From a virus, in the IMG/VR virus record IMGVR_UViG_3300043540_000321, positions 96,001 through 160,000 of that record: DNA of 64,000 nt; one strand, written 5' to 3'. Positions 1 to 64,000 of this stretch are shown here, in pieces; within the stretch, counting starts at the first letter, position 1; every line of letters starts with the position of its first letter. Made by a program: the position numbers and the translations under genes. The notes beneath the pieces are model-generated. The model was not told where the DNA came from. It worked only from the letters and a program-made list of their open reading frames with translations, and did no database searches.

Positions 1-1512
1 GGTAAGAGTTTGGACCTGGGTGCTCAGGGTTTGAACCTGACCTTGAGCCTCTGCTAGAGCCTGTTCGTAGGACTCTTTCAGCTCGGTGACCTGGGCTAGA
101 ATCTCTGCCTTTTCCGTTGCGGAGAGCGTCTGAGGAGTACCAGGAGCAGGAGCAGCAGCGGCCGGAGCGGGAGTAGTCGCAGCCGGCGCAGTTTCGGTAG
201 ACTGTGCCTGAGGCTCAGTCGCGGGCGGAGAAGATAAGAGTTCGTTTGCCATAGTTCTAGATGGGTCGGTTAAGGATAGGTCGTAGGTAAAAAACTGAGT
301 GTTTTCAGAAAGAGCCCTCACATGCGGTAGTCCAGTAAGGAAAGGTCGATTGGTCAACGCCATACCAATTAGAGTCGTGCCGATTGGTTGTCCGGTCTCT
401 TTGGACTTGTAGCCCCGGACGAATTCTCCGGAGGAGTAGCGGAACTTACCGGCCTTAACATCCATATAGGTCTGGTCGTCAACAACATCCCAGTACCCAT
501 AGAGGACATCGCCCTCTTGAGTCAGGCTGAGAAGATAACCCTCAGAAGGATGTCCCTCCAACGAAGAACTGTCGATAGGGTGTCCTTTGAACAGCGGAGG
601 CTCAAACCCCAGCGCCTTTGAAGAGAAGTTTTGGATAATCTCGTCAAAGTCTTTTTGTGTGAAGCTCAGGTTCCCGTATTTCGGATGAACCCAGCTACCC
701 AGTCGGGCAATAGGGATTTTCAACTGACGAGACTCAACCGTGGGGTCCAACTGAGCTGAAGGGTTGATACCTCCTGTCGTTCCTGTGTTGGTCGACGCAG
801 AAGGTAGTTGGTCAAGTTCGTCCAGAGGAAGATGGTCTTCCAGCGCGATCGGTTGAGTAACGGGCGCTTCTGCCAGCGCGTTTGACAATGCCTGTTTGGG
901 AGAGTTGTCCGAATACTCCATCGCTGCCCACTCGTTTATGTTAGGGCTGGACATCCCGGTATAAATGAAGTTGAGGTACTGCGCGAGGAGAATATCGTTT
1001 GAGCTGCTCTTATCATCTTGGCCGTTTGAGAGAACGACTTCAATTTCAAACTCTCCTTCTCGCGGGGGCGTACCGATTGCCTTCGTGGTAAAAGAGACCT
1101 TAGACGGGGGATGCTTGAGATCGCTTGCCTTGCCGTAGAGCCTTTTCATGAAGAGCTCTACATGGTAAAACCTGGTAAACGTGAAGACGGCTGACAGCCC
1201 ACTCTTAGATGATTGCCAAGGGCCGGCCACTTGGTCTACCGTTACGCCTGCTAGAATCTCTTTCAGCGGTAGAGAAATTAAGTCCTTCTCGGAGAACTTC
1301 TCGGACAAAGATTTCAAGAGTTCTGGCTTTAAGACCAGACTCAGAACAGACTCATTAAACAGTTGAGGTGCTACCGGAGCTCCTGGCTTGACCGGTAGTT
1401 CTGACTCGGTCGGTTGAGCAGGTTCAGATGCCGTCACCGGAGGGGGAGGAGTAATCGTCACCGCCGTCGACTGAGGATTTGCTAAGAGTTCGAGAACTGC
1501 CGTGTCTGACAT
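1..1512 (-). CDS. Mu gpI-like prohead protease fused in frame to a coiled-coil scaffold; 3' end lies outside the window
   Basis: Not in the ORF track because it has no stop in the window. Manual translation from ATG 1512 gives KIPIARLGSWVHPKYG...PLFKGHP...KFRYSSGEFVRGY...GTTLIGMALTNRPFL (Mu I protease pattern), continuing in frame through ATG 252 into Ala/Pro-rich and coiled-coil sequence. Confidence 0.8.
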   Translation of the reverse strand, partial: MSDTAVLELLANPQSTAVTITPPPPVTASEPAQPTESELPVKPGAPVAPQLFNESVLSLVLKPELLKSLSEKFSEKDLISLPLKEILAGVTVDQVAGPWQSSKSGLSAVFTFTRFYHVELFMKRLYGKASDLKHPPSKVSFTTKAIGTPPREGEFEIEVVLSNGQDDKSSSNDILLAQYLNFIYTGMSSPNINEWAAMEYSDNSPKQALSNALAEAPVTQPIALEDHLPLDELDQLPSASTNTGTTGGINPSAQLDPTVESRQLKIPIARLGSWVHPKYGNLSFTQKDFDEIIQNFSSKALGFEPPLFKGHPIDSSSLEGHPSEGYLLSLTQEGDVLYGYWDVVDDQTYMDVKAGKFRYSSGEFVRGYKSKETGQPIGTTLIGMALTNRPFLTGLPHVRALSENTQFFTYDLSLTDPSRTMANELLSSPPATEPQAQSTETAPAATTPAPAAAAPAPGTPQTLSATEKAEILAQVTELKESYEQALAEAQGQVQTLSTQVQTLT

Positions 1513-1612
1513 GGAATGCAGAGTGGGGTCATTGTCACTTAATTTTGAAAAAATTTGAGTTGTGGTGGTTGTGCAATATTTACATCCATTCGTACATGAA
1601 AAAAGGAGTCTT

Positions 1613-2281
1613 ATGTTGTATCCGCTCGCGAACTTGCTGGCGCAACATGACCTTCAAGGTAGGGCGGTCGTCACTGATTTGACCTACCTTGGGGGTGTTT
1701 TAAGGGGTAATGTGAAATTACTTGGCAGCGACCAGCTCAACAGCCCGCTTGGATCTCTCAGTCGAGAGCGAGTGTTTGAAGTCAAGTTGAGGCGAGGTCT
1801 TGAGGAGATTTACTCCAACGAAGTCCTCATTATGGAGATGATGGGCATCGACCCGACTCAATTGCCTGACAAAGACGGAATCGCATTCGGCAATTATCTC
1901 GTCCACGAGTTCGTAGACGAGCTAGATATAATCGGAGCTGCTTATGAAAACGAGTCTCTGACTTACTTCGTGAGCGGTACTCGCGTCAACTTCTCTATTA
2001 ACAGAACTACGGAAAGATGGCGTTGGATATTCGAGGGAGACCTGCTGCCGATAGAAGCACTGACCGTTGTAAGGTCTCTTCGGAAAGGCTACAAAGTGGT
2101 GGAGCAAAAAGGTCTAGGCATCAGCGTTATCACCCCATCTCGAATGGAGAGAACCACGACTCCTAGATGTCAGTGCCAAGACCGAATGAGGTTTCACATG
2201 TGCATCCATCAAATGCTGAGCGATGCCTACGTGAAGCATCGGAGGGAATTTATTAAAGCCGGAGTTGCCCAATTAATATAA
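1613..2281 (+). CDS. SWIM zinc-finger domain protein
   Basis: C-terminal CQCQD..FHMCIH fits the SWIM CxCxnCxH pattern; AAGGAG RBS before ATG 1613. Confidence 0.6.
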   Translation: MLYPLANLLAQHDLQGRAVVTDLTYLGGVLRGNVKLLGSDQLNSPLGSLSRERVFEVKLRRGLEEIYSNEVLIMEMMGIDPTQLPDKDGIAFGNYLVHEFVDELDIIGAAYENESLTYFVSGTRVNFSINRTTERWRWIFEGDLLPIEALTVVRSLRKGYKVVEQKGLGISVITPSRMERTTTPRCQCQDRMRFHMCIHQMLSDAYVKHRREFIKAGVAQLI

Positions 2282-2293
2282 GGAGAAAAGAAA

Positions 2294-2869
2294 ATGGGAT
2301 GTTTTGATTCTACGTGTGCGTTTACTCGAACAGCCGTTGGAAGTGGAGACGAGATACTTATCGTGGCTCTCGATCCAAAGTCTTACTGCTGTTCCGGAGG
2401 TGGATTTACGACTTATGATTTGTCGAATAATGCTGGTTACTACAAGCGGGTGAAGACCAGCGAGGATATGCCCAACCCGGTCAGCCCTTTCAGATTTCTG
2501 GGAATTGGACACTACAATTCCTACGGAACGATCGACGAGTTTGACAACGACGCTGGCCTCGAACAAGAAGAGAGAAGCTGGTGGGATTACCAATTCATTG
2601 TCCACAGAGAGGTGGCTGAAGGTCTGCTCAACAAGAAGTTAGACCCAAACAATCTGGAAGATGATGTCATTAGGTTGATTGAGATAGCTTACTTGGCTCG
2701 CGTCCAACTTCATGGAAACGACCTTCTAGGCGTTCAGCACGCCGATAAGGCAGAAAGAGTTCTACAACTTAAGCTGCTCGGGTTGGCTACAACAATCCTG
2801 GAGCGAGAGTTAGAAATGCTAGAGGATGATGAAGAGGATGATGACGATTGGTACGACGATGAAGATTAA
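2294..2869 (+). CDS. hypothetical protein with acidic C-terminus
   Basis: 191-aa ORF, AAGGAG RBS, D/E-rich tail. Confidence 0.7.
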   Translation: MGCFDSTCAFTRTAVGSGDEILIVALDPKSYCCSGGGFTTYDLSNNAGYYKRVKTSEDMPNPVSPFRFLGIGHYNSYGTIDEFDNDAGLEQEERSWWDYQFIVHREVAEGLLNKKLDPNNLEDDVIRLIEIAYLARVQLHGNDLLGVQHADKAERVLQLKLLGLATTILERELEMLEDDEEDDDDWYDDED

Positions 2870-4431
2870 AGTGAAGTTGGATTAGGGTCCGTGTTCTGAT
2901 CTGCTGACTTATTCTTAGGAGCAGAGGTTCCTATAGGACGGCCAGCTCCGACTCCCTGACCTTTCACACTCCCTCTCTTCGTGCCGCCGGATTTCTTCTT
3001 AGAACTCGAGGCGGCGGGTGCAGGGGCGGGTGGTGGCATTTTAGGAACAATGAGCATTTTGTTCACAAAGTCACGATCCGCTGGCTCTTGCGGGCGGATG
3101 GGGGAGTCTACCATCTCACGGACCATCTTCCAGTCATCTGGGTTCATTGGGTTAAAGTAACCTCGGTCGGTCAATCCGCTAATCATCTGCATCAACGCGA
3201 CTCGATCTTCGGGTCGCGTTGTTTGTCTAATGTCCATGCGGGGGCAGATGCCCGCAGAGTCGCGCCCCCGAAACGCATCTTTAATCAACCGATGGAAAGT
3301 CTGGGAGAGGATGGGTCGGATGTACTCTGCGTGGATACTGGTCAGGATGCGATTGAACAACTCCATCTGACGCTGGGTCATCTTACCGTCAGAGCGAGGG
3401 TCGTTTGAGACCAGACCGTAAGGAACGAGCAGCGCCCGCGCAATCTCCTGGTTGCACAGCTCCATCGCATCAATATACATCGACCCGACATTATTTCCCG
3501 AGGTCACAATATCGACCTTTGGAATCATATGCGGGTCAACCTGGGGCAGCAGCAGAACGTTGCCGCCTCCAGTAAAAGCTTCGTTCGTAAGTTGTCGTTC
3601 GATCAACTCTTGCGTTGTCAGGTTGCGTTCCTGCCCTGTTTCAGGGTCTATCTCAACCTGACCTGTGGTATAGACCGGGTAAGTGATCGCAATGATAGGA
3701 TTTCCGTAGCGGTCGAGGGCAACCGAGTACATGTCTGCGAACGCCTCTTTATAAAGGCACCACCGGTAGGCAGACTCTATGAGAGGTACTCCGTAGTAAT
3801 TTCCATATGCCTCGTTTCTAACTAGGTGACAGACTTTCCAGAGAGGGAGCCTAACCTCACCCGCAACCTCCGGGTTTACCCCTGTCTGCCAGATGCCTGA
3901 TTGCAGACCTGTCCAGGAGGGCTCGCCATCCGTTAACCTACCCCGTCGATTGGTCCGCACCAAGATAGAAGCGGGATGGTAAGTGATGAAGTCGCTGATC
4001 CAGAGCTTCCCTTCATCGTCGACATCAAACAGCATTTCGGTTGTGCTGAAACCTGCCCACATGACATCGAAGATCATGCGGAAAAATCGAGAGTACAGAA
4101 AACTGAACCGAAAGAGCTTGTCTTCGGCGTTAAACCCACCCAGTCGTTCGATGTTCTGACGAAGGTACTGCTCAATCTCCGGATCGGGATGGGTAATCTG
4201 CCCCAACGAGGCGAGTAGAGTGTCGATCAAAACAAACAGGCAATAGCTAACCGTGCTGTCTGTCTGTGCGATCGTATGAAACTCTCGCAGTCGCTCAAAA
4301 TGTCGAGGTCTCAGCCAACCCCCGGAGTACCCGATCGCGTAAGCACCGAACTGCTTCATCCGACCGCGTGGGCGCTCGTTTTTATTAAACTTGACGTGAG
4401 CAAGGTTGATTGGAGTTTCCGGCCAGTACAT
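2866..4431 (-). CDS. portal protein (Mu gp29/DUF935-like)
   Basis: 521 aa; YYGVPLIESAYRWCLYKEAFADMYSVALDRYGNPIIAITYP resembles the DUF935 portal core; near the Mu I-like protease. Confidence 0.75.
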   Translation of the reverse strand: MYWPETPINLAHVKFNKNERPRGRMKQFGAYAIGYSGGWLRPRHFERLREFHTIAQTDSTVSYCLFVLIDTLLASLGQITHPDPEIEQYLRQNIERLGGFNAEDKLFRFSFLYSRFFRMIFDVMWAGFSTTEMLFDVDDEGKLWISDFITYHPASILVRTNRRGRLTDGEPSWTGLQSGIWQTGVNPEVAGEVRLPLWKVCHLVRNEAYGNYYGVPLIESAYRWCLYKEAFADMYSVALDRYGNPIIAITYPVYTTGQVEIDPETGQERNLTTQELIERQLTNEAFTGGGNVLLLPQVDPHMIPKVDIVTSGNNVGSMYIDAMELCNQEIARALLVPYGLVSNDPRSDGKMTQRQMELFNRILTSIHAEYIRPILSQTFHRLIKDAFRGRDSAGICPRMDIRQTTRPEDRVALMQMISGLTDRGYFNPMNPDDWKMVREMVDSPIRPQEPADRDFVNKMLIVPKMPPPAPAPAASSSKKKSGGTKRGSVKGQGVGAGRPIGTSAPKNKSADQNTDPNPTSL

Positions 4432-4437
4432 TTACTT

Positions 4438-4953
4438 TTAACTTAGAAAACGATTAATTGTGGAACCGACTTGATTCGGGAATTTAAGTTTGGATGACTC
4501 CTCTGCCATTAGTCGTTCGAGCTTCTCCTCTTGCTGTTTGTGAGAATTATTCCGCTGGCGAGCTATCTCTTCTACCTCTAGAGCGATCGCCCTTCGGGTC
4601 AGGTCTGTTAACTCCAGCCAGGTGTCCCATGAAATGGAGACAAACTGATTGATGCTGACCCAGGCTCCAATCTCGTATTTCTTCGCCAAAGTCTTAGCGG
4701 CATCGTCTCTGGCGTAGATGAAATTGGCGAACTGCTTTTCACTCTCAAACTCATTCCCCCGGGGAAACTTAGGGATAGGGGCGCTGAAAACTCGGTTCAA
4801 CGATTGGTAGTAATCTGGTATGCCAAACCCATACCGACGCATGGGGACATTTTGAGTAATCAGGTAGTCGGGGTGGGTTCCGAGGACTTCGATTTGCTGC
4901 TGGATTTTGACGTAGGCCTGGAGTCTTTCACACTGGCCCAAAGAGACTTTCCC
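4438..4953 (-). CDS. tail assembly chaperone, frameshift (T) extension
   Basis: Lies in the -1 frame relative to 4860..5615 and opens two codons before GGGAAAG; it lacks an ATG start there (track uses TTG). Confidence 0.65.
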   Translation of the reverse strand, partial: GKVSLGQCERLQAYVKIQQQIEVLGTHPDYLITQNVPMRRYGFGIPDYYQSLNRVFSAPIPKFPRGNEFESEKQFANFIYARDDAAKTLAKKYEIGAWVSINQFVSISWDTWLELTDLTRRAIALEVEEIARQRNNSHKQQEEKLERLMAEESSKLKFPNQVGSTINRFLS

Positions 4954-5615
4954 AGGTCAACAACGTTCTTGGCGTCGGTATCGTCGAGAGTGACTGTATT
5001 AATAAAAACGGTCAGAGCATACTGAACGTCCAAAAACCGCCACTTAGATATAGTAGAAATCAGATCTCGAGTGGTCTGAACCGGAGCTCCATCAACAGCG
5101 GCAAGGCTGCCGGCAAACAGCAGCTCATCTAGGTAGTATCCGCAGTCGGAATTATTGCCGGGGTAGACCTTCTCCAACCGAATGCGATCGCCCAAGGTTG
5201 GATTACGGAAAGTGATGGAGTGACTACCAGAAGGCGTATCTGCCGCCGGAATGGTGTAGCTCTGAGAAATGGCGAGCTTAAATTGCATTCCGGTTTGACG
5301 CGCCTGATCGCCCATCTCCTTCTGGAGATAGAACATGCTGGTAAAGACGCCAAGTAGAAACTGGGCATCTAGGTGTTGCATATCTCTGTAGTATCCCATT
5401 GGATCTCGAGGAACTACATTCAATGGATTCCCGTTGATAGCCGTGAGGCACAGGGATAGAAGCAATTCTTGAACGGTGCCATTCTTCTCATCTGTACCAG
5501 CCGCTCGGAGAGCGGCGATTCGGTCCTCGAACAGAGGCTCTCTGAAGCTAACGGAAAAACTCTTCGAGGGAATTTGCTCGGCTTCAATTGTAAAAACAGG
5601 CGGCGTAACAGACAT
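4860..5615 (-). CDS. tail assembly chaperone (gpG-like)
   Basis: 251 aa with two internally similar halves (FREPLFEDRI.../FRNPTLGDRI...); slippery heptamer near the 3' end. Confidence 0.6.
   Translation of the reverse strand: MSVTPPVFTIEAEQIPSKSFSVSFREPLFEDRIAALRAAGTDEKNGTVQELLLSLCLTAINGNPLNVVPRDPMGYYRDMQHLDAQFLLGVFTSMFYLQKEMGDQARQTGMQFKLAISQSYTIPAADTPSGSHSITFRNPTLGDRIRLEKVYPGNNSDCGYYLDELLFAGSLAAVDGAPVQTTRDLISTISKWRFLDVQYALTVFINTVTLDDTDAKNVVDLGKSLWASVKDSRPTSKSSSKSKSSEPTPTT
4947..4953 (-). other. programmed -1 ribosomal frameshift site G GGA AAG
   Basis: Minus strand reads CTG GGA AAG TCT. Same heptamer and phase as the lambda G/GT site; TGA in the -1 frame just upstream. Confidence 0.75.
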
Positions 5616-5708
5616 ATTTCTTCGTCGTATATCAGTGACTCCAGTCTTACGTCCAAAGAACGCTTAAAAGTATGCGGTGTGACAGTCCGATAAAAGGAGA
5701 AAAGAACG

Positions 5709-6014
5709 ATGACTATGTATTGTGACCTAGAAATTTATTGGGAAGGGTCTGTAATAGCCCTATTAGACGGAGAAACAGACTTCGTCGAACCCTTTATTAA
5801 AACAGTTCGAGAGATTACGTCGGCTAAGATTGACTGGCACCGCTTCGAAGGAATAGCCCGCGTTCTTTGCCTGGTCGATTCTAAGGAAGAGTGGGACACA
5901 GTCTTCAAAACACTTCTATCCGAATACGATAAGCTGCCTGATAGTCAGAAAGACTTGGTCGACAAAGAGTTAAGGATAATGCGAACACATCCCAATTACC
6001 CAGAAGTCGATTAG
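5709..6014 (+). CDS. hypothetical protein
   Basis: 101-aa ORF with AAGGAG RBS. Confidence 0.65.
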   Translation: MTMYCDLEIYWEGSVIALLDGETDFVEPFIKTVREITSAKIDWHRFEGIARVLCLVDSKEEWDTVFKTLLSEYDKLPDSQKDLVDKELRIMRTHPNYPEVD

Positions 6015-9000
6015 CTGTAGCTATCTGAGACCGTTCCCATCAGTTCAGCTCTGCGGCTCGCAGTATCCTCAAACTCAGTTGCAATGGGAGTACTCTCGTC
6101 ATTAATGACGACTAGGCCTCCCATAATGTCCTGCTCAAGCTGTGTAGGAATGGCCGAGATATCAAAGTCGATCCGTTGGTTATCGTCCGTGTCAAGGACT
6201 TCATACTCCTGCTGTTGACTAAAAATATCTCTCAACTCCATCTCAGTTCGGTCGACCTGCTCGCCCGCCTCCTCTAGCAAATCCCCGACTCGGTCTGGGA
6301 TATACTCTCCAATCAGCGTTCTCTGCTGAGTAGCCCCTCTAGCGATCGACAAAGACGCAATCGTACTGAGAACTTCTGCCCCAACCGTAAGTAGAGCGGA
6401 CTTCCCGGACGGGGTCTCGTGTGTGCGACCGCTAAGTTTATCGACAAGGGCGTGAGAGACCGCGTTGATTCCGGCGAACATCGTCTCCTGAGTAAACCCT
6501 TGAACCGCACCCAGCATAAACCCTTCTGTTGCCATTGAGTTCTTGATGCGAGAGAGGGAGAATGCCACAGCAGCATCCTGAGAGTGTCCAGATAGCTGAG
6601 CGGTGGCCGTATCTTTCTGACTGCTCAACATCGCTACAGCCTGAAGGGTATCGAACCCGAACTGCCACATCCGATCGTCGAACTTAGCCCCAGCTCCAGC
6701 CGCCGCCAGCAGAAGGGGCGCGGTAAATGCCCCAAACATACTGGCATGTCGTTCGGACTTCTCCATCGCTCGAAGGTTCTCCACCGGAGTCTTTCGATCG
6801 AGAGGCGCGGCTGAAAGTTCAGTCAACTTCTCCTGAACATTTCGAAGAACCTGGTTTGCTTCAGGAGTCGTTCGGACAACCCCCATCTGCTGCACCTTGT
6901 CAAAGTTGATCTCCCCATGCTCATAGATGCCCGCCAACTGTCTTCGCATAGACTCGGCATAGCGTATCGAGTTCTCATCCTGCTCATGTAAACTCCCAAG
7001 GCTCTCTAGCTGGTCGAAGAGACCGTAGACCCCCTGAGAAATAGCTCCGGATGTTTTCTGGAGAACAGCAAGAGGGGTACGACCACCTGGAGACGTGAGC
7101 ATCGCTTCTGTCAAGATGGCCTGCTCCCCACGACTTAACCCAGGGAGTCCAACTCCCATCAGTTGAGCCGCTCGCTGTTGGTTAGTGGGTGACATGGCCG
7201 ATAACTGGTCGTAACCCCTCAGTCCCTGAAACTCAGCCAACTTGTAGTAGGCCATATAGAGGGCATCGGAGGGCATCAGTTGTTGCCCTCGCTGCAACAT
7301 TCGGATGTAAGCGTTGTAGGTATCGATGTTGGCCCCTATCATTCGTTCGGTAATGTCACCTGACCCAAACCGAACTCTGGAGGTCGCTTGGAAACTCTCT
7401 CGCAAGCCTTTAATCTGATCTACGGAGAGAACACCGAACTCTTTATTTCGATGCTGAATTTTAAGGAGAGTGGACTCTTGCACCAAGCGCTCGTTTAGCT
7501 GCCCCAGGTCAGAAGTCGCAGACCGCTGCTGCTCATACTCGGAGACCAGGTCATAATACTGACGGTCTATGCCAGACAGTTTATTGCTGTCAGCCTCCGC
7601 GTGAAAGTCTCTCAACTGGTCAACATAGAATTGCTTAAAGTCAGATGAGAGAGTGGAGCTGATAAAGGCGGCCTGCGATCGCTCGAGTAAACCCTGGATC
7701 TGAAGTGCTGCGAAGTCTGCGACATTAGAAGCTCGACGCGACAACCTTGCTCGACGATACTCTTTCTCCAGCCCAGGCTGTTCCACGAACCGTTTGTGCA
7801 GGTCGGTCTCGTCATCCGACATGGCGAACTCAGCCAACCGAAGCAGGGCACCGAAACCCGTTATCCCCGGATCGTGAACCTGACCTTCTCTTAAACGAGC
7901 GGCTGTTCCTTCCAATCCAGGTGGCGTTGAGATGTCTGGACCCAGTCGAGTCGAGACGACCTTCTTAATTAGGTCTATGCGGTCGCGGTCGGTCTCCGCC
8001 TCTTCGATGAGTTGAGATAGGGGTTTGCCATTGGCATCTGCCTGGCGGAGAATGCCGATCAAACCTTTCTCCGATTTCTCCTTCAAGGCATCTCGAATGA
8101 GCTGCTGCATCGTACCGAGAGTCCCAACGGTACCACTGTAATTCTCCAGCAACATTCCTCGGAGTGAGGACGTGTTATCCATCAATTTCTCTCGAAGTCC
8201 GCGGATCTCCTTCCGACGACGAACGTCTCCTTCTCGCTGCTGCATAGCCAGAAGGTTAGTGTCCAACGTTTGCTTGAATGATTCTGCTCCCGTTGTTTGC
8301 AAGCCAGCCGAGATAGACTGACCCATGATCGCCCTGTCTAACAGGGGAATTAATACGTTGTAGGTCTTTCCAATCAGCTCGGTACCGGCCTGCCCGATAG
8401 TTGCTTGTAACCCCTCCATCTCAAAAGGATTAACAATTGTACCGGCTGCCTTCTTCAGACTTTTATTAATTTGCTCAACGCCCATCGCCACGTTCGCCTG
8501 AAATGCAAAGTAGTCTCTGGACTTACTCAAAAATCCCTCGAGAGTGTCACTTCTAGAATGTGTAGTCAGGGCAGACCACTGACTGCGAATGTCTTCAGGC
8601 AATTGACTGAAGCGGGCGTCTTTCTCCAACCCAGACAACTCTGGCGAGAAGGGAACGCCTCCTTGTAGAGGGTCAAAGAACTTCTGTAGAGCTGCGAGTC
8701 TTTCCTCCGTTTTATGAAGATGTGAGCGGGCATCCTCTATCTGAGGCATTGTGCCGGAAAGCTGCTGAACCATTGCCATCAACGTTCCAGTTGAGACCTT
8801 CTGCTCGTTATTGATGATGAAGTCTGGAAAGGCTACATAGCTGCCAACCCACTTCCGTACGTCTTTCAGAGCGCGAGATGGTGTTCGATCAAGATGAAGA
8901 CTATTTTTATTAACCTCTTCGATACCTTCTGTCAGTTGTTGATAGTGCGTCTCAAGCTCGCCTCTCAGGATTTCAGCCTGTTCGCTAAGAGAGCTCATCT

Positions 9001-12000
9001 TATATAGATGCCCGGCGTCATCGATATCAATATCGAGGTGACGATCAACTTCCGCTTCTATTCGTGTTAGTTGCCGGGTCTTGCGGGCAATATCTTTCTG
9101 AATCCCATGAAGCTCAGCCGCCCGCTTCGTTGTGTTGGTCAGCAAGAATTGGTAGGCGTCCCCATCATAGTCACCAAGCATTGAAAGCAGTCGACCGACC
9201 GCCGGAGCCGCCATCATAGTTCGAGACCGCTCTGTGTTGGGTATCAGCCCACCTCCGGCCTGTCGTACTCTGTCCTGGATAGTCGAAAGGTCTACGGCGT
9301 TATAGACATTCGTTTCGTTTGTCAGTCCGGCTGACCCCGCCGGAGCACCCCCTCTTCGAACGGCCCCTTTCGAAAGGGCCAGCACGTTAGACAGCTCGGA
9401 AGTCCTGCTGTTTAATAAATCCTGTACCCGCGCCTGCGGCAGGTTAGTCATCGCACTGATAGTTGCCGCCTTAAGGTCTAGAACCTGTGTGGCAGATAAC
9501 TTTCTCTCTCGAATGCTCTGCTGGGCACTTTCAAACATCAAATCGAGAGAGTGCCGAGACATGATGCCCGATTTGTCGTCTAGCTCCGGTCCTTTTAACC
9601 CGATCGAGTTAATCAACTTCCGGGTGACTTCCAACATTCGAGCCCCGTGCTCCGGCGATCGCAGGGAACTCTGCTCGATCAGGTTGAACTGAGCGCTGAG
9701 CATCTGCCCAAAGTTCCGATCTTCAACCAAGGCGTGGAACCTCTTGCCCAGTCCCACCTCATCTGGATCCAGGGCAAAAGAACCGACGGCGATGCCAACC
9801 GCACCTTCGAAAGTTTGGCGGTCGCCCATCGCCTTACGAACAAAGTCTGTCCCCAACAAATGGACCAGACCTAAACGACTATTTTCTAAACTATCCTGGA
9901 AGGTCTCTAACTTCCTCTTCTCTGCCTCACTAATGATGGCCCCGGGCTGCATGAGTCGTCCGCGCAATTCCTCTGTCTCAACCAATTGGCGGCGAACGTC
10001 AACTTGGTGGCGCAAACCTTCATCGATATATTGCGGGAAGATGAAGCTGATAGACCGGAGGATGTCCGTTCCCATCAACACACCAAGAGATGGTTTATAG
10101 CGCTGGGGGTCTAAAAGTGAAACGCGATAGCGCCCATCATTTGTAGATTCAAGTGAGAATTTAGGCAGAACAATCTGCTTCGTTGTTCTTACCTCAGATA
10201 GGAGTGCTCTGACCTGTCCATCCCAGGGAACTTTCTCCTGCCTCTCAGATAACTCTGTTTCAAGATGCAGGGCTCCTTCAACGAACTGTTTATAAAGATT
10301 GGTATTTAGGTTTTCTCTAATCGCATTAGCCTGGCGATCGCTAAGCTCCTTCAACCGAGATTGGACCTTACGCCGGATGACTTCATCATCCGAACTCAAG
10401 GGGACACCCACCAGGCGATGACTTCCCTGACTTAATTCGCTAATGACTTTGTAGTGACGCTCAAGCTCTGAGATCGCCCGCCCGCCCTGACCAGACTCAA
10501 CAAAATCTTGGAAGGAGACGGATTCCTCACCGGTAGCTCGTCGGACTCTTCGATCGGCGACAAAACGAGAGTAGGAGTCTGAGACTAACTTTGTGACTAT
10601 CTCCATCGGTGAGAGGCGGCGGTCACCGTCTTTTGCGTACGTCTCACTTAGATGGAGTTGTTTCATTAAGCGCTTCGTCTGCAGCCGGCCCGCCGGGGAG
10701 TCTTGGTCGGAAAAATAAGGTACTCCGTAAGTCCGACTTAAGGTAACGCCCCGTTCTTCAAGGTGGGTCTGCCCTTCCCCGGCAAAGGTCGTAGCTATCT
10801 GCTGCAAATTAATAAATCTTAGGAGGTATCCTCGCTCAGTACCTGGGCGCGTACCAACGCCTCGAATGGCGTCGTTGAGCAGACCCATCTTGTAGCCGAG
10901 AGATGTGTACCCCAGAAGGAATCGTTGAGTATCTAGATGGAATCGACTGGTAAATCCAGGTTCATCTGATGGGAGCGCGAGGCGATACTCCATCGCGGCG
11001 TTTGGGTCTTGCAGTCCGAGAGTCAACGACCCTGACAATACGGCAAATGCTTTATGTACTTGCTGTGCTCCGTCTCCAGCGATCGGCTTGAAGGCTCGCA
11101 GATAGGCTGAACTCAATCCAGTCAGGTATTGATACTCCAGGGCAACTTCGTCTTTGCTGCCCGCAGGAACGAGCGACCTGGAGACAGACATGTCTCGAAG
11201 GTCTTGAATGATGAAATCGTTCTTGATGTGAGCTTGTAAAAGCTCCATCGTCGACTTGACTTTGTGCCGGGGGTCGTCTGGTTTAAGCGACAGGTTTGCG
11301 TTCGCGGCGACCGCGTCCACCATATTGCGATAACCCGGATCGGTGTAGTACCGGTCTATGTCAGATAGATCTTGCTCAAATAAGGTGCCGACACTGGCTC
11401 CTGGAGCCGTAGACCGTCCAAAGATTTGTTTCGATATAAAGGCGGTGTGTGCCAACAGCCCAGCCCCTCGAACGATGAGACTTCCTTCGTTCAGCCCCAC
11501 CCGACCCTGACTGAATCGAATAGAGTGAGCTGGGTCAGAAACAGCCGCCGTAATGAGTTTGCCTGCTTGACGTTTCAGGTGCTTAGAAGCACCTTCATCT
11601 CCCCTCAATGCTTTAATGACAGTCTGCTTCAGGCTAGATAAACTGCCGGTTTGGACATCTTTATCCGCGTTCACACCATCGGCGAGTAGGGTTAGCCCCA
11701 AGGCAACTTTCCCTAAGGTGGATGCCGGACGTCCCTCGTCATCTACTTTGGCAAAGTCGGTGCCCTGAACCATTGCGATCGCATGAGCAACAAACTCTAA
11801 GTTCGACCGTTTCAAATTTCTCTGTAGCTCAGTCTTGACCGTTTCATCCCCCAGAAAAAGAAGGGATAAAGACCGAGCCAGTTCTTGACCCGGAAGACTT
11901 TGTAACGCTTCCCGACTCGATCGCTGACTCAGAAGGTAGATGCCTGACTCATAGTTGAATCCCTTAAAGTGAGAGAACCCAAACAACCCGTAGACCTTTT

Positions 12001-15000
12001 CACCTCGAACAGGCTCTGGCATTAAAGACCCTGGGTCTCGCTTGGAGAAGGTTTGCTGAATGTCTTTGAAGAGAGACTCTTCTATAACGGTGAATGGCCC
12101 CTTAACCAGCCCGGCACCGGCTGGACGCGAGCCACTACCCGCTCTCCACACCGCCATTGCATCAGTAGTAACTGAGATGAGTCCACTCTGAGATACATTA
12201 ACGTGGGGATCTTCGGTAATAACCGAAACACCTTCCTGATGACGTTTGCCGAACGCACCGAATTTTACAGTGAGGGTTTGTCGCCTTCTGCCCCACATCG
12301 TCTCTGCAAATGATGCCGCTTCCTCAAGCTCAATAAGACCTTCGCGACTGAACTGGGCCGTCCTTTGATAATCACCTTTTTCTTGATCATAGTTATAAAG
12401 ACCTTCCTTCAAATAAAGTTTGAGTTCGCCCCGGTCTCGTTTTAAGAGGTAGTGCGCGTAGCGTCCGCCGTCAAACTGCTCCAGCTCTGTCTGGAGTTGG
12501 GTGTCTCGGATGCTTGGATTTTCGGCTGTCCTCTCAGCTAGAAGTTGAGATACCCTTTGATTCTCTGCTTCAATAGGAGCCCCGATGACTACACTGCCCT
12601 TCGCGAGATAACGGCTGAGTATACCAATAGTCTCAGTTTGAGACTTAATCTGCTTACTTGAGACTTTAACCGTGACTCGTTGAGGGTCGCCCAGGTCAAG
12701 CTTGTAGCCTGAGTTAACCCAGCTCGAGTCGCCCACTAATGAGACTCCTCCAATAAGAGCAACTCGCTTCATAGCCCTGGGACCTATAACCCCGTGGTAA
12801 GCGTTGTTTGGGTCCATCTCAGCCTGGCGGAAGTACTCTTGAACCTTCTCGAAATCTCCGTTGTATTGAGACGCTACTCTCTTAACCTCTGCAAACTGCA
12901 TAGCGGGGAGAACTTCACGAAGGCGACCAGACACCAGAGAGTCAGCCTTCAACTCTGCCACGCTATGAGAGAGCGATCGCACCTTATCGGCCATCTCACT
13001 ACTGATATCGATGGCTGGGCGGCTGCCTCCCACGTTCTTCAAACGTTGTGGGATCTGTTCGGGTTTCGGGAAGGGGAGCAAGAACATCGTGTCTTGCTCC
13101 TCGGTGATTGCCTGGGCCGATCGCTTACTGACTAATAAAGTCTGGAGTTGCTGAACCTCCTTTGACCACTGCTCTCGACTAACAGAAGCTAGACCGGCAG
13201 TGCCCTTCAAGAACTTTTCCATGTCATGGGCCGTCGCCGCTCCGATGCTGATGTCAGAGTCCACCACCGTTAGCTGTCTTAGCCCGCCATACGCTGTAAT
13301 CTTCAGCGGTTTTGCTTGAGTCACCGCACCTACCGCTCGGTAGAACTCCCCTGCTTCTCCCAGACGAGTACCAGACTTCACCTCAGCCGGGTCTAAGACA
13401 CCGGCTGCAATAACTCGGTCATAGGTCGTGTCTAATGGGAATTTACTCTCTTGAGAGTAAACTGGCAGACGAGCCACTGCTTGCAGCCCCGAGTATCCAA
13501 GCTCGTGAGCAGCCAGGAAGGGAGCCGCCAGGTCAGAGACAATTCGATAGGTCTGAGTGGACTGGGCCGCGAAGAACTTTCTTCGGTTCTCATCGGAACG
13601 AAGGAGAAGTTTTAACTTCAGGTCTTGGAAGAGATTCTGCTCATCGAGAAGAAGGACATCCGTCAATCGATGCTGAGCGAACAAATCTCCCTGGTGTTGA
13701 AGGAGCTCATCGAAAACGACCCGGAGATAATTCTGTCGCTTGGAAAAGTCCGCCTCGGACAGCGTGCGCGTGTAATCTTCTATTGGAGAATCGACTCCTG
13801 CTGCCAACACCCGCTGCGCCTGGTACACAGTAGATGAAGGGGAGATTCCTAATTCTTTAGACGCGGACTTAATACCAGACATCATCGTCCGCAGGTTCGC
13901 TCGTCCCTGTCCGGACTCGACAGCCTGGGCTACTTCTGGAGCAACCATCGCCAAAGATTCCGCGATGATGTCGCGTGCCGCCGCATGTAAATCTCCCGGA
14001 CGCTCCTGAACCATTCGGTTGAACAGAGAGTTCACCAGAGAGTATCTGGACTGATAGCTCAGCTCTCGAGACACCGTAGCTATGAAGGACACGGCAGTCT
14101 CCATTCCAGAAAGTTGGGTAGACTTTCCAGGTTGAATCTTACGTCCGAACAGAGAGATAGGAGAGGACGATTTGTTCGCAAAGACAGACCCAGGAATGAG
14201 CTTGTTCTGATCGACCAGGATTACGTTTCCGTGGCGATCGACTGTCAAGTTGATTATGAGAGAGCCGGATATGGAGTCAACACCTCGAACACGAACCTTC
14301 AGTCCAGTCTGTGAAGCTGGGGAGTCTGGGCCGGTCTTAAGAGTGTATCGCCCCTCAACCTCGATGACTGAGCCTCCAATTTCACGATTCAGTTTCTCCA
14401 GAGCTTGTCGGAGCTGCTCCACCTGAGAGACGTCCGCGTTACGCTCAGCCAAGAATCCCGTCTTGTATAACGTCTGCCCGCGGTCCATCTTTTTGAGCAG
14501 GTCGCCCGCAGATAGCACGTTATAGTGCTGCTCCAGTTTTGACTTCTGCTTCAACTCCTGCAGATAGCCGTCCGGGTCCAGCCGTTTCTGAACTGGGCGG
14601 TGCTCGTCGCGATAGCGGCCCGCACCAACTGCGACTACCGTGTCCAGGTTGATGGGAGATTCTGGGTCGAAATCTGTGAACGTTCGCTTCGCTGCATTCA
14701 GAGCGTTATTAAAATATTCATCCTGGAAGCGATTGAGCTGCGAGACTGGAATCAATGAATCGGCGGAGAAGTTTGCAGACCCCACACTTAAGAACATCAA
14801 CTTCTGGTCAGTCCCTCCAAAAATTGAGATGGATTTGTCATGTTGATAGCCCGTCGTCGCCGTCCGGATCGAACCCGTGTCTATGAGCAGTCGAATAAAG
14901 GTCTCATCAACTCCAAGTGCCTGCGTGCTCCCTCCAAACTTTGCATCTCGAAGTGAGTCGAAGAACCCAGACAGCCGAGAGTTATCGGTAACGATCGTCA

Positions 15001-16198
15001 GTCGCTTCTGCTCTGCCAGAGTACGAACCGCCTGGATCAAGTCCTGAGCATACCCTCTCGATCTCAATATGAGACTCAACTCGCCCATTGAGATAACAAC
15101 CTGATCGCCGTTGGCGACTGAGTTTGGATCGAATGCAGCCGTTCTCAATGCACTGGTGATGCGACCGTAAATCTCGGACTCCACGTAGAGGAACCCCCGA
15201 CTGGTGCCGTCGGCTGCCATCTGTTTTCTGAGACCACCGGGCTGGTAAGAGAACTGCTGAGTCGACCTCGCCATCCGAGTAATCGTGTCAGTCAACGTCA
15301 TGATCTCGCCAGCGATCGCTGCTTCCGTCTGTGTCGACCGCTCCGTCTCAGAGCTAAGAGCATTCCGCGTTGATGGTCGATTGAAGACCATCAGGGTCTC
15401 AAGCGAGTTGTTGTTCGCCAGGGCGGGCGTGATGTTCTGGGAACCGATGAACGCTCGATATCCTCTGCGATCGTCTCCGGCATAACCGATCTTCGGGTGG
15501 AAGGAGGCTGTTGCATCCACTCCAACGATCGGACTCTCCTGGAGTCCACGTTGTTGTTGAAGTAGCTGGCCGACATCCAGTGAGAGTCGGTTTCCAGCGA
15601 GGATCTGCCCAGTCGTCTCCCAGTCCTTCCGAACCGTTGCCGGATCGCCTGGAGCATATCTCAAGTCCTGCGTGACGATCGACCAGGGACTCCTGCGGCT
15701 CGTTAGAGAAGAGACGATAGACTCCTGTTGAAACTGAAAGAAGACTGCTTGCAGCGTACCCGGCTGGAAGAGGGCACGGTACTCCTCAACACCTGGTCGT
15801 GGTATGAACCCGGTGGGTGGGGTATGTGCCTGACCTGCCAGTTGAGACGGGCGGGCAAAGTTATTGACGGTGGGAGCCGAATTTATTAAACGCTGGGCCA
15901 GACCTGAAAAGACCTGCCCCGCCTGTTGAGAAGGTCTTTGAAAAGAAGTTGCCTGAGTGTCTGCGATAATGCCCAGACCATCCCTGGCAAAGCGTTGAGT
16001 GATCCGGAATGGGTCGCCCTGCTCCGTCTGCAGATAGTCCGAGACAAAGTCGTCAACGGGTGAGGTGAAGGCTGACCGAGTACCGCCGTACCCGGCAGGC
16101 GGAGTGTCTGGACTACCCTCCGACCCAGACTGAGACTCGGGGTTGAGAGGTAGCCCTTCTTCGTCATACCCACCGTAAGGAAGCTCTTCTTCGTCCAT
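6011..16198 (-). CDS. giant (3395 aa) putative virion protein with N-terminal PLD-like domain and a two-barrel RNA-polymerase-like catalytic motif
   Basis: Two HxK...GSxN motifs (FHPKIG...IGSQNIT; QHDKSIS...VGSANFS); RRGGAP ... APAVGRLLSMLGDYDGDAYQF at aa ~2280-2350; located in the morphogenesis block. Confidence 0.6.
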   Translation of the reverse strand: MDEEELPYGGYDEEGLPLNPESQSGSEGSPDTPPAGYGGTRSAFTSPVDDFVSDYLQTEQGDPFRITQRFARDGLGIIADTQATSFQRPSQQAGQVFSGLAQRLINSAPTVNNFARPSQLAGQAHTPPTGFIPRPGVEEYRALFQPGTLQAVFFQFQQESIVSSLTSRRSPWSIVTQDLRYAPGDPATVRKDWETTGQILAGNRLSLDVGQLLQQQRGLQESPIVGVDATASFHPKIGYAGDDRRGYRAFIGSQNITPALANNNSLETLMVFNRPSTRNALSSETERSTQTEAAIAGEIMTLTDTITRMARSTQQFSYQPGGLRKQMAADGTSRGFLYVESEIYGRITSALRTAAFDPNSVANGDQVVISMGELSLILRSRGYAQDLIQAVRTLAEQKRLTIVTDNSRLSGFFDSLRDAKFGGSTQALGVDETFIRLLIDTGSIRTATTGYQHDKSISIFGGTDQKLMFLSVGSANFSADSLIPVSQLNRFQDEYFNNALNAAKRTFTDFDPESPINLDTVVAVGAGRYRDEHRPVQKRLDPDGYLQELKQKSKLEQHYNVLSAGDLLKKMDRGQTLYKTGFLAERNADVSQVEQLRQALEKLNREIGGSVIEVEGRYTLKTGPDSPASQTGLKVRVRGVDSISGSLIINLTVDRHGNVILVDQNKLIPGSVFANKSSSPISLFGRKIQPGKSTQLSGMETAVSFIATVSRELSYQSRYSLVNSLFNRMVQERPGDLHAAARDIIAESLAMVAPEVAQAVESGQGRANLRTMMSGIKSASKELGISPSSTVYQAQRVLAAGVDSPIEDYTRTLSEADFSKRQNYLRVVFDELLQHQGDLFAQHRLTDVLLLDEQNLFQDLKLKLLLRSDENRRKFFAAQSTQTYRIVSDLAAPFLAAHELGYSGLQAVARLPVYSQESKFPLDTTYDRVIAAGVLDPAEVKSGTRLGEAGEFYRAVGAVTQAKPLKITAYGGLRQLTVVDSDISIGAATAHDMEKFLKGTAGLASVSREQWSKEVQQLQTLLVSKRSAQAITEEQDTMFLLPFPKPEQIPQRLKNVGGSRPAIDISSEMADKVRSLSHSVAELKADSLVSGRLREVLPAMQFAEVKRVASQYNGDFEKVQEYFRQAEMDPNNAYHGVIGPRAMKRVALIGGVSLVGDSSWVNSGYKLDLGDPQRVTVKVSSKQIKSQTETIGILSRYLAKGSVVIGAPIEAENQRVSQLLAERTAENPSIRDTQLQTELEQFDGGRYAHYLLKRDRGELKLYLKEGLYNYDQEKGDYQRTAQFSREGLIELEEAASFAETMWGRRRQTLTVKFGAFGKRHQEGVSVITEDPHVNVSQSGLISVTTDAMAVWRAGSGSRPAGAGLVKGPFTVIEESLFKDIQQTFSKRDPGSLMPEPVRGEKVYGLFGFSHFKGFNYESGIYLLSQRSSREALQSLPGQELARSLSLLFLGDETVKTELQRNLKRSNLEFVAHAIAMVQGTDFAKVDDEGRPASTLGKVALGLTLLADGVNADKDVQTGSLSSLKQTVIKALRGDEGASKHLKRQAGKLITAAVSDPAHSIRFSQGRVGLNEGSLIVRGAGLLAHTAFISKQIFGRSTAPGASVGTLFEQDLSDIDRYYTDPGYRNMVDAVAANANLSLKPDDPRHKVKSTMELLQAHIKNDFIIQDLRDMSVSRSLVPAGSKDEVALEYQYLTGLSSAYLRAFKPIAGDGAQQVHKAFAVLSGSLTLGLQDPNAAMEYRLALPSDEPGFTSRFHLDTQRFLLGYTSLGYKMGLLNDAIRGVGTRPGTERGYLLRFINLQQIATTFAGEGQTHLEERGVTLSRTYGVPYFSDQDSPAGRLQTKRLMKQLHLSETYAKDGDRRLSPMEIVTKLVSDSYSRFVADRRVRRATGEESVSFQDFVESGQGGRAISELERHYKVISELSQGSHRLVGVPLSSDDEVIRRKVQSRLKELSDRQANAIRENLNTNLYKQFVEGALHLETELSERQEKVPWDGQVRALLSEVRTTKQIVLPKFSLESTNDGRYRVSLLDPQRYKPSLGVLMGTDILRSISFIFPQYIDEGLRHQVDVRRQLVETEELRGRLMQPGAIISEAEKRKLETFQDSLENSRLGLVHLLGTDFVRKAMGDRQTFEGAVGIAVGSFALDPDEVGLGKRFHALVEDRNFGQMLSAQFNLIEQSSLRSPEHGARMLEVTRKLINSIGLKGPELDDKSGIMSRHSLDLMFESAQQSIRERKLSATQVLDLKAATISAMTNLPQARVQDLLNSRTSELSNVLALSKGAVRRGGAPAGSAGLTNETNVYNAVDLSTIQDRVRQAGGGLIPNTERSRTMMAAPAVGRLLSMLGDYDGDAYQFLLTNTTKRAAELHGIQKDIARKTRQLTRIEAEVDRHLDIDIDDAGHLYKMSSLSEQAEILRGELETHYQQLTEGIEEVNKNSLHLDRTPSRALKDVRKWVGSYVAFPDFIINNEQKVSTGTLMAMVQQLSGTMPQIEDARSHLHKTEERLAALQKFFDPLQGGVPFSPELSGLEKDARFSQLPEDIRSQWSALTTHSRSDTLEGFLSKSRDYFAFQANVAMGVEQINKSLKKAAGTIVNPFEMEGLQATIGQAGTELIGKTYNVLIPLLDRAIMGQSISAGLQTTGAESFKQTLDTNLLAMQQREGDVRRRKEIRGLREKLMDNTSSLRGMLLENYSGTVGTLGTMQQLIRDALKEKSEKGLIGILRQADANGKPLSQLIEEAETDRDRIDLIKKVVSTRLGPDISTPPGLEGTAARLREGQVHDPGITGFGALLRLAEFAMSDDETDLHKRFVEQPGLEKEYRRARLSRRASNVADFAALQIQGLLERSQAAFISSTLSSDFKQFYVDQLRDFHAEADSNKLSGIDRQYYDLVSEYEQQRSATSDLGQLNERLVQESTLLKIQHRNKEFGVLSVDQIKGLRESFQATSRVRFGSGDITERMIGANIDTYNAYIRMLQRGQQLMPSDALYMAYYKLAEFQGLRGYDQLSAMSPTNQQRAAQLMGVGLPGLSRGEQAILTEAMLTSPGGRTPLAVLQKTSGAISQGVYGLFDQLESLGSLHEQDENSIRYAESMRRQLAGIYEHGEINFDKVQQMGVVRTTPEANQVLRNVQEKLTELSAAPLDRKTPVENLRAMEKSERHASMFGAFTAPLLLAAAGAGAKFDDRMWQFGFDTLQAVAMLSSQKDTATAQLSGHSQDAAVAFSLSRIKNSMATEGFMLGAVQGFTQETMFAGINAVSHALVDKLSGRTHETPSGKSALLTVGAEVLSTIASLSIARGATQQRTLIGEYIPDRVGDLLEEAGEQVDRTEMELRDIFSQQQEYEVLDTDDNQRIDFDISAIPTQLEQDIMGGLVVINDESTPIATEFEDTASRRAELMGTVSDSYS

Positions 16199-16201
16199 TA
16201 A

Positions 16202-16468
16202 TTAGAAGCGTGTCGCCGGAAACAAAATGGCGGAGATTTGAGAATAGAGAATACTGAGTTGGTTGATTTCGTGCGCGGTGAACCCCTCCTGCTTAGACTT
16301 GTCTTTGAGACGAAAGATTAATGCCTGAATATCATTCAGGTCGTAGAATCGAATTAGAAATGCGATCGCCTGACTCTCTGTCATGGATGTTTCCTGACAG
16401 AACCTAGAAAGCCAGATTCTATTTCCGTCTCGAGTGGGCGGGGTCTTATCTGCATAGAAAGGGATCAT
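16202..16468 (-). CDS. hypothetical protein
   Basis: 88-aa ORF directly upstream of the giant gene on the same strand. Confidence 0.6.
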   Translation of the reverse strand: MIPFYADKTPPTRDGNRIWLSRFCQETSMTESQAIAFLIRFYDLNDIQALIFRLKDKSKQEGFTAHEINQLSILYSQISAILFPATRF

Positions 16469-16485
16469 TACACTACCTATTACCT

Positions 16486-16830
16486 ATGGAACCTTGCATT
16501 AATCCGATTGAAATGCTGGTGTTGGACACGCGCAAGAAGGGACTACTTCACAGATTAAAGTTCTTGTGGAGCGTTTTGGTGGGCGACGATGTCGTCCTCT
16601 CTAACGGGAAAGCGACCCTCTACGTCAAGAATGGCCGACTTACTGTAGTCGCTGAAACGATTATCTTTCGGTACAAACTTTTGGCAATCAACTGCGACGA
16701 AGGCTATATCCAGGAGCGACTCGAGGAATTCAACACCGTAGAAGGGGCGACTCGGAAGGAGCTGCCGTACAAATCGACCGCGATCGGGGCTAACGCCGAG
16801 GAGGAAGAGTGGACAGCTTGCGAGCGCTAA
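16486..16830 (+). CDS. hypothetical protein, possibly baseplate-associated
   Basis: 114-aa ORF overlapping the PAAR gene; function inferred from context only. Confidence 0.5.
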   Translation: MEPCINPIEMLVLDTRKKGLLHRLKFLWSVLVGDDVVLSNGKATLYVKNGRLTVVAETIIFRYKLLAINCDEGYIQERLEEFNTVEGATRKELPYKSTAIGANAEEEEWTACER

Positions 16831-17117
16831 GGGTTGGCGACCCTGTTCAATGCACCTGTGCCTGCAACGGTTCTATCTGCCCCAACGGGGTCGTCCTTCA
16901 AGGAAGTTCGACGACGTTTGTGGACAATCGCCCACTGGCCCGTGTAGGTGACATGTGTTCGAACTGCTGCGGTTCTTGCTGTCCCTGTCCGAATCCCATA
17001 CTCACTGGGAGCCCGTCCACCTTTGTGGATAACCGACCCGCCGCTACGAAAGAGAGCTTGATCCGCTGTGGGTTTGCTCAAAATGCTTCAACAACGACGT
17101 TCATAGGTAAGTCATGA
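16809..17117 (+). CDS. PAAR-domain spike tip protein
   Basis: LRVGD...GSSTTFVDNRPLARVGD...GSPSTFVDNRPAA repeats; Cys-rich. Confidence 0.9.
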   Translation: MDSLRALRVGDPVQCTCACNGSICPNGVVLQGSSTTFVDNRPLARVGDMCSNCCGSCCPCPNPILTGSPSTFVDNRPAATKESLIRCGFAQNASTTTFIGKS

Positions 17118-17248
17118 ATTTTCTACAAGAATTATTTAGAACGGTTTTCATCATCTCACTCTCTACAGGAGCATTGCTTCTATACGCATACCTCGTGATC
17201 GACCAACCCATCTGCGACTCTTTGTTGTCCTATTTCTTCTGTAAATAG
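17114..17248 (+). CDS. small membrane protein (44 aa)
   Basis: Manual translation MNFLQELFRTVFIISLSTGALLLYAYLVIDQPICDSLLSYFFCK; exactly fills the gap between neighbours. Confidence 0.55.
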   Translation: MNFLQELFRTVFIISLSTGALLLYAYLVIDQPICDSLLSYFFCK

Positions 17249-18247
17249 ATGCTTGACCTACTGGATACCAACGTCATTGACCCGTTTGCGGAAGACCCTA
17301 CCTACACCTGGACATCGACTGAGCAGTATCGAAGTCGAGCGGACGGGTCCATCCTGGAGAGGCGATTTTCAGAACTGAGTCTCTCCACACAGCTATCTTT
17401 AGGCCTGGTGACAGGTACTCCACCTGGGTATCAGGTCAGTCTTACAAACCCTCAATACTTCTACTACACTCTGACAAATCCTCTTACAGAAACTGTATCG
17501 ATAGGCTATCGATACGCCCCTGGCGCTCAAGCGTATAACAACTTCTGGGGATGGAGGCAGTTGGTGAACTACTACTACAAAAACAGCATTTACGCCGACC
17601 TGCTGGTGAACGAATACGTCTGGCAGTTGCGATCGCTCCCTTCTTCGGGAGGGACACCGCAGGATCTCCTATATCAATTCAATGGAGCCGGACAGGTCGT
17701 CTCATCTCAAACCACCTCCACTGATTCACTCACCCTAAACCTGGGTCAGACCTGGGGTGTGAGATTGATGATGACTCGAGCAGACCTGGCAACTGTCTCT
17801 GTTATGTCTGCTTCGTCGAACGGTTCGACAATTGCGACCGTTCCAATGGCGCTGCGATATGATGTGCCGGCCCCGCCCCTGGCGAACCCCGCGTTCTCCT
17901 CGGATTTATTAATAAAGGCGGCCACTCCGACTCTTCTGACCTACCCCTACCTGAAAATCCAATTGAGCATCACCCGTCCCTACATCTCCAGTGGTGGCAG
18001 TGGCGGCAGTGGTGGCAGTGGTAGCGGAACAGCCACCATACAGGCGGTCGACGAGCTGAGGATCTTCACCTACGGAGTCTATAACTCGATGAATGTCCCG
18101 CTGTACGACCTACAAGACAATGGTTGGATTACGCATCCGACAGGAACGAGCGATGTAGCTCGATTAAAACCTCCTGGAAAAGCATATTTGTCAGACACCT
18201 ACAATACCCCCGCTCAGACCTTTACAGCAAATGCAATGTGGCGATAA
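17249..18247 (+). CDS. putative virion structural protein
   Basis: 332 aa, rich in T/S/Y/G, GGSGGSGGSGSG linker; follows PAAR. Confidence 0.45.
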   Translation: MLDLLDTNVIDPFAEDPTYTWTSTEQYRSRADGSILERRFSELSLSTQLSLGLVTGTPPGYQVSLTNPQYFYYTLTNPLTETVSIGYRYAPGAQAYNNFWGWRQLVNYYYKNSIYADLLVNEYVWQLRSLPSSGGTPQDLLYQFNGAGQVVSSQTTSTDSLTLNLGQTWGVRLMMTRADLATVSVMSASSNGSTIATVPMALRYDVPAPPLANPAFSSDLLIKAATPTLLTYPYLKIQLSITRPYISSGGSGGSGGSGSGTATIQAVDELRIFTYGVYNSMNVPLYDLQDNGWITHPTGTSDVARLKPPGKAYLSDTYNTPAQTFTANAMWR

Positions 18248-18460
18248 ATGGCAAGGAAGAAAGAAAAAGAGTTTATAGGTTGGAAAATTACAACTCACAG
18301 AACGCAAAACTATAAAGTCCAAGACCTGGTTCACTGCCAGTGCGGCGGAGAGCGCTGGGTTTATCGATGGAGCTGGGCTGGAAATGGTTTAGCTCAATGC
18401 CCAACATGCGGAAAGTGGTGGAAGTACGAAAGGAAATTTCAATCAGAGGAACCGAAATGA
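18248..18460 (+). CDS. small zinc-ribbon protein
   Basis: HCQCGG...QCPTCG motifs. Confidence 0.55.
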   Translation: MARKKEKEFIGWKITTHRTQNYKVQDLVHCQCGGERWVYRWSWAGNGLAQCPTCGKWWKYERKFQSEEPK

Positions 18461-18765
18461 TCGATAAACGCTGGTATGAGGCAACCGTTCAAGAGGCTGC
18501 CCATTTTATTAATCAGTCTCATCCCATCAAGGTGAGACTTTCTACACAATGGACCGACCCAGACTATCCTCTCGGGGAGATAGAGTTTACGGCGACCCAC
18601 GCATTTAGCAGCTTGGATTCATATAAGCTATATTCAGACGAGCTGAAGGCGTGGACTTTACCTATTCCAGGAGATGTTTCGATCGAGGTGGACAACCCCT
18701 TCGTAACAGCTAACATCCCAACCCGTCCTTTCTCAGAGACCTATCGAGGAGTTTCGATCGAGTAA
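18457..18765 (+). CDS. hypothetical protein
   Basis: ATG overlaps the previous stop (ATGA); in frame with track ORF 18340..18765. Confidence 0.6.
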   Translation: MIDKRWYEATVQEAAHFINQSHPIKVRLSTQWTDPDYPLGEIEFTATHAFSSLDSYKLYSDELKAWTLPIPGDVSIEVDNPFVTANIPTRPFSETYRGVSIE

Positions 18766-19412
18766 TGTTAAAGCGTAGAATGTTCCCCCTTATCGTCGGG
18801 TTCGCAGGAGCGTCCGAAGTCGGTAAAGATAAGGCCGCTGACTATATGGTTGAGCAGTTCGGATACGAGAAGTACGAACTTAAAACAGACCTTATCAAAG
18901 AGGTTAACAAGCAATACGACCTCGACCCCTATAAGTTGAGAGGGCAAACACCGGAGGATAAGAAATGGCGGAGGCAACCTCAGCCGACCCTAGCTGGGAG
19001 ATGTCCTCTGGACATAATGATCGATATTGGCGAGAGGAGGCGGGAGCTCAATCCTACTTACTGGTTAGACTTACTGATGGCATCTCTGCGGGAGCCTTTA
19101 GAGAAGCAACCGATCGTCATCTCTGATGTGAGAAGGTTTGCAGAAGCAGACCGAATCCGCCAGCTAGGTCTACTGCTTTATCTTGAGCGGGGGAACCCTA
19201 CTTTTAGTAAGGCTGAGCGAGAGCTGGAGCAGGTCAAGCAGATCGCTTTTCGTGTGATCAACAATAACGAGTCCTTAGGCGCGTTGTATGTCCGGATCAA
19301 TGGAAGTTTAAGACTATGGGCATCTCGAACGTTATCGTCGCAACCATCGGAGGAGTCGCCGCTATATTCGGCAGCACGGCGATCGCATTTGCTGTCTTTG
19401 CATTCGCCCTGA
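18765..19412 (+). CDS. deoxynucleoside monophosphate kinase (T4 gp1-like)
   Basis: VGFAGASEVGKDKAADY P-loop variant and VISDVRRFAEADRIRQLG motif. Confidence 0.85.
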   Translation: MLKRRMFPLIVGFAGASEVGKDKAADYMVEQFGYEKYELKTDLIKEVNKQYDLDPYKLRGQTPEDKKWRRQPQPTLAGRCPLDIMIDIGERRRELNPTYWLDLLMASLREPLEKQPIVISDVRRFAEADRIRQLGLLLYLERGNPTFSKAERELEQVKQIAFRVINNNESLGALYVRINGSLRLWASRTLSSQPSEESPLYSAARRSHLLSLHSP

Positions 19413-19540
19413 AGCCGGGAGAGTGTGTCAAGTTGACTGTCCTCGGGCAGGAGCAAAGTGCTTGCAAGACTACTGTCCTGAGGTCATCATTCTATCCGCC
19501 GTCCTCGCCATCTCCGGCACCGAATGATACGGGTAATTAG
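19316..19540 (+). CDS. small single-TM protein
   Basis: Hydrophobic N-terminal half and Pro-rich tail; holin/spanin-like role unproven. Confidence 0.45.
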   Translation: MGISNVIVATIGGVAAIFGSTAIAFAVFAFALKPGECVKLTVLGQEQSACKTTVLRSSFYPPSSPSPAPNDTGN

Positions 19541-20219
19541 ACGAATTTGCATCGGGATTTTATTAATCGGCGTTACCGCCCGTCCAGAAGTTCAAACCCC
19601 GACTAAAGCGATCGCAAATCGCGGTGAACAATTCCTGAAAGAATGGAATCATCTCTTTAAGGGAGGCCCCGAATCACTGGTGGCTCGTGCCGTCGGCCAT
19701 GCGGAAGGTACTCGAACTGCGAATGGAGGGAAAACCCGCGCTTTCTATGGGCATACCGACCTCGGTAACGGAGTCTGGAACCTCGGTAGTTTCTCCTTCC
19801 AGCACTGCCGCGATGCTGCCTACAAATGCTCTACTCCTGAACAGGCGGATAAGTTTCAATTGAAGCGACTCTGGGGTCAGGCTGTGAAGCTTCAAGAGGA
19901 TGCCAAGAAGCAGGGGTTAACTCTAACCACAGAGGAGGCTCTTAATGGGATAGACCTAGCCAACCAGGCTCCTCTTGCTGCCCTCGCCGCCCAGGGCGGT
20001 TACATTGAACTGTTGAAAAAGGCCAAGAGTGACGGGAAGAAAGGAGATGCGGCGATCCTGTGGGCACGAGTCAATTCCTACTGGGATGGTAAGAGAAAAA
20101 AATGGGCTGCTTCTGGTCTGGGAAATACCGAGGCGAGAATTACTCACGACCAGAAGAGGCGGATGGACAGTATCACAGATGCCGTTGCTGAGTACCGACA
20201 ACAGCAGCAGCAGAATTAA
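19524..20219 (+). CDS. membrane-anchored/secreted putative lysozyme-like protein
   Basis: N-terminal hydrophobic segment; AVGHAEGT..FYGHTDLGNGVWNLGSFSFQH resembles lysozyme-fold E/G motifs (inference). Confidence 0.4.
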   Translation: MIRVIRRICIGILLIGVTARPEVQTPTKAIANRGEQFLKEWNHLFKGGPESLVARAVGHAEGTRTANGGKTRAFYGHTDLGNGVWNLGSFSFQHCRDAAYKCSTPEQADKFQLKRLWGQAVKLQEDAKKQGLTLTTEEALNGIDLANQAPLAALAAQGGYIELLKKAKSDGKKGDAAILWARVNSYWDGKRKKWAASGLGNTEARITHDQKRRMDSITDAVAEYRQQQQQN

Positions 20220-20658
20220 TCAAAAATTCACCGATAGGGTCTTTCCACCTCAGAGATCAATATTCGATAATGGAAGTGAAGTCTATTCACGTTCTACTGT
20301 GACGACAACTCAAACAGCAAATAAGCTTGAACTGGTAAACCAAATTCTATCCAGAATGGGTACCCGGTCAGGCTGGATTATTAAAGTATTGGGTCAGCGC
20401 AGAGGAGTCGAGGACATTATCGTTCTATCGCTAGAGAAGCCTGTATCCTCTCTAGTGAGTGAGCGAAGAGTTCGGGTTGAGGTTCCAAAGTCTTCGATAG
20501 GCAGTAGCCTACCTAAGGCCATTGCCTTAGCCATTATTAATAGCTGTAAGCAGGTCTCCCCTCGAGGGGTACATCATATTCCAGGGACTACCGTTATGGG
20601 CCAGACTAACGAGTCCGTGACGATTCGCCTTGAACAGAAACAATTAAATGTCCGATAA
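20029..20658 (+). CDS. hypothetical protein (true start probably ~20220-20300)
   Basis: Open frame; the 5' part overlaps the previous gene. Confidence 0.45.
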   Translation: MTGRKEMRRSCGHESIPTGMVREKNGLLLVWEIPRRELLTTRRGGWTVSQMPLLSTDNSSSRINQKFTDRVFPPQRSIFDNGSEVYSRSTVTTTQTANKLELVNQILSRMGTRSGWIIKVLGQRRGVEDIIVLSLEKPVSSLVSERRVRVEVPKSSIGSSLPKAIALAIINSCKQVSPRGVHHIPGTTVMGQTNESVTIRLEQKQLNVR

Positions 20659-20684
20659 TTAAGCCAAGAGTAGAAGAAGAACAG

Positions 20685-20720
20685 GAGGGACGCTAAACTA
20701 AAGGCGGTCCCTCTTTATTT
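20685..20720 (+). terminator. putative intrinsic terminator
   Basis: GAGGGACGCT...AGGCGGTCCCTC followed by TTTATTTT. Confidence 0.45.
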
Positions 20721-20726
20721 TCAGTT

Positions 20727-21464
20727 ATGAAGAAATTTATCGCGGCTATCATCGCCTTTGTTTCCATCATTTCCCTTGCCCTTCCTATTGCAGGACTGTA
20801 TGGGCTGATTCCTTTCCCAGTACCTTCGGCGGTCGCCGCTACAACTCCGGCTGAGTCACCTAAACCAGAAGTGACAGCCAACCCAGTTGAACTGACCGAA
20901 GAGGACAAGGCGGCTATGGAGAAGCAACTGAACACTTTGTTCATTCCAATGAGTCAGATCATCGCCCAGGCAAAGTTTGATGCCAAAGTGGATATGACAC
21001 TGGCTACAGACACCAACCCACTCGGCGAGAAGAAATTCAAAGATAACGAATGCGTTCTTCGTTACCCAGCCGGTGTTGCGGTCGCTCAAGCACTCAGTCA
21101 AGCCCAACAAGGAGGATACGAGGTCACCCTTCGAGATTGCTACCATGCGAGCAGCATCAGCAAAGAGCTGAACACCCTGCTCCCAGAGTTGTATCCCGAT
21201 GGCGAAAACTCCTCTTACTCCAAGGCACTGACTGTAGACTTGAGTCTGTCTAAAGACGGCAAGTCTTTAGACATGGGCAGCGAGTACAATGTCCTTCCCA
21301 CTGGCGATCTCACTGATGAGCAGAAGGCTAACCAGAAGATTCTGGCAGACCTGTTTGCTGGGACAAACATGACTCAGGATGAGAAGGCCTGGTGGAGGTT
21401 CACCCTTCAAAGTTTGAACAGTTCGGATAATCCCGACATCAAAGCTCTGGATCTTCCTGTCTAG
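20727..21464 (+). CDS. membrane-anchored VanX/M15D-like protein, catalytically degenerate
   Basis: Aligns by eye to 22319..22981, but DCYH replaces DCYR, SSYSKALTVD replaces SNHNRGTAVD and KAWWRF replaces TEWWHF. Confidence 0.7.
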   Translation: MKKFIAAIIAFVSIISLALPIAGLYGLIPFPVPSAVAATTPAESPKPEVTANPVELTEEDKAAMEKQLNTLFIPMSQIIAQAKFDAKVDMTLATDTNPLGEKKFKDNECVLRYPAGVAVAQALSQAQQGGYEVTLRDCYHASSISKELNTLLPELYPDGENSSYSKALTVDLSLSKDGKSLDMGSEYNVLPTGDLTDEQKANQKILADLFAGTNMTQDEKAWWRFTLQSLNSSDNPDIKALDLPV

Positions 21465-21539
21465 TTTGACTATCCAATAACCTGTCTAGTACGCCCCTGA
21501 ATTCAGGGGCGTATTCGCTAAATACCCAATAAAGAGAAG

Positions 21540-22307
21540 ATGAGTTTAATCCTGACAATCCTTGTGATCCTTATCGCAATGTCCGTTCATGAGTTCGGAC
21601 ATTTTATACCCGCAAAGTTATTCGGCTGCAGAGTGTACGAATACTCTATTGGGGCTGGCCCAGCGCTAATTAAAAAGAAGTGGGGAGAAACGATTTACTC
21701 TATTCGCCCTGTACCGATCGCTGCCTATGTGTATATCAACCAGGACGACCTAAACGGTCAGCCTTACTGGAAGACCGCCGTCATCCTTTTAGGAGGAGTA
21801 ACCGGGAATATTTTGTTGGCCTATTTAGGCTGCTACCTCCTGTTCACAATAGTTGGCTACTCTCCGATTGAAGCGATTAAAGGCGGTTTCGACGAGCTTG
21901 GTCAGTTTCTATCGTGGCAGGGGAACAGTATGCTGAGCCTGCTGAAAGCTCCTCTAAAATCTGTAGCTGACTTAGAAGGTCCAATTGGAATTATCAAATC
22001 GGGCTCAAAAACTATAGGTGCAACCGTAACTCTCAATGGAGTCAAGACATCCTGGCTGAACCGAACTCTTATCAGCACGATCGTCTTCTCCAATTTTATC
22101 AACGTCGCTCTCGCCTACTTCAATTTATTACCGGTGCCTGTCCTGGATGGAGGGCGGTTTCTGGTGAGAACGATAGAGGCAATCATCCGTAGAAAACTAC
22201 CCGAAAAGGTGACGGTAGGCGCACTGTATTTCGGTGGTTTTATGGTGCTGGGATTATTTATGTTCACGACTCTTAAAGACGTGGCGAATCTGTTTATTCA
22301 TAGATAA
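21540..22307 (+). CDS. site-2 protease (M50, RseP-like, no PDZ domain)
   Basis: HEFGH zinc motif, GGVTGN and NLLPVPVLDGG motifs; multiple TM segments. Confidence 0.9.
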   Translation: MSLILTILVILIAMSVHEFGHFIPAKLFGCRVYEYSIGAGPALIKKKWGETIYSIRPVPIAAYVYINQDDLNGQPYWKTAVILLGGVTGNILLAYLGCYLLFTIVGYSPIEAIKGGFDELGQFLSWQGNSMLSLLKAPLKSVADLEGPIGIIKSGSKTIGATVTLNGVKTSWLNRTLISTIVFSNFINVALAYFNLLPVPVLDGGRFLVRTIEAIIRRKLPEKVTVGALYFGGFMVLGLFMFTTLKDVANLFIHR

Positions 22308-22318
22308 AAGGAAATATC

Positions 22319-22981
22319 ATGGGCCTACTTTTAAGATTTGGTGGGATTTGTCTTCTTGCCATCCTTATTGCGATTTACGCAACGCCTCCTAAGAGAGTGA
22401 AGACCCTCAACCCGAAGTTGGCGTCCCCCCTAGCCCCTGCCAAAAAGATTATTAATAAATCCCTGGTCGATGTTGGAGACCTGGTGCCGACGGCTCGAAT
22501 TGCCATGAAGTACGCCACCACGGATAACTTCACTGGAACTCAGTTATATAAGAATGCGCGTTGCCTCGTAGTGCAACCTACCGCGATCGCTCTGGCTGCT
22601 GCTCAGAAAAGAGCAGAACAGCAGGGGCTAAGTCTCGTATTCTACGACTGCTACAGACCTCACTCAGTCCAGCAACAAATGTGGGCTAAGGTACCTGACT
22701 CGCGGTATGTGGCTAACCCAAACCCAGGCTCAAATCATAACCGAGGTACAGCCGTGGACGTTGGGCTGTATAAGGAAGGTCAGGAGCTCGATATGGGCTC
22801 GCCTTTCGACTCGTTCGCTGAACAGTCGCACCGTAATGCCAGAATCACAACGGAGCAACAAAAGAACCGAGATTTACTTAAAGAAATTATGGGTCCGCAG
22901 TTCACCACCGTTCAGACGGAGTGGTGGCACTTCGATTTTGTCGGGGCAAAGAATTACCCCGTACTAAACGACCCGCTATAA
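22319..22981 (+). CDS. ddpX: D-alanyl-D-alanine dipeptidase (VanX/DdpX, M15D)
   Basis: YATTDNFTG, YDCYRP, SNHNRGTAVD and TEWWHFD motifs; N-terminal TM. Confidence 0.9.
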   Translation: MGLLLRFGGICLLAILIAIYATPPKRVKTLNPKLASPLAPAKKIINKSLVDVGDLVPTARIAMKYATTDNFTGTQLYKNARCLVVQPTAIALAAAQKRAEQQGLSLVFYDCYRPHSVQQQMWAKVPDSRYVANPNPGSNHNRGTAVDVGLYKEGQELDMGSPFDSFAEQSHRNARITTEQQKNRDLLKEIMGPQFTTVQTEWWHFDFVGAKNYPVLNDPL

Positions 22982-23067
22982 GTTTGGAGCAAAGTCAGTC
23001 CTCGCTCCTAATGGGGAGATTCACGAGTTGGTCTCCCCTTCCTAATCCTCTCTTCAATCCGACCTTT

Positions 23068-23514
23068 ATGAGCACCCAATTAGACGATACAGAAGACTGC
23101 CCTGGTTCTATGAATCAGCTCGACAGCCTGAGCCTATTCCACAAGATGCTGGCCAACTCCTCAGTACAGTGCGGCTGTTGCGATCGCATTCTATCAATCT
23201 GGTACATCGGACCGGGGTGTCGTTTCATTCCCAGGCATAAACCACCTAAGAAGATAGACCTCCCGGTCAATGTCCGTGAACTCAGCTACTGCATCAGTCA
23301 AAGTCTCCTCAACACAGATTATTACCTGATGGGGGTGCCTATAGAGTTGAAGGGTGAAATCCTATTCATAGTCATCTCACTTCTTGACCCAGACTTGCAA
23401 GAGCTTAAGTATCGAAAGGCGTATACCCGGTTAGAACTCTCTCATTCCTGCCTTCCACCCAACGAACTTATAGTTCAAGATCTTAAGGAAGCACTAAACA
23501 AACCCATCCTATAA
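23068..23514 (+). CDS. hypothetical protein
   Basis: In-frame ATG of track ORF 22921..23514; CGCC motif. Confidence 0.55.
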   Translation: MSTQLDDTEDCPGSMNQLDSLSLFHKMLANSSVQCGCCDRILSIWYIGPGCRFIPRHKPPKKIDLPVNVRELSYCISQSLLNTDYYLMGVPIELKGEILFIVISLLDPDLQELKYRKAYTRLELSHSCLPPNELIVQDLKEALNKPIL

Positions 23515-23550
23515 AAATATAAAGTTTGGAGTCGAAAGACGATCCTCAAC

Positions 23551-23592
23551 AGGGAGCTTCTTCTGCGCGTGAACAGAGGCTCCCTTTTCTCT
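23551..23592 (+). terminator. putative intrinsic terminator
   Basis: AGGGAGCTTCT...AGAGGCTCCCT followed by TTTCTCTT. Confidence 0.5.
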
Positions 23593-23672
23593 TCCTATTA
23601 TCCTCTTGCTAGAAAAAATCCATTGGAAAAAATGACGCGGATTTGAGAGAGGGGTTGATTTGATCGATCCGA

Positions 23673-23723
23673 CCACCCCCGCCACTTATTGCAGATTAAT
23701 TTGCAACAAGTAGCGGGAGGTGG
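23673..23723. repeat. 51-bp imperfect palindrome centred on TTGCAGATTAATTTGCAA
   Basis: CCACC-CCCGC-C-ACTT-A-TTGCA...TGCAA-C-AAGT-A-GCGGG-A-GGTGG. Confidence 0.8.
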
Positions 23724-23794
23724 GTTCGCTTTCGCGACGTGTGCGTTGAAGCAAAGGGTCGATTAATTACTACCACTACGATTGGAGAGTCAAT

Positions 23795-24355
23795 ATGTTA
23801 CTCAGTGATAAGCCTTTTGTTATAGACAGAGGCAATGTACAGGCTATGAAAGCACATAGCCAGATAGGTAAACAGCGAGCCGCTCAAGGTCTCGAGGATT
23901 GGAATACACCTGAGGAGCTGAGAGGCAAAGAGGTTGAGCAATGTGTAGCTCGATTGTTAAATACCTGCTTGCAGGTAGACCAGGTAAAGCGAGCTAATAG
24001 GGGGTCTGTCTTAGATGACGAGGTCAAGGTTGACCTCCTAGTCTATGTAGGGAATGAGGTACAGGGGTTCCAAGTAAAGACTTCTCAAGCGGCAGCAGAG
24101 AGGTTTCATATGGAACACCCTGAAGTTCCATGTATCTGGTATGCAGGAACTAATAGACTCCAGCTCTGTGTAGCCATCGCTCAACTGCTTCACACAAAGA
24201 TGAAGCCAGTAGTTAAGAACGCTCTAATGAAGTTCGACCTACTGAAGTCTAAGAAAGTTAGCAATCCATCCGCACTGAGAAACCTCTTCAGTAAAGACGA
24301 GCAAACAGTCTGTGTTGTACTCGGACTACTTACTGAAAGAGCGTTTTCTAGCTAA
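23795..24355 (+). CDS. PD-(D/E)xK nuclease-fold protein
   Basis: DDEVKVDLLV...GFQVKTS pattern. Confidence 0.5.
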   Translation: MLLSDKPFVIDRGNVQAMKAHSQIGKQRAAQGLEDWNTPEELRGKEVEQCVARLLNTCLQVDQVKRANRGSVLDDEVKVDLLVYVGNEVQGFQVKTSQAAAERFHMEHPEVPCIWYAGTNRLQLCVAIAQLLHTKMKPVVKNALMKFDLLKSKKVSNPSALRNLFSKDEQTVCVVLGLLTERAFSS

Positions 24356-24388
24356 CCCATATAGGGGAAGACCAATAGTCTTCCCCTA

Positions 24389-24440
24389 CTCCGTCGCTGG
24401 GTATTGGTAGCCCAGCTTGAAAAGTTACTTCGAAACGGAG
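24389..24440 (+). ncRNA. type III hammerhead ribozyme 1 (U3-A8 core variant)
   Basis: CTCC-GTC / GCTGGG-loop-CCCAGC / TTGAAAA / G-TTACTT-C / GAAAC-GGAG; predicted cleavage after C24395. Confidence 0.7.
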
Positions 24441-24446
24441 GATTTT

Positions 24447-24656
24447 ATGGACAGCAAACTACTACAACTAATCGCCCTTTCTCAAACTACTGAAGTTGAT
24501 ACGACTCAAACGGTCTATCAACTCAAAGTTAAAGGAATTCCCTGTGGACTCTTTAACGAGATAGGCGATGCAGAAAACGCAGCCGAAGACGCTGGGTTCG
24601 ATTGTCGCGACTACCAAATAGTCGTCTTCTCAGAACCGGACGTTAAAGCCTGCTAA
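24447..24656 (+). CDS. hypothetical protein
   Basis: GGAGG RBS, ATG 24447. Confidence 0.75.
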   Translation: MDSKLLQLIALSQTTEVDTTQTVYQLKVKGIPCGLFNEIGDAENAAEDAGFDCRDYQIVVFSEPDVKAC

Positions 24657-24690
24657 GACTTAGTCCTGCGATCGAACGATCGCAGGACTT

Positions 24691-24744
24691 CTCCGTCGCT
24701 GGGTCTGGTAGCCCAGCTATGACAAGTTACCAAACGAAACGGAG
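24691..24744 (+). ncRNA. type III hammerhead ribozyme 2 (U3-A8 plus one-nt core insertion)
   Basis: CTCC-GTC / GCTGGG-TCTGGTAG-CCCAGC / TATGACAA / GTT-ACCA-AAC / GAAAC-GGAG; predicted cleavage after C24697. Confidence 0.6.
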
Positions 24745-24751
24745 GTCTATT

Positions 24752-25060
24752 ATGGCTACCACAACAACAGTTGCAACCGTAAATGAACTTAACTATCTGT
24801 CTGCTCGCCTGCGTGCAGAAGGGTTTGTCGTTAAAGTTCATAAGCTTGAGCAGGGTTGGGAGCTGACACTTTCCGAAGGCGGAAGGCCAAGCTCATTTCA
24901 ACCCAAACAAACGGAAACCGGTGAGGAGATTATCTTCTTTAACCTATCCGAGTTTAAGCGAGGTGAGGCAATGGCTGCCGATCTTCGCGAGCAAGGAATT
25001 GCTTGCAAGTTCGCTAAAGCCAAGAGTGGCAGATGTTGGTATCTCAAAAGACTTGCATAG
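24752..25060 (+). CDS. hypothetical protein
   Basis: GGAGG RBS, ATG 24752. Confidence 0.75.
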   Translation: MATTTTVATVNELNYLSARLRAEGFVVKVHKLEQGWELTLSEGGRPSSFQPKQTETGEEIIFFNLSEFKRGEAMAADLREQGIACKFAKAKSGRCWYLKRLA

Positions 25061-25073
25061 TCTACAACAAAAC

Positions 25074-25112
25074 AAACAAAAGAGGAGCTGAAAACAGCTC
25101 CTCTTTTGTTTT
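25074..25112. terminator. bidirectional hairpin terminator
   Basis: AAACAAAAGAGGAGCTG-AAAA-CAGCTCCTCTTTTGTTT. Confidence 0.65.
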
Positions 25113-25124
25113 AAGGAGGTCATT

Positions 25125-25283
25125 ATGTTGGAAGCAATCTTGATGGATTTAGCAATTGAATTAGTTGTTGATTGCGTGTTAGGTGCTGTTATTGCAGATG
25201 CTGAATTAGGAATTCTTGAACCTTTCGTCAGTGAAGGGGTAAAGGAGCTCGCTAAGAAGATCTACAAGAATCGCAAAGGCTGA
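25125..25283 (+). CDS. small hypothetical protein (52 aa)
   Basis: AAGGAGGT RBS; MLEAILMDLAIELVVDCVLG...KKIYKNRKG. Confidence 0.7.
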   Translation: MLEAILMDLAIELVVDCVLGAVIADAELGILEPFVSEGVKELAKKIYKNRKG

Positions 25284-25316
25284 ATTTATAGGGCAGAGAA
25301 AGTAATTTCTCTGCCC

Positions 25317-25374
25317 TGTTTTGGTCGCTGGGTATTAGTAGCCCAGCCTGACGAGTTACTACGAAACCAAAACA
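25317..25374 (+). ncRNA. type III hammerhead ribozyme 3 (canonical core)
   Basis: TGTTTTG-GTC / GCTGGG-TATTAGTAG-CCCAGC / CTGACGA / GT-TACT-AC / GAAAC-CAAAACA; 9-bp stem III; predicted cleavage after C25326. Confidence 0.88.
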
Positions 25375-25390
25375 AAGCGAGGACAAGATT

Positions 25391-26050
25391 ATGTTGACAA
25401 CTACAAATCTCCAACAACTGAATACTCTGACCGTTATCGTTCTTGAAGCTCAGAACACGGCTGACAATCTACGCCGGAGAGCTATTCGATCGATGACCAA
25501 CTACGACAATTGGACCGCGATTGCATTTGCAGCAGACTGGGCAGAACTAGATAGGAAAGCATACGCTGCCCTGTTCAATAGAAAGAATTACGACTTGCTG
25601 TGCAGCGCGATCGCCCTGGTCGTAACCATCTTCTGGACATGCTACGTGTCTGCGTGTGAAGCGATTGAATACCTGGCTGAAACGACTTCTCCGGTTGCGC
25701 CCAGTGTCTACTACTTCAGCCCACTCTATGTGATGGACCTGGATGACTATGAGGAACTTACTTGCGACCTATGGGCACCACCTGAACTGGATGAAAAGCT
25801 GGTCTGTGATGTTTGGGAGCTCGTTGAAGTCGAACCACTACCGACGGCAAATCCAGATGTAGAGGTTGCGATCACTGTCCAAACAAGTCTTTATCTCCTG
25901 CCGGCTGCTCCTGTTGAAGTTAATGATGTTGAGGATGAAAAGACGACAGTAGCGACTAAGCAGAAGAGGGCAAGCTCGAAGGCAAAAAAGTCCAGCCCAA
26001 AGGGAAAGTCGAGAACTTCCAAATCGAAGTCGACGAAACAGTGTGCATGA
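25391..26050 (+). CDS. hypothetical protein with one hydrophobic segment and a Lys/Ser-rich tail
   Basis: 219-aa ORF, GAGG RBS. Confidence 0.7.
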   Translation: MLTTTNLQQLNTLTVIVLEAQNTADNLRRRAIRSMTNYDNWTAIAFAADWAELDRKAYAALFNRKNYDLLCSAIALVVTIFWTCYVSACEAIEYLAETTSPVAPSVYYFSPLYVMDLDDYEELTCDLWAPPELDEKLVCDVWELVEVEPLPTANPDVEVAITVQTSLYLLPAAPVEVNDVEDEKTTVATKQKRASSKAKKSSPKGKSRTSKSKSTKQCA

Positions 26051-26089
26051 AGAAGTTTCACAGTTTTGTAACCAATAAGGAGGCCTATC

Positions 26090-27256
26090 ATGGCTACCAA
26101 CAATTTTGACCAATCAACCCTGTCGATCGTTGATGAACTCTTCAAGTCCTTGTTCAAGGAAGAAGATACAACGATTGAAGTCGCTGGCCGCAAATTTAGG
26201 CCAGCGGTCCTAAAACGGAATACGCTCAACCTTAGCGACGTTCCCAGGACAGTCCGGGAAACATTCTCTTTCCACAAAGACTCGATTGTTCAGCCCAGGG
26301 AACGGGGTCGGCACTCTATCATCGTCACGCTCCTCTCTATGAGGTTCTCTGACGATGGTCAGATGCTGGTTGCAGCTCCTTCTATCCAAGCCGCCACCTA
26401 TAGCGGAACATCTAAGATGTTGCCTGTAGGTGACTGGAACCAGAAGGCGGTACTCACAGGGCGGGACCTTTTCATTCAAGCGGATTTTATGAGCTCGGAT
26501 GATGGTCTCACTATTCTCAACCCTGTTGTTCTGAAACGTCCGTACCCAGCCGGTAAAGATGATGGAAACGTCTCCGTCATGCTGTGCGGTTCGAACAAGA
26601 CAGATAGCAACTGGAAGGAAAAGCACAACCATGCTCGAGACGAATTTAGGAAGGCAGCACTCAATGTTGCCCAGAGGTTAGGCGTCCCTTCCGGAGAACA
26701 GTTCATCATTTGCCTTGTTGGATTTCCGGTTAGGTCGGGAGAAAACAACGGTGAGACTGATTCGTTCTGGGGAGCCATCTTAGAAGGCGGTTACCTTCTG
26801 GGTGGTCGGCGCATCAACCGTGTTAGTAAGGCTCCAGACCCGAACGGCAAGCTAGGTGGTTTGAGAATCTCCTCAGATTTCCAAGTCACCTCCTGTAAAA
26901 CCGTGGCTCAAATGCTCGAAGAACAGTTAGCTGCTCAGTTAGCTACTCGATCTGTTCAGGTCGATCCTAAGTCTGAACCTGAACCTGAGCCAGTGCTTGA
27001 ACAACCTGAACCTGAACCTGAACCTGAACCTGAACCTGAACCTGAACCTGAACCCGTGGTTGAGCCTTCTCAACCACGGCGAGAAAGTCTCTTAGAGAAG
27101 TTGGGTCCGATAACCAATGACTCTGATGAATTTCAACTTCTCGAAGAGTCCTCGGACGATGAGGAAGAAGTGTTCATGGGCAGGGTCGGAAGCATCGCTG
27201 AATTGCTGAAAACCAATATCAAACCGGGCAGAGAGGATAATCCCTTCTGCCCTTAA
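26090..27256 (+). CDS. hypothetical protein with (EP)n linker and acidic tail
   Basis: 388 aa, AAGGAGG RBS; the tail ..EDNPFCP loosely resembles an SSB tip (weak). Confidence 0.65.
   Translation: MATNNFDQSTLSIVDELFKSLFKEEDTTIEVAGRKFRPAVLKRNTLNLSDVPRTVRETFSFHKDSIVQPRERGRHSIIVTLLSMRFSDDGQMLVAAPSIQAATYSGTSKMLPVGDWNQKAVLTGRDLFIQADFMSSDDGLTILNPVVLKRPYPAGKDDGNVSVMLCGSNKTDSNWKEKHNHARDEFRKAALNVAQRLGVPSGEQFIICLVGFPVRSGENNGETDSFWGAILEGGYLLGGRRINRVSKAPDPNGKLGGLRISSDFQVTSCKTVAQMLEEQLAAQLATRSVQVDPKSEPEPEPVLEQPEPEPEPEPEPEPEPEPVVEPSQPRRESLLEKLGPITNDSDEFQLLEESSDDEEEVFMGRVGSIAELLKTNIKPGREDNPFCP
27005..27054 (+). repeat. (CCTGAA)n hexamer microsatellite encoding (PE)n
   Basis: About eight perfect units, plus shorter copies at ~26972-26990. 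Confidence 0.9.
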
Positions 27257-27265
27257 GGAGGTCAT

Positions 27266-30200
27266 ATGGATACGAAAGTTCTGTGCAAGAACTGGAACGT
27301 ACAAGCTGACCCGTTCTACGCAATGTACAAGAGAACGGGGCATAGCCTTGACGATGTCCAGAGTTTAACACCCGCTGAAGCCGTGCGGGTTGTGTTCGGG
27401 GATGCGGTCGGTGACGCGATCGCTCCTGACGGCGATATCGAAGGCTCACTTCAAAACGTAACTCTGTTTGCTACATGGTGCTACATGTACCTGCGGCAGA
27501 AAGTTTCTACCGTCAACTGTCCCGTGAATCTTGGAGAAGAGTTCTACCTGGAACTCACTTCAGCTCCATTCATGGGTGCTGACTTGCTGTGTCAGATTGG
27601 TCAGCAACTTACAGATGACGCTGTTATTAAGGAAGCTCGCAAGGTGATGGAAACTTTGATCGGAGCAGGAGATAAATACCGTGAAAACCTGAGTCGCTTG
27701 GCTCAAGCATACGGATTGATTCCCTCTGCTATCCGGCAGGGTTTGCTATCCGCCTGTATCTCTAAACTGACAGACCGCAAGGTCCTAACCTTTGCTGCCT
27801 GCCAGAACGTTATCGAAGAGGTTGTTGGTGTAGCTCCCAGCAATCTGGTGTACGTCAACCCTAATTGGATTCGCTTCGGCGACTTCCTGGCTACTGCTCA
27901 GGACGTTGCTGTTGTGCTGAATTGGCTATCCCGCGCATTTAGCGATGTCTTTGAAGTCAAATCCTGCGATGACGGGTTTAACTTCTGGGTTGAAGGTACT
28001 CAGTTTCACTGCACGTCTAAGGACGGCGTGTTCCACATTGAACGCAATCGGCATATCAATGGGATGCTTTTAGTTAATAGCTCGACTGGTCGGCACCCCA
28101 CCGAGCCAGTTGACCCCGAAAACCTGTCGCTCGTAAACAGCTACGGTACGGTCATCTACGCTCTGTTGTATGGAGCGCCTGGTTATGTTAACAAAGGCAA
28201 AGGTTGGGACAGCTTCGTCAACAAAGTCCTGGTCAAAGGAGACGAATATCCTTTGACATCTGAGGATGAAGTTGGACCCGCAGATGGCGATCGTAAGTTT
28301 CACGAACGCTATGTAACGGTAACTCGACCTCAGCCCGTCGACGTTCCGTTTGCGCTCATTCGCTTCACGGACGGCTGGTTTCTCAGTACTCAGTCTGTCT
28401 CTATGAAGACTGGTTATGCCACCGAGTCAGAAAACAGCGTACGCCTACCGCAAAATAGCTCTATTGACAAGGCTGCTCTCTGGGCATTCAACCTAGTTCG
28501 GATGCCAAGCGGAGCTCTTATTGATGGACGGCGGAGCTGTATTCAACTTCGACACACTCAACAACCAGCCAACTTTGCCAAGGCTATGATGTTGAATCTG
28601 GCCGGCACCGACGATATTCTGCGAGCTGAAGGTTATGCCCGCTCCATCGTTAAGGTTCCAGACGGAAAAGATACCTGGGAACACCTGGGTGAATATCTGA
28701 TCGTTGGCTTGTCTTCGAAGTTAGCCAAGCTGATTAAACGGACAGCATCCGATGCTGCCGTTGTCGCAAAGTTAGAAGATGGGCAGTCTCGTGGGTTCAA
28801 GCGGTTCGGACAGACTAATGAGTCAACTAACAATTGGCTCGTTGAATCTGTTGTCTCTGCACACGCAATCTGGCCGGCTGGTATGGCCTGCTATTGGGGT
28901 GATGAGCCTCAACTGTTGGTTGACCATACGGAGTCCATTCAGTTGCCTTTCAAGGGTGATGTAGATGAGACTACAGTGAGTGTGCCTTATACCGAGTACA
29001 TGGGTGAAGTCTATCTGGAAGATGGATGGTTCAAAGTTACGATGACCACCCCAATTCCAATTGACAAAGGTGGATTGGCTGGAGAAGTCCAGGTGTGCTG
29101 CAACGGAATCGAATATCCGTTTGCTATCACATCCAAGACTCCGGACGCTCAGCTCGTAGGTGTCGAATGGCAAGAACGCCGTGGCTACGGTGACCTCAAG
29201 ACTTTGTTCGTCAAAGTAAGGACTATCACCGTGGAATCCGAAATCAAAGCTCGGAATGGTGTGAAGGCTATGCTGACCCGCTACGACCGTCGGTGCTTGT
29301 CCCTCAATAATGAGGATATCGCTGCTCGTGCGATTTTCTTCAAGGACACAAACAAGTGGCTAGACCTGGCGACTCAAATCTGCGATATCGCTGCTTGCAC
29401 AGCTATCCAGAATAAAGATCCGCAGGGCCTAGCTCTTATTCACTCTGCCAACGCCGCCGCTGGTGTATCTCATAGCGACTATCTGGAATGGTCTCCCGTG
29501 CTCGCTATGATTGGCGTCTATCAACCTCTACTCAACTGGTTCGAGTCCAAGTTTGGTCGCTCGATCTGGTTCAAGTGGGAAGATTCCACTTGTGACTGGA
29601 CGACAGTGCTGCGTCTCATGTACACGAAGCACGACAGTCCGAATGAAGCCGAGCGAGCTGAACCAGTTGCTGGTTGGAGCTATGTCGACCATGACAAGCT
29701 TGACTTTCTACCCAGCACAGCATCTGATGTGCTGGCTATTGCAGACGGTGACTTCGAGGATGAGCATACGAATGTTGTAGTCATCTACCGCGTCGGCGGT
29801 ATTGAATACTTCGTTCAACGTGCTTATTCCTTCGCTGGAACCTCGGCTACCGGACCCGTTTGGCAACCAGTTAAGGCTGAGTTGTCTAGTGTTCGTGCAG
29901 GCGTGACCCAGTCTCCTTTAATGTCTGGAGTTATCCGGGCCGTTGAAGGTAAAGATTTGGACTATGCCACACGACTGGCTGCGGATGGTCTGCAACACGT
30001 TCAACGTGCCTCTACTGTTACTCGGATGGCTCGAGGTCTGGGTGGCGTGCAGAATGTTGTACTCGGAACGCCTGACGCAATGTCCGTTCTGTGTACAGAA
30101 GAATTGCAAGAGCTGGTGACCAACCCGCTACTTCAAGGTCAGCTCGTTAGAAAGTTGGCTGAGCAGTTCCCAGACACATTCTTCATCGTGCCTGGTGCTT

Positions 30201-31594
30201 ACGGGACATTCAGCCTGCATCTACCTACCGTGGTGGAGCAGGACGGTTCCGATAACCTGTGTTCAAGTGTGACAATGGCGGGCCTGACCGCTCAGCTACT
30301 GTCACTAGCTATCCTGGGCGCAGGTGCTGACGACAAGGTTTTCTGTGCGATCGCTCGTTCTCTGAACGGTGCGATTCGGAAACTTGCCGAAAGTGAAACA
30401 CTGGCGAAAGCGGCCGCCTACGGTCGCGTAGGCGTCAGCGCAAAATGTAAAGCGCTGCCGGGTATTGGTGTGGGTGAAGTTTGGATTAGGTTTAGCATCC
30501 GACACAACTCTGTTTATCAAACCATGAGAAGAGTTATGGGTAAGGACCTTGACGGCCGTAAGGTCCTTATGAGCAGAGCTCCGATGACAAACCCATCTGT
30601 CCTAAAGGTCAGAGTTATTAAACCCATTCATCCGATGGGAGACTACGTTGAAGCCGACTCCATTTATCTGTCCCCTCTAGGGCAGATGTTAAATGGTGGG
30701 GACTTCGATGGAGACCCTATCTATCTGACGGATGCTAATGACTCAAACCTTCCTGTAACAACGTTGAAGACTATCATCGACAACGTTATTGCTAGAACAG
30801 GCAGTGACCAACTCAACCCAGGTGCATCCTACTGGGGCGACCACTTCGAAATTCTTTCTGCTGATGCTGTAGCTGAGAAGCGCACTATTGGCAAGAAGAA
30901 CTTGTCCATGCTCAATGACGATGGCCGGAAGGCTCTGCCTACCATGTTAAAAGGCTCTTCAGTAATGTTCGAGTCCGCCATCAATTGGGCTCACAGGATA
31001 TTCCTGACTTCAGACCTATATCTATCTCTGATATGGGCGCTGCAGGAAGACCTGATGGTCAAGTACCCGGGGTGGAAACCCAATTCATTCACTCAAAACC
31101 GCTCTCTAGTTCTCTTGTTGGCTGAGCTATACGAGATCCCATTAGGGGGACTAGACTGGAATGCTCATGACGCTATCATGGGCGGGTTGGTCCCGATTAT
31201 CCGCGACCTTAAAACTCAGTTCGACGGCGAACAGGTTAATAAGTTCGTGGCTGACTTAGAGGCGGCTGGAATCAAACGTGGTGGAAGAGATATCCATCGC
31301 GCAGCAGTCCAAGCGGCTGAATGTCGCAAGCTGAGCAGTGTCAAAGCGAAAGTACCACTGCCTGCTGTTATTCACGGAACCACTCCAGAAGGTTTTCTCT
31401 GTGCCGTGTCTGAGATGTCTTCGCTCATTAGCAAAGGCGACTTTACTATGACGAGCAAAGTTCACGCAACGATGGCATGTGAGATTGCTGATTGGCTTAC
31501 CAAGCATGACGCAGATGGTAAACTGACCGCGAAAAGCACTGTTCTGATGCAGATCAGACAGTATCTTGACCTGATGGTTGAGGGTGTCAAGTAA
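27266..31594 (+). CDS. single-chain two-barrel (YonO-like) DNA-dependent RNA polymerase
   Basis: EIKARNGVKAM (beta-like K/R/K motif, aa ~660), VLMSRAPM and LSPLGQMLNGGDFDGDPIYL (beta'-like RxP and DFDGD, nt 30698-30715). Confidence 0.8.
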   Translation: MDTKVLCKNWNVQADPFYAMYKRTGHSLDDVQSLTPAEAVRVVFGDAVGDAIAPDGDIEGSLQNVTLFATWCYMYLRQKVSTVNCPVNLGEEFYLELTSAPFMGADLLCQIGQQLTDDAVIKEARKVMETLIGAGDKYRENLSRLAQAYGLIPSAIRQGLLSACISKLTDRKVLTFAACQNVIEEVVGVAPSNLVYVNPNWIRFGDFLATAQDVAVVLNWLSRAFSDVFEVKSCDDGFNFWVEGTQFHCTSKDGVFHIERNRHINGMLLVNSSTGRHPTEPVDPENLSLVNSYGTVIYALLYGAPGYVNKGKGWDSFVNKVLVKGDEYPLTSEDEVGPADGDRKFHERYVTVTRPQPVDVPFALIRFTDGWFLSTQSVSMKTGYATESENSVRLPQNSSIDKAALWAFNLVRMPSGALIDGRRSCIQLRHTQQPANFAKAMMLNLAGTDDILRAEGYARSIVKVPDGKDTWEHLGEYLIVGLSSKLAKLIKRTASDAAVVAKLEDGQSRGFKRFGQTNESTNNWLVESVVSAHAIWPAGMACYWGDEPQLLVDHTESIQLPFKGDVDETTVSVPYTEYMGEVYLEDGWFKVTMTTPIPIDKGGLAGEVQVCCNGIEYPFAITSKTPDAQLVGVEWQERRGYGDLKTLFVKVRTITVESEIKARNGVKAMLTRYDRRCLSLNNEDIAARAIFFKDTNKWLDLATQICDIAACTAIQNKDPQGLALIHSANAAAGVSHSDYLEWSPVLAMIGVYQPLLNWFESKFGRSIWFKWEDSTCDWTTVLRLMYTKHDSPNEAERAEPVAGWSYVDHDKLDFLPSTASDVLAIADGDFEDEHTNVVVIYRVGGIEYFVQRAYSFAGTSATGPVWQPVKAELSSVRAGVTQSPLMSGVIRAVEGKDLDYATRLAADGLQHVQRASTVTRMARGLGGVQNVVLGTPDAMSVLCTEELQELVTNPLLQGQLVRKLAEQFPDTFFIVPGAYGTFSLHLPTVVEQDGSDNLCSSVTMAGLTAQLLSLAILGAGADDKVFCAIARSLNGAIRKLAESETLAKAAAYGRVGVSAKCKALPGIGVGEVWIRFSIRHNSVYQTMRRVMGKDLDGRKVLMSRAPMTNPSVLKVRVIKPIHPMGDYVEADSIYLSPLGQMLNGGDFDGDPIYLTDANDSNLPVTTLKTIIDNVIARTGSDQLNPGASYWGDHFEILSADAVAEKRTIGKKNLSMLNDDGRKALPTMLKGSSVMFESAINWAHRIFLTSDLYLSLIWALQEDLMVKYPGWKPNSFTQNRSLVLLLAELYEIPLGGLDWNAHDAIMGGLVPIIRDLKTQFDGEQVNKFVADLEAAGIKRGGRDIHRAAVQAAECRKLSSVKAKVPLPAVIHGTTPEGFLCAVSEMSSLISKGDFTMTSKVHATMACEIADWLTKHDADGKLTAKSTVLMQIRQYLDLMVEGVK

Positions 31595-31640
31595 ACGAGT
31601 GGGGTGGCCATCCACCCCACTTAATTCAGAGGACTGAATT

Positions 31641-33782
31641 ATGAACGCTCAAGAGACTGAAGTAACAACAACAACAGATGTGGTGACAACCCGCACATCT
31701 GCGTGGTTTGAAAGTCTTCCCAAAGAAATTCGAGAATGGGAAGACTTTAACTTGCTTAGCCAAGACCAATTTCTCGCCATTCAAACGATCGTGTCTGGCG
31801 ATTACAAGGTCGTTAATTTATTAGGCAGAGCTGGTAGCGGTAAGACCTTCACGGTTAAACTTGCTCGCCGGCTGCTTGAAGCCTTAGGGTTCGAAGTTAG
31901 AGTATGCGGCACCACGGGTGTCGCATCTCAGAATGCAGGTGGTGAGAGTACTCTAAACTCTCTGTTCCGCCTGGGTGTGGGTAATTACCTACCCAAAGGT
32001 CTGACAGACTTCGTAGGTGGTGGTCGCAAGCAGATTAACACCGCCATTTCGAAAGCCACTCAAAACTTCTCGACCCGTGTTAAGGGTGACCTCGTCCTCT
32101 TTATTGATGAGGTGTCGATGGCCAGCAGTGAGCTGCTGGTCCTCGTCTACCAAGTCCTGTCCGCGGTTTGTTTGAACCGGAACTTCCGCATCGTGTTAGT
32201 AGGTGACCTTCGTCAGCTATTACCAGTAGATAAGGAAGATGACCGTCTACCCTGGAAAGACAAGCGCCATCTATTCTTTGAGCCTGCCGAATTCATTCCG
32301 GCAACCAAAGATGACAAGAAAAATACAGGCAAGGAGCCAAAGGTCTATACCTATGGTTCGATGGTGACCGACGGTCCTTTCCAGATGAATGGAAAGGAAT
32401 CAATCCTTCCTCAGGGAATGGATTGGACAGCCTTAGCACTCTCACTCACCACCAACCATCGGCAAAAGACCGATGCGGGCAAGGCATGGTTCATTGAAGC
32501 CTTAAACGCGCTGGGTGACGGCGCGAACTTTAATGACGCACGAGTCGCTCCACTCCTGCAGCGAGTCTGGTTCGCAACAGAAGATGGTGACTATGTGAAC
32601 TACATCAGTAAGGAACCACTGCCAGAAATCGATGGGCTGCATATCTACACCAAGAACCGCGAGGTTGGTGAAGAAAATGCTAGAGCTTTGGCGAACGCCA
32701 AAGGCAAAATCGTGAAGTATAGCAGCTCTATTGAACTCCTCCAGCCTGGGTACACGATGGACGAATGTCTAAGTGACCTCTATCCTCTGGAAGCCGATAT
32801 GGAGTTGGCAGTCGGTTTGAAGTTCATGGTCAGATTGAACCTGACTCCAGAACTTCTGAATGGGACGATCGGAGAAATCATCGAACTTCGGAGAAATCCG
32901 GATGTGGTGGTTATTAGACTGCCAGACGGCACCGTGCACGAGGTCGGACCCACCGATATTCCGATGCCCTCTAATGCTGATGGGCCTTTGGCTGCTGTTC
33001 ACATGATTCCAGGGCATCTCAGCCATGCGATGACTCCTTGGAAAGCTCAGGGGCTGACGATTAGAGAGCCTCTCATCTACCACTTGAACACCTATTGGAA
33101 GCAGCACGGGCTGCTATACGTGGTGTGTTCCAGGGTGACCGAACCAGACTTGCTGTACATTCTGGTTGACGATATGAAGATGCTCAACAAAGCCGTCCAT
33201 TGCGATCCGAAGGTCGGAGCGTACATTCGGAAGGCTGAGTTGAACACAGCTCGCCTCCTGAGTGGACAAGCCTTGATTCCAGAGATGGACTACGAGGCGA
33301 CCTTCACAGACGAAGGGACGGAGCAAGTAGCGCATGTCCTTACCTTTGATAAGGCCTCTCGTTACTGCTTCTTCTTTAAGCATGGGGAGATGGTCGGCAT
33401 CAACCGAGATGCAGGCGGTCAATGGGTGCGCGTTAAGTTGGATGACGAGGTATTGAAGGCGGTTGAAGATAAGGTGGACGAGCTTGGGCTGATTCGCTCA
33501 GTCGAAGCGAAGCCTCTTTTCTGGACTATCGACAATAACGTCGTCACGTTCGGTCCTTACAGCCTCTGGCTGCAGGACTACGAAGAAGTGACTAAGAATA
33601 TGCCCGTGACCAAGCCCACCGTCGTTAAGACTACGGAAAGTGTGGTCATCTACCGCATCGGAGACGTACATGGAATGATGGTGACAGACCAACAGAAGCT
33701 TAGCAATAAGCTCTATGAAGACTCCAAGCGTGTGGAGTGGTTTGCCAACATTAGTTTCATCTGGTTCCACCCAGAAAGCTAG
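31641..33782 (+). CDS. SF1B helicase (Pif1/RecD-like)
   Basis: GRAGSGKT, FIDEVSM, VGDLRQLLPV, LTTNHRQ, AMTPWKAQGLTI and LYVVCSRV motifs. Confidence 0.9.
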   Translation: MNAQETEVTTTTDVVTTRTSAWFESLPKEIREWEDFNLLSQDQFLAIQTIVSGDYKVVNLLGRAGSGKTFTVKLARRLLEALGFEVRVCGTTGVASQNAGGESTLNSLFRLGVGNYLPKGLTDFVGGGRKQINTAISKATQNFSTRVKGDLVLFIDEVSMASSELLVLVYQVLSAVCLNRNFRIVLVGDLRQLLPVDKEDDRLPWKDKRHLFFEPAEFIPATKDDKKNTGKEPKVYTYGSMVTDGPFQMNGKESILPQGMDWTALALSLTTNHRQKTDAGKAWFIEALNALGDGANFNDARVAPLLQRVWFATEDGDYVNYISKEPLPEIDGLHIYTKNREVGEENARALANAKGKIVKYSSSIELLQPGYTMDECLSDLYPLEADMELAVGLKFMVRLNLTPELLNGTIGEIIELRRNPDVVVIRLPDGTVHEVGPTDIPMPSNADGPLAAVHMIPGHLSHAMTPWKAQGLTIREPLIYHLNTYWKQHGLLYVVCSRVTEPDLLYILVDDMKMLNKAVHCDPKVGAYIRKAELNTARLLSGQALIPEMDYEATFTDEGTEQVAHVLTFDKASRYCFFFKHGEMVGINRDAGGQWVRVKLDDEVLKAVEDKVDELGLIRSVEAKPLFWTIDNNVVTFGPYSLWLQDYEEVTKNMPVTKPTVVKTTESVVIYRIGDVHGMMVTDQQKLSNKLYEDSKRVEWFANISFIWFHPES

Positions 33783-34013
33783 TGGGAACCGTTCGATTAT
33801 TAATAAACCCCTGCTAACTAGAGCGAGCAGGGATAGTTTAATCTCTAACCTCTAAGTTTTGAACTTCTTCAGTCCCACCCCTTGCTACGGGATCATCACG
33901 GGATGGAGGTGATCCTCTGGGATAGTCAGGGGATTATCACGGATTGGAGATACCTCTGGGATAGGGCGTAGCCTTTCTCCCGATTGTTGTTTCATTACTT
34001 TGAGGACTGTCTT

Positions 34014-34616
34014 ATGTTTTCCAACCAAATTATTTCCTTGTCTTTGTCGGCTGAGTCTGCTGTACCCGGGGCTATCACCTACGGGTTTGAGACCCTGACA
34101 TTTGCGTCTGAAGGTAGCCGGGGTGGAACTTTCAAGAACCATGCTTTGCAGGTAGCCAAAGCAGCTATCCGCAACGGTGAACTGGAGTTCCAAGTGCGTC
34201 TTGACCTGACCCGTTTGGATCTGGTTGCTTCCCCTGGAAAGGATAACCAAGGTCGCCAGGTGCATCGTCATGCCTCTACCTGGATTAAAGCCGACTATCT
34301 TCCCTCTGTGGAAGACCGTCGTCTGATTCGGGCAAAAGCAGAAGGCAAGGTTACGGCTCCTGTCTACTTCAACCTGACTGGTGGGGAACTTGTTTTCCTG
34401 GTCAATGAAGTGCCTACGGATACGGAGCAAGACGGCATCAAGTATGACAGCCGGTACGACATTAGTACTATCTATCTGGATGGTGCTGAGTACTCTCTGA
34501 CCACCAACGTTCCTGCTTGCAACTATGCACAGATTGGCAGTCTTGCCGATCTGATTGCTACGCGCAAGCCGGCTGCCGCTGGTAGTCCTTTTGAGAAGCA
34601 GGCTGCTGCCAAGTAG
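34014..34616 (+). CDS. hypothetical protein
   Basis: GAGG RBS before ATG 34014; strong codon bias. Confidence 0.7.
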   Translation: MFSNQIISLSLSAESAVPGAITYGFETLTFASEGSRGGTFKNHALQVAKAAIRNGELEFQVRLDLTRLDLVASPGKDNQGRQVHRHASTWIKADYLPSVEDRRLIRAKAEGKVTAPVYFNLTGGELVFLVNEVPTDTEQDGIKYDSRYDISTIYLDGAEYSLTTNVPACNYAQIGSLADLIATRKPAAAGSPFEKQAAAK

Positions 34617-34748
34617 TAGTTCTGTGTGCTAGTTAAATAGCATTGAGTCTCGCAAGCCCTTCTTTGGGTTTGCGGGGCTCCATTTATTCTCGTGGGACAG
34701 GTCGCCTAAGAGAATAAATGGAGCCTTTATTAATTTATGGAGGTCGGT

Positions 34749-34910
34749 ATGACGAAGGTTGTTTACATTCTGTGTAAGACGAGCGGTCTTGTCTTAGGCA
34801 AGTCTGTGCGATCGGTACAGTATAGTAACGCCGATGTTCCCTATGTCCAATACAACGGAATCCGGCTGGCCTATCTATCCCTTTCAGGACAATGGTGTAT
34901 TCACATCTGA
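34749..34910 (+). CDS. small hypothetical protein (53 aa)
   Basis: GGAGG RBS; MTKVVYILCKTSG...WCIHI. Confidence 0.5.
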   Translation: MTKVVYILCKTSGLVLGKSVRSVQYSNADVPYVQYNGIRLAYLSLSGQWCIHI

Positions 34911-35120
34911 GGCCAAGTGACGGTTTTATTAATTTCGGGGGCGATCGCGTGAAACAGGCTGCGATCGCCCCTGGCACCGTATTCTAATTTTTGGCATTGT
35001 TGGTAGCCATGTGCCGGGACTGAGGCATTTTAAGGCTCAGTCCCGGCGCTTTCCTATTTATTAAAACCTATAAGATAAAAATGTTGGCGCTGTTACTGTC
35101 CTCTGAGAGGAGGTGAAATT

Positions 35121-35336
35121 ATGGCTGAAGTTAAGCAACTAACCCGAGTATTCTTTGAGCTCCCACCGGCTGAACCCGAGATCATGTCTCTCTACATCGT
35201 AGGGACCTATCGGAACGGTGAGCACGCGATCACGAGCTACGTCGCATACCCCCTTATGCCTCGAGAAATTGTGGATCTGGGGTTCGATGAGGAAGATTAC
35301 GCGATGCTCGAAGAAATATGGGCGCAACAAGCGTGA
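35121..35336 (+). CDS. hypothetical protein
   Basis: AGGAGGT RBS, 71 aa. Confidence 0.7.
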   Translation: MAEVKQLTRVFFELPPAEPEIMSLYIVGTYRNGEHAITSYVAYPLMPREIVDLGFDEEDYAMLEEIWAQQA

Positions 35337-35343
35337 AATAGAC

Positions 35344-35371
35344 CGGAAAGGGTGCGATCGCACCCTTTCCG
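35344..35371. repeat. perfect 28-bp palindrome centred on HIP1
   Basis: CGGAAAGGGTGCGATCGCACCCTTTCCG. Confidence 0.9.
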
Positions 35372-35861
35372 AGTAGTACACTTTTGAGAAAATTGTTGCT
35401 TCTACCCTGGTGATAAAGGGCAGCTCGATCGCTGGAAGTCCCATTCTTACGTTCGCAAAATGCGATCGAAAAGTAGTACACTTGGGACTGGAAAGGAGTT
35501 AAAGCGGACTCAGTATGAGATAAAGGGGTTTGAAGGTGATTTTGAGAGGGTTGAAGTAGGGGTCAAACACTAGATGTGGAATTATACGGCTGTATGAAAA
35601 GCCAATTTCAACTAGCTGATTTGAGTTTGGTAGGGGTCCATATATAGTGTTTAGGGTGGAAAACATAAGAGAAGTGTGGTGCAACCCACACCCTCTCACC
35701 CGATCGCACCCTTCCGCATTTCCTCTCATCCGATCGCACCCTTCTGTTATTTTTCTATCAGAATATTCTGGATATAAATCTTATGTGAGTCTCAACCGAC
35801 TCGTGAGTGTAGGTTATGAATATTTAAGCTATTACATTAGTGGTTACAGAGTGAGGTCATC

Positions 35862-36056
35862 ATGTCGAGCACAACGATAATAGACCGAATACAGCGGAGA
35901 GCGTCTCAGCCTCCCAAAACTCCTTTAGGGGCGTATCTAATGCTGCGAGAGGTGTTCTTCAACCAGGGATATAAAGAAATTCCTGAGGAGTTTGCCAACA
36001 AGGTAGTAGATAACCTGCGCCAGGTGGAGACTGAAGCTACGGCTACTGTCGAGTAG
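35862..36056 (+). CDS. hypothetical protein
   Basis: GAGGT RBS, 64 aa. Confidence 0.6.
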   Translation: MSSTTIIDRIQRRASQPPKTPLGAYLMLREVFFNQGYKEIPEEFANKVVDNLRQVETEATATVE

Positions 36057-36216
36057 CCTCAAGCGCACGCAAGCCAGTGTAGGTCTTCGGACTGACGGGC
36101 TGGGAATCGAATTCCTCATGCGCGATTAACTCAACTCCTTGTGGGAAGGGTGGGGCAGTCTTTAGGGGCTGCCCGTTTTCTTATGTCCACTTTTATTAAA
36201 TTGCGAGGTCAAGTTT

Positions 36217-36447
36217 ATGTTGAAAGAGAGAGATTTCATTGTTCGGTTACAGGGTGAGACCCTGCGGCATAACCCGGCGGTGTATGTCCATACTGTCAAA
36301 GCCTATACCTTCGCAGAAGCTCTGGAGAAGATGCTTCGTATATGGAACCTGGCATTCAGCGGGCGTCCGAGCTGGTGCAGGGTGTCTTCCGTTGAATGGC
36401 ACGGCCGCAGGCTGGAAGTAGTAACGTGGAAGGTCGGTGCGGTATGA
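36217..36447 (+). CDS. hypothetical protein
   Basis: GAGGT RBS, 76 aa. Confidence 0.6.
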   Translation: MLKERDFIVRLQGETLRHNPAVYVHTVKAYTFAEALEKMLRIWNLAFSGRPSWCRVSSVEWHGRRLEVVTWKVGAV

Positions 36448-37063
36448 GTGAAGTGAGTGAGATACTAGCGAGCGATGGTCCGTTGCTCTACAAAGCGATC
36501 GCGCTCGTCGTTCTGTTTTTCGTGCTGTAATTTGGAAACTTACCGGGCGGGTCTGTTCGGTAAGTTTGTAATGTCACGGAGGTGACTATGTCGCTCGAAG
36601 AGAAAATCAACAAAATCATCGAGGCTATGTATAACCTTTCTCTAGCTATGGAGTATAGGGAGTGGGGAGACGAGGTGCTCGATGATGAAATTAAAAGACT
36701 AAAGAGTGAGTTCAGAAGGTTAACCGATGAGCTCTGGCAATCAATATAGGATCGAACAGCTCTGGAACTTTCGGGTTCCACCTGACGTCTGGTTGGCGAC
36801 CAGACGGTCTAATTGCGTATCCATATGACCTCCAATCGATGGTACGCCAGGGGTCTTACCAACCCCTTTCTTAATTGACAAATAAATACTCGAGGTAAAT
36901 TATGTTTACTCTAAAATGGACAACGTTTGAAGGTGAGGAGCGATCGCAAGTGGTCGGCTCCTACGATTATGCAGTCGGACAAGCCAACTATCTCGGTTCG
37001 GCAAATGGTCCGGCCAGTGTTTTGGATACGAACGGCAACGAACTCTATCGCGTTCAATAGGAG

Positions 37064-37264
37064 GTGGCGATTATGGTAGCCACAGCTAGTTACTACGTTC
37101 AGTGGGAAATCCCCAAGAAAGTTCATACAGCGAGCTGGAGCCGCAGTCGGCAGCGTACATTCAACGACCACGACAAAGCGATCGCCTTTGCTAGTAAGTT
37201 GGGCGAGGGGCTAAATGTAGTGGTCTACAACCACGAAAGCATGGTTGTATACGGCAAACCTTAA
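37064..37264 (+). CDS. hypothetical protein
   Basis: AGGAGG upstream; 66 aa. Confidence 0.55.
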   Translation: MAIMVATASYYVQWEIPKKVHTASWSRSRQRTFNDHDKAIAFASKLGEGLNVVVYNHESMVVYGKP

Positions 37265-37382
37265 GTTATGCTGTAAATGTCATCTATAGCAATGCGGGTT
37301 GAGGTAGGTTCTCCTGGGGTTCTCGGAGGCCTACCTTTTTCTTTTTTATTAAAATTGTTTATTAAAGTTCGAGAGATTAAAC

Positions 37383-37712
37383 ATGCTAGAAGACTGGCAA
37401 AATATCTATTACTGGAAGTGGACCATCCTAGAGGGAAGTGAGAAATACTTTTCCAAACTCCAAGGCAAACGAGAGAGCGAAAATATCTTGGTGAGACTGG
37501 AGGGTTGGATTACTAGGACAAAGGGAAATAAATCCTACGGATATAGCTGCCCGGAGTTTAATTCCGATGTGTTCGGGAGAATGGGGAATTATATCTATAA
37601 ACCCATCCACCTGAGTAAATCAGAGAAAATCCGGTTCCGGAGATGGCTGCAGGACGCCCTGGCAAACGCGAAACTGATAGAAACAGCCAGCCTTGATGAC
37701 AGTTCACGTTAG
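37383..37712 (+). CDS. hypothetical protein
   Basis: 109 aa, follows a terminator-like hairpin. Confidence 0.6.
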   Translation: MLEDWQNIYYWKWTILEGSEKYFSKLQGKRESENILVRLEGWITRTKGNKSYGYSCPEFNSDVFGRMGNYIYKPIHLSKSEKIRFRRWLQDALANAKLIETASLDDSSR

Positions 37713-37720
37713 GAGGCTCT

Positions 37721-37918
37721 ATGTTTGAAGTCTTACTATTTGCAGTCGCCGTATCCATCATCGGTGCGAGGTTCTTCCCCAATACAGACTCCTCAAAGGT
37801 GATGACGATCGCGTTGGTTCTGACGGGTCTCTGTATCACAGGGAAGCTCCTGTACGATCGCGGCTACAACGATGCTTTGTACGACCACGGTTGGAACAGT
37901 CCAGCACAACTTAAGTAA
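37721..37918 (+). CDS. small two-TM membrane protein
   Basis: AGGAGG RBS; two hydrophobic segments. Confidence 0.65.
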   Translation: MFEVLLFAVAVSIIGARFFPNTDSSKVMTIALVLTGLCITGKLLYDRGYNDALYDHGWNSPAQLK

Positions 37919-38074
37919 AGAAATTTTATGGAAGAAACAATCGATACCAGCAAAGGCGATCGACCATCTGTGACAGGGGTGGGAGGGACGGGCTCTGCGA
38001 TCGCCTTCGCCGGTTATGTTTTGACTACTTGGGCACGTCACGTTTGGAAGTGGAAGCGATGATAGCCGCTAGGA

Positions 38075-38302
38075 ATGTTCGAGTCATTCCGTGCCCGCAT
38101 TGTTAACGTATTCCGAAAGGAGAAAATTATGAACATCCCAGTTGACGCGATCGTATTCGCGATGCTGTTCGTGTGCTGGTACCTCACCTTCTTAGAGTTG
38201 AGTAAGCCAGATAAGAAAGATGATGACGACGACGATGACTGGAACGGTGGGCATCCCGTTGGGCATGTCTATCCTATGCCAGTGTGTCAGGAGGTAGCAT
38301 GA
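38075..38302 (+). CDS. small membrane protein with poly-Asp
   Basis: AAGGAG before internal ATG 38129; one TM then DDDDDDD. Confidence 0.55.
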   Translation: MFESFRARIVNVFRKEKIMNIPVDAIVFAMLFVCWYLTFLELSKPDKKDDDDDDDWNGGHPVGHVYPMPVCQEVA

Positions 38303-38730
38303 TCCACGAAGGTCTCAAATTGGACATGACCAAAATGGTCTGGTCTGAATGGAAGAGACACACATGGCAGTTTGATGATGGCAATACTGTTCCGTATTTT
38401 GAATCGACCTGCGAGGTCGACGTAACTGATACGTTTGACCTTGCTCCAAGGTATGTACTATCGGTCAAGCGATGGCCCAAAAGCATGACTATGACCGTAG
38501 TGATTTGCTACGCCTACAGTCCAAAAGGCAGTACCCGAATCGAGAAACTTCCCACCAAAGATTTTATCGACCAGTGGGAAGATATCTTGAAACGAGCCCT
38601 CGACAAAATCGTGGAGGACGCCTCGTATTACGACGGAGAGTCTGAGGACTACGACGGCAGTATGGAATGGTGGGGATGGGGAAGTTACGACTATGGTGAC
38701 TCGCCCTGGAAAGATTGGTATTACAAATAA
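38284..38730 (+). CDS. hypothetical protein
   Basis: 148-aa ORF, AGGAGG before the internal ATG. Confidence 0.65.
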   Translation: MSGGSMIHEGLKLDMTKMVWSEWKRHTWQFDDGNTVPYFESTCEVDVTDTFDLAPRYVLSVKRWPKSMTMTVVICYAYSPKGSTRIEKLPTKDFIDQWEDILKRALDKIVEDASYYDGESEDYDGSMEWWGWGSYDYGDSPWKDWYYK

Positions 38731-38928
38731 CTACCCAAGTCGCGAGGGGCGTGCTTTTCACGTCCCTCCTTTTTTTAATAAACTCAGTTCGAACCGTTCG
38801 TTTATTAAAACTGATGTATCCTTGAGAGGGCTTGTAGGATGTCTGGATTTGGACTAGCATCTTCAGAGAACCGCAAGGGATTATTAAAACCAGTAGGTGT
38901 GAAGCATTTGTATTAAAGGAAAAATCTT

Positions 38929-39678
38929 ATGTCGAGCATTGCTGAAACTGAAACTGGATTTGAACATGCCGGTGAGAAAAATAGCCTGGCAGTCATGCGT
39001 CCCAATCCACCTCAACCAATTGCTCACGAAGCCGCTGGAGTAGACCCCACTGAGGAGAAACCAGCGATCGAGGAGTCCCTGGAGTCTGTGGAGACAGGAG
39101 ACGGCGTAGATGTCAGCGGTATTGAAGCTCAGATGATCCACGGATGGGTCATGTCTGCCGTAGAGAAATACGGCATGATCGGCATGGACTTAGCGGTCTA
39201 TAAGATCAACGGCACACGCATTCAAAACAACTACGCAGTGGACCCCAAGAACTCGAACATGATTGTTGTTCGGGTCAAACTTCCCTTTGTAAGTCTCCAA
39301 TACGAAGAGGTGACGAAGGGAGATGGGGAAAACAGCGTCACGAAAAGTGTTCTGTCCAGTTTCGTCTTACCAGCAGAAAGGCTAAACCGTCCGGAGAGAG
39401 GTGACCAGATGATCTGGGTCGCAAACTCATGCTCACTGATTATTGTGTTGCCCGATGAAAGTCGAATCCATCCGATCATCAGGAATGGAGAGCACGCCCG
39501 TCTGAGAAAGGGACAGGGTGAGTATTTGCACACCATTTACAACTTCAAGGAGGCAAAGGTTGCCTCAGTGCGGTGTAAGAAAGTGACTCCTAAGCCTGTT
39601 CTAAAACCAAGGTCAAACTTCACTAAAGGAGCAGACGAATGTTCAAGCCAATTATTATTGGCGTCGTCGTCTGTCTGA
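38929..39678 (+). CDS. hypothetical protein
   Basis: 249-aa ORF. Confidence 0.7.
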   Translation: MSSIAETETGFEHAGEKNSLAVMRPNPPQPIAHEAAGVDPTEEKPAIEESLESVETGDGVDVSGIEAQMIHGWVMSAVEKYGMIGMDLAVYKINGTRIQNNYAVDPKNSNMIVVRVKLPFVSLQYEEVTKGDGENSVTKSVLSSFVLPAERLNRPERGDQMIWVANSCSLIIVLPDESRIHPIIRNGEHARLRKGQGEYLHTIYNFKEAKVASVRCKKVTPKPVLKPRSNFTKGADECSSQLLLASSSV

Positions 39679-40040
39679 TGCTCATCGGCGTCGGACAGAG
39701 AGGGGCTAAAAAGAATGTCTCCCTCTGCGACGCCGAATCAGCCCAGGAGGGCACCTTCATCTTTGATGCTCAGGCTGGAAATGCGAACAATGGAGTAGTC
39801 ACCCTTTCAAACGGGGGCTGCTCCATTTCTGTATTTACCCAGATTGATGTCAAAGGTATTCATGGAAAGGCAACCGCTATCAAATCAACGAATGGGAGTT
39901 ACGAACTGCAAAGTTGGAACCCTGTCGATGACATCGAGTGGGTGAGAGTCAATCGGATTGTTCCGAAGGGCGGGCACACCTACGGTCAAGATGATAAAGG
40001 AGCCTGGTTCAGAGTCAATTCGGCTGACCTGGCACAATAG
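39639..40040 (+). CDS. secreted/membrane-anchored hypothetical protein
   Basis: N-terminal hydrophobic helix, 133 aa. Confidence 0.65.
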   Translation: MFKPIIIGVVVCLMLIGVGQRGAKKNVSLCDAESAQEGTFIFDAQAGNANNGVVTLSNGGCSISVFTQIDVKGIHGKATAIKSTNGSYELQSWNPVDDIEWVRVNRIVPKGGHTYGQDDKGAWFRVNSADLAQ

Positions 40041-40285
40041 CAAGGCGATCGCGGTATCATAAGTCAATCCAACAAGGATGATGCCGCGGAGTCAGCCGAT
40101 GTTGGATTTTATGGCGAGCCAGACAATCTGGTGGCCGTTTCGGGCGGAAGGCTGGAGCTTGCTCTCCCTTCCGTCCGTTACAAAGTTTCAAGAGCGCCCC
40201 GTACCCAGCCGGACAGGATAGGTTGAAGTCCTCCAAAATATTGCTCTAGTCATTAACCATTTACTGATTTTCTAGGAGAAAGACA

Positions 40286-41386
40286 ATGCTTACACTACTC
40301 GCGGGAGGAGTGCTTGGCACCGCCGTGGGGTGGTTGTTCGCACGTATCCCTGGACTCTCTTCAATGCACGCGATGTGGCTGTCCATGATCATTGGATTAA
40401 TAAATCCTGCAGCCAGTGTCGCAGCAGTAGCATCGAGCTACATCGTTTCAACATTCCTGGGCTCAGCTAAAGAAGCACTGACCCCAATGTTGTCGGGCGA
40501 TATTAATGCAGTAGCGGCTGGAGACCCAGCGGCGGCTGTGTACCTAGACACAAAAGATTTCGCTCAGAACATTTTCTGGGGGAAATTCGCAGGTCTGGTT
40601 GCTGGTTTAATGGCTGGATGTTTCATGTGGTGGCTGATGCCTGGAAGCATAGGGATGCTAGTGGCGATCGCACTCATGGCGATCAGTACCCGCAGGCTCG
40701 GAAACAAATGGGTGAACCTCGCGTTCATCCTGGTCAGTCAGCTATTCTTCTGGGTAGCTCCAATAGTCGGAATCAGTCAACCCATATTTGCTCTGGTTAC
40801 AAGTTTTTACATGATTCCATCGTGCCTGGGCGCTCATTTTACAGAGAACATAGGCTATGGAACAGACAAGGTCTCCTTCAAGAACGAAGGAACGAAAGGG
40901 TTCTTCAGTGCAATCCTATCGCTGGTATCGCCCGGTATGAGTCCAGGGTTCCTGGTGCTCAGCACGGCGAAGAAGACCAACCCCGCTATTCAGGTCGCGG
41001 TGGCTGGAGCCAGTATGTTCTTAGAAGGGTTCGCCATCTCGGCTGCCCTCAATGGAAGAACCGTTCATAAGGCTGTCCTCGGAATCGAGGTGGGAGAGCA
41101 AAATATCACCACGCCATTGGCAATTATGCTATTGGTGCTGGCGATGCTCTGTCAAAGATGGCTACCCCAGACCTACACACATTATCTGGCGATAGTCCGA
41201 AACAAACGCAACTTCGAAATGGCGAAGCATATCTCACTCGTAGCAGCTATTGGCACATGTGCTGTCTGTGCAGGCTGGCTTAGTGTGGTGCTAATTCCAG
41301 TTGGGCTGCTGCTCAATAGTCTAATTAAAGAGACTGGAACGCCTGGCACCGTACGATCGATGTTATTCGCCGGGGCTTTGCTATAG
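40286..41386 (+). CDS. polytopic membrane protein (possibly TctA-like)
   Basis: 366 aa with about 10 hydrophobic segments; family call is weak. Confidence 0.55.
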   Translation: MLTLLAGGVLGTAVGWLFARIPGLSSMHAMWLSMIIGLINPAASVAAVASSYIVSTFLGSAKEALTPMLSGDINAVAAGDPAAAVYLDTKDFAQNIFWGKFAGLVAGLMAGCFMWWLMPGSIGMLVAIALMAISTRRLGNKWVNLAFILVSQLFFWVAPIVGISQPIFALVTSFYMIPSCLGAHFTENIGYGTDKVSFKNEGTKGFFSAILSLVSPGMSPGFLVLSTAKKTNPAIQVAVAGASMFLEGFAISAALNGRTVHKAVLGIEVGEQNITTPLAIMLLVLAMLCQRWLPQTYTHYLAIVRNKRNFEMAKHISLVAAIGTCAVCAGWLSVVLIPVGLLLNSLIKETGTPGTVRSMLFAGALL

Positions 41387-41725
41387 TAGGAACAGGTTTT
41401 TCGTAGTGAAAACCTTCTTTTTTTGTAATTTACAGAAGGGCTGGTACTCCAGCCCTTCTTTGTGCCTTATACTGAAAGGGCTTATTGGGTTGTGTGCCTT
41501 ACTAAAAAGGATGGAGAAATTCTCCGTCCTTTTTTTATCAATAACAGGACGTAAAACCGAACACCGTAACGCAGCCCACCTAGAATAGAGAAGTGATTGG
41601 GAATGGGAGCTTTCGGTCTCCTTTTTTAATGCCCACAGGACGCGATCGCAGATAATGTCAGCACCCCGCACTGAAGTGACGGGGCTTCTCGGAGGTTCCG
41701 GTGAAAAATCCTTAGAGGTATTTTT

Positions 41726-42283
41726 ATGGATGACGCTAGAAATTTATTCAGCCCAGCTCTCACATTTGCCCAAAAGGAATTTGCTGAGATATTCCTCGAC
41801 TATATGGTGGCAGACACCTGGTCGAAGCTCATTTATTTAGAGGCGGAATACAGAAAGGAGGTCACCCGTAGAATTTCTAAGTCACCCGATGCAGATATTC
41901 AAAGGCTCCAGCTCGGTCTACAGCAGATGGCAAACAGCCGAGAGATACGCCCACCCTATGAGGAGCCAGGAGGGCTCAGTGCCCATAAGATATTCTCCAG
42001 GATAGCTGTAGTAAGTGAATACCCACTCCCCTACGAAGGCGATAGGGAATGGGCATTAAAGCAGATGAGAGAGATTAAGGAGCGGGTTGGTCTCGAAGAC
42101 CATGCCATAATCCAGAAGATTTCCCTGAACCAGACCGAGCTCGGCAGACTATTTGAAGTAGGGGGAGACCTGTACTTCCGATCGTTTATTTGCTGGCAGG
42201 AGGGGTGTGAGGGATACGACCACGATTGTATTCGAGAGCGGATAGATTGGCTGAATGAGGCTGGATTACTGGCTGAGCGTTAG
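41726..42283 (+). CDS. hypothetical protein
   Basis: 185 aa, GAGGT RBS. Confidence 0.65.
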   Translation: MDDARNLFSPALTFAQKEFAEIFLDYMVADTWSKLIYLEAEYRKEVTRRISKSPDADIQRLQLGLQQMANSREIRPPYEEPGGLSAHKIFSRIAVVSEYPLPYEGDREWALKQMREIKERVGLEDHAIIQKISLNQTELGRLFEVGGDLYFRSFICWQEGCEGYDHDCIRERIDWLNEAGLLAER

Positions 42284-42789
42284 CCTTTAGGGTCTCCCTT
42301 AAAGACACTCCACAACCACTCAAGGAAACGACCAAATCCCTTCTCATCAAAGGGGCCGTCATCCAATGCGGGTGGTGGGACAGGCGTTACGTGTCTATCT
42401 TGATCTTTCTTGTCGAAGGCACAATGAACGACGGGGCCGAACCCTGTTGTAGTGTGTTGGAAAGTAGAGTCCGTTTCAAGGAATCTCTGGTTGAATTTTG
42501 TGACGCGCTCTCCACTTAGATACACATACTCCGCGCTTGTATTGAAAGCGACCTTCGTATTGGGGGCTACAGTGCCTATGTAGTGAGTCCAAATCAAAGT
42601 TCGAGTTAGATTAAACCGGGAGTTTGGAAAGGCAGAGGGTCCAAACGAGGTAACAACCGGAATGATGGCTCCATCGTTGATAGTGAGTGCGGCATGAACT
42701 TTATTTGCTCCTCTGGAGAAGTAAAGGTCGTAATTCTGAGAATGAGGTGCGTTTGGGTTTAAGAAAATAGTGGCACTTGCGGCTACCAC
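42280..42789 (-). CDS. hypothetical protein
   Basis: 169-aa ORF convergent with the previous gene. Confidence 0.55.
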   Translation of the reverse strand: MVAASATIFLNPNAPHSQNYDLYFSRGANKVHAALTINDGAIIPVVTSFGPSAFPNSRFNLTRTLIWTHYIGTVAPNTKVAFNTSAEYVYLSGERVTKFNQRFLETDSTFQHTTTGFGPVVHCAFDKKDQDRHVTPVPPPALDDGPFDEKGFGRFLEWLWSVFKGDPKG

Positions 42790-42856
42790 GCCCTGAAGAG
42801 TAGACTTGTTGCTTTATAAGGTAGATTAATTTTATCTTCTGATAAGGTATCAGACT

Positions 42857-43483
42857 ATGCTCAACCTTCATCGTGCGCTGGAAAATGACCGCCTGTTGAG
42901 GGCGTTAACTGGGCTGAATCGCAAAGCGTTTGACGAGTTGTGCGAGATCTTCGGTGCAGTCTATCAAGAGACACTCCAAAGCGATCTTAAACCACGAAAA
43001 CGAGCTAGAGGCGGGGAGAGGAAAGCTCGGTTGGGGAGTATGGCAGCCAAACTATTCTTCATCTTGTTCTATTTCAAGTGTTACCCGACGTTCGATGTTT
43101 TAAGCTTCCTGTTTGATTTAGAACGGGGCCGAGCGAATCGGTGGATGCATCGTCTACAAAGGATTCTGGAAACAGCTCTGGGTAAGAAGATGGTGTTACC
43201 CGAACGGAAACTCGAAAGTATTGAGCAGTTTCTAGAACGGTTTCCAGCGGTGAGGGAGGTGATTTTGGGTGGGACAGAACGTCCCGTGCAGCGTCCCAAA
43301 GATACCGAGAAACAGAAGCAGCATTACTCTGGCAAGAAGAAACGGCATACTCGCAAGCACATCACGGGTAGCACGCGAACCAAGCGAGTGATTATCCTGA
43401 CCCCAGCCAGAGCTGGGAAGATGCATGATAAGCGGCAACTGGATGAAGCAGATTTGGTGGGCCTGGTGTGCGATCAATGTTAA
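42857..43483 (+). pseudogene. truncated IS5-superfamily (DDE_Tnp_4-type) transposase
   Basis: LLRALTGLNRKAFDEL, YPTFDVLSFLF, GTERPVQRP and YSGKKKRHT motifs; first catalytic Asp position reads G (ILGGTER); ends before the rest of the DDE domain. Confidence 0.85.
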
Positions 43484-43496
43484 CTGAGAGGACTCG

Positions 43497-43820
43497 ATGA
43501 GAATTTCAGACCCAGCCGAAACCAACGAAGCATTTTACACTCTACAGAAGGCTGTGGAGCAAAGAAACTTTCTAGTCGCATTGATCGAAGGGAAGTATCA
43601 AGCGTATTGTCTCCTACGGGCGGAAGCACAAACCACAGAGGAATTCCTTATCCTCCTGGGTGCTAATCTAGTCCTGGAACGTTTACTGGAAGAGATCGGC
43701 AAGGGCCATCTGTGTGACCCTGAGTTCGTCGAACCGAGTCTTCTAAAGAAAGCCCGCTTGCCCTATTTCTTTGGTAATGAGTATGACTATGCCCTCGGAG
43801 AAGATAACAGCGACGGCTGA
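43497..43820 (+). CDS. hypothetical protein
   Basis: 107 aa, GAGG RBS. Confidence 0.6.
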   Translation: MRISDPAETNEAFYTLQKAVEQRNFLVALIEGKYQAYCLLRAEAQTTEEFLILLGANLVLERLLEEIGKGHLCDPEFVEPSLLKKARLPYFFGNEYDYALGEDNSDG

Positions 43821-44067
43821 AAATTTAATTCAGCATTCGATTGAGTTCGTCTACAAAGGAATGGTCATTAAAGGGGAGATCCTGACCCGTTTGCGCCCAG
43901 ACACGGCCACTCTGGAGCAACCTTACCTGAGAGTAAATGGGCGGAACCCTGTGCTGATTCCATACAGTCTTCAGATGACAGCGGTTAAAATCATCTCTGC
44001 GCAGCGAATGGACGATGAATACAATAAGCTGTGCGAAAAACTTTTTCGAGGTTGTTTATTTCCATAG
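43771..44067 (+). CDS. hypothetical protein
   Basis: 98-aa ORF in a tightly packed operon. Confidence 0.55.
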   Translation: MVMSMTMPSEKITATAENLIQHSIEFVYKGMVIKGEILTRLRPDTATLEQPYLRVNGRNPVLIPYSLQMTAVKIISAQRMDDEYNKLCEKLFRGCLFP

Positions 44068-44079
44068 AGGGAAAGAAAT

Positions 44080-44283
44080 ATGAACTTTAAGGCACGTTTC
44101 CTAACGACGTTAGCCTGCCTCCTACTCGGGTTTGCTGGGTTTGCTACAGCAGGCGGTAAGAGGTTCGCCAGCAACCTTTCCGCTGTGTTAATCGGAGTTG
44201 GAGTTGGGATGACCCTGAACGAAGCCTTCCGGCGAGAGGACGAAGTTTTTGGGGATGAGAATGATGACAGTCGTTTTTACTAA
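44080..44283 (+). CDS. small two-TM membrane protein
   Basis: Two hydrophobic segments. Confidence 0.6.
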   Translation: MNFKARFLTTLACLLLGFAGFATAGGKRFASNLSAVLIGVGVGMTLNEAFRREDEVFGDENDDSRFY

Positions 44284-44569
44284 ATATGCCGCAGAGTTAA
44301 GGACAGATATCAAGCAGCGGACTCGACTCTGCGGTATTAAGAACAATACCTATGGGTCGGGGCTAAACCTTATAGCCAAGATGGTGGCGCTGGCAAAGAC
44401 CGACTTCCCTTTCCTCATTGACGGAGACTTCTGGGTAGTGTCTTATGACGGCGACCGCTGGAAGAGGCAAACTGGTATCGAATTTGAAGTACCCACTGAA
44501 TGTCCACTGCCTAAGGATTACCAAGTGTGCGATCGCCTGGAGTATATCTTCGCTGGGAATAAATCTTGA
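44249..44569 (+). CDS. hypothetical protein
   Basis: 106-aa ORF. Confidence 0.55.
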   Translation: MGMRMMTVVFTKYAAELRTDIKQRTRLCGIKNNTYGSGLNLIAKMVALAKTDFPFLIDGDFWVVSYDGDRWKRQTGIEFEVPTECPLPKDYQVCDRLEYIFAGNKS

Positions 44570-44587
44570 TCGATTGATGGAGCAAGT

Positions 44588-44776
44588 ATGAAGCCAACGC
44601 AAATATTTTACACAGGAGTAGTTATAATAGTCCTGGGGATTGCTGGAGCCTTTGGGGGTCTCTGTACCGGGAGTAAAGGGCTGTCGCTCTTTAGCCTTTT
44701 CGGTCTAGCCTTCGGAGGAGGAGTGATGACGGCTGGAGTTTTAGCATCGGCGAAACCTGACAATGACCTCTACTAA
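44588..44776 (+). CDS. small two-TM membrane protein
   Basis: GGAG RBS; Gly-rich hydrophobic segments. Confidence 0.6.
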   Translation: MKPTQIFYTGVVIIVLGIAGAFGGLCTGSKGLSLFSLFGLAFGGGVMTAGVLASAKPDNDLY

Positions 44777-45506
44777 CACAAAACGAAGAACCGACCACTG
44801 GTGGGAGTTCTCTCACGATTTAATAAAAACTCACGCTTTTCCAGGCGTAGTTGAAAATGTCAATTTGCGATGGCAGTCCCCCAGCTCCGGACGGGATATC
44901 GATATGATACCGCTCGGTAACGACCTGGCCCTCATCCTGCCGATCGGACTGAACGATACGGAGGAAGACCCAGAGCTGGATCAGGCTCTAATAAACGCAG
45001 AGAGGATAGAAGCCCATTGGAGGAGTTACTGTGAGGAAAACGGACTTCCTACTTCTAAGGTAAGTACGAATGTTGAAAGTATCCTGTCTCTTGTCTACCC
45101 ATTTGTCGATCGCATTGCGGGCAGTACTGTTCCTTACGTCATCACCTTTAACCAGAACGACCTGACTGAGTATTTTACAGCTCAGATAAAGGAGCGGGAC
45201 TGGGAGTTTATTAAGCAAAAGGCCCTCTCCAATACTGAAGAAGTCTGTGGAGAGCCCGACTTGAGAGAGGGGTCTGCATTCCTTGGTTCAGTGATGAGCC
45301 TTACGCCCAGTGGCAAGGTGTATATGCCCTGGTCTTCTAATGTGACCCATGAGGAAGCCTGGATTGACTCTGTTTGGTGGGAGGCCTTGGAGAGTGTCGC
45401 CGAACAGTATGGGATGTATGTGGGGTGTGGTGAAGAGTGTGCGAGTGATGTGTTCGCGTTTATAGAGGTCAAAGTCGAGGAGGACGCTGATGACGACGAC
45501 CGTTAG
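44763..45506 (+). CDS. hypothetical acidic protein
   Basis: 247-aa ORF. Confidence 0.7.
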   Translation: MTSTNTKRRTDHWWEFSHDLIKTHAFPGVVENVNLRWQSPSSGRDIDMIPLGNDLALILPIGLNDTEEDPELDQALINAERIEAHWRSYCEENGLPTSKVSTNVESILSLVYPFVDRIAGSTVPYVITFNQNDLTEYFTAQIKERDWEFIKQKALSNTEEVCGEPDLREGSAFLGSVMSLTPSGKVYMPWSSNVTHEEAWIDSVWWEALESVAEQYGMYVGCGEECASDVFAFIEVKVEEDADDDDR

Positions 45507-45970
45507 CAATGTAGGCGAGTCTATTATCCTGCGCTTGCCCGAGTTCGGAGAGCATCTAGACAAAGGACTCGAGATGATTATTGGAATCTATATGAGCTGT
45601 ATACCTTTTTGATCGAGCTGCTTAAGCAGTTCGGAAATCTCGATGTCCGGATTAAAGGAGGAGACCTCTGAAGTCTCTCTTCTCTTATCTGCGTATTGCA
45701 GGTACTGGGTTTGAGTCTTACGTCGACGAAGAAAGTGTCAAGAAGTGGTTGAAAGTCAATAGACCGGATGATTACGGAATCCTTTTTCAAGAGGAGGAAA
45801 CTGATGACGATCTACTTTAGATCGCTTAAAATCGAACCTGAAGAGACCGTAGCTGTATGTGATGTCTACAGCGCGGGACGGGATTACTACTAACTTGTGA
45901 TGTCAGTTATTAGTGAAATGAACCAAGGGAGCCCCTGTGAATAAGGCTCCCTTTCTTTGCCCAGAGGTTT

Positions 45971-46043
45971 CTCCCGTTGAAGTTGGAAGCCCGCGCTCTA
46001 TCGCCTAGCGATGAGCGTCGGGTAATTCACTAATCAACCGGAG
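45971..46043. ncRNA. candidate structured RNA (long imperfect hairpin) next to the tRNA
   Basis: CTCC-C-GTTGA-AGT..CCCG-CGCTC-T-ATCGC-CTA-GCGAT-GAGCG-T-CGGG..ACT-AA-TCAAC-C-GGAG. Confidence 0.35.
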
Positions 46044-46076
46044 GTGCTCGAGGAGTGCCAACCTATAACATAAAGA

Positions 46077-46147
46077 TGCCCCCAATAGGAATTGAACCTA
46101 TGTAGACCCTTTTAAGGAGGGTTGCATAACCACTATGCTATGGGAGC
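46077..46147 (-). tRNA. tRNA with UUA anticodon (ochre-suppressor-like or degenerate)
   Basis: Cloverleaf: GCTCCCA/TGGGGGC acceptor, GCAT/ATGC D-stem, ACCCT-CCTTAAA-AGGGT anticodon arm, ATAGG-TTCAATT-CCTAT T-arm; C33 instead of U33; no encoded CCA. Confidence 0.8.
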
Positions 46148-46187
46148 AAGTTAATAGAGTGTTCATCCATTTTAACGAGAGGACATT

Positions 46188-46424
46188 ATGTCTGTACCTA
46201 TCCTTCAAAATTCTACCACAGTCCTGAACGCGCTGTTGAGAGGTCGGGTCGAAGGAGTTCTTACCGTGCTGGACCAGCATTGCAAATTAGAGGGCGAGGA
46301 GTTGTATAAAACCTTCGTCGAGATTTGTGCAATCCATCTACAAATGGATGAAGAAGAAGTTAATTACTGGGCAAGAGATTATTTTGCAGAATATGTCAAA
46401 GACGAAGGAAGAGACCCCTCTTAG
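46188..46424 (+). CDS. hypothetical protein
   Basis: GAGG RBS, 78 aa. Confidence 0.65.
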   Translation: MSVPILQNSTTVLNALLRGRVEGVLTVLDQHCKLEGEELYKTFVEICAIHLQMDEEEVNYWARDYFAEYVKDEGRDPS

Positions 46425-46861
46425 GGACCTAGATTACAGACCAGAGTTCCGCCGTCTGGTCTTGAAAGAAGACTCAACCTATTGGAAAAAAAGAGTTTGT
46501 CGAGAAGTGCGGTGGGGCTATCTATGCTGTCTACGTCTACGACTCTCGCGAAGTCACGCACCTGTGTGAACTAGACCCAAGTTACTGCTGCTACCTGGTG
46601 GAGTATTACCCGGAAGAGATGCCAGAGGATGAGTGGGAGCATGAGAGGCTCTTAGACGAGCTCGATGAGGCATGCAACTTAAGCTGTTTCGACGGCGATC
46701 GCGTCACCTACTTTCACTGCTCTCAAGTTGACAAAATTCCGTTGGATAATACTCACCCGTGGTTAAGTAAGCACGCTGTCATGATTGATTATGAGACCAG
46801 TCCAGAAGACTGGGACTTAACCTACGAAGAAGCACTTAGTGAAGTCATAAGCGAGGCTTGA
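46393..46861 (+). pseudogene. hypothetical gene split by a frameshift in an A7 run
   Basis: MSKTKEE...STYWKK continues as EFVEKCGGAIYAVYVYDSREVTHLCELD... if one A of 46486-46492 is removed. Confidence 0.5.
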
Positions 46862-46866
46862 CAAAA

Positions 46867-46892
46867 GAGGGGAAGTTAATAAACTTCCCCTC
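46867..46892. terminator. hairpin between convergent genes
   Basis: GAGGGGAAGTT-AATA-AACTTCCCCTC. Confidence 0.6.
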
Positions 46893-46903
46893 CTGCGTTA
46901 CTA

Positions 46904-47464
46904 CTACTGCTGTGGGATTGAGGCAGGCACCGTTCCTTGAAGAGGTGCCGCGTTCGTCACAACTGTACTAGGGTCGATCGGAAGAGATTGGATGAGTTGA
47001 GTCAGAGTGGATACTGGGACAGGCGCAGCCGAAGTAGCGACCGGAGCTGACTTGCCATCACGAGCTGCGAGATAATCGTCGATCGCGCTGCCGACCTGAT
47101 CGTGAATTTTCTTCACAGGGTCGGGCAGCGCGACGGGAATATCCTTGGCGATCGCTTGCTCAAAACTGGAGTTCTCGAGGATGTGGTCGATCAGGTAAGA
47201 GATGTCTTTATCTGAAACGCCTTCACCGAGGAAAAGTTTAACCGCAGACTCGACAGCTAAAAGATAAGCGTTATCATCCATAGCAGGGTAACGCGATCGC
47301 ACAGCGGCGTCGACTGCATCGTAGATAGGTTTAATGAGAGCCTGGTATTTAATAACAGTGGCTTGCTTAAGATAAGGAGCAACCATGTTATTAATGACTT
47401 GAGTTAGGTAGCTCGCCACGAGATTAGACAGGGCTGGTAGAAGCTGAACAAGAGGTTCGAACAT
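46904..47464 (-). CDS. hypothetical protein
   Basis: 186 aa, Ala/Pro-rich tail. Confidence 0.65.
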   Translation of the reverse strand: MFEPLVQLLPALSNLVASYLTQVINNMVAPYLKQATVIKYQALIKPIYDAVDAAVRSRYPAMDDNAYLLAVESAVKLFLGEGVSDKDISYLIDHILENSSFEQAIAKDIPVALPDPVKKIHDQVGSAIDDYLAARDGKSAPVATSAAPVPVSTLTQLIQSLPIDPSTVVTNAAPLQGTVPASIPQQ

Positions 47465-47636
47465 GATGAGTTTCCGGAAACATCAATCCCAACCTAGATT
47501 TTTATAGTGAACAAAAAGTACGCGAGGAATTTTTGATGCCTGAAAAAGAGCTCAAGGTTAAAAACCTCCTATTAAGTTTGTTTCGCGCAGCTCGCATCGG
47601 AATTAGCGGTCAAGTGGAAATGAGAGGAGGGTCTTA

Positions 47637-48104
47637 ATGAAGTTGATTAAACTGATTGATGAAAACAAGCAAAAATTAGCAGATGGCTGCATTTTGCCAG
47701 ACGGACAGGTGGCGATTGCCTGGTGTGATCTGCTGACTCATGGCACCTACCCAGACATCGAGTCGCTTGTAGCCATTCAATCGAAGATTCCAGGGCGAGA
47801 AATTGTAGACCACGTGACTGACCTTAATCAGAAATGGTCCGGGATCGATTTCTACGGTTTCTCGCTAGTCAGAGATGAAGATGTAACAGGGGTAAGCGGT
47901 AAGGGTGTCGTTGCTGTAGGGTGCAAGTTCCCCCGTCGGATGGTAGTGTTGCAATGGGTAGTTGGCATCCCTTCGACCTTCTGGTATCCAAACCTTGAAA
48001 CTTTAAGGGTTTTACATGGACACAACGGAAAAACTCGGATCGTTCCGTGTCTGAAGTCAGGGGTTTCCGCTCCCTCCCCAACCCACGGAGGATTCGATGA
48101 GTAA
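47637..48104 (+). CDS. conserved phage hypothetical protein
   Basis: FSLVRDEDVTGVSGKGVVAVG...VVLQW is a motif I recall from phage proteins of unknown function. Confidence 0.65.
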   Translation: MKLIKLIDENKQKLADGCILPDGQVAIAWCDLLTHGTYPDIESLVAIQSKIPGREIVDHVTDLNQKWSGIDFYGFSLVRDEDVTGVSGKGVVAVGCKFPRRMVVLQWVVGIPSTFWYPNLETLRVLHGHNGKTRIVPCLKSGVSAPSPTHGGFDE

Positions 48105-48504
48105 AGTTATTTGGCTTCTTATAGAAACGGAGTTCCGAGGCCCTTACATTATTGAGATGACAAAGGAAGCCATTCTCAGAGTTCAAGAGTTGGCCGCTCA
48201 TGTCTTGTCTATCAGAGGAATGTGGTCCGTCAAGATTGACCTCAGCACCATAGGTGGGATCACCGTTTACAAGGTCGGCGACAACGAACAAGTTCTCGCC
48301 CAGTTTGACCACAAAAATTACACCGTCGTATCTGAAGAGTCTTCCAGACCCAAAGAGGCGTTTTTCGTCTCTCTATGTGTCGCTGAGGTCTTAGCAGGTA
48401 TGGAAGAGGCAATGGTCATTCAGTTCGCCGCGGATGGTGGAGATGATGAGACCGAAGAAATGTTTACCATCCCTAATTTATTGGAGGAGTTTGAACGAAT
48501 TTAG
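48097..48504 (+). CDS. hypothetical protein
   Basis: 135 aa, GGAGG RBS. Confidence 0.65.
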   Translation: MSKVIWLLIETEFRGPYIIEMTKEAILRVQELAAHVLSIRGMWSVKIDLSTIGGITVYKVGDNEQVLAQFDHKNYTVVSEESSRPKEAFFVSLCVAEVLAGMEEAMVIQFAADGGDDETEEMFTIPNLLEEFERI

Positions 48505-48639
48505 CCTGCACTCCCCCATCCTCGCCAGCAGGTGGGGGAGCTTCATCGGTATGTGTTTAGGAGAATTAGACGGGAAGCCCAGCGCTGTACCGCTTCGGTC
48601 AGCGTCGGGTAAGTCACCGCGTGAGAGCAAGGAGAAATA

Positions 48640-49143
48640 ATGCTATCTCAAAATCTAATCAAGACTATTTGTACGGAGATGACAGGAGGCTCTTCCTGTT
48701 ATTTCATCCAGGGGCACAACCTGGCGATCTGTCATCTGGAGATGGATGAAGCGGACTGGGTCTTCATTGATAAAGTGCGGAGTTCGAGTGTCGATCGCAT
48801 GTTCGACATGCGAAACCAACGGTTATTAAAGTACGAGCCAGCGGTTAGATGGCTGCGCCCAGTTCTCGAAGAGTACTTCCAAATGAGAGACCTGAGCTGG
48901 AGCGACGAAGACCAGCAGAACGCCCTCCGAGAAGGGTGGGGGCTCTTCCACGTAGACGACGTCTACCCTGAGATCCAGAAGTTCGACGAGGCTTGCGTCT
49001 TTGAATCTGACGCCAGCGCGGTCGCTCACATTATGGGTGCTGTTAAGTTCTCTGATGATTGTCCGGAGTACTACAGAAAAGCCTGGGCGATTCACAGCCT
49101 ATTCGCCGCACATTCCCTCAACAGAAATCCGATCCAGGTATGA
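48640..49143 (+). CDS. hypothetical protein
   Basis: 167 aa, AAGGAG RBS. Confidence 0.65.
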   Translation: MLSQNLIKTICTEMTGGSSCYFIQGHNLAICHLEMDEADWVFIDKVRSSSVDRMFDMRNQRLLKYEPAVRWLRPVLEEYFQMRDLSWSDEDQQNALREGWGLFHVDDVYPEIQKFDEACVFESDASAVAHIMGAVKFSDDCPEYYRKAWAIHSLFAAHSLNRNPIQV

Positions 49144-50051
49144 GTCAAGCCGAGCATAGTGAACTGAGAGATATCCCAGGTCTGGAGGGGATATATGGAA
49201 TCACGCCAGACGGGCGGGTGTGGAGCTACCGAACCCAACGGTGGGCGACCCGCTATTACACCAAGACGAGCACCCGTCGCCTGGAAGTATCTCTTGGAGT
49301 CGGGGGTCGCAGGTTATCTTTTCGAGTCGACCATCTCCTTGCTATCACCTACGTTCCCAACCCAAACCACGATCGCTATGCTCGGTTTATTAATCCGGAT
49401 GGACCTGTCCATGTGAGTAATGTCGGTTGGTTCCCTGAACCCGACCAACGAGAGGAGAGTCCGATCAGTCGAGAATCGATAATGGCTCGCCTCTCGAGAG
49501 AACGAGGTCAGGAGGATGGGTTCGAAATTATTAAAAAGGACATTTTGCCCGATGAGGAGCTACTTGAAGTTCCCGACGTGCCGGATGTCTTAGTGACCCG
49601 AACCGGTCGAGTATTCAAACGCCACCCTCGGCAGCATGTTCGGGATTATCGAGAGCTTAAGACCTATTCCAACTCAAAGGGGGTTGGAACGCCTAAGGTA
49701 ACCGTAGAGGGAAAGACCTACAAGGTGAAAGACCTTTTAGCACGAGCCTTCTGTGAGAATCCAAACCCCATCCGATTTCGATACGTCCGGCATGTCAACA
49801 ACTTGCTGACCGATATTCACGTAGACAACCTCTACTGGGCAGAGCGCCCTTACTCCCCCTACGACCGATTAGAAGTTCAAGAGCTTCGTCAGGTCTCTCA
49901 AAAGCGCGGGATATCCAGTCACGGGCAGGATCGGGAAGACCTTATTTTCAAACTTGTTGAAAAAGACCTCGAATCCAGGCTGACATCTGGATTACAAGAG
50001 TGGATTGATTATTTTTCTAGAAAATCTAATGGAGACCCGAATGACACCTAA
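49140..50051 (+). CDS. tandem NUMOD4/HNH-like endonuclease-derived protein
   Basis: Two units: RDIPGLEGIYGITPDGRVWS..DHLLAITYVPNP..SNVGW and EVPDVPDVLVTRTGRVFK..DLLARAFCENP..HVNN..DNLYW. Confidence 0.7.
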   Translation: MSQAEHSELRDIPGLEGIYGITPDGRVWSYRTQRWATRYYTKTSTRRLEVSLGVGGRRLSFRVDHLLAITYVPNPNHDRYARFINPDGPVHVSNVGWFPEPDQREESPISRESIMARLSRERGQEDGFEIIKKDILPDEELLEVPDVPDVLVTRTGRVFKRHPRQHVRDYRELKTYSNSKGVGTPKVTVEGKTYKVKDLLARAFCENPNPIRFRYVRHVNNLLTDIHVDNLYWAERPYSPYDRLEVQELRQVSQKRGISSHGQDREDLIFKLVEKDLESRLTSGLQEWIDYFSRKSNGDPNDT

Positions 50052-50400
50052 ACAGTTCAAAGAACTCTATCTGCAAGAAGACCACGTCCTTGAGTTTCAA
50101 GACTATCAGCAGGCTATCGACGCCCAGAACGCCATTAACGCATCTGGGCTGATCTTTAGCTTGGGACGGGTCATGGAGAAGATTAATAAAGAGGCGACCG
50201 AGCGGAACCAGGGCGGAACCTTTCGCAATTCCCACCCTATTCTTCGAATGTATCTGGAACAGCTCACGTTCTTGTGTGGTTATGACCTGGACGAGCAAGA
50301 GGCGCACGGTCTTCAGATCACAGAGTGTGAGAAAGCAGGGATGCCCTACATGACCGCGTACGACATCTGTATGGAAAAGGCGAGGTTGGAGGATGTCTGA
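50005..50400 (+). CDS. hypothetical protein
   Basis: ORF; likely start at ATG 50041. Confidence 0.6.
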   Translation: MIIFLENLMETRMTPKQFKELYLQEDHVLEFQDYQQAIDAQNAINASGLIFSLGRVMEKINKEATERNQGGTFRNSHPILRMYLEQLTFLCGYDLDEQEAHGLQITECEKAGMPYMTAYDICMEKARLEDV

Positions 50401-50623
50401 ATTCAGTCCGAAAGAACTGGCGACAGTGCTCGCCGCCCTGCGGTTCTGGCAACGGTCAGTTAAAGGAACAACACCCCGAATTATTGAAGGATACGAGCAC
50501 TTCATTGTCTCAGAGCAAACGCCTCTGGAAGACCATGAAATAGACAACCTGTGCGAGAGACTAAATTTTGGAGAAGAGTATGACTGTAAAAGCGAGTCGA
50601 CTTCCGACTCACATTCAAGTTGA
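50393..50623 (+). CDS. hypothetical protein
   Basis: GGAGG RBS, 76 aa. Confidence 0.65.
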   Translation: MSEFSPKELATVLAALRFWQRSVKGTTPRIIEGYEHFIVSEQTPLEDHEIDNLCERLNFGEEYDCKSESTSDSHSS

Positions 50624-50811
50624 CCTTTACTACAGAACGGTATCCAGGCATCGAAATTAAATCTATGTATGCCAATTATGATGGCACTGTCTATGTCAGC
50701 TTCAGTTTTCCCGGCGGCAAGTATACCACTGAGTGGAGGCTTGAGGACGGAGTGGAGAAGCTGTTCATTAGAAGAGATGATCTAGATGCCTGGAACGAGT
50801 ATGTCGACTAA
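50620..50811 (+). CDS. hypothetical protein
   Basis: 63 aa, overlapping start/stop. Confidence 0.45.
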   Translation: MTFTTERYPGIEIKSMYANYDGTVYVSFSFPGGKYTTEWRLEDGVEKLFIRRDDLDAWNEYVD

Positions 50812-51005
50812 TCGATCGACTCAATATTAAAACTCTCAGACATCTCGCCTGGGGACGAAAAATTTCTATCCGAGAAGGAGCAAGAATCCTATCGAAGGAG
50901 GAATTAATTATTAAAATCGTCCAGGCCGACCTGAGAAGTGATGCAGTAGGGATTGTGGAGTGGGAAGATTATTTCTCTAGACAAAACCAAACGCTAAGCT
51001 GATAG

Positions 51006-51320
51006 ATGATTTCTACAGAAGAAGTCGTAGACTTCGAAGGCTTCGCTGACCTAACAGGTCTGGGATACAGATCTTATACGGAGCGAGTGTTAAGCGTGCT
51101 GGATGTTCCTATCGAAGTGTGGGACTACGCCGCGACATTATCCAAAATGATAGATGAGAATATGCTCTGCTTGAACCTTGAGCGAGCGATTTACATCTGT
51201 GAGTACCCTGTCCGTAGAGGAGAGGAGCTGCCAGAGCAGGCCGCGAAATTATTAATAATCTTACGCCAAGCCAGATTTCTAGGATACGAATTCGTCTTCT
51301 TATTTCACGGAGAATTTTGA
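51006..51320 (+). CDS. hypothetical protein
   Basis: 104 aa. Confidence 0.6.
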   Translation: MISTEEVVDFEGFADLTGLGYRSYTERVLSVLDVPIEVWDYAATLSKMIDENMLCLNLERAIYICEYPVRRGEELPEQAAKLLIILRQARFLGYEFVFLFHGEF

Positions 51321-51697
51321 TGGCCCTTAGCCCGAACGTTAAAACCTTTATTAATTTTCTTGAGAAAGAGTGGGCAGTCGAACCTGTAACTCTCGAGAAT
51401 TTATCGACACTGGTAGACAAGTTCCAACTGGAGTATCCTTACGACGAAACCAAAGACATTCTGCCGTACTGGTGTGCTGAGGATGCAAAAACTGCTGCCG
51501 GCATGTGTAAACCAGGGATGACATTGTCGGATGATGATGCTGAAATAGTGCTGGAACATGCGGCTGACAAATTTGATGCCAACCTCGGAATCAATTGGGA
51601 CATCTTACAGTTCCATATTCAGTATCTCCTCGACATAGAGGAGATTACTCTGATTTCTGACCCAGACTACGTGTTAGAAGGATCGGAGGATTTCTAA
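51317..51697 (+). CDS. hypothetical protein
   Basis: 126 aa, coupled to neighbours. Confidence 0.65.
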   Translation: MMALSPNVKTFINFLEKEWAVEPVTLENLSTLVDKFQLEYPYDETKDILPYWCAEDAKTAAGMCKPGMTLSDDDAEIVLEHAADKFDANLGINWDILQFHIQYLLDIEEITLISDPDYVLEGSEDF

Positions 51698-51942
51698 TGT
51701 TGCCGGTAGAAATAAAAGACCAGTTAATGCGGCGATCGCTCCAAGATGTTCGCCAGCTCAGGCTGGAGGCTGAGAACTTCTTTAATTACGGGCATCTTCC
51801 CACTGCCTCTACAGAGTTCGGGAGGTTAATTCTCGAAACCAAGGGAGAAATCACACGTCCGAACATTCAGACGGCAGCCACCGGCATATACTTGGCGGCG
51901 ATCGAGATGCGTGAGTACCGCTACGAAGGAGACCCGCAATGA
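51697..51942 (+). CDS. hypothetical protein
   Basis: 81 aa, TAATG coupling. Confidence 0.6.
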   Translation: MLPVEIKDQLMRRSLQDVRQLRLEAENFFNYGHLPTASTEFGRLILETKGEITRPNIQTAATGIYLAAIEMREYRYEGDPQ

Positions 51943-52082
51943 TAGATTTCAGCGCTATGTCTCTGGAGCAACTTCTTGCCATTGACACCAAGAGTCTCTC
52001 TAATGAGGACCTCCGCGCTTCTACGAAGAGCTCGCGAAGCATGAGGTGAAGATGACCTACTTAACACGCCAGAGGAATACCA

Positions 52083-52298
52083 ATGCCTAACTACGTTGTT
52101 GCCGTGCGCGAGGTTCATATCGCATATTACGACGTGAGCGATGCGTCTGACCCCGTAGACGCGATAAAAGCCGTCAAAGAAAGAAGAGCAAACACCACTT
52201 ATGTGGAGGGAGCGCTCGAATATTCCCATGAGCTTGACTCCTCGACCTGGAGTGTGGAAGACGAGGAAGGGCAGGTAATAACGTATCCGCTGCAATAA
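52083..52298 (+). CDS. hypothetical protein
   Basis: GAGG RBS, 71 aa. Confidence 0.65.
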   Translation: MPNYVVAVREVHIAYYDVSDASDPVDAIKAVKERRANTTYVEGALEYSHELDSSTWSVEDEEGQVITYPLQ

Positions 52299-52361
52299 CC
52301 AAAGAGTCCCTGACCACCCAGGGACTCTTTTAATAAAACTTCAATTGCGAATGAGGAAGAG

Positions 52362-52610
52362 ATGACTGAAAGTAAAACCAATATTACCGAAGAGCTACGA
52401 TCTCACTTTCAAGCGATCGTGTCTGGGAAATACGACAACTTCTGTCTGCTCTCGTGTTTCGTTAACGACGAACCCGGGGCAGCTATCTGCGCTGTAAGTG
52501 TCAGTGAAGAAGGAGAAGAGTTTGTTATCGAGCCTCTATTCGTGTCCGTCACACCCTCCATGAGGATTGTCGACCATGAGGGAAGGGAGGCGAGAGAAGA
52601 GAATGAGTGA
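52362..52610 (+). CDS. hypothetical protein
   Basis: GAGG RBS, 82 aa. Confidence 0.65.
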   Translation: MTESKTNITEELRSHFQAIVSGKYDNFCLLSCFVNDEPGAAICAVSVSEEGEEFVIEPLFVSVTPSMRIVDHEGREAREENE

Positions 52611-52705
52611 AGTAGAGCTATACACCGGCATTTTTGGCTGGAACAGAGCCGAGCGCATTACTGACCGGTATGGGTCGGTCAAACTGTTTAATAAGGAATC
52701 TAAAA

Positions 52706-52900
52706 ATGGACATCTCTAAGCAAGTTTACGAACTAGCCTTGATTGCTGTAGAAGAAAACGAAGATTGCGTGGGGTTCTGTCTAGCCTGCGGGACGGAGCA
52801 CAGTGATGTCGAACCCGATGCCCAAGAATATGAGTGTGAAGCCTGTGGCGAACCTGCCGTGTATGGTGCTGAGCAAATCGTTATTATGGGCGGGTTCTGA
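52706..52900 (+). CDS. small zinc-ribbon protein
   Basis: GFCLACG...YECEACG...VYGAE. Confidence 0.7.
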   Translation: MDISKQVYELALIAVEENEDCVGFCLACGTEHSDVEPDAQEYECEACGEPAVYGAEQIVIMGGF

Positions 52901-52906
52901 CGAACT

Positions 52907-53560
52907 ATGAAAATGACTGAAACTCAAACCCGGGTTAGCCTCGGGCGTTTACAGGAATTATTAAAGTCTACGTGGTTGCCTATTGTCGAAGGTCTGCACG
53001 ATGAATTCGACTACCTGGATATCTACAAAAATACGAAGCCTCATGTTGGCTACGAAGGATATATCCCTTTCGTTGATGGGGGAGCTGAGTTTTGGGTGAT
53101 GATTAGCTCCTGGGAGATTATTGAGAACTCTTGGTTCCAGACCACGATCGGGCCTGCGCTGCAAAAGTCCTTCTGGGATGAAGTTAATACAGCGGACGAC
53201 GCTGAGTCCGGCAAGGACGAAAAGTTCTTTGATGAGCAGCTAGATTACTACGACTCGTATGAGGCCGGTGTCTGGCTGAAATGCCGATGCTTGGTGGAAG
53301 AGTTGGAAGATGGGTCTTGGGAAGCTTCCTTCGATAGCTACCTCTGTGAAGATAATTACGGACGAGACTACATCTCCTGGCTGAGGTGCTACGGTGCGAA
53401 TCCTAACCAAACCGTCGGCGACTTCCTTGAGGTTGTCCACCAAAACGACTTCGAGACGGAAGAGGGTCTAGTGAAGTTCCTTCGGAATGTAGCCCAACAA
53501 CAGGTCGACTACCTTAAGCAGTTAAGAGATGGGATAGAGGAAAAAGAGGAGGAGAGTTAG
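52907..53560 (+). CDS. hypothetical acidic protein
   Basis: 217 aa. Confidence 0.7.
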   Translation: MKMTETQTRVSLGRLQELLKSTWLPIVEGLHDEFDYLDIYKNTKPHVGYEGYIPFVDGGAEFWVMISSWEIIENSWFQTTIGPALQKSFWDEVNTADDAESGKDEKFFDEQLDYYDSYEAGVWLKCRCLVEELEDGSWEASFDSYLCEDNYGRDYISWLRCYGANPNQTVGDFLEVVHQNDFETEEGLVKFLRNVAQQQVDYLKQLRDGIEEKEEES

Positions 53561-54246
53561 TGGAAAGTCAACCTATCGGTGAGAAAGTTATGCACTTAGA
53601 CGACATTGTAAAAAGGTTCTTGCATACGAATGAGGTTTCCCTCAAGTACGAACTGGTCGAAGAGACAGAAGACTTTACAGTATTCCGTATACAACTTAAT
53701 CCCCTTCTGGAAGAAACTGCCCCCAAACGCTGGGAGTACTGTGTTTACATTCCAAGCTTGGATGCCTTCTACTGTGAAGAGACGGCTGACGATGCCATTC
53801 GGTTAGGACAGAAAATGTCCAAGGTCGAGATCATTTGCCCGAACGACATCTATAATGCCCCAGTTCTTTCTTCTAGAACTGCCCTATGGACTTTGACCGA
53901 TGGTTGGCATCGTCATTTGGAAGAGCTGCCTGATGGTTTCTTAGATGATATCGAGCAAGACCAGGTCTTGCTCAAGATCCACGTCGATGAGGACCTCGAT
54001 GGCGAACGGTGCATCCAAATTGGTTCTGTGTGGTTCCAAGACCATCCGGTTATGATCTATCGTCATGCCGGACGTGGAGGACATGACCAGTATGGACGGT
54101 TCATCACTGACCCCGTCCGATTTGAACAGATGATCAGTTATCTTCGAAGTCTGAAACAGCAAGTCGAGCCCGAGTACAACGTCTATGACCCGAACGAACC
54201 CTCTCTCGACTTGACCTACTTCTATGGGGTGTACTGGAACTTTTAA
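53560..54246 (+). CDS. hypothetical protein, paralog of 54515..55156
   Basis: Shared CPNDIYNAP, GERC...GSVWF..PVMIYRHA..GG.D and VYDPNEPS motifs. Confidence 0.75.
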   Translation: MESQPIGEKVMHLDDIVKRFLHTNEVSLKYELVEETEDFTVFRIQLNPLLEETAPKRWEYCVYIPSLDAFYCEETADDAIRLGQKMSKVEIICPNDIYNAPVLSSRTALWTLTDGWHRHLEELPDGFLDDIEQDQVLLKIHVDEDLDGERCIQIGSVWFQDHPVMIYRHAGRGGHDQYGRFITDPVRFEQMISYLRSLKQQVEPEYNVYDPNEPSLDLTYFYGVYWNF

Positions 54247-54254
54247 CAAACACG

Positions 54255-54521
54255 ATGACTAAAAGTTGCACCTGCTGGAAAATCCCAGATGGATTTCCAC
54301 CTGTTATGGGCGATGCCCTTTTTTCTAAACCTGGACAGAAAGGAACTAGCTGCGGCAAAGTTCACGCCCGAGGTGATGAAGGCTGCTGGATGTACATTAA
54401 CGACCGCCGTCCTTCAAGGGAGGCAATTTTAGAGGGAGTTCTAGAAGACAAGTCGCAGTACACATTAATTAGGTACTGCGAAGAGGTTTACGAAGTTGAG
54501 TTTGAGGATAAATCATGCTAA
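54255..54521 (+). CDS. hypothetical Cys-containing protein
   Basis: 88 aa. Confidence 0.55.
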   Translation: MTKSCTCWKIPDGFPPVMGDALFSKPGQKGTSCGKVHARGDEGCWMYINDRRPSREAILEGVLEDKSQYTLIRYCEEVYEVEFEDKSC

Positions 54522-55156
54522 AGGAAGAAGTACTCAAGGAAGTATTTCCATACGCAGATAAGACGGAGCTTATAGAATGTGAGCTCGTATTTCAAAATGA
54601 AAACTTCGCAATCTTAAGTTTTCCGTCGAGTCTGCCTCTCCAAGACCGAACTTATGTGATATACGTCTTTAACGTCGAAGACTGGTTTGCAGAAAGTAGC
54701 TACGAAAAAGCGGTAGCCATCGGCGAGAAGTTAACTCACTCACTTCTCTGCCCAAACGATATTTACAACGCGCCGTACGAAGAAACTTATCACTTAGGTG
54801 TCTTAACCAACAGGTGGTACCTACACCTTCCAGAGTTGCCCGAGGGCTCGCTCGATTCTGTTGAGCAGACCAGAGTGATGTGTCGAACTCACATCAACGG
54901 CGAGAGATGCTTCATCGTCGGCTCCGTTTGGTTCGATGGCAAACCTGTAATGATTTACCGTCACGCCTGGCAAGGAGGTCGAGATGTGTGCGATCGCTTC
55001 ATCACAGAGGGGGAACTGTTCGACGAGATGATTCGATATCTGAGAAGTCTTCTCCCAGTAAAAGGTGAGAAAAAGGTCTACGACCCGAACGAGCCGTCTG
55101 TGGAATTGAGCAGGTTTTACGGACGATTTATAGAGGTTCCAAAAGGAAATGCCTGA
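54515..55156 (+). CDS. hypothetical protein, paralog of 53560..54246
   Basis: Same shared motifs as 53560..54246. Confidence 0.75.
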   Translation: MLKEEVLKEVFPYADKTELIECELVFQNENFAILSFPSSLPLQDRTYVIYVFNVEDWFAESSYEKAVAIGEKLTHSLLCPNDIYNAPYEETYHLGVLTNRWYLHLPELPEGSLDSVEQTRVMCRTHINGERCFIVGSVWFDGKPVMIYRHAWQGGRDVCDRFITEGELFDEMIRYLRSLLPVKGEKKVYDPNEPSVELSRFYGRFIEVPKGNA

Positions 55157-55364
55157 GACGAACCAGTGGGTTAGCACAAGAGAAAGAATGCCGACGGAGT
55201 TTGGTCGTAAATACCTGATTTTCCATAGACACGACGAGCTCCAACTAGCGTATTTCGACGGAAAGCATTGGTGGGACCACGAAGATTCTGACTACGAATA
55301 TATGTCCTCGGTACTCTTTTGGATGGATGTAGAACTTCCTCGACGAATCTATGACCGACAATAA
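55149..55364 (+). CDS. DUF551-like protein
   Basis: WVSTRERMP...YLIF...WWD...VLFWM pattern. Confidence 0.6.
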   Translation: MPETNQWVSTRERMPTEFGRKYLIFHRHDELQLAYFDGKHWWDHEDSDYEYMSSVLFWMDVELPRRIYDRQ

Positions 55365-55812
55365 GAAATACACTCTTGTTAAATTTCGCGGAGAGCGCTA
55401 CAAAGTCGAGTTTCTCGACCCAGGGTGGGACGGCTGTCCTCTGTTCCTATTTGGACATGAGTTCGGTCCCACCCATCTTATTCGTGCTGACCATTATGGC
55501 TCGGCGTGGGAAGAGTGGTTAGATGAGCAACCACCCATTAAAAAGGATGACCTGTGGCTGGCGTATGGGTTCAACTCCGAAGATTCTTACAAAGCGTTCT
55601 GCCTCCTGTTCCAAATGGGATTGAAGGAGCAAGCCTGGGCGATCGCCAAGTCCGAGGGAATCGACGGGTCTGGCGTTTCAGTACCAGAGGACTATCCCCC
55701 TATCATCGAAGGGTATGACTACCAGCCCAACGCCACCGGCACTGGCATCGTGGATGTGGGACACTACGTTTGGGTCGCTCAACTCAGAAATGGAGAGTGG
55801 GTTCGTATATGA
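55351..55812 (+). CDS. hypothetical protein
   Basis: 153 aa. Confidence 0.65.
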   Translation: MTDNKKYTLVKFRGERYKVEFLDPGWDGCPLFLFGHEFGPTHLIRADHYGSAWEEWLDEQPPIKKDDLWLAYGFNSEDSYKAFCLLFQMGLKEQAWAIAKSEGIDGSGVSVPEDYPPIIEGYDYQPNATGTGIVDVGHYVWVAQLRNGEWVRI

Positions 55813-56027
55813 GTGAGCTAGAAGAGGCAATTAAAGGCTGGGAAGAGGCTGCTCAGCACGAAGAAGCAGTGTTTAAGGGAACCAACGGTCGACTTGGCAA
55901 CCTCAACCTTGCGAATACCTGTCGGCGGGCAGCCGAAGCTCTGAGAATTCGGCAGAGGACTGGGAAGGTTGTTTGTGTCTGCCACTTTCTACCCTATGAA
56001 GCTTGTCGGAGGTTAAAGGGAAAATGA
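55770..56027 (+). CDS. hypothetical protein
   Basis: Likely start at ATG 55809. Confidence 0.55.
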   Translation: MGRSTQKWRVGSYMSELEEAIKGWEEAAQHEEAVFKGTNGRLGNLNLANTCRRAAEALRIRQRTGKVVCVCHFLPYEACRRLKGK

Positions 56028-56111
56028 AAGAGGTCGAGTGCCTCAAGAATTGATTGATAGGAGCGATCACTTTTCAGACCCGCCTATTTGCCAGCATAGA
56101 AGCTGAACCAT

Positions 56112-56300
56112 TTGGGCACTCGTATGAAGGTTAAACTCTCTCCGGAGTTGAAAACAAAACTCATCTCCTTTATCAGCACCTACGCGATCGCATTTTTCAC
56201 AGGCTCCGTCAGCGACTTGGGTGTGTTGGGTGCCACCCTTCAAGAGCTGGCTGACCTGGTGAAGGCTGAGGACGCTAAGGAAAATCCCAGCAAGCAGTAG
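56112..56300 (+). CDS. small hypothetical protein
   Basis: 62 aa followed by a terminator. Confidence 0.5.
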   Translation: MGTRMKVKLSPELKTKLISFISTYAIAFFTGSVSDLGVLGATLQELADLVKAEDAKENPSKQ

Positions 56301-56314
56301 TTTTCTCGTAGATG

Positions 56315-56350
56315 AAAAGAGGTAGCCGGCGGCGGCTACCCCTTTTTTTT
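56315..56350 (+). terminator. intrinsic terminator
   Basis: GGTAGCCG-GCGG-CGGCTACC followed by a T8+ run. Confidence 0.7.
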
Positions 56351-56370
56351 ATTAAATGAACCGTTCAAAC

Positions 56371-57228
56371 TTACAACTTGAATTTGCGAAGAGCCAGCTT
56401 AATAGCCGCATTGTGAGCTTCGTCAAGGTCGTCGACGTAAAGACGAGGTGTCATGTCCTCAACGTACGCCACCGCTCTTAGACCCTCTTCCTCAGGAATG
56501 TAGTTGCGCCCAATAGAGGAGTCCCCTGAGACACACTCCCAGACTCGTACCATCTCGGCCTTACGGAGACCGAAGAGTCCTAAATAGACATGGTCTGTCC
56601 ACTTGGCGTATCTCCCTTCAGGGTCATTTTGCTGCAAAAAGTCCGTATATCGTTTACGACAGAGAACTCCTGCATTTCGAGCTTCCATCCATTTAGTTGT
56701 AGCTCGGCTGTCTTTCGCGGTGTAGACACCCTTAATAGCCGTATACGCTTCAGCGTAGAAACCTTTAATCGCAAACCACCGAATAAAATCTACAAGCTTT
56801 CTCTTAAGACTCTTGTCTGTTTTACCGGGATTGACTATAAGGTCTGCTGCTAGGTCAAACCAATCTGAAGCTTCGATAACTGTATATGAGTTACGGTCAG
56901 CTCCAAAGATTTGCATCACCCTCAAACTCTTACCAGACGGGAGTTCGAGACAGTCGTAACCGTCTTTCTGAATCACCCATCTTGAAAGAGTCGACTGGGC
57001 AATACCGATATGTCTCTCAGCCATTCGAAGACCAAAACCGACAGAAGGTTGCCCTTCTCCTAACCCATTTGGGTCAACAACTATCGCTTCAAACTCACGA
57101 CCTTCAAAAACCAGTTTGATACGATCGCCTTGTTCACAGTGAAAAGAAGATGTCATACTAACCTTAGTCCAGGCCATACCTGGGCGAGTCGTCACTGGAC
57201 AGGTGTGTGTTACCTCCCAGTGGCGCAT
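56371..57228 (-). CDS. putative DNA-binding/antirepressor-like protein
   Basis: HTH-like GLRMAERHIGIAQSTLSRW; C-terminal region resembles phage antirepressor tails (inference). Confidence 0.45.
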   Translation of the reverse strand: MRHWEVTHTCPVTTRPGMAWTKVSMTSSFHCEQGDRIKLVFEGREFEAIVVDPNGLGEGQPSVGFGLRMAERHIGIAQSTLSRWVIQKDGYDCLELPSGKSLRVMQIFGADRNSYTVIEASDWFDLAADLIVNPGKTDKSLKRKLVDFIRWFAIKGFYAEAYTAIKGVYTAKDSRATTKWMEARNAGVLCRKRYTDFLQQNDPEGRYAKWTDHVYLGLFGLRKAEMVRVWECVSGDSSIGRNYIPEEEGLRAVAYVEDMTPRLYVDDLDEAHNAAIKLALRKFKL

Positions 57229-57498
57229 TTTTTTGTCTTTTCTATTCTAATAAGCCAGATTAGTCATTAACCGGACAGTTCAGAAATCAGCAAATGCACA
57301 CCTATCAGCTAGGTGCTAGGATTAAGCTGGATTAGATTTGGGTACCTTCGATGCCTGAAGGCGTTGAGCAAAGCAAACCCGATCGACCTCCTCGAAGTCC
57401 TTTGCATTGTTAGGAGGATACCTCTGATGCCGTTAGGCGATGGTTATAACCCAATCGAACTCCTGGAAATCCTTTGTACTGTTAGAGGAATACTAATC

Positions 57499-57828
57499 AT
57501 GGTCTCTCCTGCTGATTTCAACTCTCACCTGGCCGCCTACGAGCAATCTGTGCTCGATCTGATCGACAAGACCAAAACTCAAGTTGACGAATACTACCAG
57601 AACTTGATTGCTAAGGCTGTAGCTGACGCGATCGCTCCTTTCCAAGCCAGCATTGATGCAGGCGACACTGAACTGGGTAAGGCTCTGGCCGCAGTCCAAG
57701 CAAAATTGGGTGCGATCGTTCCCGCTGCTCAAGCTCTGCCTACTCCTGCCCCTGTGGTAGCTGCTCCTCCCGAAGCATCTGCTCCTGTAGCTCCTGTAGC
57801 TCCCGCTGCTCCCGCTGCTGGTCAGTAA
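57499..57828 (+). CDS. hypothetical protein with Ala/Pro-rich tail
   Basis: GAGG RBS before ATG 57499. Confidence 0.65.
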   Translation: MVSPADFNSHLAAYEQSVLDLIDKTKTQVDEYYQNLIAKAVADAIAPFQASIDAGDTELGKALAAVQAKLGAIVPAAQALPTPAPVVAAPPEASAPVAPVAPAAPAAGQ

Positions 57829-57873
57829 GCTATAATGGACACAATGTCCTAGAGTTATTCAAACTCAACACGC

Positions 57874-57906
57874 TAAACCCTGGGTTTACAGACCCAGGGT
57901 TTTTTA
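57874..57906 (+). terminator. intrinsic terminator
   Basis: AAACCCTGGGT-TTACAG-ACCCAGGGTTT followed by a T run. Confidence 0.65.
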
Positions 57907-57918
57907 AGGAGAAATTTT

Positions 57919-58293
57919 ATGGACTTTTTACCGGAAGAGCTGACAAAAGAACCCATCGTCGACCTGATTAGACTCTTCGAGTCTCGCCATCAAGCGAGCA
58001 TCGACTCCTTCTGGAGAATCAATAGACAATGCAGAGTTAATGCAGGTCGCGATGTTGCTGTTGAAATTTTCTATAGCAACACTACTCGGTATGTTCAAAT
58101 TTACGAACGGGGTAGTGATGAGTATTTCCTCTACGCTCTGTTACAAGGTGGCATTCGGATTTTAGGAGCGAAAGCAAAGTCTATAGATTTCGTCATCAAT
58201 CTGTTAGAGACAGCGGTTGACCACTTCGACCACCGTTATCAGTTCGTCGATCCAGACCGTCCGGTCGTTGACTCTGCCGTTGGAGTGTCTTAA
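57919..58293 (+). CDS. hypothetical protein
   Basis: AAGGAG RBS, 124 aa. Confidence 0.65.
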   Translation: MDFLPEELTKEPIVDLIRLFESRHQASIDSFWRINRQCRVNAGRDVAVEIFYSNTTRYVQIYERGSDEYFLYALLQGGIRILGAKAKSIDFVINLLETAVDHFDHRYQFVDPDRPVVDSAVGVS

Positions 58294-58816
58294 ACGCGGC
58301 ATGACTTCGCGGGTCTATGAAAGAGTGGTGAATCTGATGCAGACTTTCCCTCAAAATGTTGCGGATGGTCAGCCGCAGCTCTTCGTCTTGATCGGAGCGG
58401 TTCTCCTGAGCTAAGTGAATAATGTTCTTCACCACGTCCAGGCGACGTTGGATCTCCTCCGGACAGACCAGGGGTGCGTGTCCTTCCTGCTCCTCTCGCA
58501 TAGGCGACAAAATCTCCTCAAAGACCCATTTCCACAGCGGGAGGGCGAGAGGAGACTTGCTGCACCCAATCACATAGTACAAACCGCCCTCAAGCAGGGT
58601 ATAAACGGACTGTTCGCCGGATGTTGTCTGAACCACTCTGAGCGATTGCCACTCTTTGGGCACTTTTGCCATTAAAGGGGCGATGGCCTCATTTCGACGA
58701 TCTTTCACGTCGTAGAGCAGAGGCAAAATATCGCTGGCAAACCATTCAGGCTTATCAATGGTTCCTATGAATCGAATGCTGTATTGCCCCTGGAAGACAA
58801 AAGTTTGTGGAAGCAT
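58196..58816 (-). CDS. BRO-N domain protein
   Basis: FVFQGQYSIRFIG..PEWFASDI...TTSGEQSVYTLLEGGLYYVI..SKSPLALPLWKWVFEEIL. Confidence 0.8.
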   Translation of the reverse strand: MLPQTFVFQGQYSIRFIGTIDKPEWFASDILPLLYDVKDRRNEAIAPLMAKVPKEWQSLRVVQTTSGEQSVYTLLEGGLYYVIGCSKSPLALPLWKWVFEEILSPMREEQEGHAPLVCPEEIQRRLDVVKNIIHLAQENRSDQDEELRLTIRNILRESLHQIHHSFIDPRSHAAFKTLQRQSQRPDGLDRRTDNGGRSGQPLSLTD

Positions 58817-59056
58817 TTTTTTTTGAACTGTTCAAGATTTGCCTCCATTCTGCCAAAATTTGAGACTTCTGAAAATAGGGAATTTGAGCCATTTTCCTTT
58901 TTTTAGAGAAAAACCAATATAGGACCCAGCGCGATTTTTTTCGAGATCTGAATTTTTTCCAATTTCGCCTACTAAACAAAATCGAACGATTTTCAAGGCG
59001 ATGACTTTCGCTAAATTGGAGGTAGGTGATTCCTTATTTACTTATAGTGCAGAGTT

Positions 59057-59875
59057 ATGAAACTGAAATTCGCGTGGTGGCAACTGTTTGGGTGTGTTTT
59101 AGGGATTGTTGCGACGACTGTTCCGGCTGACACCGCCGTCCTTTATCACGAACCCTCTGACAATGGGGGCTATGGGTACGTTGACCATCGTGAAGACTTC
59201 CATCGGGAAGCCAGAGTCTTTTACAGAAACGGATTACTCCTCAGAGAGCATCCAGGCTGGGGCGAGGTGTTTGGACATCTTGACTACCTCGATCGCATTG
59301 TTGTGATTCAGTGTGCGGGCAGACATAAGCATCGTCCCTGGGTGAAGGTCTACGTTCCGCAGTTAGGTGTGGTGGGATATGTCGCGGCGAACAATCTCGA
59401 GCAGACCTTCGCAGACCAATGCCCAGGATTAATAAAACCGTGGGATGAGATCGCCGGAGGCCCAGACTACTGGAGAAACGTCGGTGATCGAGATGGGGAC
59501 GACAGCGATTGGTATCGAACGGGTAGACATCACCATCACCGCCGTCGTGATTGTGACGATCCTTGCGAAGAGCAAGAGCCTAAGTGCGATAATGGAGCTG
59601 TACCACAGCCTGCCCCTTCTCCATCTCCATCTACTCCACCCGACAGAGATGATGGGGGAGCTAATATCTTTCGTTCGCAGCGTCGTGTTCCAATTCATAA
59701 TCGATTCGATTTACCTGTTGATGACGATGGCTGTCCTCGAGTTACTGCTATTGTTTCTGAGGATAATCTCTCAAACCTAGCTGAGGTTAATGACCTTAGC
59801 TGCGATATCCAGACTGCGTGTTATCGGCAAGAGTTAAAGACCTACCATAGGGTGCCCGCCAGCCCTCTGCTCTAG
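59057..59875 (+). CDS. secreted SH3b-domain protein, C-terminus probably replaced by inserted omegaRNA sequence
   Basis: Signal peptide; LLLREHPGWG...WVKVYVPQLGVVGYVAANNL SH3-like segment; His-rich linker. Confidence 0.6.
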   Translation: MKLKFAWWQLFGCVLGIVATTVPADTAVLYHEPSDNGGYGYVDHREDFHREARVFYRNGLLLREHPGWGEVFGHLDYLDRIVVIQCAGRHKHRPWVKVYVPQLGVVGYVAANNLEQTFADQCPGLIKPWDEIAGGPDYWRNVGDRDGDDSDWYRTGRHHHHRRRDCDDPCEEQEPKCDNGAVPQPAPSPSPSTPPDRDDGGANIFRSQRRVPIHNRFDLPVDDDGCPRVTAIVSEDNLSNLAEVNDLSCDIQTACYRQELKTYHRVPASPLL

Positions 59876-59987
59876 AACTGAACAGTTAAACAGGAACAGG
59901 GTTTGTATAAATGTCCAGTGCTGTTTGGAAAGTACCGACCGATAACAATGTCGAGGCAAACATTACAAGAAATTGGCACTCACAACC
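59805..59987 (+). ncRNA. omegaRNA/HEARO-like remnant of an IscB element
   Basis: GTTATCGGCAAGAGTTAAAGACCTACC...GCTCTAGAAC...GTTAAACAGG...CCAGTGC...GAAAGTACCGACCGATAAC..TGTCGAGGC matches my recollection of cyanobacterial iscB leaders; directly precedes the PLMP-containing ORF. Confidence 0.65.
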
Positions 59988-60110
59988 ATGAGTAATTTCG
60001 TTTTTGTATTGGATACGAATCGAAAACCTCTGACTCCTTGCAAACCTTCAAAGGCGAGAATGCTATTGAAAGCGAGCAAGGCAGCAGTTTTCCGGCGGTA
60101 TCCGTGTTGA
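59988..60110 (+). pseudogene. iscB: iscB N-terminal fragment (PLMP/RRXRR region)
   Basis: MSNFVFVLDTNRKPLTPCKPSKARMLLKASKAAVFRRYP, then an abrupt stop. Confidence 0.85.
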
Positions 60111-60227
60111 GGGGCTGACAGTAGACCTTAACTGTGAAACTGCGCCTATCCGCTATACCTTAAAAGACTTCAAGTATACCGTTGCTGAAGACGCATTAAG
60201 TCATGCCACAACGCAAAACTGAGCGGT

Positions 60228-60360
60228 CACGTACCCCGCTCTGAAGAGACGGGGCTTGAATAAACTCTCGCCAAAGAGTTGCCTCAAGACTAAACGCGAG
60301 ACTAGACGCTACGGGCAACCGTAGGTCAACCAACTGAACGATTTACTGCCCGTACGACAG
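60228..60360 (-). mobile_element. IS200/IS605-family end remnant (subterminal hairpin)
   Basis: Minus strand CAAGCCCCGTCTCTTCAGAGCGGGGTACGTGAC, plus a CTACGGTTGCCCGTAG hairpin; no transposase. Confidence 0.5.
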
Positions 60361-60398
60361 TGTAGAAGAGTGTGTTATTCCAGATCCAGGAGCTTGAT

Positions 60399-61040
60399 AT
60401 GGGAAACCGAATTACAACCGAGTACAAACCAGGCAAAGGTGACTTGGGGTACTCCGAAATCATGCACGGGCTGGTCTTGAGGAAAGACCACCCTGCTTGT
60501 GAGGTGCAAGGTGCCTTCGAGGAAGTTCGGTCGGCGATCGAGTCTGTGTTGGTATTAGACCCAACCGTTCAGGACTGTAACTTAAAAGATGTTCTCATAT
60601 ACATCGATCGAAATATATTCTCCTTAGGTTCCTTCTGCTACAAGAAGGGAGATTCTAGCCGGCATGTGTTGCCTGAGTCTTTATTAAATTTTCTGAACCA
60701 GGAGACCGAACGTTTGAAGCAGACGTTAGGTAACTGCCCGGACTTTGTAGGGTATTCTCATCCTCTTCTTGTCGCCCTCGACCGGTGTCGAGTCGAGGTG
60801 AGGAAAGCTGAGCGTCGCTATAATGCGTGGAGATTCTGCGATGAGATGACAACTCATGTCGTCTACAACAATCATCTAGAGGGCAACATCTGCCTGCACG
60901 CCGCTATCCTCAATCGCTTAAGTGCCTACTTATTCGAGGCAACCCGGCAAGAGGCTATGTTCCTTGTAGCTACGGGGCTAAATGCCGAGCCTCGAGTCTG
61001 GCAATCAGAAGTCGAACCCTTCTGTACCACATCAATCTAG
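60399..61040 (+). CDS. pduO: PduO-type ATP:cob(I)alamin adenosyltransferase
   Basis: GKGDLGYS..LRKDH...QGAFEEVRSAI...DRCRVEVRKAERR...LNRLSAYLFEATR. Confidence 0.75.
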   Translation: MGNRITTEYKPGKGDLGYSEIMHGLVLRKDHPACEVQGAFEEVRSAIESVLVLDPTVQDCNLKDVLIYIDRNIFSLGSFCYKKGDSSRHVLPESLLNFLNQETERLKQTLGNCPDFVGYSHPLLVALDRCRVEVRKAERRYNAWRFCDEMTTHVVYNNHLEGNICLHAAILNRLSAYLFEATRQEAMFLVATGLNAEPRVWQSEVEPFCTTSI

Positions 61041-61129
61041 CTCCAGTAAATCGATCACAATTCTTCAGACGTTCTCTCTTAAGTTGAGGGAACGTCTGAT
61101 TTTTGCAACCCTACACCCAACGACGACCT

Positions 61130-64000
61130 ATGTACGACCTCCGTTACGTCGATGTTATAAACCCGATCTACCTGACAAAGGAATTCTTAGAGCCCTACGC
61201 AGCAAAGGAACCTCCCTTCGCAAATGCCGTCGCCCTCATCACAGCGATGAGAACTTACCTTCGCTTCGTCGACGAGTTCGGGCGGCGGGAGAAGTGGTGG
61301 GAGATGTGTCTCCGAGTTACGGAGTACAGCCTGTCTCTATACCGTGGACCCGCCTCGTTTGAAGAACTGAAGAAGGAGGCTGAGGAGTTCTTCGATCACA
61401 TCTTCAACCTGAAGATATTTCCTGCCGGCAGAACGATGTGGATTGGCGGAACGAAAGTTACCGACACCGACGGAACGAGCAACATGAATTGCAGCTTCAG
61501 AGTGATAGACTCTCTCGATGCCTATTCGGAGATGCTCTACCTATCTCTCTGTGGGTCTGGAACCGGGTTTTCTGTAGAACGACGATACGTTGATAAATTA
61601 CCCAAGTTGATTGTTCCTGAGGTAATCCACCAACCGTACAACCCTAAACCAAAGGACAAGCGGTACGAGAACACGATCGTTAAGGTTGGGACGAAGGAGT
61701 TCTCTCTTCGAACTCCTTATCTAATTAATAAATTTGACAGTTGCCTGGAGCGTCATGCCGACTCTGTCTCTGCCTTCGAGGCATCCATCACCGTCGGGGA
61801 TAGCAAAGTCGGCTGGGCTGTAGCCGTCAAGGCTCTTTTAAGACTGCTGACTTGTTATTCCATCAAGCAGATCATCATTAACTACGACAGCATTCGAAGG
61901 GCTGGCGAGAGGTTGATGACGTTCGGCGGGCGAGCGTCTGGGCCCGACCCTCTCCGTTGGTCGATCGGGCGCGTGATGGAAATTATTAAAGCGTGTGACG
62001 GAAGGTTGAGTTCGAGGGATGCGATGGATATCTCCAACATCCTCGGGTTCGCTGTCGTATCGGGTGGCGTCCGGCGCACCGCTCAGATTACCCTGGGAGA
62101 CATAGACGATGTGGACTTCATCACGGCCAAGTATGGGCTGTGGGATGAGAAAAACCACCCCGAGCTGAAGATATTCCAGGAAACGAGATCGCTCAGCAAC
62201 AACTCCGTCCATGTGTGGAAGAAGCCACCGCTGAAACAACTTAAGGATATTCTTGCTCGCGCTCGGTACAACGGCGAGCCCGGATTCTACATCGCAGAAA
62301 ACGCGCTGAAGCGTCATCCTAGATACAAGGGTACTAACCCATGTGGAGAGATCTTGCTGGACTCTTCTCAAACTTGTAACTTGTGTGAGGTAGTCGTTTC
62401 AGCCTTTGTCAAGAACGGTCGCTTCCAGTACAAAGAGTTCGAGTACGCTCTGCGTTTAGCCACTCGCCACGGCAGCCGAATTACTAATATTCAGATGTGG
62501 CATCCCGATTGGGATGTCATCCAAAAACGCGATCGCCTGCTCGGTGTCTCTCTAACCGGACAGGTTGACGCTTGGCAGATGTTGGGCTGGGCGTATCAGA
62601 TTAATGAAAGTGGATCCTACACCCACGGCACAGACGAGCGCGTCCAGGATGTGCTTCACCTGGCGAAGCAAGCTGTTCGAACGGAGGCTGATAGCTATCA
62701 TGCCGAGATGGGCATCCCTCAGTCGTTGTTAACAACATGCGTCAAACCCAGTGGTTGTAGACCCTGGAATGCTTTAACGACAACAGACCAAGGGGTATTA
62801 ACTTTGGAGGAGTTGTTGGAGAAGCACCCAGACGATAAGGTTTGGGGTGATATGGAGGGGTACAGAGCAGTAAATGAGGGAGTGCTGAGCAAAATTACCA
62901 AGTCATATAATAACGGAGTCGAAACTGTACACGACATACAGCTCTCTCTAGGGTTTAGACTTCAGTCAACCGGAAATCACCGCTGGTTTGTGAAAGAACG
63001 AGTAGTGCGTTCGGCAAACTCTAAGAGACGATTGGTACGATTGGTAGATGTGCATCAGTGGGTCGAAACTAAAGACCTTCAACCAGGAGATGTAATAGAA
63101 GTTCGGCCGAACACCTACAACAAAGTTGAAGAGGCCCCTCTACAGAGAGTAAATAAGCTTGCTTTTTCTATGCGGAACGATGCAACGCCTATCCTCCAAC
63201 CAGACCGAATGAACCCAGAACTCGGCTGGTTGTTAGGGTACCTCTGGGGAAATGGAGCCATGTCTCAGGGTGGATATAGAATCCGGTTTGTGGACGAGCT
63301 GCAAACCAAGTTAGAAAAGGTCGAACAGATATTGAGAAGTCAATTTGGTATTGACAGCTCTGTTCGAAAGTTAAATGACCGCAAGGCATTTTCTTTAGAG
63401 GTGGGTAGCAAACATCTATGGCACTGGCTGATAAAGAACGAGGTATGGAAGTACTATGCTGATGGGTTGGACATTATTCCAAAAATAGTGCGCTCTTCAT
63501 CGAGGGAAACTATTATTGCGTTCATTGCTGGTCTAGTTGACTCGGATGGATGGGTAGGTTACTCGAGAAAAGAACAACAGGTAAAAACTGTAGTCTTGTC
63601 GAGCGCGTACGACCTATTTGCAGAACATCTTCAGCATGTAGCTCTATCTGTGGGTTTGTGTATCGGAAGGTCGCTAAACTCAAAGGGAGATAACCTACAG
63701 GAACAAAAACATATCTGGTTGATGGGGTTCAACCAATATTCCGATTCAGAAAGTTTTGAAATTCTTTCAAAACACTCTCTGAAGATTCAATCCATCTACC
63801 ATTTACCTGGTAGATGGGTTCATGAAAACCCTGCCCGGAATACTAAACCTCTAGGAGAGGTTATATCGATACAAGAAAGTGGCGAAATGCCTACCTTCGA
63901 TATCGAAGTCGAAAACACTCACTGGTACTATGCCGGAGCGTTTAAGAGTCATAACACCGTTAGCCTGGTCGCTGGCTGTAGCTCGGGTGCTCATATGGGA
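61130..64000 (+). CDS. nrdJ: class II (AdoCbl-dependent) ribonucleotide reductase with intein; runs off the right edge
   Basis: Not in the ORF track (no stop in window). FPAGRTMWIGG, NCSF, GSGTGFSVE, GDSKVGW, FGGRASGP, GGVRRTAQI, TNPCGEI and TCVKPSG|T motifs. Confidence 0.92.
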   Translation, partial: MYDLRYVDVINPIYLTKEFLEPYAAKEPPFANAVALITAMRTYLRFVDEFGRREKWWEMCLRVTEYSLSLYRGPASFEELKKEAEEFFDHIFNLKIFPAGRTMWIGGTKVTDTDGTSNMNCSFRVIDSLDAYSEMLYLSLCGSGTGFSVERRYVDKLPKLIVPEVIHQPYNPKPKDKRYENTIVKVGTKEFSLRTPYLINKFDSCLERHADSVSAFEASITVGDSKVGWAVAVKALLRLLTCYSIKQIIINYDSIRRAGERLMTFGGRASGPDPLRWSIGRVMEIIKACDGRLSSRDAMDISNILGFAVVSGGVRRTAQITLGDIDDVDFITAKYGLWDEKNHPELKIFQETRSLSNNSVHVWKKPPLKQLKDILARARYNGEPGFYIAENALKRHPRYKGTNPCGEILLDSSQTCNLCEVVVSAFVKNGRFQYKEFEYALRLATRHGSRITNIQMWHPDWDVIQKRDRLLGVSLTGQVDAWQMLGWAYQINESGSYTHGTDERVQDVLHLAKQAVRTEADSYHAEMGIPQSLLTTCVKPSGCRPWNALTTTDQGVLTLEELLEKHPDDKVWGDMEGYRAVNEGVLSKITKSYNNGVETVHDIQLSLGFRLQSTGNHRWFVKERVVRSANSKRRLVRLVDVHQWVETKDLQPGDVIEVRPNTYNKVEEAPLQRVNKLAFSMRNDATPILQPDRMNPELGWLLGYLWGNGAMSQGGYRIRFVDELQTKLEKVEQILRSQFGIDSSVRKLNDRKAFSLEVGSKHLWHWLIKNEVWKYYADGLDIIPKIVRSSSRETIIAFIAGLVDSDGWVGYSRKEQQVKTVVLSSAYDLFAEHLQHVALSVGLCIGRSLNSKGDNLQEQKHIWLMGFNQYSDSESFEILSKHSLKIQSIYHLPGRWVHENPARNTKPLGEVISIQESGEMPTFDIEVENTHWYYAGAFKSHNTVSLVAGCSSGAHMG
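62756..63955 (+). mobile_element. 400-aa intein with LAGLIDADG homing endonuclease
   Basis: Inserted at KPSG/TVS; starts with Cys (CRPWNAL), ends KSHN before Thr; LGWLLGYLWGNG and FIAGLVDSDG motifs. Confidence 0.92.

Follow-up and report, generated by a model that had tools for sequence, protein, structure and literature searches.

The closest precedents for the protein analysed here are two virion RNA polymerases (RNAPs), gp66 of phi14:2, a crAss-like phage, and gp96 of Thermus phage P23-45. The crAss gp66 (PDB 6VR4) is a virion-packaged, single-chain two-barrel enzyme of ~2,200 aa that is encoded among structural genes and belongs to the compact, QDE-1-like type. N4 gp50 (~3,500 aa) offers a looser analogy as an ejected giant of the same size class, in which a central polymerase is flanked by ejection and packaging domains, although that polymerase is a T7-like single-subunit right-hand enzyme of unrelated fold. 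During N4 infection, DNA internalisation is coupled to transcription by the virion RNAP. In P23-45, which has a long non-contractile tail, gp96 joins a virion RNAP to the tape measure and gp64 is a non-virion RNAP (PMC10770324); the tape measure's N-terminal ~1,200 residues are taken up by the gp96 polymerase, which is compact and clamp-less. Eight residues are invariant across all two-barrel RNAPs (PMC2919709), and the SBHM/flap insertion is reportedly absent from the RdRP/YonO-type enzymes (PMC7824862). The Microcystis cyanophages (the Ma-LMM01 group), which are cultured relatives of the phage studied here, are stated to lack an RNAP (PMC5780444, PMC9927357).

Here we analyse a 64,000-nucleotide stretch (the window) of a 195-kb phage genome. 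An initial annotation had placed a 3,395-aa open reading frame at 6011-16198 within a morphogenesis region, and from its motifs had read the product as a virion-packaged two-barrel RNAP. The observation itself, reading frame and motifs, is confirmed: the frame is open on the minus strand, and genes for a portal, a head-maturation protease and a PAAR spike lie nearby.

1-1512: head-maturation protease
2866..4431, minus strand: Mu-like portal protein (Pfam Portal_Mu, E 7.8e-18)
6011..16198, minus strand: giant gene, open for 3,395 codons; product of 3,395 aa with no cysteine
16809..17117, plus strand: PAAR spike-tip protein (Pfam PAAR_motif, E 1.6e-20)

Met1 of the giant protein coincides with the start of its alignment with the N-termini of homologues; P0002, the gene as called in the database, is 178 codons shorter at the start (3,217 aa). 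The family comprises about 80 uncultured homologues of 3,000-5,400 aa, diverging to about 20% identity. In one assembly (GCA_042218125.1) the protein is encoded by two ORFs, with the break between the beta-like and beta'-like modules described below.

The two putative polymerase halves were modelled as separate pieces. For the first, an AF2 model of aa 1000-1780 (pLDDT 81.3, pTM 0.78) gave top Foldseek matches that were nearly all RNAP second-largest subunits, and VIA aligned 278-313 residues to Rpb2 756-1157 and vaccinia Rpo132 676-1028 (Z 8.3). An exhaustive fold comparison, independent of Foldseek, was run against 48,161 PDB representatives; only nine chains reached Z>=5, all of them RNAP second-largest subunits (vaccinia 7.6, Pol I 7.2, bacterial beta 7.2, Pol IV, Pol III, plastid PEP, ASFV, AR9 6.1 and PhiKZ 6.0), and the next chain scored 4.6. 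Designed DPBB proteins matched at Z 4.2 across model residues 140-673, on both sides of an insertion.

11099..13081, minus strand: beta/Rpb2-like module, aa ~1040-1700, a conserved PKPEQIPQRLKN block followed by DPBB-B (AF2, Foldseek and VIA)
12728..12730, minus strand: D1157 (GDSSWVN), candidate equivalent of Rpb2 D837 / beta D814 (conservation)
12149..12697, minus strand: beta-rich insertion in DPBB-B, aa ~1168-1350, flap/SBHM-like (model)
12101..12127, minus strand: basic loop R1358...K1366 (GSRPAGAGLVKGP), candidate equivalent of Rpb2 K979/K987 (conservation and spacing)

D1157 is kept in 70/70 family members and N1162 in 68/70; the D-S-x3-N pattern here resembles Rpb2 EDSxxxN, a comparison of patterns rather than of superposed structures. 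Between D1157 and R1358 lies the ~185-residue beta-rich insertion; the Thermus beta-flap 3woe_A can be aligned there with model residues 169-351 (Z 3.9). GLVKGPFTVI, suggested earlier as a possible beta-like lysine motif, occupies aa 1363-1372 (GLVKGP 1363-1368); its lysine K1366 is present in 71/71 members, and the model around it has the fold of the catalytic portion of beta/Rpb2-type subunits. Conservation extends to R1358 (70/71), P1368 (67/71) and K1412 (71/71), and R1358 and K1366 are 8 residues apart, the same spacing as Rpb2 K979-K987 (PMC2919709). The Rpb2 span aligned to the model (756-1157) includes D837, K979 and K987, and we infer that D1157, R1358 and K1366 are their residue-for-residue counterparts. 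The first half contains a DPBB-B with candidates for the one Asp and two basic residues of the superfamily.

The fold match of the second half is weaker than that of the first. Its AF2 model (aa 1880-2800) has pLDDT 75 and pTM 0.49. The DPBB-type fold expected around the DYDGD motif is backed by Foldseek, in which RNAP largest subunits (beta'/Rpb1) made up 49/50 best pdb matches, the best being AR9 nvRNAP 7s00_d (E 7.6e-3, prob 0.97) and PhiKZ nvRNAP 8que_A. BFVD returned phage RNAP subunits (E 4.5e-3 to 5.4e-3, prob 0.96-0.97), and VIA aligned model residues 246-828 with Rpb1 341-1081 and E. coli beta' 343-934 (Z 8.0-8.6). In the exhaustive search generic coiled-coil matches to one helical hairpin dominate, so that RNAP does not stand out for this half.

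8069..9826, minus strand: beta'/Rpb1-like module, aa ~2125-2710 (AF2, Foldseek and VIA)
9341..9355, minus strand: R2282-G-G-A-P2286, candidate for the beta' R-x-P element (conservation)
9158..9172, minus strand: DYDGD, aa 2343-2347, metal-binding loop of DPBB-A (conservation)
8888..9139, minus strand: long helical hairpin, aa ~2354-2437, immediately following the catalytic loop (model helices 476-509 and 516-558)
8345..8443, minus strand: G2586...G2602..G2605....G2610..Y2613-N2614...P2618, candidate bridge helix (conservation and model)
8075..8107, minus strand: QQxxRDxLKxK, aa 2698-2708, candidate start of the trigger element (conservation and alignment end)

The LGDYDGD motif had been correctly recognised (aa 2341-2347), but it spans nt 9158-9178 and the original 9158-9175 was three bases short; MMAAPAVG precedes it at aa 2328-2335, as described. 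Conservation in homologues had been set as a test that could refute the polymerase reading, and the motif is kept, with D2343, D2345 and D2347 each present in 66-67 of ~73 members. From residue frequencies, the chance expectation of D[FY]DGD in a protein of such length is estimated at about 0.004, but the weightier argument is the conservation. RRGGAP is likewise present (aa 2281-2286), although 61 residues before the first Asp and not ~65, and R2282 and P2286 are kept in 67/72 and 65/73 members. A candidate R...P element thus precedes D-x-D-G-D, in the proposed beta'-like order, but it is R-x3-P, whereas that of the superfamily is R-x-P and lies 30-45 residues before the metal loop. The second half thus has a DPBB-A with a D-x-D-x-D metal loop, on a fold match that is moderate. 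The candidate bridge helix residues are conserved in 68-71/71 members and fall on a 42-residue helix (model 712-753, aa 2591-2632) inside the span aligned to Rpb1 and beta'. In the candidate trigger start, R2702, D2703 and K2706 are found in 71/71 members, and the VIA alignments end at this motif, opposite Rpb1 ~1081 and beta' ~934; model pLDDT is 50-80 over both regions.

Taken together, the conserved residues and the matches of both models to RNAP large subunits give good support to the two-barrel reading, with a single-chain beta-beta' core predicted at aa ~1040-2710 (~1,700 residues). D1157, R1358, K1366, K1412, R2282, P2286, D2343, D2345 and D2347 are each kept in 65-71 of ~70 members, and eight aligned homologues (21-45% identity) share an invariant L-G-D-x-D-G-D together with R2282, G2284, A2285, P2286, G2288, K1366 and P1368. 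By sequence, the conserved residues of the family can be matched one for one, as candidates, to the eight universal residues. The halves follow each other as in rpoB-rpoC, beta-like then beta'-like, and are joined by a ~400-residue connector. Two features count against the reading: the R-x3-P spacing, and the distance from the basic loop to the R...P element, which at roughly 900 residues is much longer than in known single-chain enzymes.

The P23-45 and crAss enzymes had been named as precedents; the giant protein looks closer to the multisubunit beta/beta' type than to their compact, QDE-1-like type. Multisubunit beta/beta' (Rpb2/Rpb1) enzymes, including the split AR9/PhiKZ enzymes (7S00, 7OGP, 8QUE), which are the best phage matches, are the closest structures for both halves; the beta-like model matches multisubunit beta chains at Z 6-8, versus 4.2 over 149 residues for gp66, a fragment of which appears in BFVD at E 2e-2. 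The giant protein follows their module order, has like them a flap-like insertion within the beta barrel, and offers a candidate for each of the eight universal active-site residues. The modelled flap insertion favours placing the protein in the cellular-type beta/beta' branch rather than with QDE-1, YonO or gp66. It differs from the multisubunit enzymes in having both halves in one chain, though at least one relative appears split, in having no identified alpha/omega-like partners and no detectable Pfam RNAP domain, in its R-x3-P element, and in its PLD and C-terminal fusions. Having no cysteine, it also has none of the zinc sites of cellular beta'. Compared with gp66, the giant protein is 1,200 residues longer, has a PLD domain and belongs to another lineage of phages, one with a Mu-like portal and PAAR.

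A structural or ejection protein (inner-body, channel-forming or tape-measure-like) whose RNAP-like folds are inactive relics or chance resemblances would account for several of these results. Fold scores are middling overall (Foldseek E about 1e-2, Z about 8), the beta'-like half is inseparable from coiled-coil noise in the exhaustive search, and the BFVD matches also include tape-measure proteins and minor tail proteins (E 0.03-0.2). Moreover, no sequence-level link to any RNAP came from Pfam, PHROGs, PDB phmmer or profile searches, or from an hhalign comparison with the P0010 family (see below). We nevertheless consider this reading very improbable. A relic is unlikely to keep the aspartates, the basic loop and R...P invariant in about 80 clusters diverging to about 20% identity, the beta-like match is cleanly apart from all other folds, and the genome already encodes a separate 4,700-aa tape-measure-like protein. 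An N4-gp50-like sequence match was absent in PHROG, Pfam and PDB searches, and no right-hand polymerase chain occurred among the listed fold matches of the models, which cover aa 1000-1780 and 1880-2800.

Ahead of the polymerase core, the giant protein carries a PLD-like domain.

14759..15811, minus strand: PLD-like domain, aa ~130-480; two half-sites of the form HxK...(S/Q)N (conservation and Pfam)
15434-15499, minus strand: PLD half-site 1, H234/K236/N255 (family conservation)
14771-14842, minus strand: PLD half-site 2, H453/K455/N476 (family conservation)

The half-sites, H234-x-K236...Q254-N255 and H453-x-K455...S474-x-N476, are invariant (59-60/59-60 members having the region) and lack the Asp of HxKxxxxD in the consensus HxK(x)4D(x)6G(S/T)xN. 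Pfam PLDc_2 matches 3/7 homologous N-termini (best E 2.5e-6); the sole Pfam match of the window's own N-terminus is a weak one to the RE_NgoFVII PLD (E 0.094). During entry, the domain might cleave envelope lipid or the host's nucleic acid.

A distant member of the family, with about 17-18% identity, is present in Microcystis phage Ma-LMM01. Its gp80 (BAF36171.1, 'hypothetical protein') matches the family profile at E 1.2e-6 on a 3,565-codon frame and has a BFVD fold match (prob 1.00) labelled 'PLD phosphodiesterase domain-containing protein'. The motifs follow the same order as in the giant protein (HxK twice, QRLKNV, DFDGD, GKTYN, LRDAIKPK); at the R...P element gp80 reads R-S-P-P-P, compatible with either spacing, and R and P are invariant there too. 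It has one Cys, within the first 25 residues, and its gene adjoins a structural block containing the tail sheath gene. The literature consulted assigns gp80 no function (including PMC5780444 and PMC9927357), and a profile search found no homologue of P0010 in Ma-LMM01. Transcriptomics of this phage (PMC5780444) reported sigma-70-like sequences upstream of genes in each of the expression classes, without any motif specific to the phage, an observation that we count against the explanation favoured below.

The window encodes a second polymerase candidate, P0010, which sits in a replication block next to a helicase; in other phages the RAP...DFDGD protein is fused to that helicase.

27266..31594, plus strand: P0010, second polymerase candidate, 1,442 aa, RAP...DFDGD, 23 Cys (motif)
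31641-33782: Dda/Pif1-type helicase, after P0010

The giant gene keeps different company. Portal, protease and Phage_cap_E capsid genes neighbour it in six related loci as well as in the window, the portal gene adjoining it in all six, and this linkage persists where gene orientation differs; PAAR genes also adjoin it elsewhere (L002, L004, L005, L012 and the P0006 contig). Cysteine is absent from its 3,395 aa and occurs 7 times in ~290,000 residues of the family, compared with 0.9% in the other long ORFs of the phage and 23 residues in P0010. Gene position, cysteine avoidance and the second polymerase candidate suggest that the giant protein is packaged in the virion and ejected. Because both catalytic RNAP halves are in one chain, transcription is probably started by an enzyme that the phage itself injects. 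We consider it reasonably probable, with moderate confidence in the explanation as a whole, that the giant protein is a packaged, ejected RNAP that transcribes the first phage genes.

The arrangement recalls P23-45 (PMC10770324), where a giant virion-type protein contains a single-chain two-barrel RNAP whose only recognisable mark is D-F/Y-D-G-D, and where the virion/non-virion pair gp96/gp64 would parallel the giant protein and P0010, with a proposed split between pre-early and later genes. No sequence relationship to gp96 or gp64 was detectable, and their chains are absent among the listed fold matches. Unlike gp96, the giant protein has its ~1,700-residue core in the centre, with a flap-type insertion and a PLD domain in front, and a separate gene encodes the tape-measure-like protein; its lineage has PAAR, plus sheath genes in Ma-LMM01, in place of the non-contractile tail.

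The same polymerase evidence would be expected from an active two-barrel RNAP that works in the cytoplasm, for example on late genes, and lies near head genes by chance. Packaging is argued from gene position, composition and the second polymerase candidate, and the host-like promoter sequences in Ma-LMM01 (PMC5780444) fit such a non-virion enzyme. Nevertheless, there is no obvious cytoplasmic reason for cysteine avoidance across ~290,000 residues, given that P0010 has 23, and the portal/protease/capsid linkage is conserved despite orientation changes. A protein of 3,000-5,400 aa with PLD and C-terminal modules also resembles the ejected N4 gp50, crAss gp66 and P23-45 gp96, and a two-polymerase phage needs one enzyme before expression begins, unless the host enzyme starts the programme. 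On these grounds we judge an unpackaged enzyme unlikely.

For the packaged RNAP, we propose that the protein would be made late with the head proteins, packaged in the capsid, and threaded in a largely unfolded state through the portal and the contractile tail; exit in an unfolded state fits the total absence of cysteine. Inside the cell it would refold and transcribe the earliest phage genes, probably including that of P0010, the cytoplasmic candidate, which would then take over.

RNA synthesis by the polymerase-like core could instead serve ends other than gene expression, such as priming phage DNA replication, pulling in the genome by transcription alone or copying RNA in the manner of QDE-1. 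Two-barrel enzymes include RNA-dependent polymerases and PolD, N4 provides a precedent for internalisation coupled to transcription, and the early-gene role of the giant protein is one that we infer. However, its fold matches are DNA-dependent multisubunit enzymes, including the flap insertion reported to be lacking in RdRP/YonO-type enzymes (PMC7824862), and QDE-1 and PolD are absent among the top fold matches, making these purposes quite improbable. Transcription-driven DNA pull-in is in any case compatible with early transcription by a packaged RNAP and does not exclude it.

The broader proposal, to which we assign evenly balanced chances, is that this family is a third independent lineage of injected RNAP: one chain without cysteine that joins a complete cell-type beta-beta' enzyme to a PLD phosphodiesterase, found across a widespread clade of large phages with contractile tails, among them the Microcystis bloom phages (Ma-LMM01 group), with a second DFDGD enzyme making the phages transcriptionally autonomous. 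If true, it would overturn the published view of total reliance on the host polymerase, and would account for host transcription being almost untouched during Ma-LMM01 infection.

Downstream of the polymerase core, the giant protein ends in a further conserved region.

6011..7951, minus strand: C-terminal region, aa ~2750-3395 (~650 residues)

A hydropathy scan detected a single hydrophobic helix in this region (aa 3268-3286, nt 6341-6397), and P3161, R3217, G3230, E3238 and E3275 are conserved in the family.

The window spans bases 96001-160000 of a virus record that consists of one 195,211-bp contig, and its minus-strand ORF at 6011-16198 provides 3,395 open codons. The initial annotation had read the product of this gene (hereafter the giant protein) as an RNA polymerase (RNAP) of the two-barrel type encoded in a morphogenesis region, and every motif that it named was found in the translation. 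LGDYDGD was present as described, whereas the end coordinate assigned to it was three bases short. The setting was likewise borne out, with the genes around the giant ORF forming a head-morphogenesis block (protease, Mu-like portal and PAAR).

Motifs of the giant protein and genes of the surrounding block
aa 1363-1372, GLVKGPFTVI
aa 2281-2286, RRGGAP
aa 2328-2335, MMAAPAVG
aa 2341-2347 (nt 9158-9178), LGDYDGD
1-1512, head-maturation protease
2866-4431, Mu-like portal (Pfam E 7.8e-18)
16809-17117, PAAR spike protein (E 1.6e-20)

For the beta-like half of the giant protein, residues 1000-1780 were modelled from a 34-row alignment (mean pLDDT 81.3, pTM 0.78). The top Foldseek matches in the PDB were almost all RNAP second-largest subunits (best E 4.4e-3, prob 0.99), including those of Pol I/II/III, bacterial beta, archaeal B and vaccinia Rpo132. 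Applied to these matches, VIA-align reached Z 8.3 and paired 278-313 residues with Rpb2 756-1157 or vaccinia 676-1028. The most telling evidence on the predicted fold comes from an exhaustive search of 48,161 representative chains made independently of Foldseek, in which only nine reached Z>=5, all of them RNAP beta-type (vaccinia 7.6, Pol I 7.2, Xanthomonas beta 7.2, Pol IV 7.0, Pol III 6.9, plastid PEP 6.9, ASFV 6.8, phage AR9 6.1 and PhiKZ 6.0). The tenth chain was an unrelated short helix (Z 4.6). Further down the same list came crAss gp66 (Z 4.2), the Thermus beta-flap (Z 3.9, over model residues 169-351) and, across model residues 140-673, designed double-psi barrels (Z 4.2). Because the flap match falls inside the span covered by the double-psi barrels, the modelled barrel is broken by a flap-like insertion. 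Enzymes of the RdRP/YonO type are reported to lack this insertion, which is a mark of the beta lineage found in cells and jumbo phages (PMC7824862).

The beta'-like half was modelled as aa 1880-2800 from 35 alignment rows (pLDDT 75.0, pTM 0.49). Largest RNAP subunits made up 49 of the 50 top PDB chains returned by Foldseek, the leading matches being a beta' fragment of the AR9 non-virion RNAP (E 7.6e-3, prob 0.97), Thermus beta' and the PhiKZ nvRNAP (E 1.6e-2, prob 0.97). With VIA (Z 8.0-8.6), model residues 246-828 (aa 2125-2707) aligned to 341-1081 of Rpb1 or 343-934 of E. coli beta'; this stretch begins ahead of the active-site barrel, takes in the bridge helix and ends where the trigger loop starts. 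In the exhaustive search with this model, generic coiled-coil matches to a long helical hairpin after DYDGD (aa 2354-2435) swamped the result; RNAP chains are not set apart there, and the search lends no support either way. For this reason the proposed assignment of the beta'-like half, which is weaker than that of the beta-like half, draws on the Foldseek ranking and the invariant motifs. Matches among predicted viral structures included the giant protein of Microbacterium phage Burro (E 4.3e-4) and, in Microcystis phage LMM01, a "PLD phosphodiesterase domain-containing protein" (prob 1.00, 17% identity over 700 columns). Also matched were phage "DNA-directed RNA polymerase" subunits (E 4.5e-3 and 5.4e-3), the beta' of a Ralstonia jumbo phage and, more weakly, phi14:2 gp66.

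Neither Pfam nor PHROGs matched the whole giant protein or four pieces of it, and searches of all PDB sequences (phmmer with the giant protein, hmmsearch with the three family profiles A1, A6 and A7) returned chance-level matches only, to a taste receptor and designed proteins. Blastn and tblastn of both polymerase modules found nothing in 50,697 phage records. The size of the protein had at first brought an N4-like (T7-type) polymerase into consideration; this reading was set aside because no match to one was obtained and both halves fit chains of the multisubunit type.

A word-indexed search identified seven homologues of 3,250-4,800 aa, whose contigs reach 220 kb and whose identity is 21-45%, and among 1.84 billion cluster representatives a profile covering aa 1250-2449 matched 80 proteins (67 at E<=1e-30), nearly all of them 3,000-5,400 aa long. 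The family amounts to about 80 sequence clusters, all without annotation. Conservation was read from an alignment of all members to an HMM built on the first eight sequences, and the residues of the initially named motifs (the DYDGD aspartates, R2282, P2286 and K1366) proved to be retained in essentially all members. The same is true of H234, K236, N255, H453, K455 and N476 at the N-terminus, of R1052, N1055, G1151, D1157, R1358, P1368, K1412 and E1688 along with K1366 in the beta-like half, and of G2610, N2614, R2702, D2703 and K2706 along with R2282, P2286, D2343, D2345 and D2347 in the beta'-like half.

Eight residues are common to all two-barrel RNAPs: Rpb2 D837, K979 and K987, and Rpb1 R446, P448, D479, D481 and D483 (PMC2919709). 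Judged from the alignment, the family has a candidate for each. D1157, in the context G-D-S-S-x-x-N, would correspond to Rpb2 D837, and R1358 and K1366, eight residues apart as are K979 and K987, are candidates for the basic pair. The DYDGD aspartates are candidates for Rpb1 D479, D481 and D483, and R2282 and P2286 for R446 and P448, where the spacing R-x3-P instead of R-x-P is the sole imperfect fit. With both modelled halves matching RNAP subunits (the beta-like half clearly, the beta'-like half less so) and the catalytic motifs invariant, the two-barrel reading is well supported, and the giant protein very probably contains a single-chain beta-beta' core.

Beyond this predicted core, aa ~130-480 hold two invariant HxK...(S/Q)N half-sites. 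Three of the seven homologous N-termini are matched by Pfam PLDc_2 (best E 2.5e-6); the best that the window copy gives is E 0.094, for the PLD domain of a restriction enzyme, and about ten family members have no PLD-like domain. The regions aa 480-1000 and aa 2750-3395 are conserved across the family, and the only strongly hydrophobic segment of the giant protein is aa 3268-3286. A relative in the assembly GCA_042218125.1 appears to encode the protein in two ORFs, each on its own contig, and the division falls at the boundary of the polymerase modules, as it does between separate beta and beta' subunits.

ORFs of the divided form in GCA_042218125.1
L010 8001-13241, PLD-like domain and beta-like half, 1,746 aa; stop 25 nt before the contig end
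L012 251-4978, beta'-like half and C-terminus, 1,575 aa; starts 250 nt into the other contig

In L011, another relative, a break with a gap of 617 nt follows the basic loop.

No more than a few genes separate the giant gene from a Mu-like portal, a protease and a Phage_cap_E capsid gene, both in the window and in six related loci. This linkage persists where the relative orientation of the giant gene differs, and a PAAR gene usually lies on the other side. The giant protein has no cysteine in 3,395 residues; other ORFs of at least 200 aa from the same phage average 0.88%, a background at which the calculated probability of zero is ~1e-13. Only seven cysteines occur in the ~290,000 residues of the family (82 sequences), all in members that are shorter (305-2,725 aa) and include contig-end fragments. 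Only one other giant in the genome is free of cysteine, a 4,700-aa tape-measure-like protein (genome 51515-65617, outside the window). The presence of this separate protein, to which the 3,395-aa giant has no significant similarity by BLAST, speaks against a tape-measure identity for the latter. Both giants start with HxK...N half-sites of the PLD type.

Among genome ORFs of at least 700 aa, only one other protein, P0010, carries a D-[FY]-D-G-D motif.

Second polymerase candidate and adjacent gene
27266-31594 (+), P0010, 1,442 aa, RAP ~44 residues before DFDGD, 23 Cys
31641-33782 (+), Dda/Pif1-type helicase, directly downstream of P0010

Proteins of the P0010 type are fused to the helicase in two other metagenomic phages (P0092 and P0093, ~2,170 aa). 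On its motifs, P0010 is probably a second, non-virion two-barrel RNAP. The hhalign probability between the beta'-like family profile and the P0010 family was 0.2%, leaving the two proteins without detectable sequence kinship. A virion/non-virion polymerase pair has been shown experimentally for P23-45 (PMC10770324), and a cysteine-free giant in the head block alongside a compact, cysteine-rich P0010 in the replication block would fit the same pattern. Gene position, cysteine content and the second polymerase candidate suggest that the giant protein is packaged in the virion, as first proposed. An RNAP core that is delivered in the virion and starts phage transcription is the most economical reading, which we favour with moderate confidence overall.

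The family profile also matches (E 1.2e-6) a 3,565-codon frame of the cultured Microcystis phage Ma-LMM01. This is gp80 (57700-68388; locus L009), annotated "hypothetical protein" and divergent from an adjoining block with the tail sheath gene. Its motifs follow the family order (HPK and HVK half-sites, QRLKNV, NLGDFDGD, GKTYN, LRDAIKPK), and its one cysteine is residue 21. Ma-LMM01 has been reported to use host sigma-70-type promoters, with no phage-specific motif and host transcription almost unchanged (PMC5780444), and published accounts of Microcystis phages state that they have no polymerase of their own and that their temporal gene programme is unexplained (PMC5780444, PMC9927357). Our literature search found no publication linking the giant-protein family to a polymerase. 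The P0010-family profile has no match in Ma-LMM01, which is not evidence of absence. About 14 kb separate gp80 from the published early-gene cluster gp054-gp063, which adjoins gp064, a 1,673-aa hypothetical protein with 24 Cys and no D-x-D-G-D motif; this observation covers L009 (Ma-LMM01 57700-68388) and L007 37513-48832.

Injected RNAPs decide how a phage takes over the cell, and only four designs are known: N4, PhiKZ-type, crAss gp66 and P23-45 gp96. In its proposed role the giant protein resembles crAss gp66, P23-45 gp96 and N4 gp50, whereas in structure it is closest to multisubunit beta/beta' and to the AR9 and PhiKZ enzymes; it has sequence kinship with none of them. The fusion to a PLD-like domain, the avoidance of cysteine and the putative flap-bearing single-chain barrel are three features not described for those systems. 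If the reading is true, the family would be a fifth injected design, a fused cellular-type beta-beta' enzyme with a PLD-like domain, reaching cultured phages of Microcystis, a toxic bloom-former. It would also offer another very deep two-barrel branch for evolutionary study, and the apparent split at the module boundary in at least one relative bears on the origin of beta and beta'. Family-wide absence of cysteine from proteins of 3,000-5,000 residues may be a simple, possibly general marker of proteins that travel through the tail.

Several other features of the window were recorded. Between the giant gene and the P0010 gene sits a trio of peptidase genes unusual for a phage (20727-22981, +): an M50 site-2-protease-like membrane peptidase gene (E 1.1e-44) with an M15 (VanX/VanY-type D-Ala-D-Ala peptidase) gene on either side. 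A repeated ~44-nt intergenic element (GTCGCTGGG...CCCAGC.TGA.GAG...GAAAC; 24386-24436, 24688-24704 and 25324-25367; copies 89% identical) occurs upstream of small ORFs preceding the P0010 gene. The copies had initially been called hammerhead ribozymes; at gathering thresholds, no Rfam family matches anywhere in 16000-34000. Just upstream of P0010, GAACCT hexanucleotide repeats (26963-27075) encode a (Glu-Pro)n tract near the end of a 388-aa ORF (26090-27256). A class II (B12-type) ribonucleotide reductase gene (61103-64000, +) continues past the window end; by Pfam, an intein carrying a LAGLIDADG homing endonuclease domain interrupts it.

Follow-up and report, generated by a model that had tools for sequence, protein, structure and literature searches.

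The locus considered here raises the question of whether the three hairpin-associated repeats that separate small genes upstream of a giant polymerase gene in a hot-spring phage are self-cleaving ribozymes and, if so, what their cleavage would mean for the messages of these genes. The locus lies within the window, i.e., the whole stretch of 64,000 nucleotides that was analyzed, and the source genome is a virus record of 195,211 bp that is judged to be complete. Three cassettes, each combining a hairpin with a hammerhead-like element, are located on the plus strand at positions 24362–24440, 24662–24745 and 25290–25373, and each presents the same order of stop codon, strong hairpin, hammerhead-like element, Shine-Dalgarno sequence and start codon. 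The stem I pattern (GCTGGG..CCCAGC) has exactly three matches in the window (24396, 24698 and 25327, compared to 0.05 expected by chance), and these are also its three occurrences in the entire genome. A generic type III hammerhead descriptor, applied to both strands of the genome, returns these three copies as the only good candidates. In the MFE folds (z = -5.2 to -5.7), a hairpin of 11–12 bp abuts stem III without any spacer, and stems I and III form behind it. Thus, pattern, descriptor and fold evidence agree that the three cassettes with a shared layout, which had been proposed in a preliminary description of this DNA, are real, and the hairpin coordinates given there differ from the folds by no more than 1–2 nt.

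The first cassette (hairpin 1, 11 bp, 24362–24388; hammerhead 1, 24389–24440) precedes a 69-aa ORF (24447–24656), for which ATG 24447 is the likely start, the TTG at 24417 of the mechanical ORF listing being located inside the ribozyme. The second cassette (hairpin 2, 12 bp, 24662–24689; hammerhead 2, 24690–24745) precedes a 102-aa ORF (24752–25060; likely start ATG 24752), and the third one (hairpin 3, 12 bp, 25290–25317; hammerhead 3, 25318–25373) a 219-aa ORF (25391–26050), all on the plus strand. Altogether, the three hammerheads span 985 bp of the coding strand and flank the 69-aa ORF as well as the 102-aa ORF plus a 52-aa ORF. The layout had been ascribed to every intergenic space, and this holds for three of the four spaces; the remaining one, 25061–25124, contains only a terminator-like hairpin (25074–25111, strand not assigned) that is flanked by T and A runs and is not followed by a ribozyme.

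The gene context is compatible with a single transcription unit. The first gene of the unit, which encodes a 186-aa protein (23795–24355, plus strand), is conserved, and upstream of it there is a conserved promoter-like motif (23629–23648, plus strand; a second copy is found at 16224) that also precedes the homolog of this first gene in three contigs of related phages. This motif is preceded by a terminator-like hairpin (23560–23579) that follows the previous gene. The transcription unit probably starts near 23.65 kb and, given the terminator-like hairpin and the conserved motif ahead of the 186-aa gene, the earlier designation of this locus as the start of the early operon appears plausible. 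The variable region with the small genes is closed by a 388-aa gene (26090–27256, plus strand), which is followed by the gene for a 1442-aa probable single-chain two-barrel RNA polymerase with a GGDFDGD motif (27266–31594, plus strand) and then by a PIF1/Dda-like helicase gene. The three hammerheads would be part of one plus-strand unit that runs from the small genes through the 388-aa gene and the polymerase to the helicase.

The Atlas look-alikes of the 1442-aa protein are viral clusters, and PF05183 (RdRP) is found in 57% and 32% of the members of two of these clusters, which is to be taken as a lead only. A second giant protein, of 3395 aa and with a GDYDGD motif, is encoded on the other strand among virion genes; in a BLASTP comparison, its similarity to the 1442-aa protein is limited to the DxDGD motif. 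The source phage has, with these, two candidate two-barrel RNA polymerases. Sequence searches around the locus were largely unproductive: a BLAST search of 23700–27300 against the phage collection gave zero matches, PHROGs and Pfam profiles identified almost nothing in the neighboring proteins, a PDB sequence search with both giant proteins detected nothing, and a search of viral contigs for related loci with the 388-aa and 1442-aa proteins retrieved none. The region itself was found in one DNA sequencing run, from a hot-springs metagenome, and in none of the runs recorded as RNA. A polymerase homology search identified three syntenic contigs, L139, L141 and L142, among which the 186-aa, 388-aa, polymerase and helicase genes are conserved. 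The L139 polymerase is 43% identical to the 1442-aa protein over the full length; homologs of the 186-aa protein occupy the same relative place in L139 (44% identity) and L141 (33%), the 388-aa protein shows 31–33% identity to its counterparts in L139 and L141, and the 102-aa protein is 38% identical to a 108-aa protein of L141.

The identification of the repeats as hammerheads is not apparent from the standard covariance models. At the gathering threshold, an Rfam search of the window identifies a tRNA alone; a search of 24300–25450 at E <= 10 yields zero ribozyme matches, and the Rfam hammerhead models applied to the whole genome at E <= 10 draw a blank. When the search is confined to very short sequences, copy 3 matches RF00008 with 18 bits, copy 2 has no type III match and scores 13.8 bits with the type II model, and copy 1 matches nothing. 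None of the three copies reaches the RF00008 gathering cutoff of 48.5 bits, so that the Rfam hammerhead models, which had been suggested as a check, would fail if used on their own. Contributing factors are the reduction of stem II to 1–3 bp, two cores of the U3-A8 type and one insertion.

Given the negative Rfam results, relatives were collected from viral and metagenome contigs by pattern scans, with the matches parsed by a script. In the scan patterns, stem I, GUC and GAAAC were invariant, and a filter required two stem III pairs. About two-thirds of the pattern matches were due to chance, lacking the core or stem III, and were discarded; L027 and L118, which look like degenerate hammerheads, were excluded from the family. 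The scans thus produced 26 distinct sequences beyond the three copies in the window. A covariance model was built from a seed of eight gap-free family members that included copies 1 and 3 but not copy 2. Copies 1 and 3, as seed members, score 81.5 and 78.1 bits, respectively, and copy 2, which the model had not seen, is recovered with 51.3 bits (E about 1e-15); in the window, the model detects nothing beyond the three copies. The relatives grade into typical hammerheads. Some combine the same stem I with a normal 4-bp stem II and a GNRA loop, and one such sequence matches RF00008 with 39.5 bits (E 1.4e-7). For a very close relative of copy 3, the score is 27.9 bits (E 1.1e-5). Overall, the relatives recognized by RF00008 have E values of 1e-5 to 1e-9, the quoted scores of 27.9–39.5 bits being below the 48.5-bit cutoff.

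The folds and the descriptor show a three-way junction in which stems I and II are closed by loops and stem III is open. Stem I comprises 6–7 bp in the subfamily and stem II 1–3 bp, a length also found in all three copies here and within the reported natural range. GAAA and GUC are present in all three copies. The core of copy 3 is complete, and the canonical CUGACGA...GAAAC sequence that had been noticed there is borne out. Copy 1, with the core UUGAAAA, is a U3-A8 variant that differs from copy 3 at five positions, all of them free or compensated. Copy 2, with the core UAUGACAA, combines U3-A8 with one nucleotide inserted after position 3. Stem III is formed by CUCC/GGAG in copies 1 and 2 and by GUUUUG/CAAAAC in copy 3. 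The extra nucleotide after position 3 is shared by copy 2 and four metagenomic relatives, where it is A, G or U; it was assigned to this position on the basis of 3/8 pairing, given that the first core base pairs with position 8 in all five of these sequences. Other relatives carry an insertion of the A6a type, which has been described previously.

Covariation was assessed in a model-based alignment of the 29 distinct sequences, which was preferred because the MAFFT family alignment misplaced the core insertions. In this alignment, 93% of the cells are paired, compared to 28–45% in slid controls, and ten pairs are altered on both sides (shuffled mean 5.0); the observed covariation score was reached by none of the 500 shuffles. 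The tertiary pair 3/8 is C-G in 22 sequences and U-A in seven, without a single mismatch. The covariation of stem III claimed in the preliminary description is likewise supported among the relatives, in register beside GUC and GAAAC; it is partly ascertained because of the scan patterns and the stem III filter, which do not affect the 3/8 result. These sequences have been under selection as hammerhead folds. The covariation over the 29 distinct sequences, together with the graded series of relatives, some of which are recognized by RF00008, upholds the initial identification, and it appears well supported that the three elements are genuine type III hammerheads of a phage-borne subfamily.

The same data bear on the possibility that the repeats are not ribozymes but a hairpin signal read by a protein, such as a promoter for one of the phage polymerases, an RNase III-type processing site or a translational operator. 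Among the three copies, stem I and its loop are indeed better conserved in sequence than the catalytic core, as would be expected of such a signal, and the below-threshold scores of the Rfam models point the same way. However, the conserved unpaired nucleotides are those of the hammerhead core, in the correct order and with the correct spacing; the 3/8 pair covaries, and so does stem III, in exact register beside GUC and GAAAC; and the relatives grade into canonical hammerheads. Furthermore, the equivalent slots of L139 are occupied by self-cleaving RNAs of other classes, as described below. A mere hairpin signal is accordingly hardly credible.

A helix of 5–6 bp between loop I and loop II can be drawn in all three copies, and its pairing sequence differs in a few relatives; in loop I of copy 3, a change of G to A converts a G-U pair into an A-U pair. 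The mean length of the loop-loop helix is 4.2, compared to 3.5 in shuffled sequences, with few individual tests being significant, and a shuffle test of the pseudoknot in each sequence is mostly non-significant. A base-paired contact between loops I and II in this subfamily appears likely, with modest statistical support.

The placement of the family members is as characteristic as their structure. A Shine-Dalgarno sequence and a start codon are located 10–41 nt downstream of the ribozyme in 26 of 27 members, and the ORFs that follow are small, most of them not being related to one another (at least 17 unrelated ORFs in very different contigs). In 17 of 28 cases, a strong hairpin is located no more than 6 nt before the ribozyme; in all three copies of the window, the spacer is zero. 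In 13 of 27 members, the Shine-Dalgarno sequence is located inside the 3' strand of stem III. These include copies 1 and 2, in which it coincides with that strand (24437–24441 and 24741–24745, respectively), but not copy 3, where it lies outside stem III (25379–25383). Most contigs carry one copy; in two relatives (G004 and L097), a second, different hammerhead is found 1.1–1.3 kb away.

Taken with the cassette layout, this placement suggests what cleavage would accomplish. Each ribozyme would cut after GUC, i.e., at 24395/24396, 24697/24698 and 25326/25327, so that the predicted new 5' ends, 24396, 24698 and 25327, are those proposed originally. Cleavage by hammerheads leaves a 2',3'-cyclic phosphate and a 5'-OH, and a hairpin at the 3' end of an RNA is a known barrier to 3' exonucleases in bacteria. 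The upstream product would accordingly carry its 2',3'-cyclic phosphate 7–9 nt past a strong hairpin. In the downstream product, the 5'-OH would be followed at once by the stem I hairpin, and the start codon would lie 50–65 nt further on. For copies 1 and 2, a further effect of the cut would be to detach the Shine-Dalgarno sequence from the 5' strand of stem III, which would otherwise mask it. The net result would be that every small gene obtains its own message, the stability and translation of which would be independent of the neighbors. Self-cleavage that divides the operon RNA into units in this manner is plausible, and we consider it probable that, jointly, the elements are hammerheads, are transcribed as one unit and cut after GUC into separate messages.

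Pairs of hammerheads could, alternatively, serve to excise an RNA that is then circularized, in this case the 302-nt piece 24396–24697, which would become a circular message for the 69-aa ORF. This piece carries the core of hammerhead 1 at the 5' end and the CUCCGUC strand of hammerhead 2 at the 3' end and, the end strands being matched, its ends can rebuild a complete nicked hammerhead on which reverse ligation or an RtcB-type ligase could act. Such a scheme would be consistent with the identical stem III strands of copies 1 and 2, the end chemistry of hammerhead products is suited to ligation, and viroid-like RNAs and retrozymes are known to form circles of this kind. The identity is more simply explained, however, by the Shine-Dalgarno sequence GGAGG, which makes up the 3' strand in either copy, and the ends of the second piece, 24698–25326, do not match. 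Moreover, when Perreault et al. searched for RNA circles or spliced products from clustered phage hammerheads, none turned up (PMC3088659). Circularization is very improbable.

Comparison with the syntenic contigs suggests that the position of the ribozymes is more constant than their class. The variable region of L139, between the homologs of the 186-aa and 388-aa genes, contains six small genes, and an Rfam search of this region identifies four twister-P1 matches (51.3, 49.2, 33 and 32 bits; E 1e-9 to 4e-4) and two low-scoring matches to HDV (28.3 and 26 bits; E 0.3–0.9). The twister copies show a compensatory change in P2. The two HDV-like elements remain candidates, assigned by a weak score and partly by our own reading of the helices, according to which each has a 7-bp P1 that opens with G-U, a P4 hairpin, a C-GAA junction ahead of P2 and an L3 loop one base off that of HDV itself. 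All six elements are located directly behind a hairpin and ahead of the same conserved ribosome-site leader, and three gene starts called inside the twisters are probably miscalls. In the same region of L141 and L142, which are more distant relatives, an Rfam search at E <= 1 detects no recognizable ribozyme, only hairpins and one long imperfect hairpin, which indicates that the feature is not essential to the operon. A search for twister-P1 in the genome of the window itself found none, which is weak evidence of absence given that control genomes also gave zero. The occupation of the same slots in L139 by ribozymes of other classes argues that cleavage itself, rather than one particular fold, is the selected trait. 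What the three ribozyme classes would have in common is the position of the cut, a few nucleotides past a strong hairpin and some tens of nucleotides ahead of a start codon.

The same comparison can be turned around. The ribozymes might mainly be the baggage of horizontally acquired small-gene cassettes, each made up of ribozyme, small ORF and hairpin, that accumulate in a variable slot; they would shield the inserted gene from its surroundings or be partly decayed, with the operon independent of processing; copies 1 and 2 may then be poor cleavers. The occurrence of one hammerhead subfamily in front of the unrelated small ORFs noted above would be readily explained in this way, as would the different gene content between the 186-aa and 388-aa homologs in the window, L139 and L141, the lack of ribozymes in this region of L141 and L142, the single copy in most relatives, and the non-consensus cores of copies 1 and 2. 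Against decay, the variant cores retain the 3/8 pairing and are seen again in independent contigs, an argument that selection is ongoing. This scenario, which we regard as unlikely, overlaps with the division of the transcript by self-cleavage rather than excluding it.

The efficiency of the variant copies is a related matter. Covariation at 3/8 is known in natural hammerheads, and U3-A8 ribozymes are active (Perreault et al. 2011; PMC3088659). For insertions at the junction of stem I and the core, the saltern hammerheads are the sole case reported earlier, and there activity is depressed unless salt or Mg2+ is high. As insertions near C3 strongly impaired the saltern ribozymes under standard conditions, copy 2 may be slow or conditional.

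The preliminary description knew of no serial cassette of this kind feeding a phage RNA polymerase operon, and in this respect it has been anticipated: serial hammerheads that flank single genes of phages and prophages were reported by Perreault et al. in 2011 (PMC3088659) and have since been repeated in reviews. In that work, clustered hammerheads of three bacteria were found to cut in vitro, and one set also in E. coli; the processing of long phage transcripts into gene-length messages was proposed; and loop-loop pseudoknots, stems II of 1–2 bp and U3-A8 variants were reported (PMC3088659). [quoted passage not shown] As in those clusters, the hammerheads lie within about 1 kb and flank small non-conserved genes, and the loop I/II pseudoknots (putative in the present copies), the 1–2 bp stem II, the U3-A8 variants and the proposal of message cutting are common to both. 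The differences are that the present cluster belongs to a hot-spring phage of 195 kb, which encodes two candidate two-barrel RNA polymerases, that the predicted ribozymes are fused to an upstream hairpin with zero spacer, and that in two of them the 3' strand of stem III doubles as the Shine-Dalgarno sequence. What is new is the swap of ribozyme class between syntenic operons combined with the constant adjacency to a hairpin.

With respect to the known families, the elements agree with RF00008 (Hammerhead_3) and RF02276 (Hammerhead_II), both of clan CL00010, in the three-way junction, the predicted cleavage site and, apart from the variations noted for copies 1 and 2, the core, although they score far under the RF00008 gathering cutoff; their stem I and UGG/CCA loop contact resemble the bacterial type II consensus. 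Among the saltern variants HHmeta and HHphage (Perreault et al. 2011; haloviruses HF1/HF2), a hammerhead is likewise located about 13 nt before the start of an early phage gene and, as in copy 2, there are extra nucleotides between stem I and C3; these are two nucleotides, 2a/2b, whereas here there is one, after position 3, and the environment is a hot spring rather than a saltern. The L139 elements (twister-P1, RF03160, and HDV-like) belong to other classes with different folds but show the same succession of hairpin, ribozyme, ribosome-site leader and small ORF and occupy the corresponding variable region ahead of the homologous polymerase gene. Analogous arrangements are also known in other settings. 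In phage T7, the early polycistronic RNA undergoes serial cuts by RNase III that yield hairpin-ended 3' termini; there, a host enzyme acts on double-stranded sites, whereas here the proposed cutter is the RNA itself. In engineered insulators and aptazymes (e.g., RiboJ), a hammerhead just before the ribosome site strips the upstream context, and some aptazyme designs free a Shine-Dalgarno sequence that is masked in a hammerhead stem; those are synthetic, whereas the arrangement predicted here is natural.

These findings do not change what is known of the hammerhead fold; their value is that of a clean comparative case on the role of ribozymes in phages, and they indicate that current Rfam thresholds overlook a widespread subfamily of phage hammerheads. 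Homologous operons contain three hammerheads, or four twisters along with two HDV-like candidates, or none and, where ribozymes are present, they are always found in the same variable slot, behind a hairpin and just ahead of a ribosome site. This constancy suggests that cleavage itself is the selected activity, and it provides testable predictions on the protection of 3' ends, the status of the new 5' ends and the unmasking of ribosome sites. In fungal and plant RNA viruses, hammerhead, HDV and twister ribozymes are interchangeable in the 5' UTRs, and translation requires self-cleavage (PMC13725137). A tentative and admittedly doubtful extension to the present lineage, that of cyanophage-like viruses of about 200 kb with two-barrel RNA polymerases of their own, would be that maturation of the early operon is performed by RNA, through modules of hairpin, ribozyme and leader in which the ribozyme classes are interchangeable, and that cleavage is required for translation of the next gene as well as for stability of the previous one. 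The requirement for translation of the next gene would follow from the unmasking of the Shine-Dalgarno sequence and from the hairpin-capped 5'-OH end.

In L139, a 220-kb metagenome contig of a related phage that is syntenic with the window around the polymerase gene, a ribozyme candidate precedes each gene in a row of six small genes that lie upstream of the homologous polymerase gene. Four of these candidates match twister-P1 and the other two are HDV-like (L139:6600-8480), and all six lie directly 3' of a hairpin and 5' of a conserved leader ending GAGGACAAACA..ATG. The called gene starts at 6664, 7291 and 8096 of this contig fall within twister matches and are probably miscalls. In the window, the mechanically listed ORF starts include TTG 24417, inside predicted hammerhead 1, and ATG 24719, inside predicted hammerhead 2; it is the starts at 24447 and 24752 that have a proper Shine-Dalgarno sequence.

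The syntenic contigs L141 and L142 share a long imperfect hairpin with common arms, GxCTGC...GACAGCC (L141:8735-8800; L142:8520-8585), flanked by a terminator-like hairpin on one side and the 381/431-aa gene on the other; a search of Rfam identified no family matching it. The site corresponds to the place that has ribozymes nearby in the window and in L139. The polymerase candidate (1442 aa) is a single gene in the window (27266-31594) and in L139, and is encoded in two parts, of about 1110 and 365 aa, in L141 (10001-14478) and L142 (10001-14496), where the two parts are separated by a gap of 47 nt that includes both a hairpin and a ribosome site.

All four related phages have, upstream of the unit's first gene, a conserved motif that consists of GGAA, a stretch of A residues, TG, two non-conserved positions and GCGGAT (window 23629-23648; L139:5790-5890; L141:7480-7580; L142:7185-7285). 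A second window copy (16224-16243) lies in the divergent intergenic region adjoining the 3395-aa gene on the other strand. The motif may be a promoter or a regulatory site. Within the unit, the 388-aa gene contains a tandem GAACCT repeat (26963-27075) encoding a Glu-Pro dipeptide repeat, which is the source of a spurious Pfam PARP match of the protein.

Among the contigs carrying relatives of the window hammerheads, a marine subgroup (L025, L031, L068, L039, L073, L098 and L114) has the hammerhead without a preceding hairpin, which is replaced by a conserved TTAGA-containing sequence, possibly a phage promoter. In this subgroup, the predicted ribozyme would trim the 5' leader rather than separate cistrons.

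The window DNA is present in a hot-springs metagenome run. The L142 contig encodes NblA, involved in phycobilisome degradation (L142:18997-19248), which points to cyanobacteria as the hosts of this phage group.

Follow-up and report, generated by a model that had tools for sequence, protein, structure and literature searches.

In a subfamily of phage hammerhead ribozymes, the presence of a Shine–Dalgarno sequence (SD) on the 3′ strand of stem III is a recurrent, non-random trait. Two of the three hammerheads encoded in one 195-kb phage record have this arrangement, in which the helix that holds the ribosome binding site (RBS) of the next gene would be lost on self-cleavage. Clustered phage hammerheads, and the engineered principle of placing an SD within a ribozyme stem, are known already; what appears to be new here is a natural SD serving as a strand of stem III, and the recurrence of that layout.

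Three hammerhead elements in a phage gene run

The window, as the term is used here, is the whole 64,000-nucleotide stretch analyzed (positions 96,001 to 160,000 of IMG/VR record IMGVR_UViG_3300043540_000321, a phage record of 195,211 bp). Three near-identical elements on its + strand, lying within 1 kb and between small open reading frames (ORFs), each have a type III hammerhead layout as read from the sequence: the 5′ strand of stem III comes first, then GUC (the cleavage triplet in all three copies) and a hairpin that forms stem I; after the core and a very short stem II, GAAA leads into the 3′ strand of stem III. Three helices surround the junction, which is open at stem III, while stems I and II are closed by loops, as in type III. 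The motif common to the three copies gave three matches against zero expected by chance, and a genome scan with a covariance model found them to be the only copies in the 195,211-bp record. A fourth, weak model match (G000:C1:22765-22813) proved on reading to be without the hammerhead core and was rejected as a chance hit. The elements and the features adjoining them are arranged as follows.

24362–24388 (+): hairpin 1, 11 bp with loop CAAUA; folds at −18.4 kcal/mol, with a 0-nt gap to stem III of hammerhead 1
24389–24441 (+): hammerhead 1, type III; predicted cut after C24395; 82.4 bits with R1; covariation
24389–24394 (+): hammerhead 1, stem III 5′ strand, CUCCGU
24395 (+): hammerhead 1, C17 (predicted cleavage site)
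24396–24416 (+): hammerhead 1, stem I
24406–24409 with 24426–24429 (+): hammerhead 1, loop I/loop II pseudoknot
24417–24423 (+): hammerhead 1, core UUGAAAA (U3/A8)
24424–24431 (+): hammerhead 1, stem II and its loop
24432–24435 (+): hammerhead 1, GAAA
24435–24440 (+): hammerhead 1, stem III 3′ strand, ACGGAG
24437–24441 (+): SD1, GGAGG, four of five bases paired in stem III; spacer AUUUU (5 nt), then ATG 24447
24447–24656 (+): 69-aa ORF, ATG 5 nt past SD1; no known family
24662–24689 (+): hairpin 2, 12 bp with loop GAAC; −21.5 kcal/mol, directly 5′ of stem III of hammerhead 2
24690–24745 (+): hammerhead 2, type III; predicted cut after C24697; 71 bits; covariation
24690–24696 (+): hammerhead 2, stem III 5′ strand, UCUCCGU
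24697 (+): hammerhead 2, C17
24739–24745 (+): hammerhead 2, stem III 3′ strand, ACGGAGG
24741–24745 (+): SD2, five of five bases paired, the last as G-U; 6-nt spacer, then ATG 24752
24752–25060 (+): 102-aa ORF, an orphan; ATG 6 nt past SD2; database gene call with the same start
25291–25316 (+): hairpin 3, 11 bp, followed by UGUUUUGG
25317–25374 (+): hammerhead 3, type III, with canonical core CUGACGA; predicted cut after C25326; 80.8 bits
25379–25393 (+): SD GAGGA (25379–25383) and ATG 25391 of a 219-aa ORF; 4 nt past stem III of hammerhead 3, outside the ribozyme

The initial annotation had read ACGGAG(G) as the 3′ strand of stem III in copies 1 and 2, including a GGAGG placed 5–6 nt before ATG 24447 and ATG 24752. 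This reading is borne out at 24435–24441 and 24739–24745, and the pairing with the upstream CUCCGU is confirmed in the sequence of both copies. The core of hammerhead 2 is UAUGACAA, with U3, A8, and one inserted base before U4. In hammerhead 3, stem III comprises 9 bp, formed by UGUUUUGGU (25317–25325) and ACCAAAACA (25366–25374), and holds no SD; the U-rich UGUUUUGG that follows hairpin 3 resembles a terminator tail and doubles as the 5′ strand of this stem. In the lowest-energy fold of uncut copy 1, CCAUA (24357–24361), upstream of hairpin 1, pairs with UAUGG (24446–24450), which includes the start codon, so that cleavage would also free the AUG; nothing comparable is seen in copy 2.

The consecutive genes of the operon (69, 102, 52, 219, 388, 1442, and 713 aa) all have a GGAGG- or AGGAG-type SD 4–7 nt before the ATG, and the start of the 102-aa gene matches an independent gene call in a protein database; the SD assignment is sound. 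The ORFs adjoining the ribozymes have no PHROGs or Pfam match, and a protein database search with the 102-aa protein returned no homologue but itself. The 69-aa and 102-aa proteins are not paralogues. Positions 23000–27000 of the window gave no blastn match in a phage collection.

The gap at 25070–25124 is the only one of the gene run without a ribozyme. It contains a 17-bp terminator-like hairpin with the same reading on both strands, whose arms are SD-like and anti-SD-like (GAGGAG/CUCCUC), and it adjoins the AAGGAGG SD of the 52-aa ORF (ATG 25125). The stem of hairpin 2 (24668–24684) is made of two GCGATCG-type palindromic words (GCGATCGAACGATCGC), which we take to resemble the cyanobacterial HIP1 repeat and which may hint at the host. 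TAA is the stop codon of both genes that precede hammerheads 1 and 2. Elsewhere in the window, at 46075–46148 (−), ARAGORN reports a "tRNA-Stop" with anticodon UUA that would read UAA (61 bits with the Rfam tRNA model), a possible phage ochre-suppressor tRNA; read-through of the TAA that ends the gene before hammerhead 2 would bring ribosomes into hairpin 2 and hammerhead 2. Pfam matches at 61103–64000 (+) show a class II ribonucleotide reductase gene split by an intein that contains a LAGLIDADG homing-endonuclease domain.

A compact subfamily and its covariation

The Rfam 15 hammerhead models have no match in the window at the gathering threshold, nor in positions 24300–25450 at E ≤ 10, and eight other loci of the subfamily likewise gave no Rfam hammerhead match at E ≤ 1. 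The short stem II is the likely cause. Because the curated models missed these elements, a covariance model was built from the three window copies. IMG/VR was scanned with two patterns, neither of which constrains stem III or any position downstream of C15.2; the scan returned 64 matches, 47 of them distinct.

Over the 47 distinct sequences, pairing in stem I stands at 99.7%, and double-sided changes occur at all seven of its pairs and at five of the seven in stem III; when the partners are slid out of register, pairing drops to 27–48%. The U16.1-A15.1 and G16.2-C15.2 pairs are invariant (47/47). Loop I GGUA pairs with loop II UACC, with 86% of cells paired in the same set, and one pair of this pseudoknot covaries (G-C, A-U, G-U); copy 3 has AGUA/UACU. 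Stem II is 1–3 bp long throughout the subfamily, and the whole element spans 53–58 nt with no extra domain.

Core positions 3 and 8 also covary. C-G is usual, U-A occurs five times (copies 1 and 2, L155, L087, and L299), and A-U occurs once (L128:2139-2195); A8 is always accompanied by U3 (5/5). Compared with the CUGANGA consensus, copy 3 is canonical (CUGACGA…GAAA), copy 1 has U3/A8, and copy 2 has U3/A8 plus the extra base before U4. Such a base between position 3 and U4 (UAUGA, CUUGA, UUUGA) recurs in several lineages, including that of copy 2. The near-identical ribozymes L135:3088-3145 and L153:299-357 have as their sole difference one extra U between C3 and U4; the insertion is therefore polymorphic and apparently tolerated. 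As judged from sequence, the elements are genuine members of the hammerhead class, forming a subfamily outside the curated models, and self-cleavage is predicted for them.

Some loci match the model while having a longer, ordinary stem II and no GGUA/UACC pseudoknot (L312:8670-8726, L312:9818-9874, L333:792-848, L047:7200-7257, and L048:8071-8128). Those in L047 and L048 lie 0.3–0.6 kb from a subfamily member on the same contig, which indicates that these phages mix architectures. In a collection of prokaryote genomes, the pattern matched at least 119 stretches; among the 80 loci listed, only L173, labelled as a Candidatus Woesebacteria MAG, passed the covariance model, with two matches. On the basis of these 80 listed matches, the subfamily seems to be uncommon in cellular genomes and to occur mostly in virus-like contigs.

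The Shine–Dalgarno sequence as a strand of stem III

A census of 63 unique relatives from viral and metagenome contigs, an independent metagenome sample among them, recorded for each distinct member where stem III lies, which SD is best, and which start codon is the first with an SD before it. Of the 63, 25 (about 40%) have an SD-like 4-mer on the stem III 3′ strand, as compared with 1/63 for the 5′ strand (sign test p = 8e-7). Counted by similarity cluster, the same census gives 12/28 for the 3′ strand and 1/28 for the 5′ strand, and in the independent metagenome sample an SD again lies in stem III in 6 of ~17 new members. The register is fixed: A15.1 and C15.2 are followed by one free base N, and then by GGAG. 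All 25 members with an SD in the stem have a start codon 12–18 nt past A15.1. Of the members whose start lies ≤18 nt from A15.1, 25/29 have an SD in stem III, versus 0/27 of those with a farther start (Fisher p = 4e-12). That SD words appear in stem III only where a start codon is nearby indicates that they are true SDs, as opposed to something the ribozyme itself needs. Most of the downstream proteins bear no relation to one another (43 proteins fall into 33 clusters), which argues that the layout was not inherited together with one gene.

The distance from A15.1 to the start codon is at its minimum, 12–17 nt, in 26/56 members, and is ≤25 nt in 43/56. A stable hairpin lies 0–2 nt upstream of stem III in about 28/47 members, including all three window copies. 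The placement of hairpin, SD, and start codon across members indicates that the unit is a cassette, consisting of hairpin, hammerhead, SD, and start codon in that order. In most of the other members the SD starts 0–7 nt after stem III, and ~60% of the subfamily has its SD outside the stem. Since these SDs lie just outside stem III, the function common to the subfamily appears to be processing right before the RBS; that most relatives leave the SD unmasked argues against masking as a requirement.

Cleavage, proposed unmasking, and alternative readings

A hammerhead cuts 3′ of C17, leaving a 2′,3′-cyclic phosphate on the upstream end and a downstream RNA that starts with a 5′-OH at the first base of stem I. 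Applied to the window, an early polycistronic RNA would fold into the ribozyme once the 3′ strand of stem III had been transcribed; as this strand is the SD, the RBS would be masked inside the three-way junction. The ribozymes would then cut after C24395 and C24697. With this geometry the upstream fragment takes the 5′ strand of stem III away with it, so the anti-SD strand CUCCGUC would stay on the upstream RNA, which would now end in a protective hairpin followed by CUCCGUC with its 2′,3′-cyclic phosphate; hairpin 1 would form the 3′ end structure of the first such product. Held by 6–7 bp only, CUCCGUC would dissociate. At the 5′ end of the downstream mRNA, stem I and the pseudoknot would form a compact domain with a single-stranded SD right behind it, and translation of the 69-aa and 102-aa genes would be licensed by processing. 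We judge it somewhat more probable than the contrary that the hairpin–ribozyme–SD–start cassette works in this way, cutting being what unmasks the SD, as a constitutive, one-way licensing step and not as one that responds to a signal. What the sequences show directly is the hammerhead architecture with its covariation, the SD lying in stem III, and the excess of that placement among relatives; cleavage in vivo and an effect on expression are inferred.

For copies 1 and 2, computed energetics point in the same direction. In the most stable predicted structure of the uncut RNA, the hairpin and the three-way junction both form and the SD is paired; the predicted cost of opening the region from SD to start is lower after cleavage, at 6.7 instead of 10.9 kcal/mol in copy 1 and 6.9 instead of 10.8 kcal/mol in copy 2. 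The initial annotation had proposed copy 3, with its RBS outside stem III, as an internal control; its SD indeed lies 4 nt beyond the stem, and its predicted cost is unchanged (5.2 to 5.3 kcal/mol). The same annotation had held that CUCCGUC leaves with the upstream fragment and can dissociate, which agrees with type III geometry and with a predicted product duplex of about −6 kcal/mol in copies 1 and 2 (Kd about 15–100 µM); the predicted Kd for the 9-bp stem of copy 3 is in the nM range. Subfamily-wide, accessibility improves only modestly: the median predicted gain is 1.3 kcal/mol where the SD is in the stem and about 0.2 in the remaining members (p = 0.016). Predictions on longer fragments are noisy, with SD1 only 17% unpaired after the hammerhead 1 cut alone. 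Also weighing against licensing by processing are the non-canonical cores of copies 1 and 2 and, for copy 1, a predicted re-pairing of SD1 with the 3′ tail of the 69-aa mRNA once both ribozymes have cut. The further proposal that self-cleavage switches translation on is thus partly supported: unmasking of the RBS by cleavage (a predicted ~4 kcal/mol in copies 1 and 2) is well grounded structurally and comparatively, while the term "switch," which implies regulation, overstates the case, given the absence of a sensing domain and the ~60% of members with the SD outside the stem.

An appreciable, though minor, chance must be given to the overlap being a by-product of compaction. The ribozymes would then do no more than divide the operon into single-gene mRNAs, stem III would reach the SD owing to a ribozyme packed as near the start codon as geometry allows, and fast cleavage would leave masking without a measurable effect on expression. 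The accumulation of A15.1-to-start distances at their minimum is consistent with such packing, as are the SDs placed 0–7 nt past the stem in many members, the several members with only three SD bases paired in a 5-bp stem, and the small gain in accessibility across the subfamily. However, window copies 1 and 2 pair 4–5 of their five SD bases, at the higher predicted opening cost in the uncut state, and their variant cores may cut slowly, in which case masking would matter. Another reading, which we consider improbable, is a timed or regulated switch in which cleavage would be rate-limiting and tuned by core variants (U3/A8, the extra base), Mg2+, or temperature, turning early genes on in order; as part of it, the hammerhead 2 cut would leave mRNA 1 with an anti-SD strand at its 3′ end and so shut gene 1 down once more, in the manner of a relay. 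Variant cores are found in both of the window copies that place an SD in the stem, the core of copy 3 being canonical, and the stem III strands of copies 1 and 2 are identical. The 302-nt RNA that both cuts would excise (24396–24697) contains ACGGAGGA close to the 5′ end and terminates in UUCUCCGUC; its 3′ tail is predicted to pair with its own SD (P about 0.98), leaving SD1 4% unpaired and rebuilding a complete nicked hammerhead. Because copies 1 and 2 share the same stem III, the tail of the 69-aa mRNA could re-pair its own SD after both cuts, and this could re-silence the 69-aa gene or allow circularization. Coincidence is an equally good explanation: both stems are "AC + GGAGG," and A15.1 and C15.2 plus GGAGG yield identical stems automatically. 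The copies have no sensing domain, the other two-ribozyme loci (L075, L048, and L047) are without matching stems, and spliced or circular products of tandem hammerheads have been sought and none found (Perreault et al., 2011; PMC3088659). A full ribozyme relay is quite improbable as well: the hammerhead 1 cut would turn the 69-aa gene on, and the hammerhead 2 cut would turn the 102-aa gene on while giving the 69-aa mRNA an anti-SD CUCCGUC 3′ end, and thereby a closed-loop silenced or a circular form, the latter if the ribozyme itself, or an RtcB-type ligase of the host, joined the ends. If true, it would mean that an early phage gene is expressed as a timed pulse.

The remaining readings depart further from licensing by processing. 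Ribosome and ribozyme need the same bases, and members within about 25 nt of the start would clash with a bound ribosome; control could thus run inversely, an SD-bound 30S subunit preventing stem III from forming, so that initiation on uncut RNA blocks cleavage and only untranslated transcripts are cut. This is very unlikely, as the anti-SD strand is transcribed first and in cis, and from general RNA folding kinetics closure of the helix should outrun 30S binding. It is likewise highly improbable that copies 1 and/or 2 are catalytically dead relics, whose stem III would permanently occlude the SD and attenuate the two small genes. Their cores do depart from CUGANGA, and insertions near C3 crippled a natural halophile hammerhead variant (PMC3088659), copy 2 having its extra base next to position 3; however, U3/A8 is a known active covariation (PMC3088659), and UAUGA and CUUGA insertions are seen repeatedly, in several separate lineages whose ribozymes are otherwise intact and covarying. 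Scarcely credible is the proposal that the hairpin modules are DNA-level promoters for one of the phage's unusual RNA polymerases, with the hammerhead likeness secondary. A promoter scan found no sigma-70-like promoter on the + strand of 23500–26200, which would suit such promoters, but hairpins 1, 2, and 3 have no sequence in common, many unrelated viral contigs also combine a hairpin with a ribozyme in this layout, and the stems tolerate G-U on this strand only (for example, 18 U-G at pair 16-24), a signature of RNA structure.

The unmasking of an SD by ribozyme cleavage has engineered parallels. Hammerhead RBS switches in E. coli were reportedly constructed by Wieland and Hartig in 2008 and by Ogawa and Maeda in 2008. 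In engineered E. coli hammerheads, the SD lies inside a ribozyme stem and cleavage controls access to the RBS (PMC7445771). Common to these designs and to the window copies is an SD paired in a ribozyme helix whose complementary strand leaves on cleavage; the engineered switches are type I, their SD being placed in a lengthened stem I and their cleavage gated by an aptamer, whereas the natural elements are type III, with the SD in stem III and no aptamer. The window copies contain no ligand-sensing domain of the kind that marks such switches, and with no aptamer any control would be constitutive or kinetic. RiboJ-type insulators, attributed to Lou et al. in 2012, are said to use a leader hammerhead to remove upstream RNA and leave a defined 5′ end before the RBS. 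RiboJ is synthetic, and an added hairpin exposes its RBS; in the window, the RBS would be exposed as its partner strand leaves.

Among natural systems, clustered prophage hammerheads that flank genes, have stem I/II pseudoknots, and include a natural, active U3/A8 covariation were described by Perreault et al. (2011; PMC3088659); clustered phage hammerheads were proposed to cut long transcripts into single-gene mRNAs, and loop–loop pseudoknots are known in all three hammerhead types (PMC3088659). Those clusters and the window have in common several hammerheads in adjacent intergenic gaps of a phage operon, flanking single genes or short blocks. The window subfamily differs in the SD that forms the 3′ strand of stem III, in fixed register, in ~40% of members, in a stem II of 1–3 bp, and in being missed by Rfam 15; the main text of the 2011 paper makes no mention of "translation" or "ribosome binding site" (PMC3088659). 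In haloviruses HF1 and HF2, the HHphage element precedes a start codon by 13 nt, has additional bases beside C3, and coincides at its cleavage site with the mapped 5′ end of a transcript (PMC3088659). Unlike the window copies, it belongs to an archaeal virus, has a two-base insertion and salt-dependent activity, and is described there with no SD-in-stem relation (PMC3088659). A 2026 paper links self-cleaving ribozymes directly upstream of ORFs, some with a helix II of 1–2 bp, to translation initiation in eukaryotic RNA viruses; these differ from the window copies in serving cap-independent translation, in being type I, and in having neither loop–loop contacts nor an SD. A crystallographic pseudoknot hammerhead (PMC11300833) was considered as the closest match and rejected, its helix II being replaced by a pseudoknot to an extra stem–loop, a different architecture. 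An incomplete literature search, covering few subscription journals and therefore weak as evidence, turned up no paper that reports a natural hammerhead with an SD in one of its stems.

A 2019 review regarded a role of bacterial hammerheads in mRNA processing as only suggested, with more work needed (PMC6765202). An SD within stem III offers a specific and falsifiable job for phage hammerheads, in that the helix lost on cleavage is the one hiding the RBS of the next gene. As the compact subfamily (about 55 nt) is missed by current Rfam models, phage hammerheads are probably undercounted. The layout recurs before many unrelated phage genes, and would be a natural counterpart of the ribozyme switches and insulators of synthetic biology.
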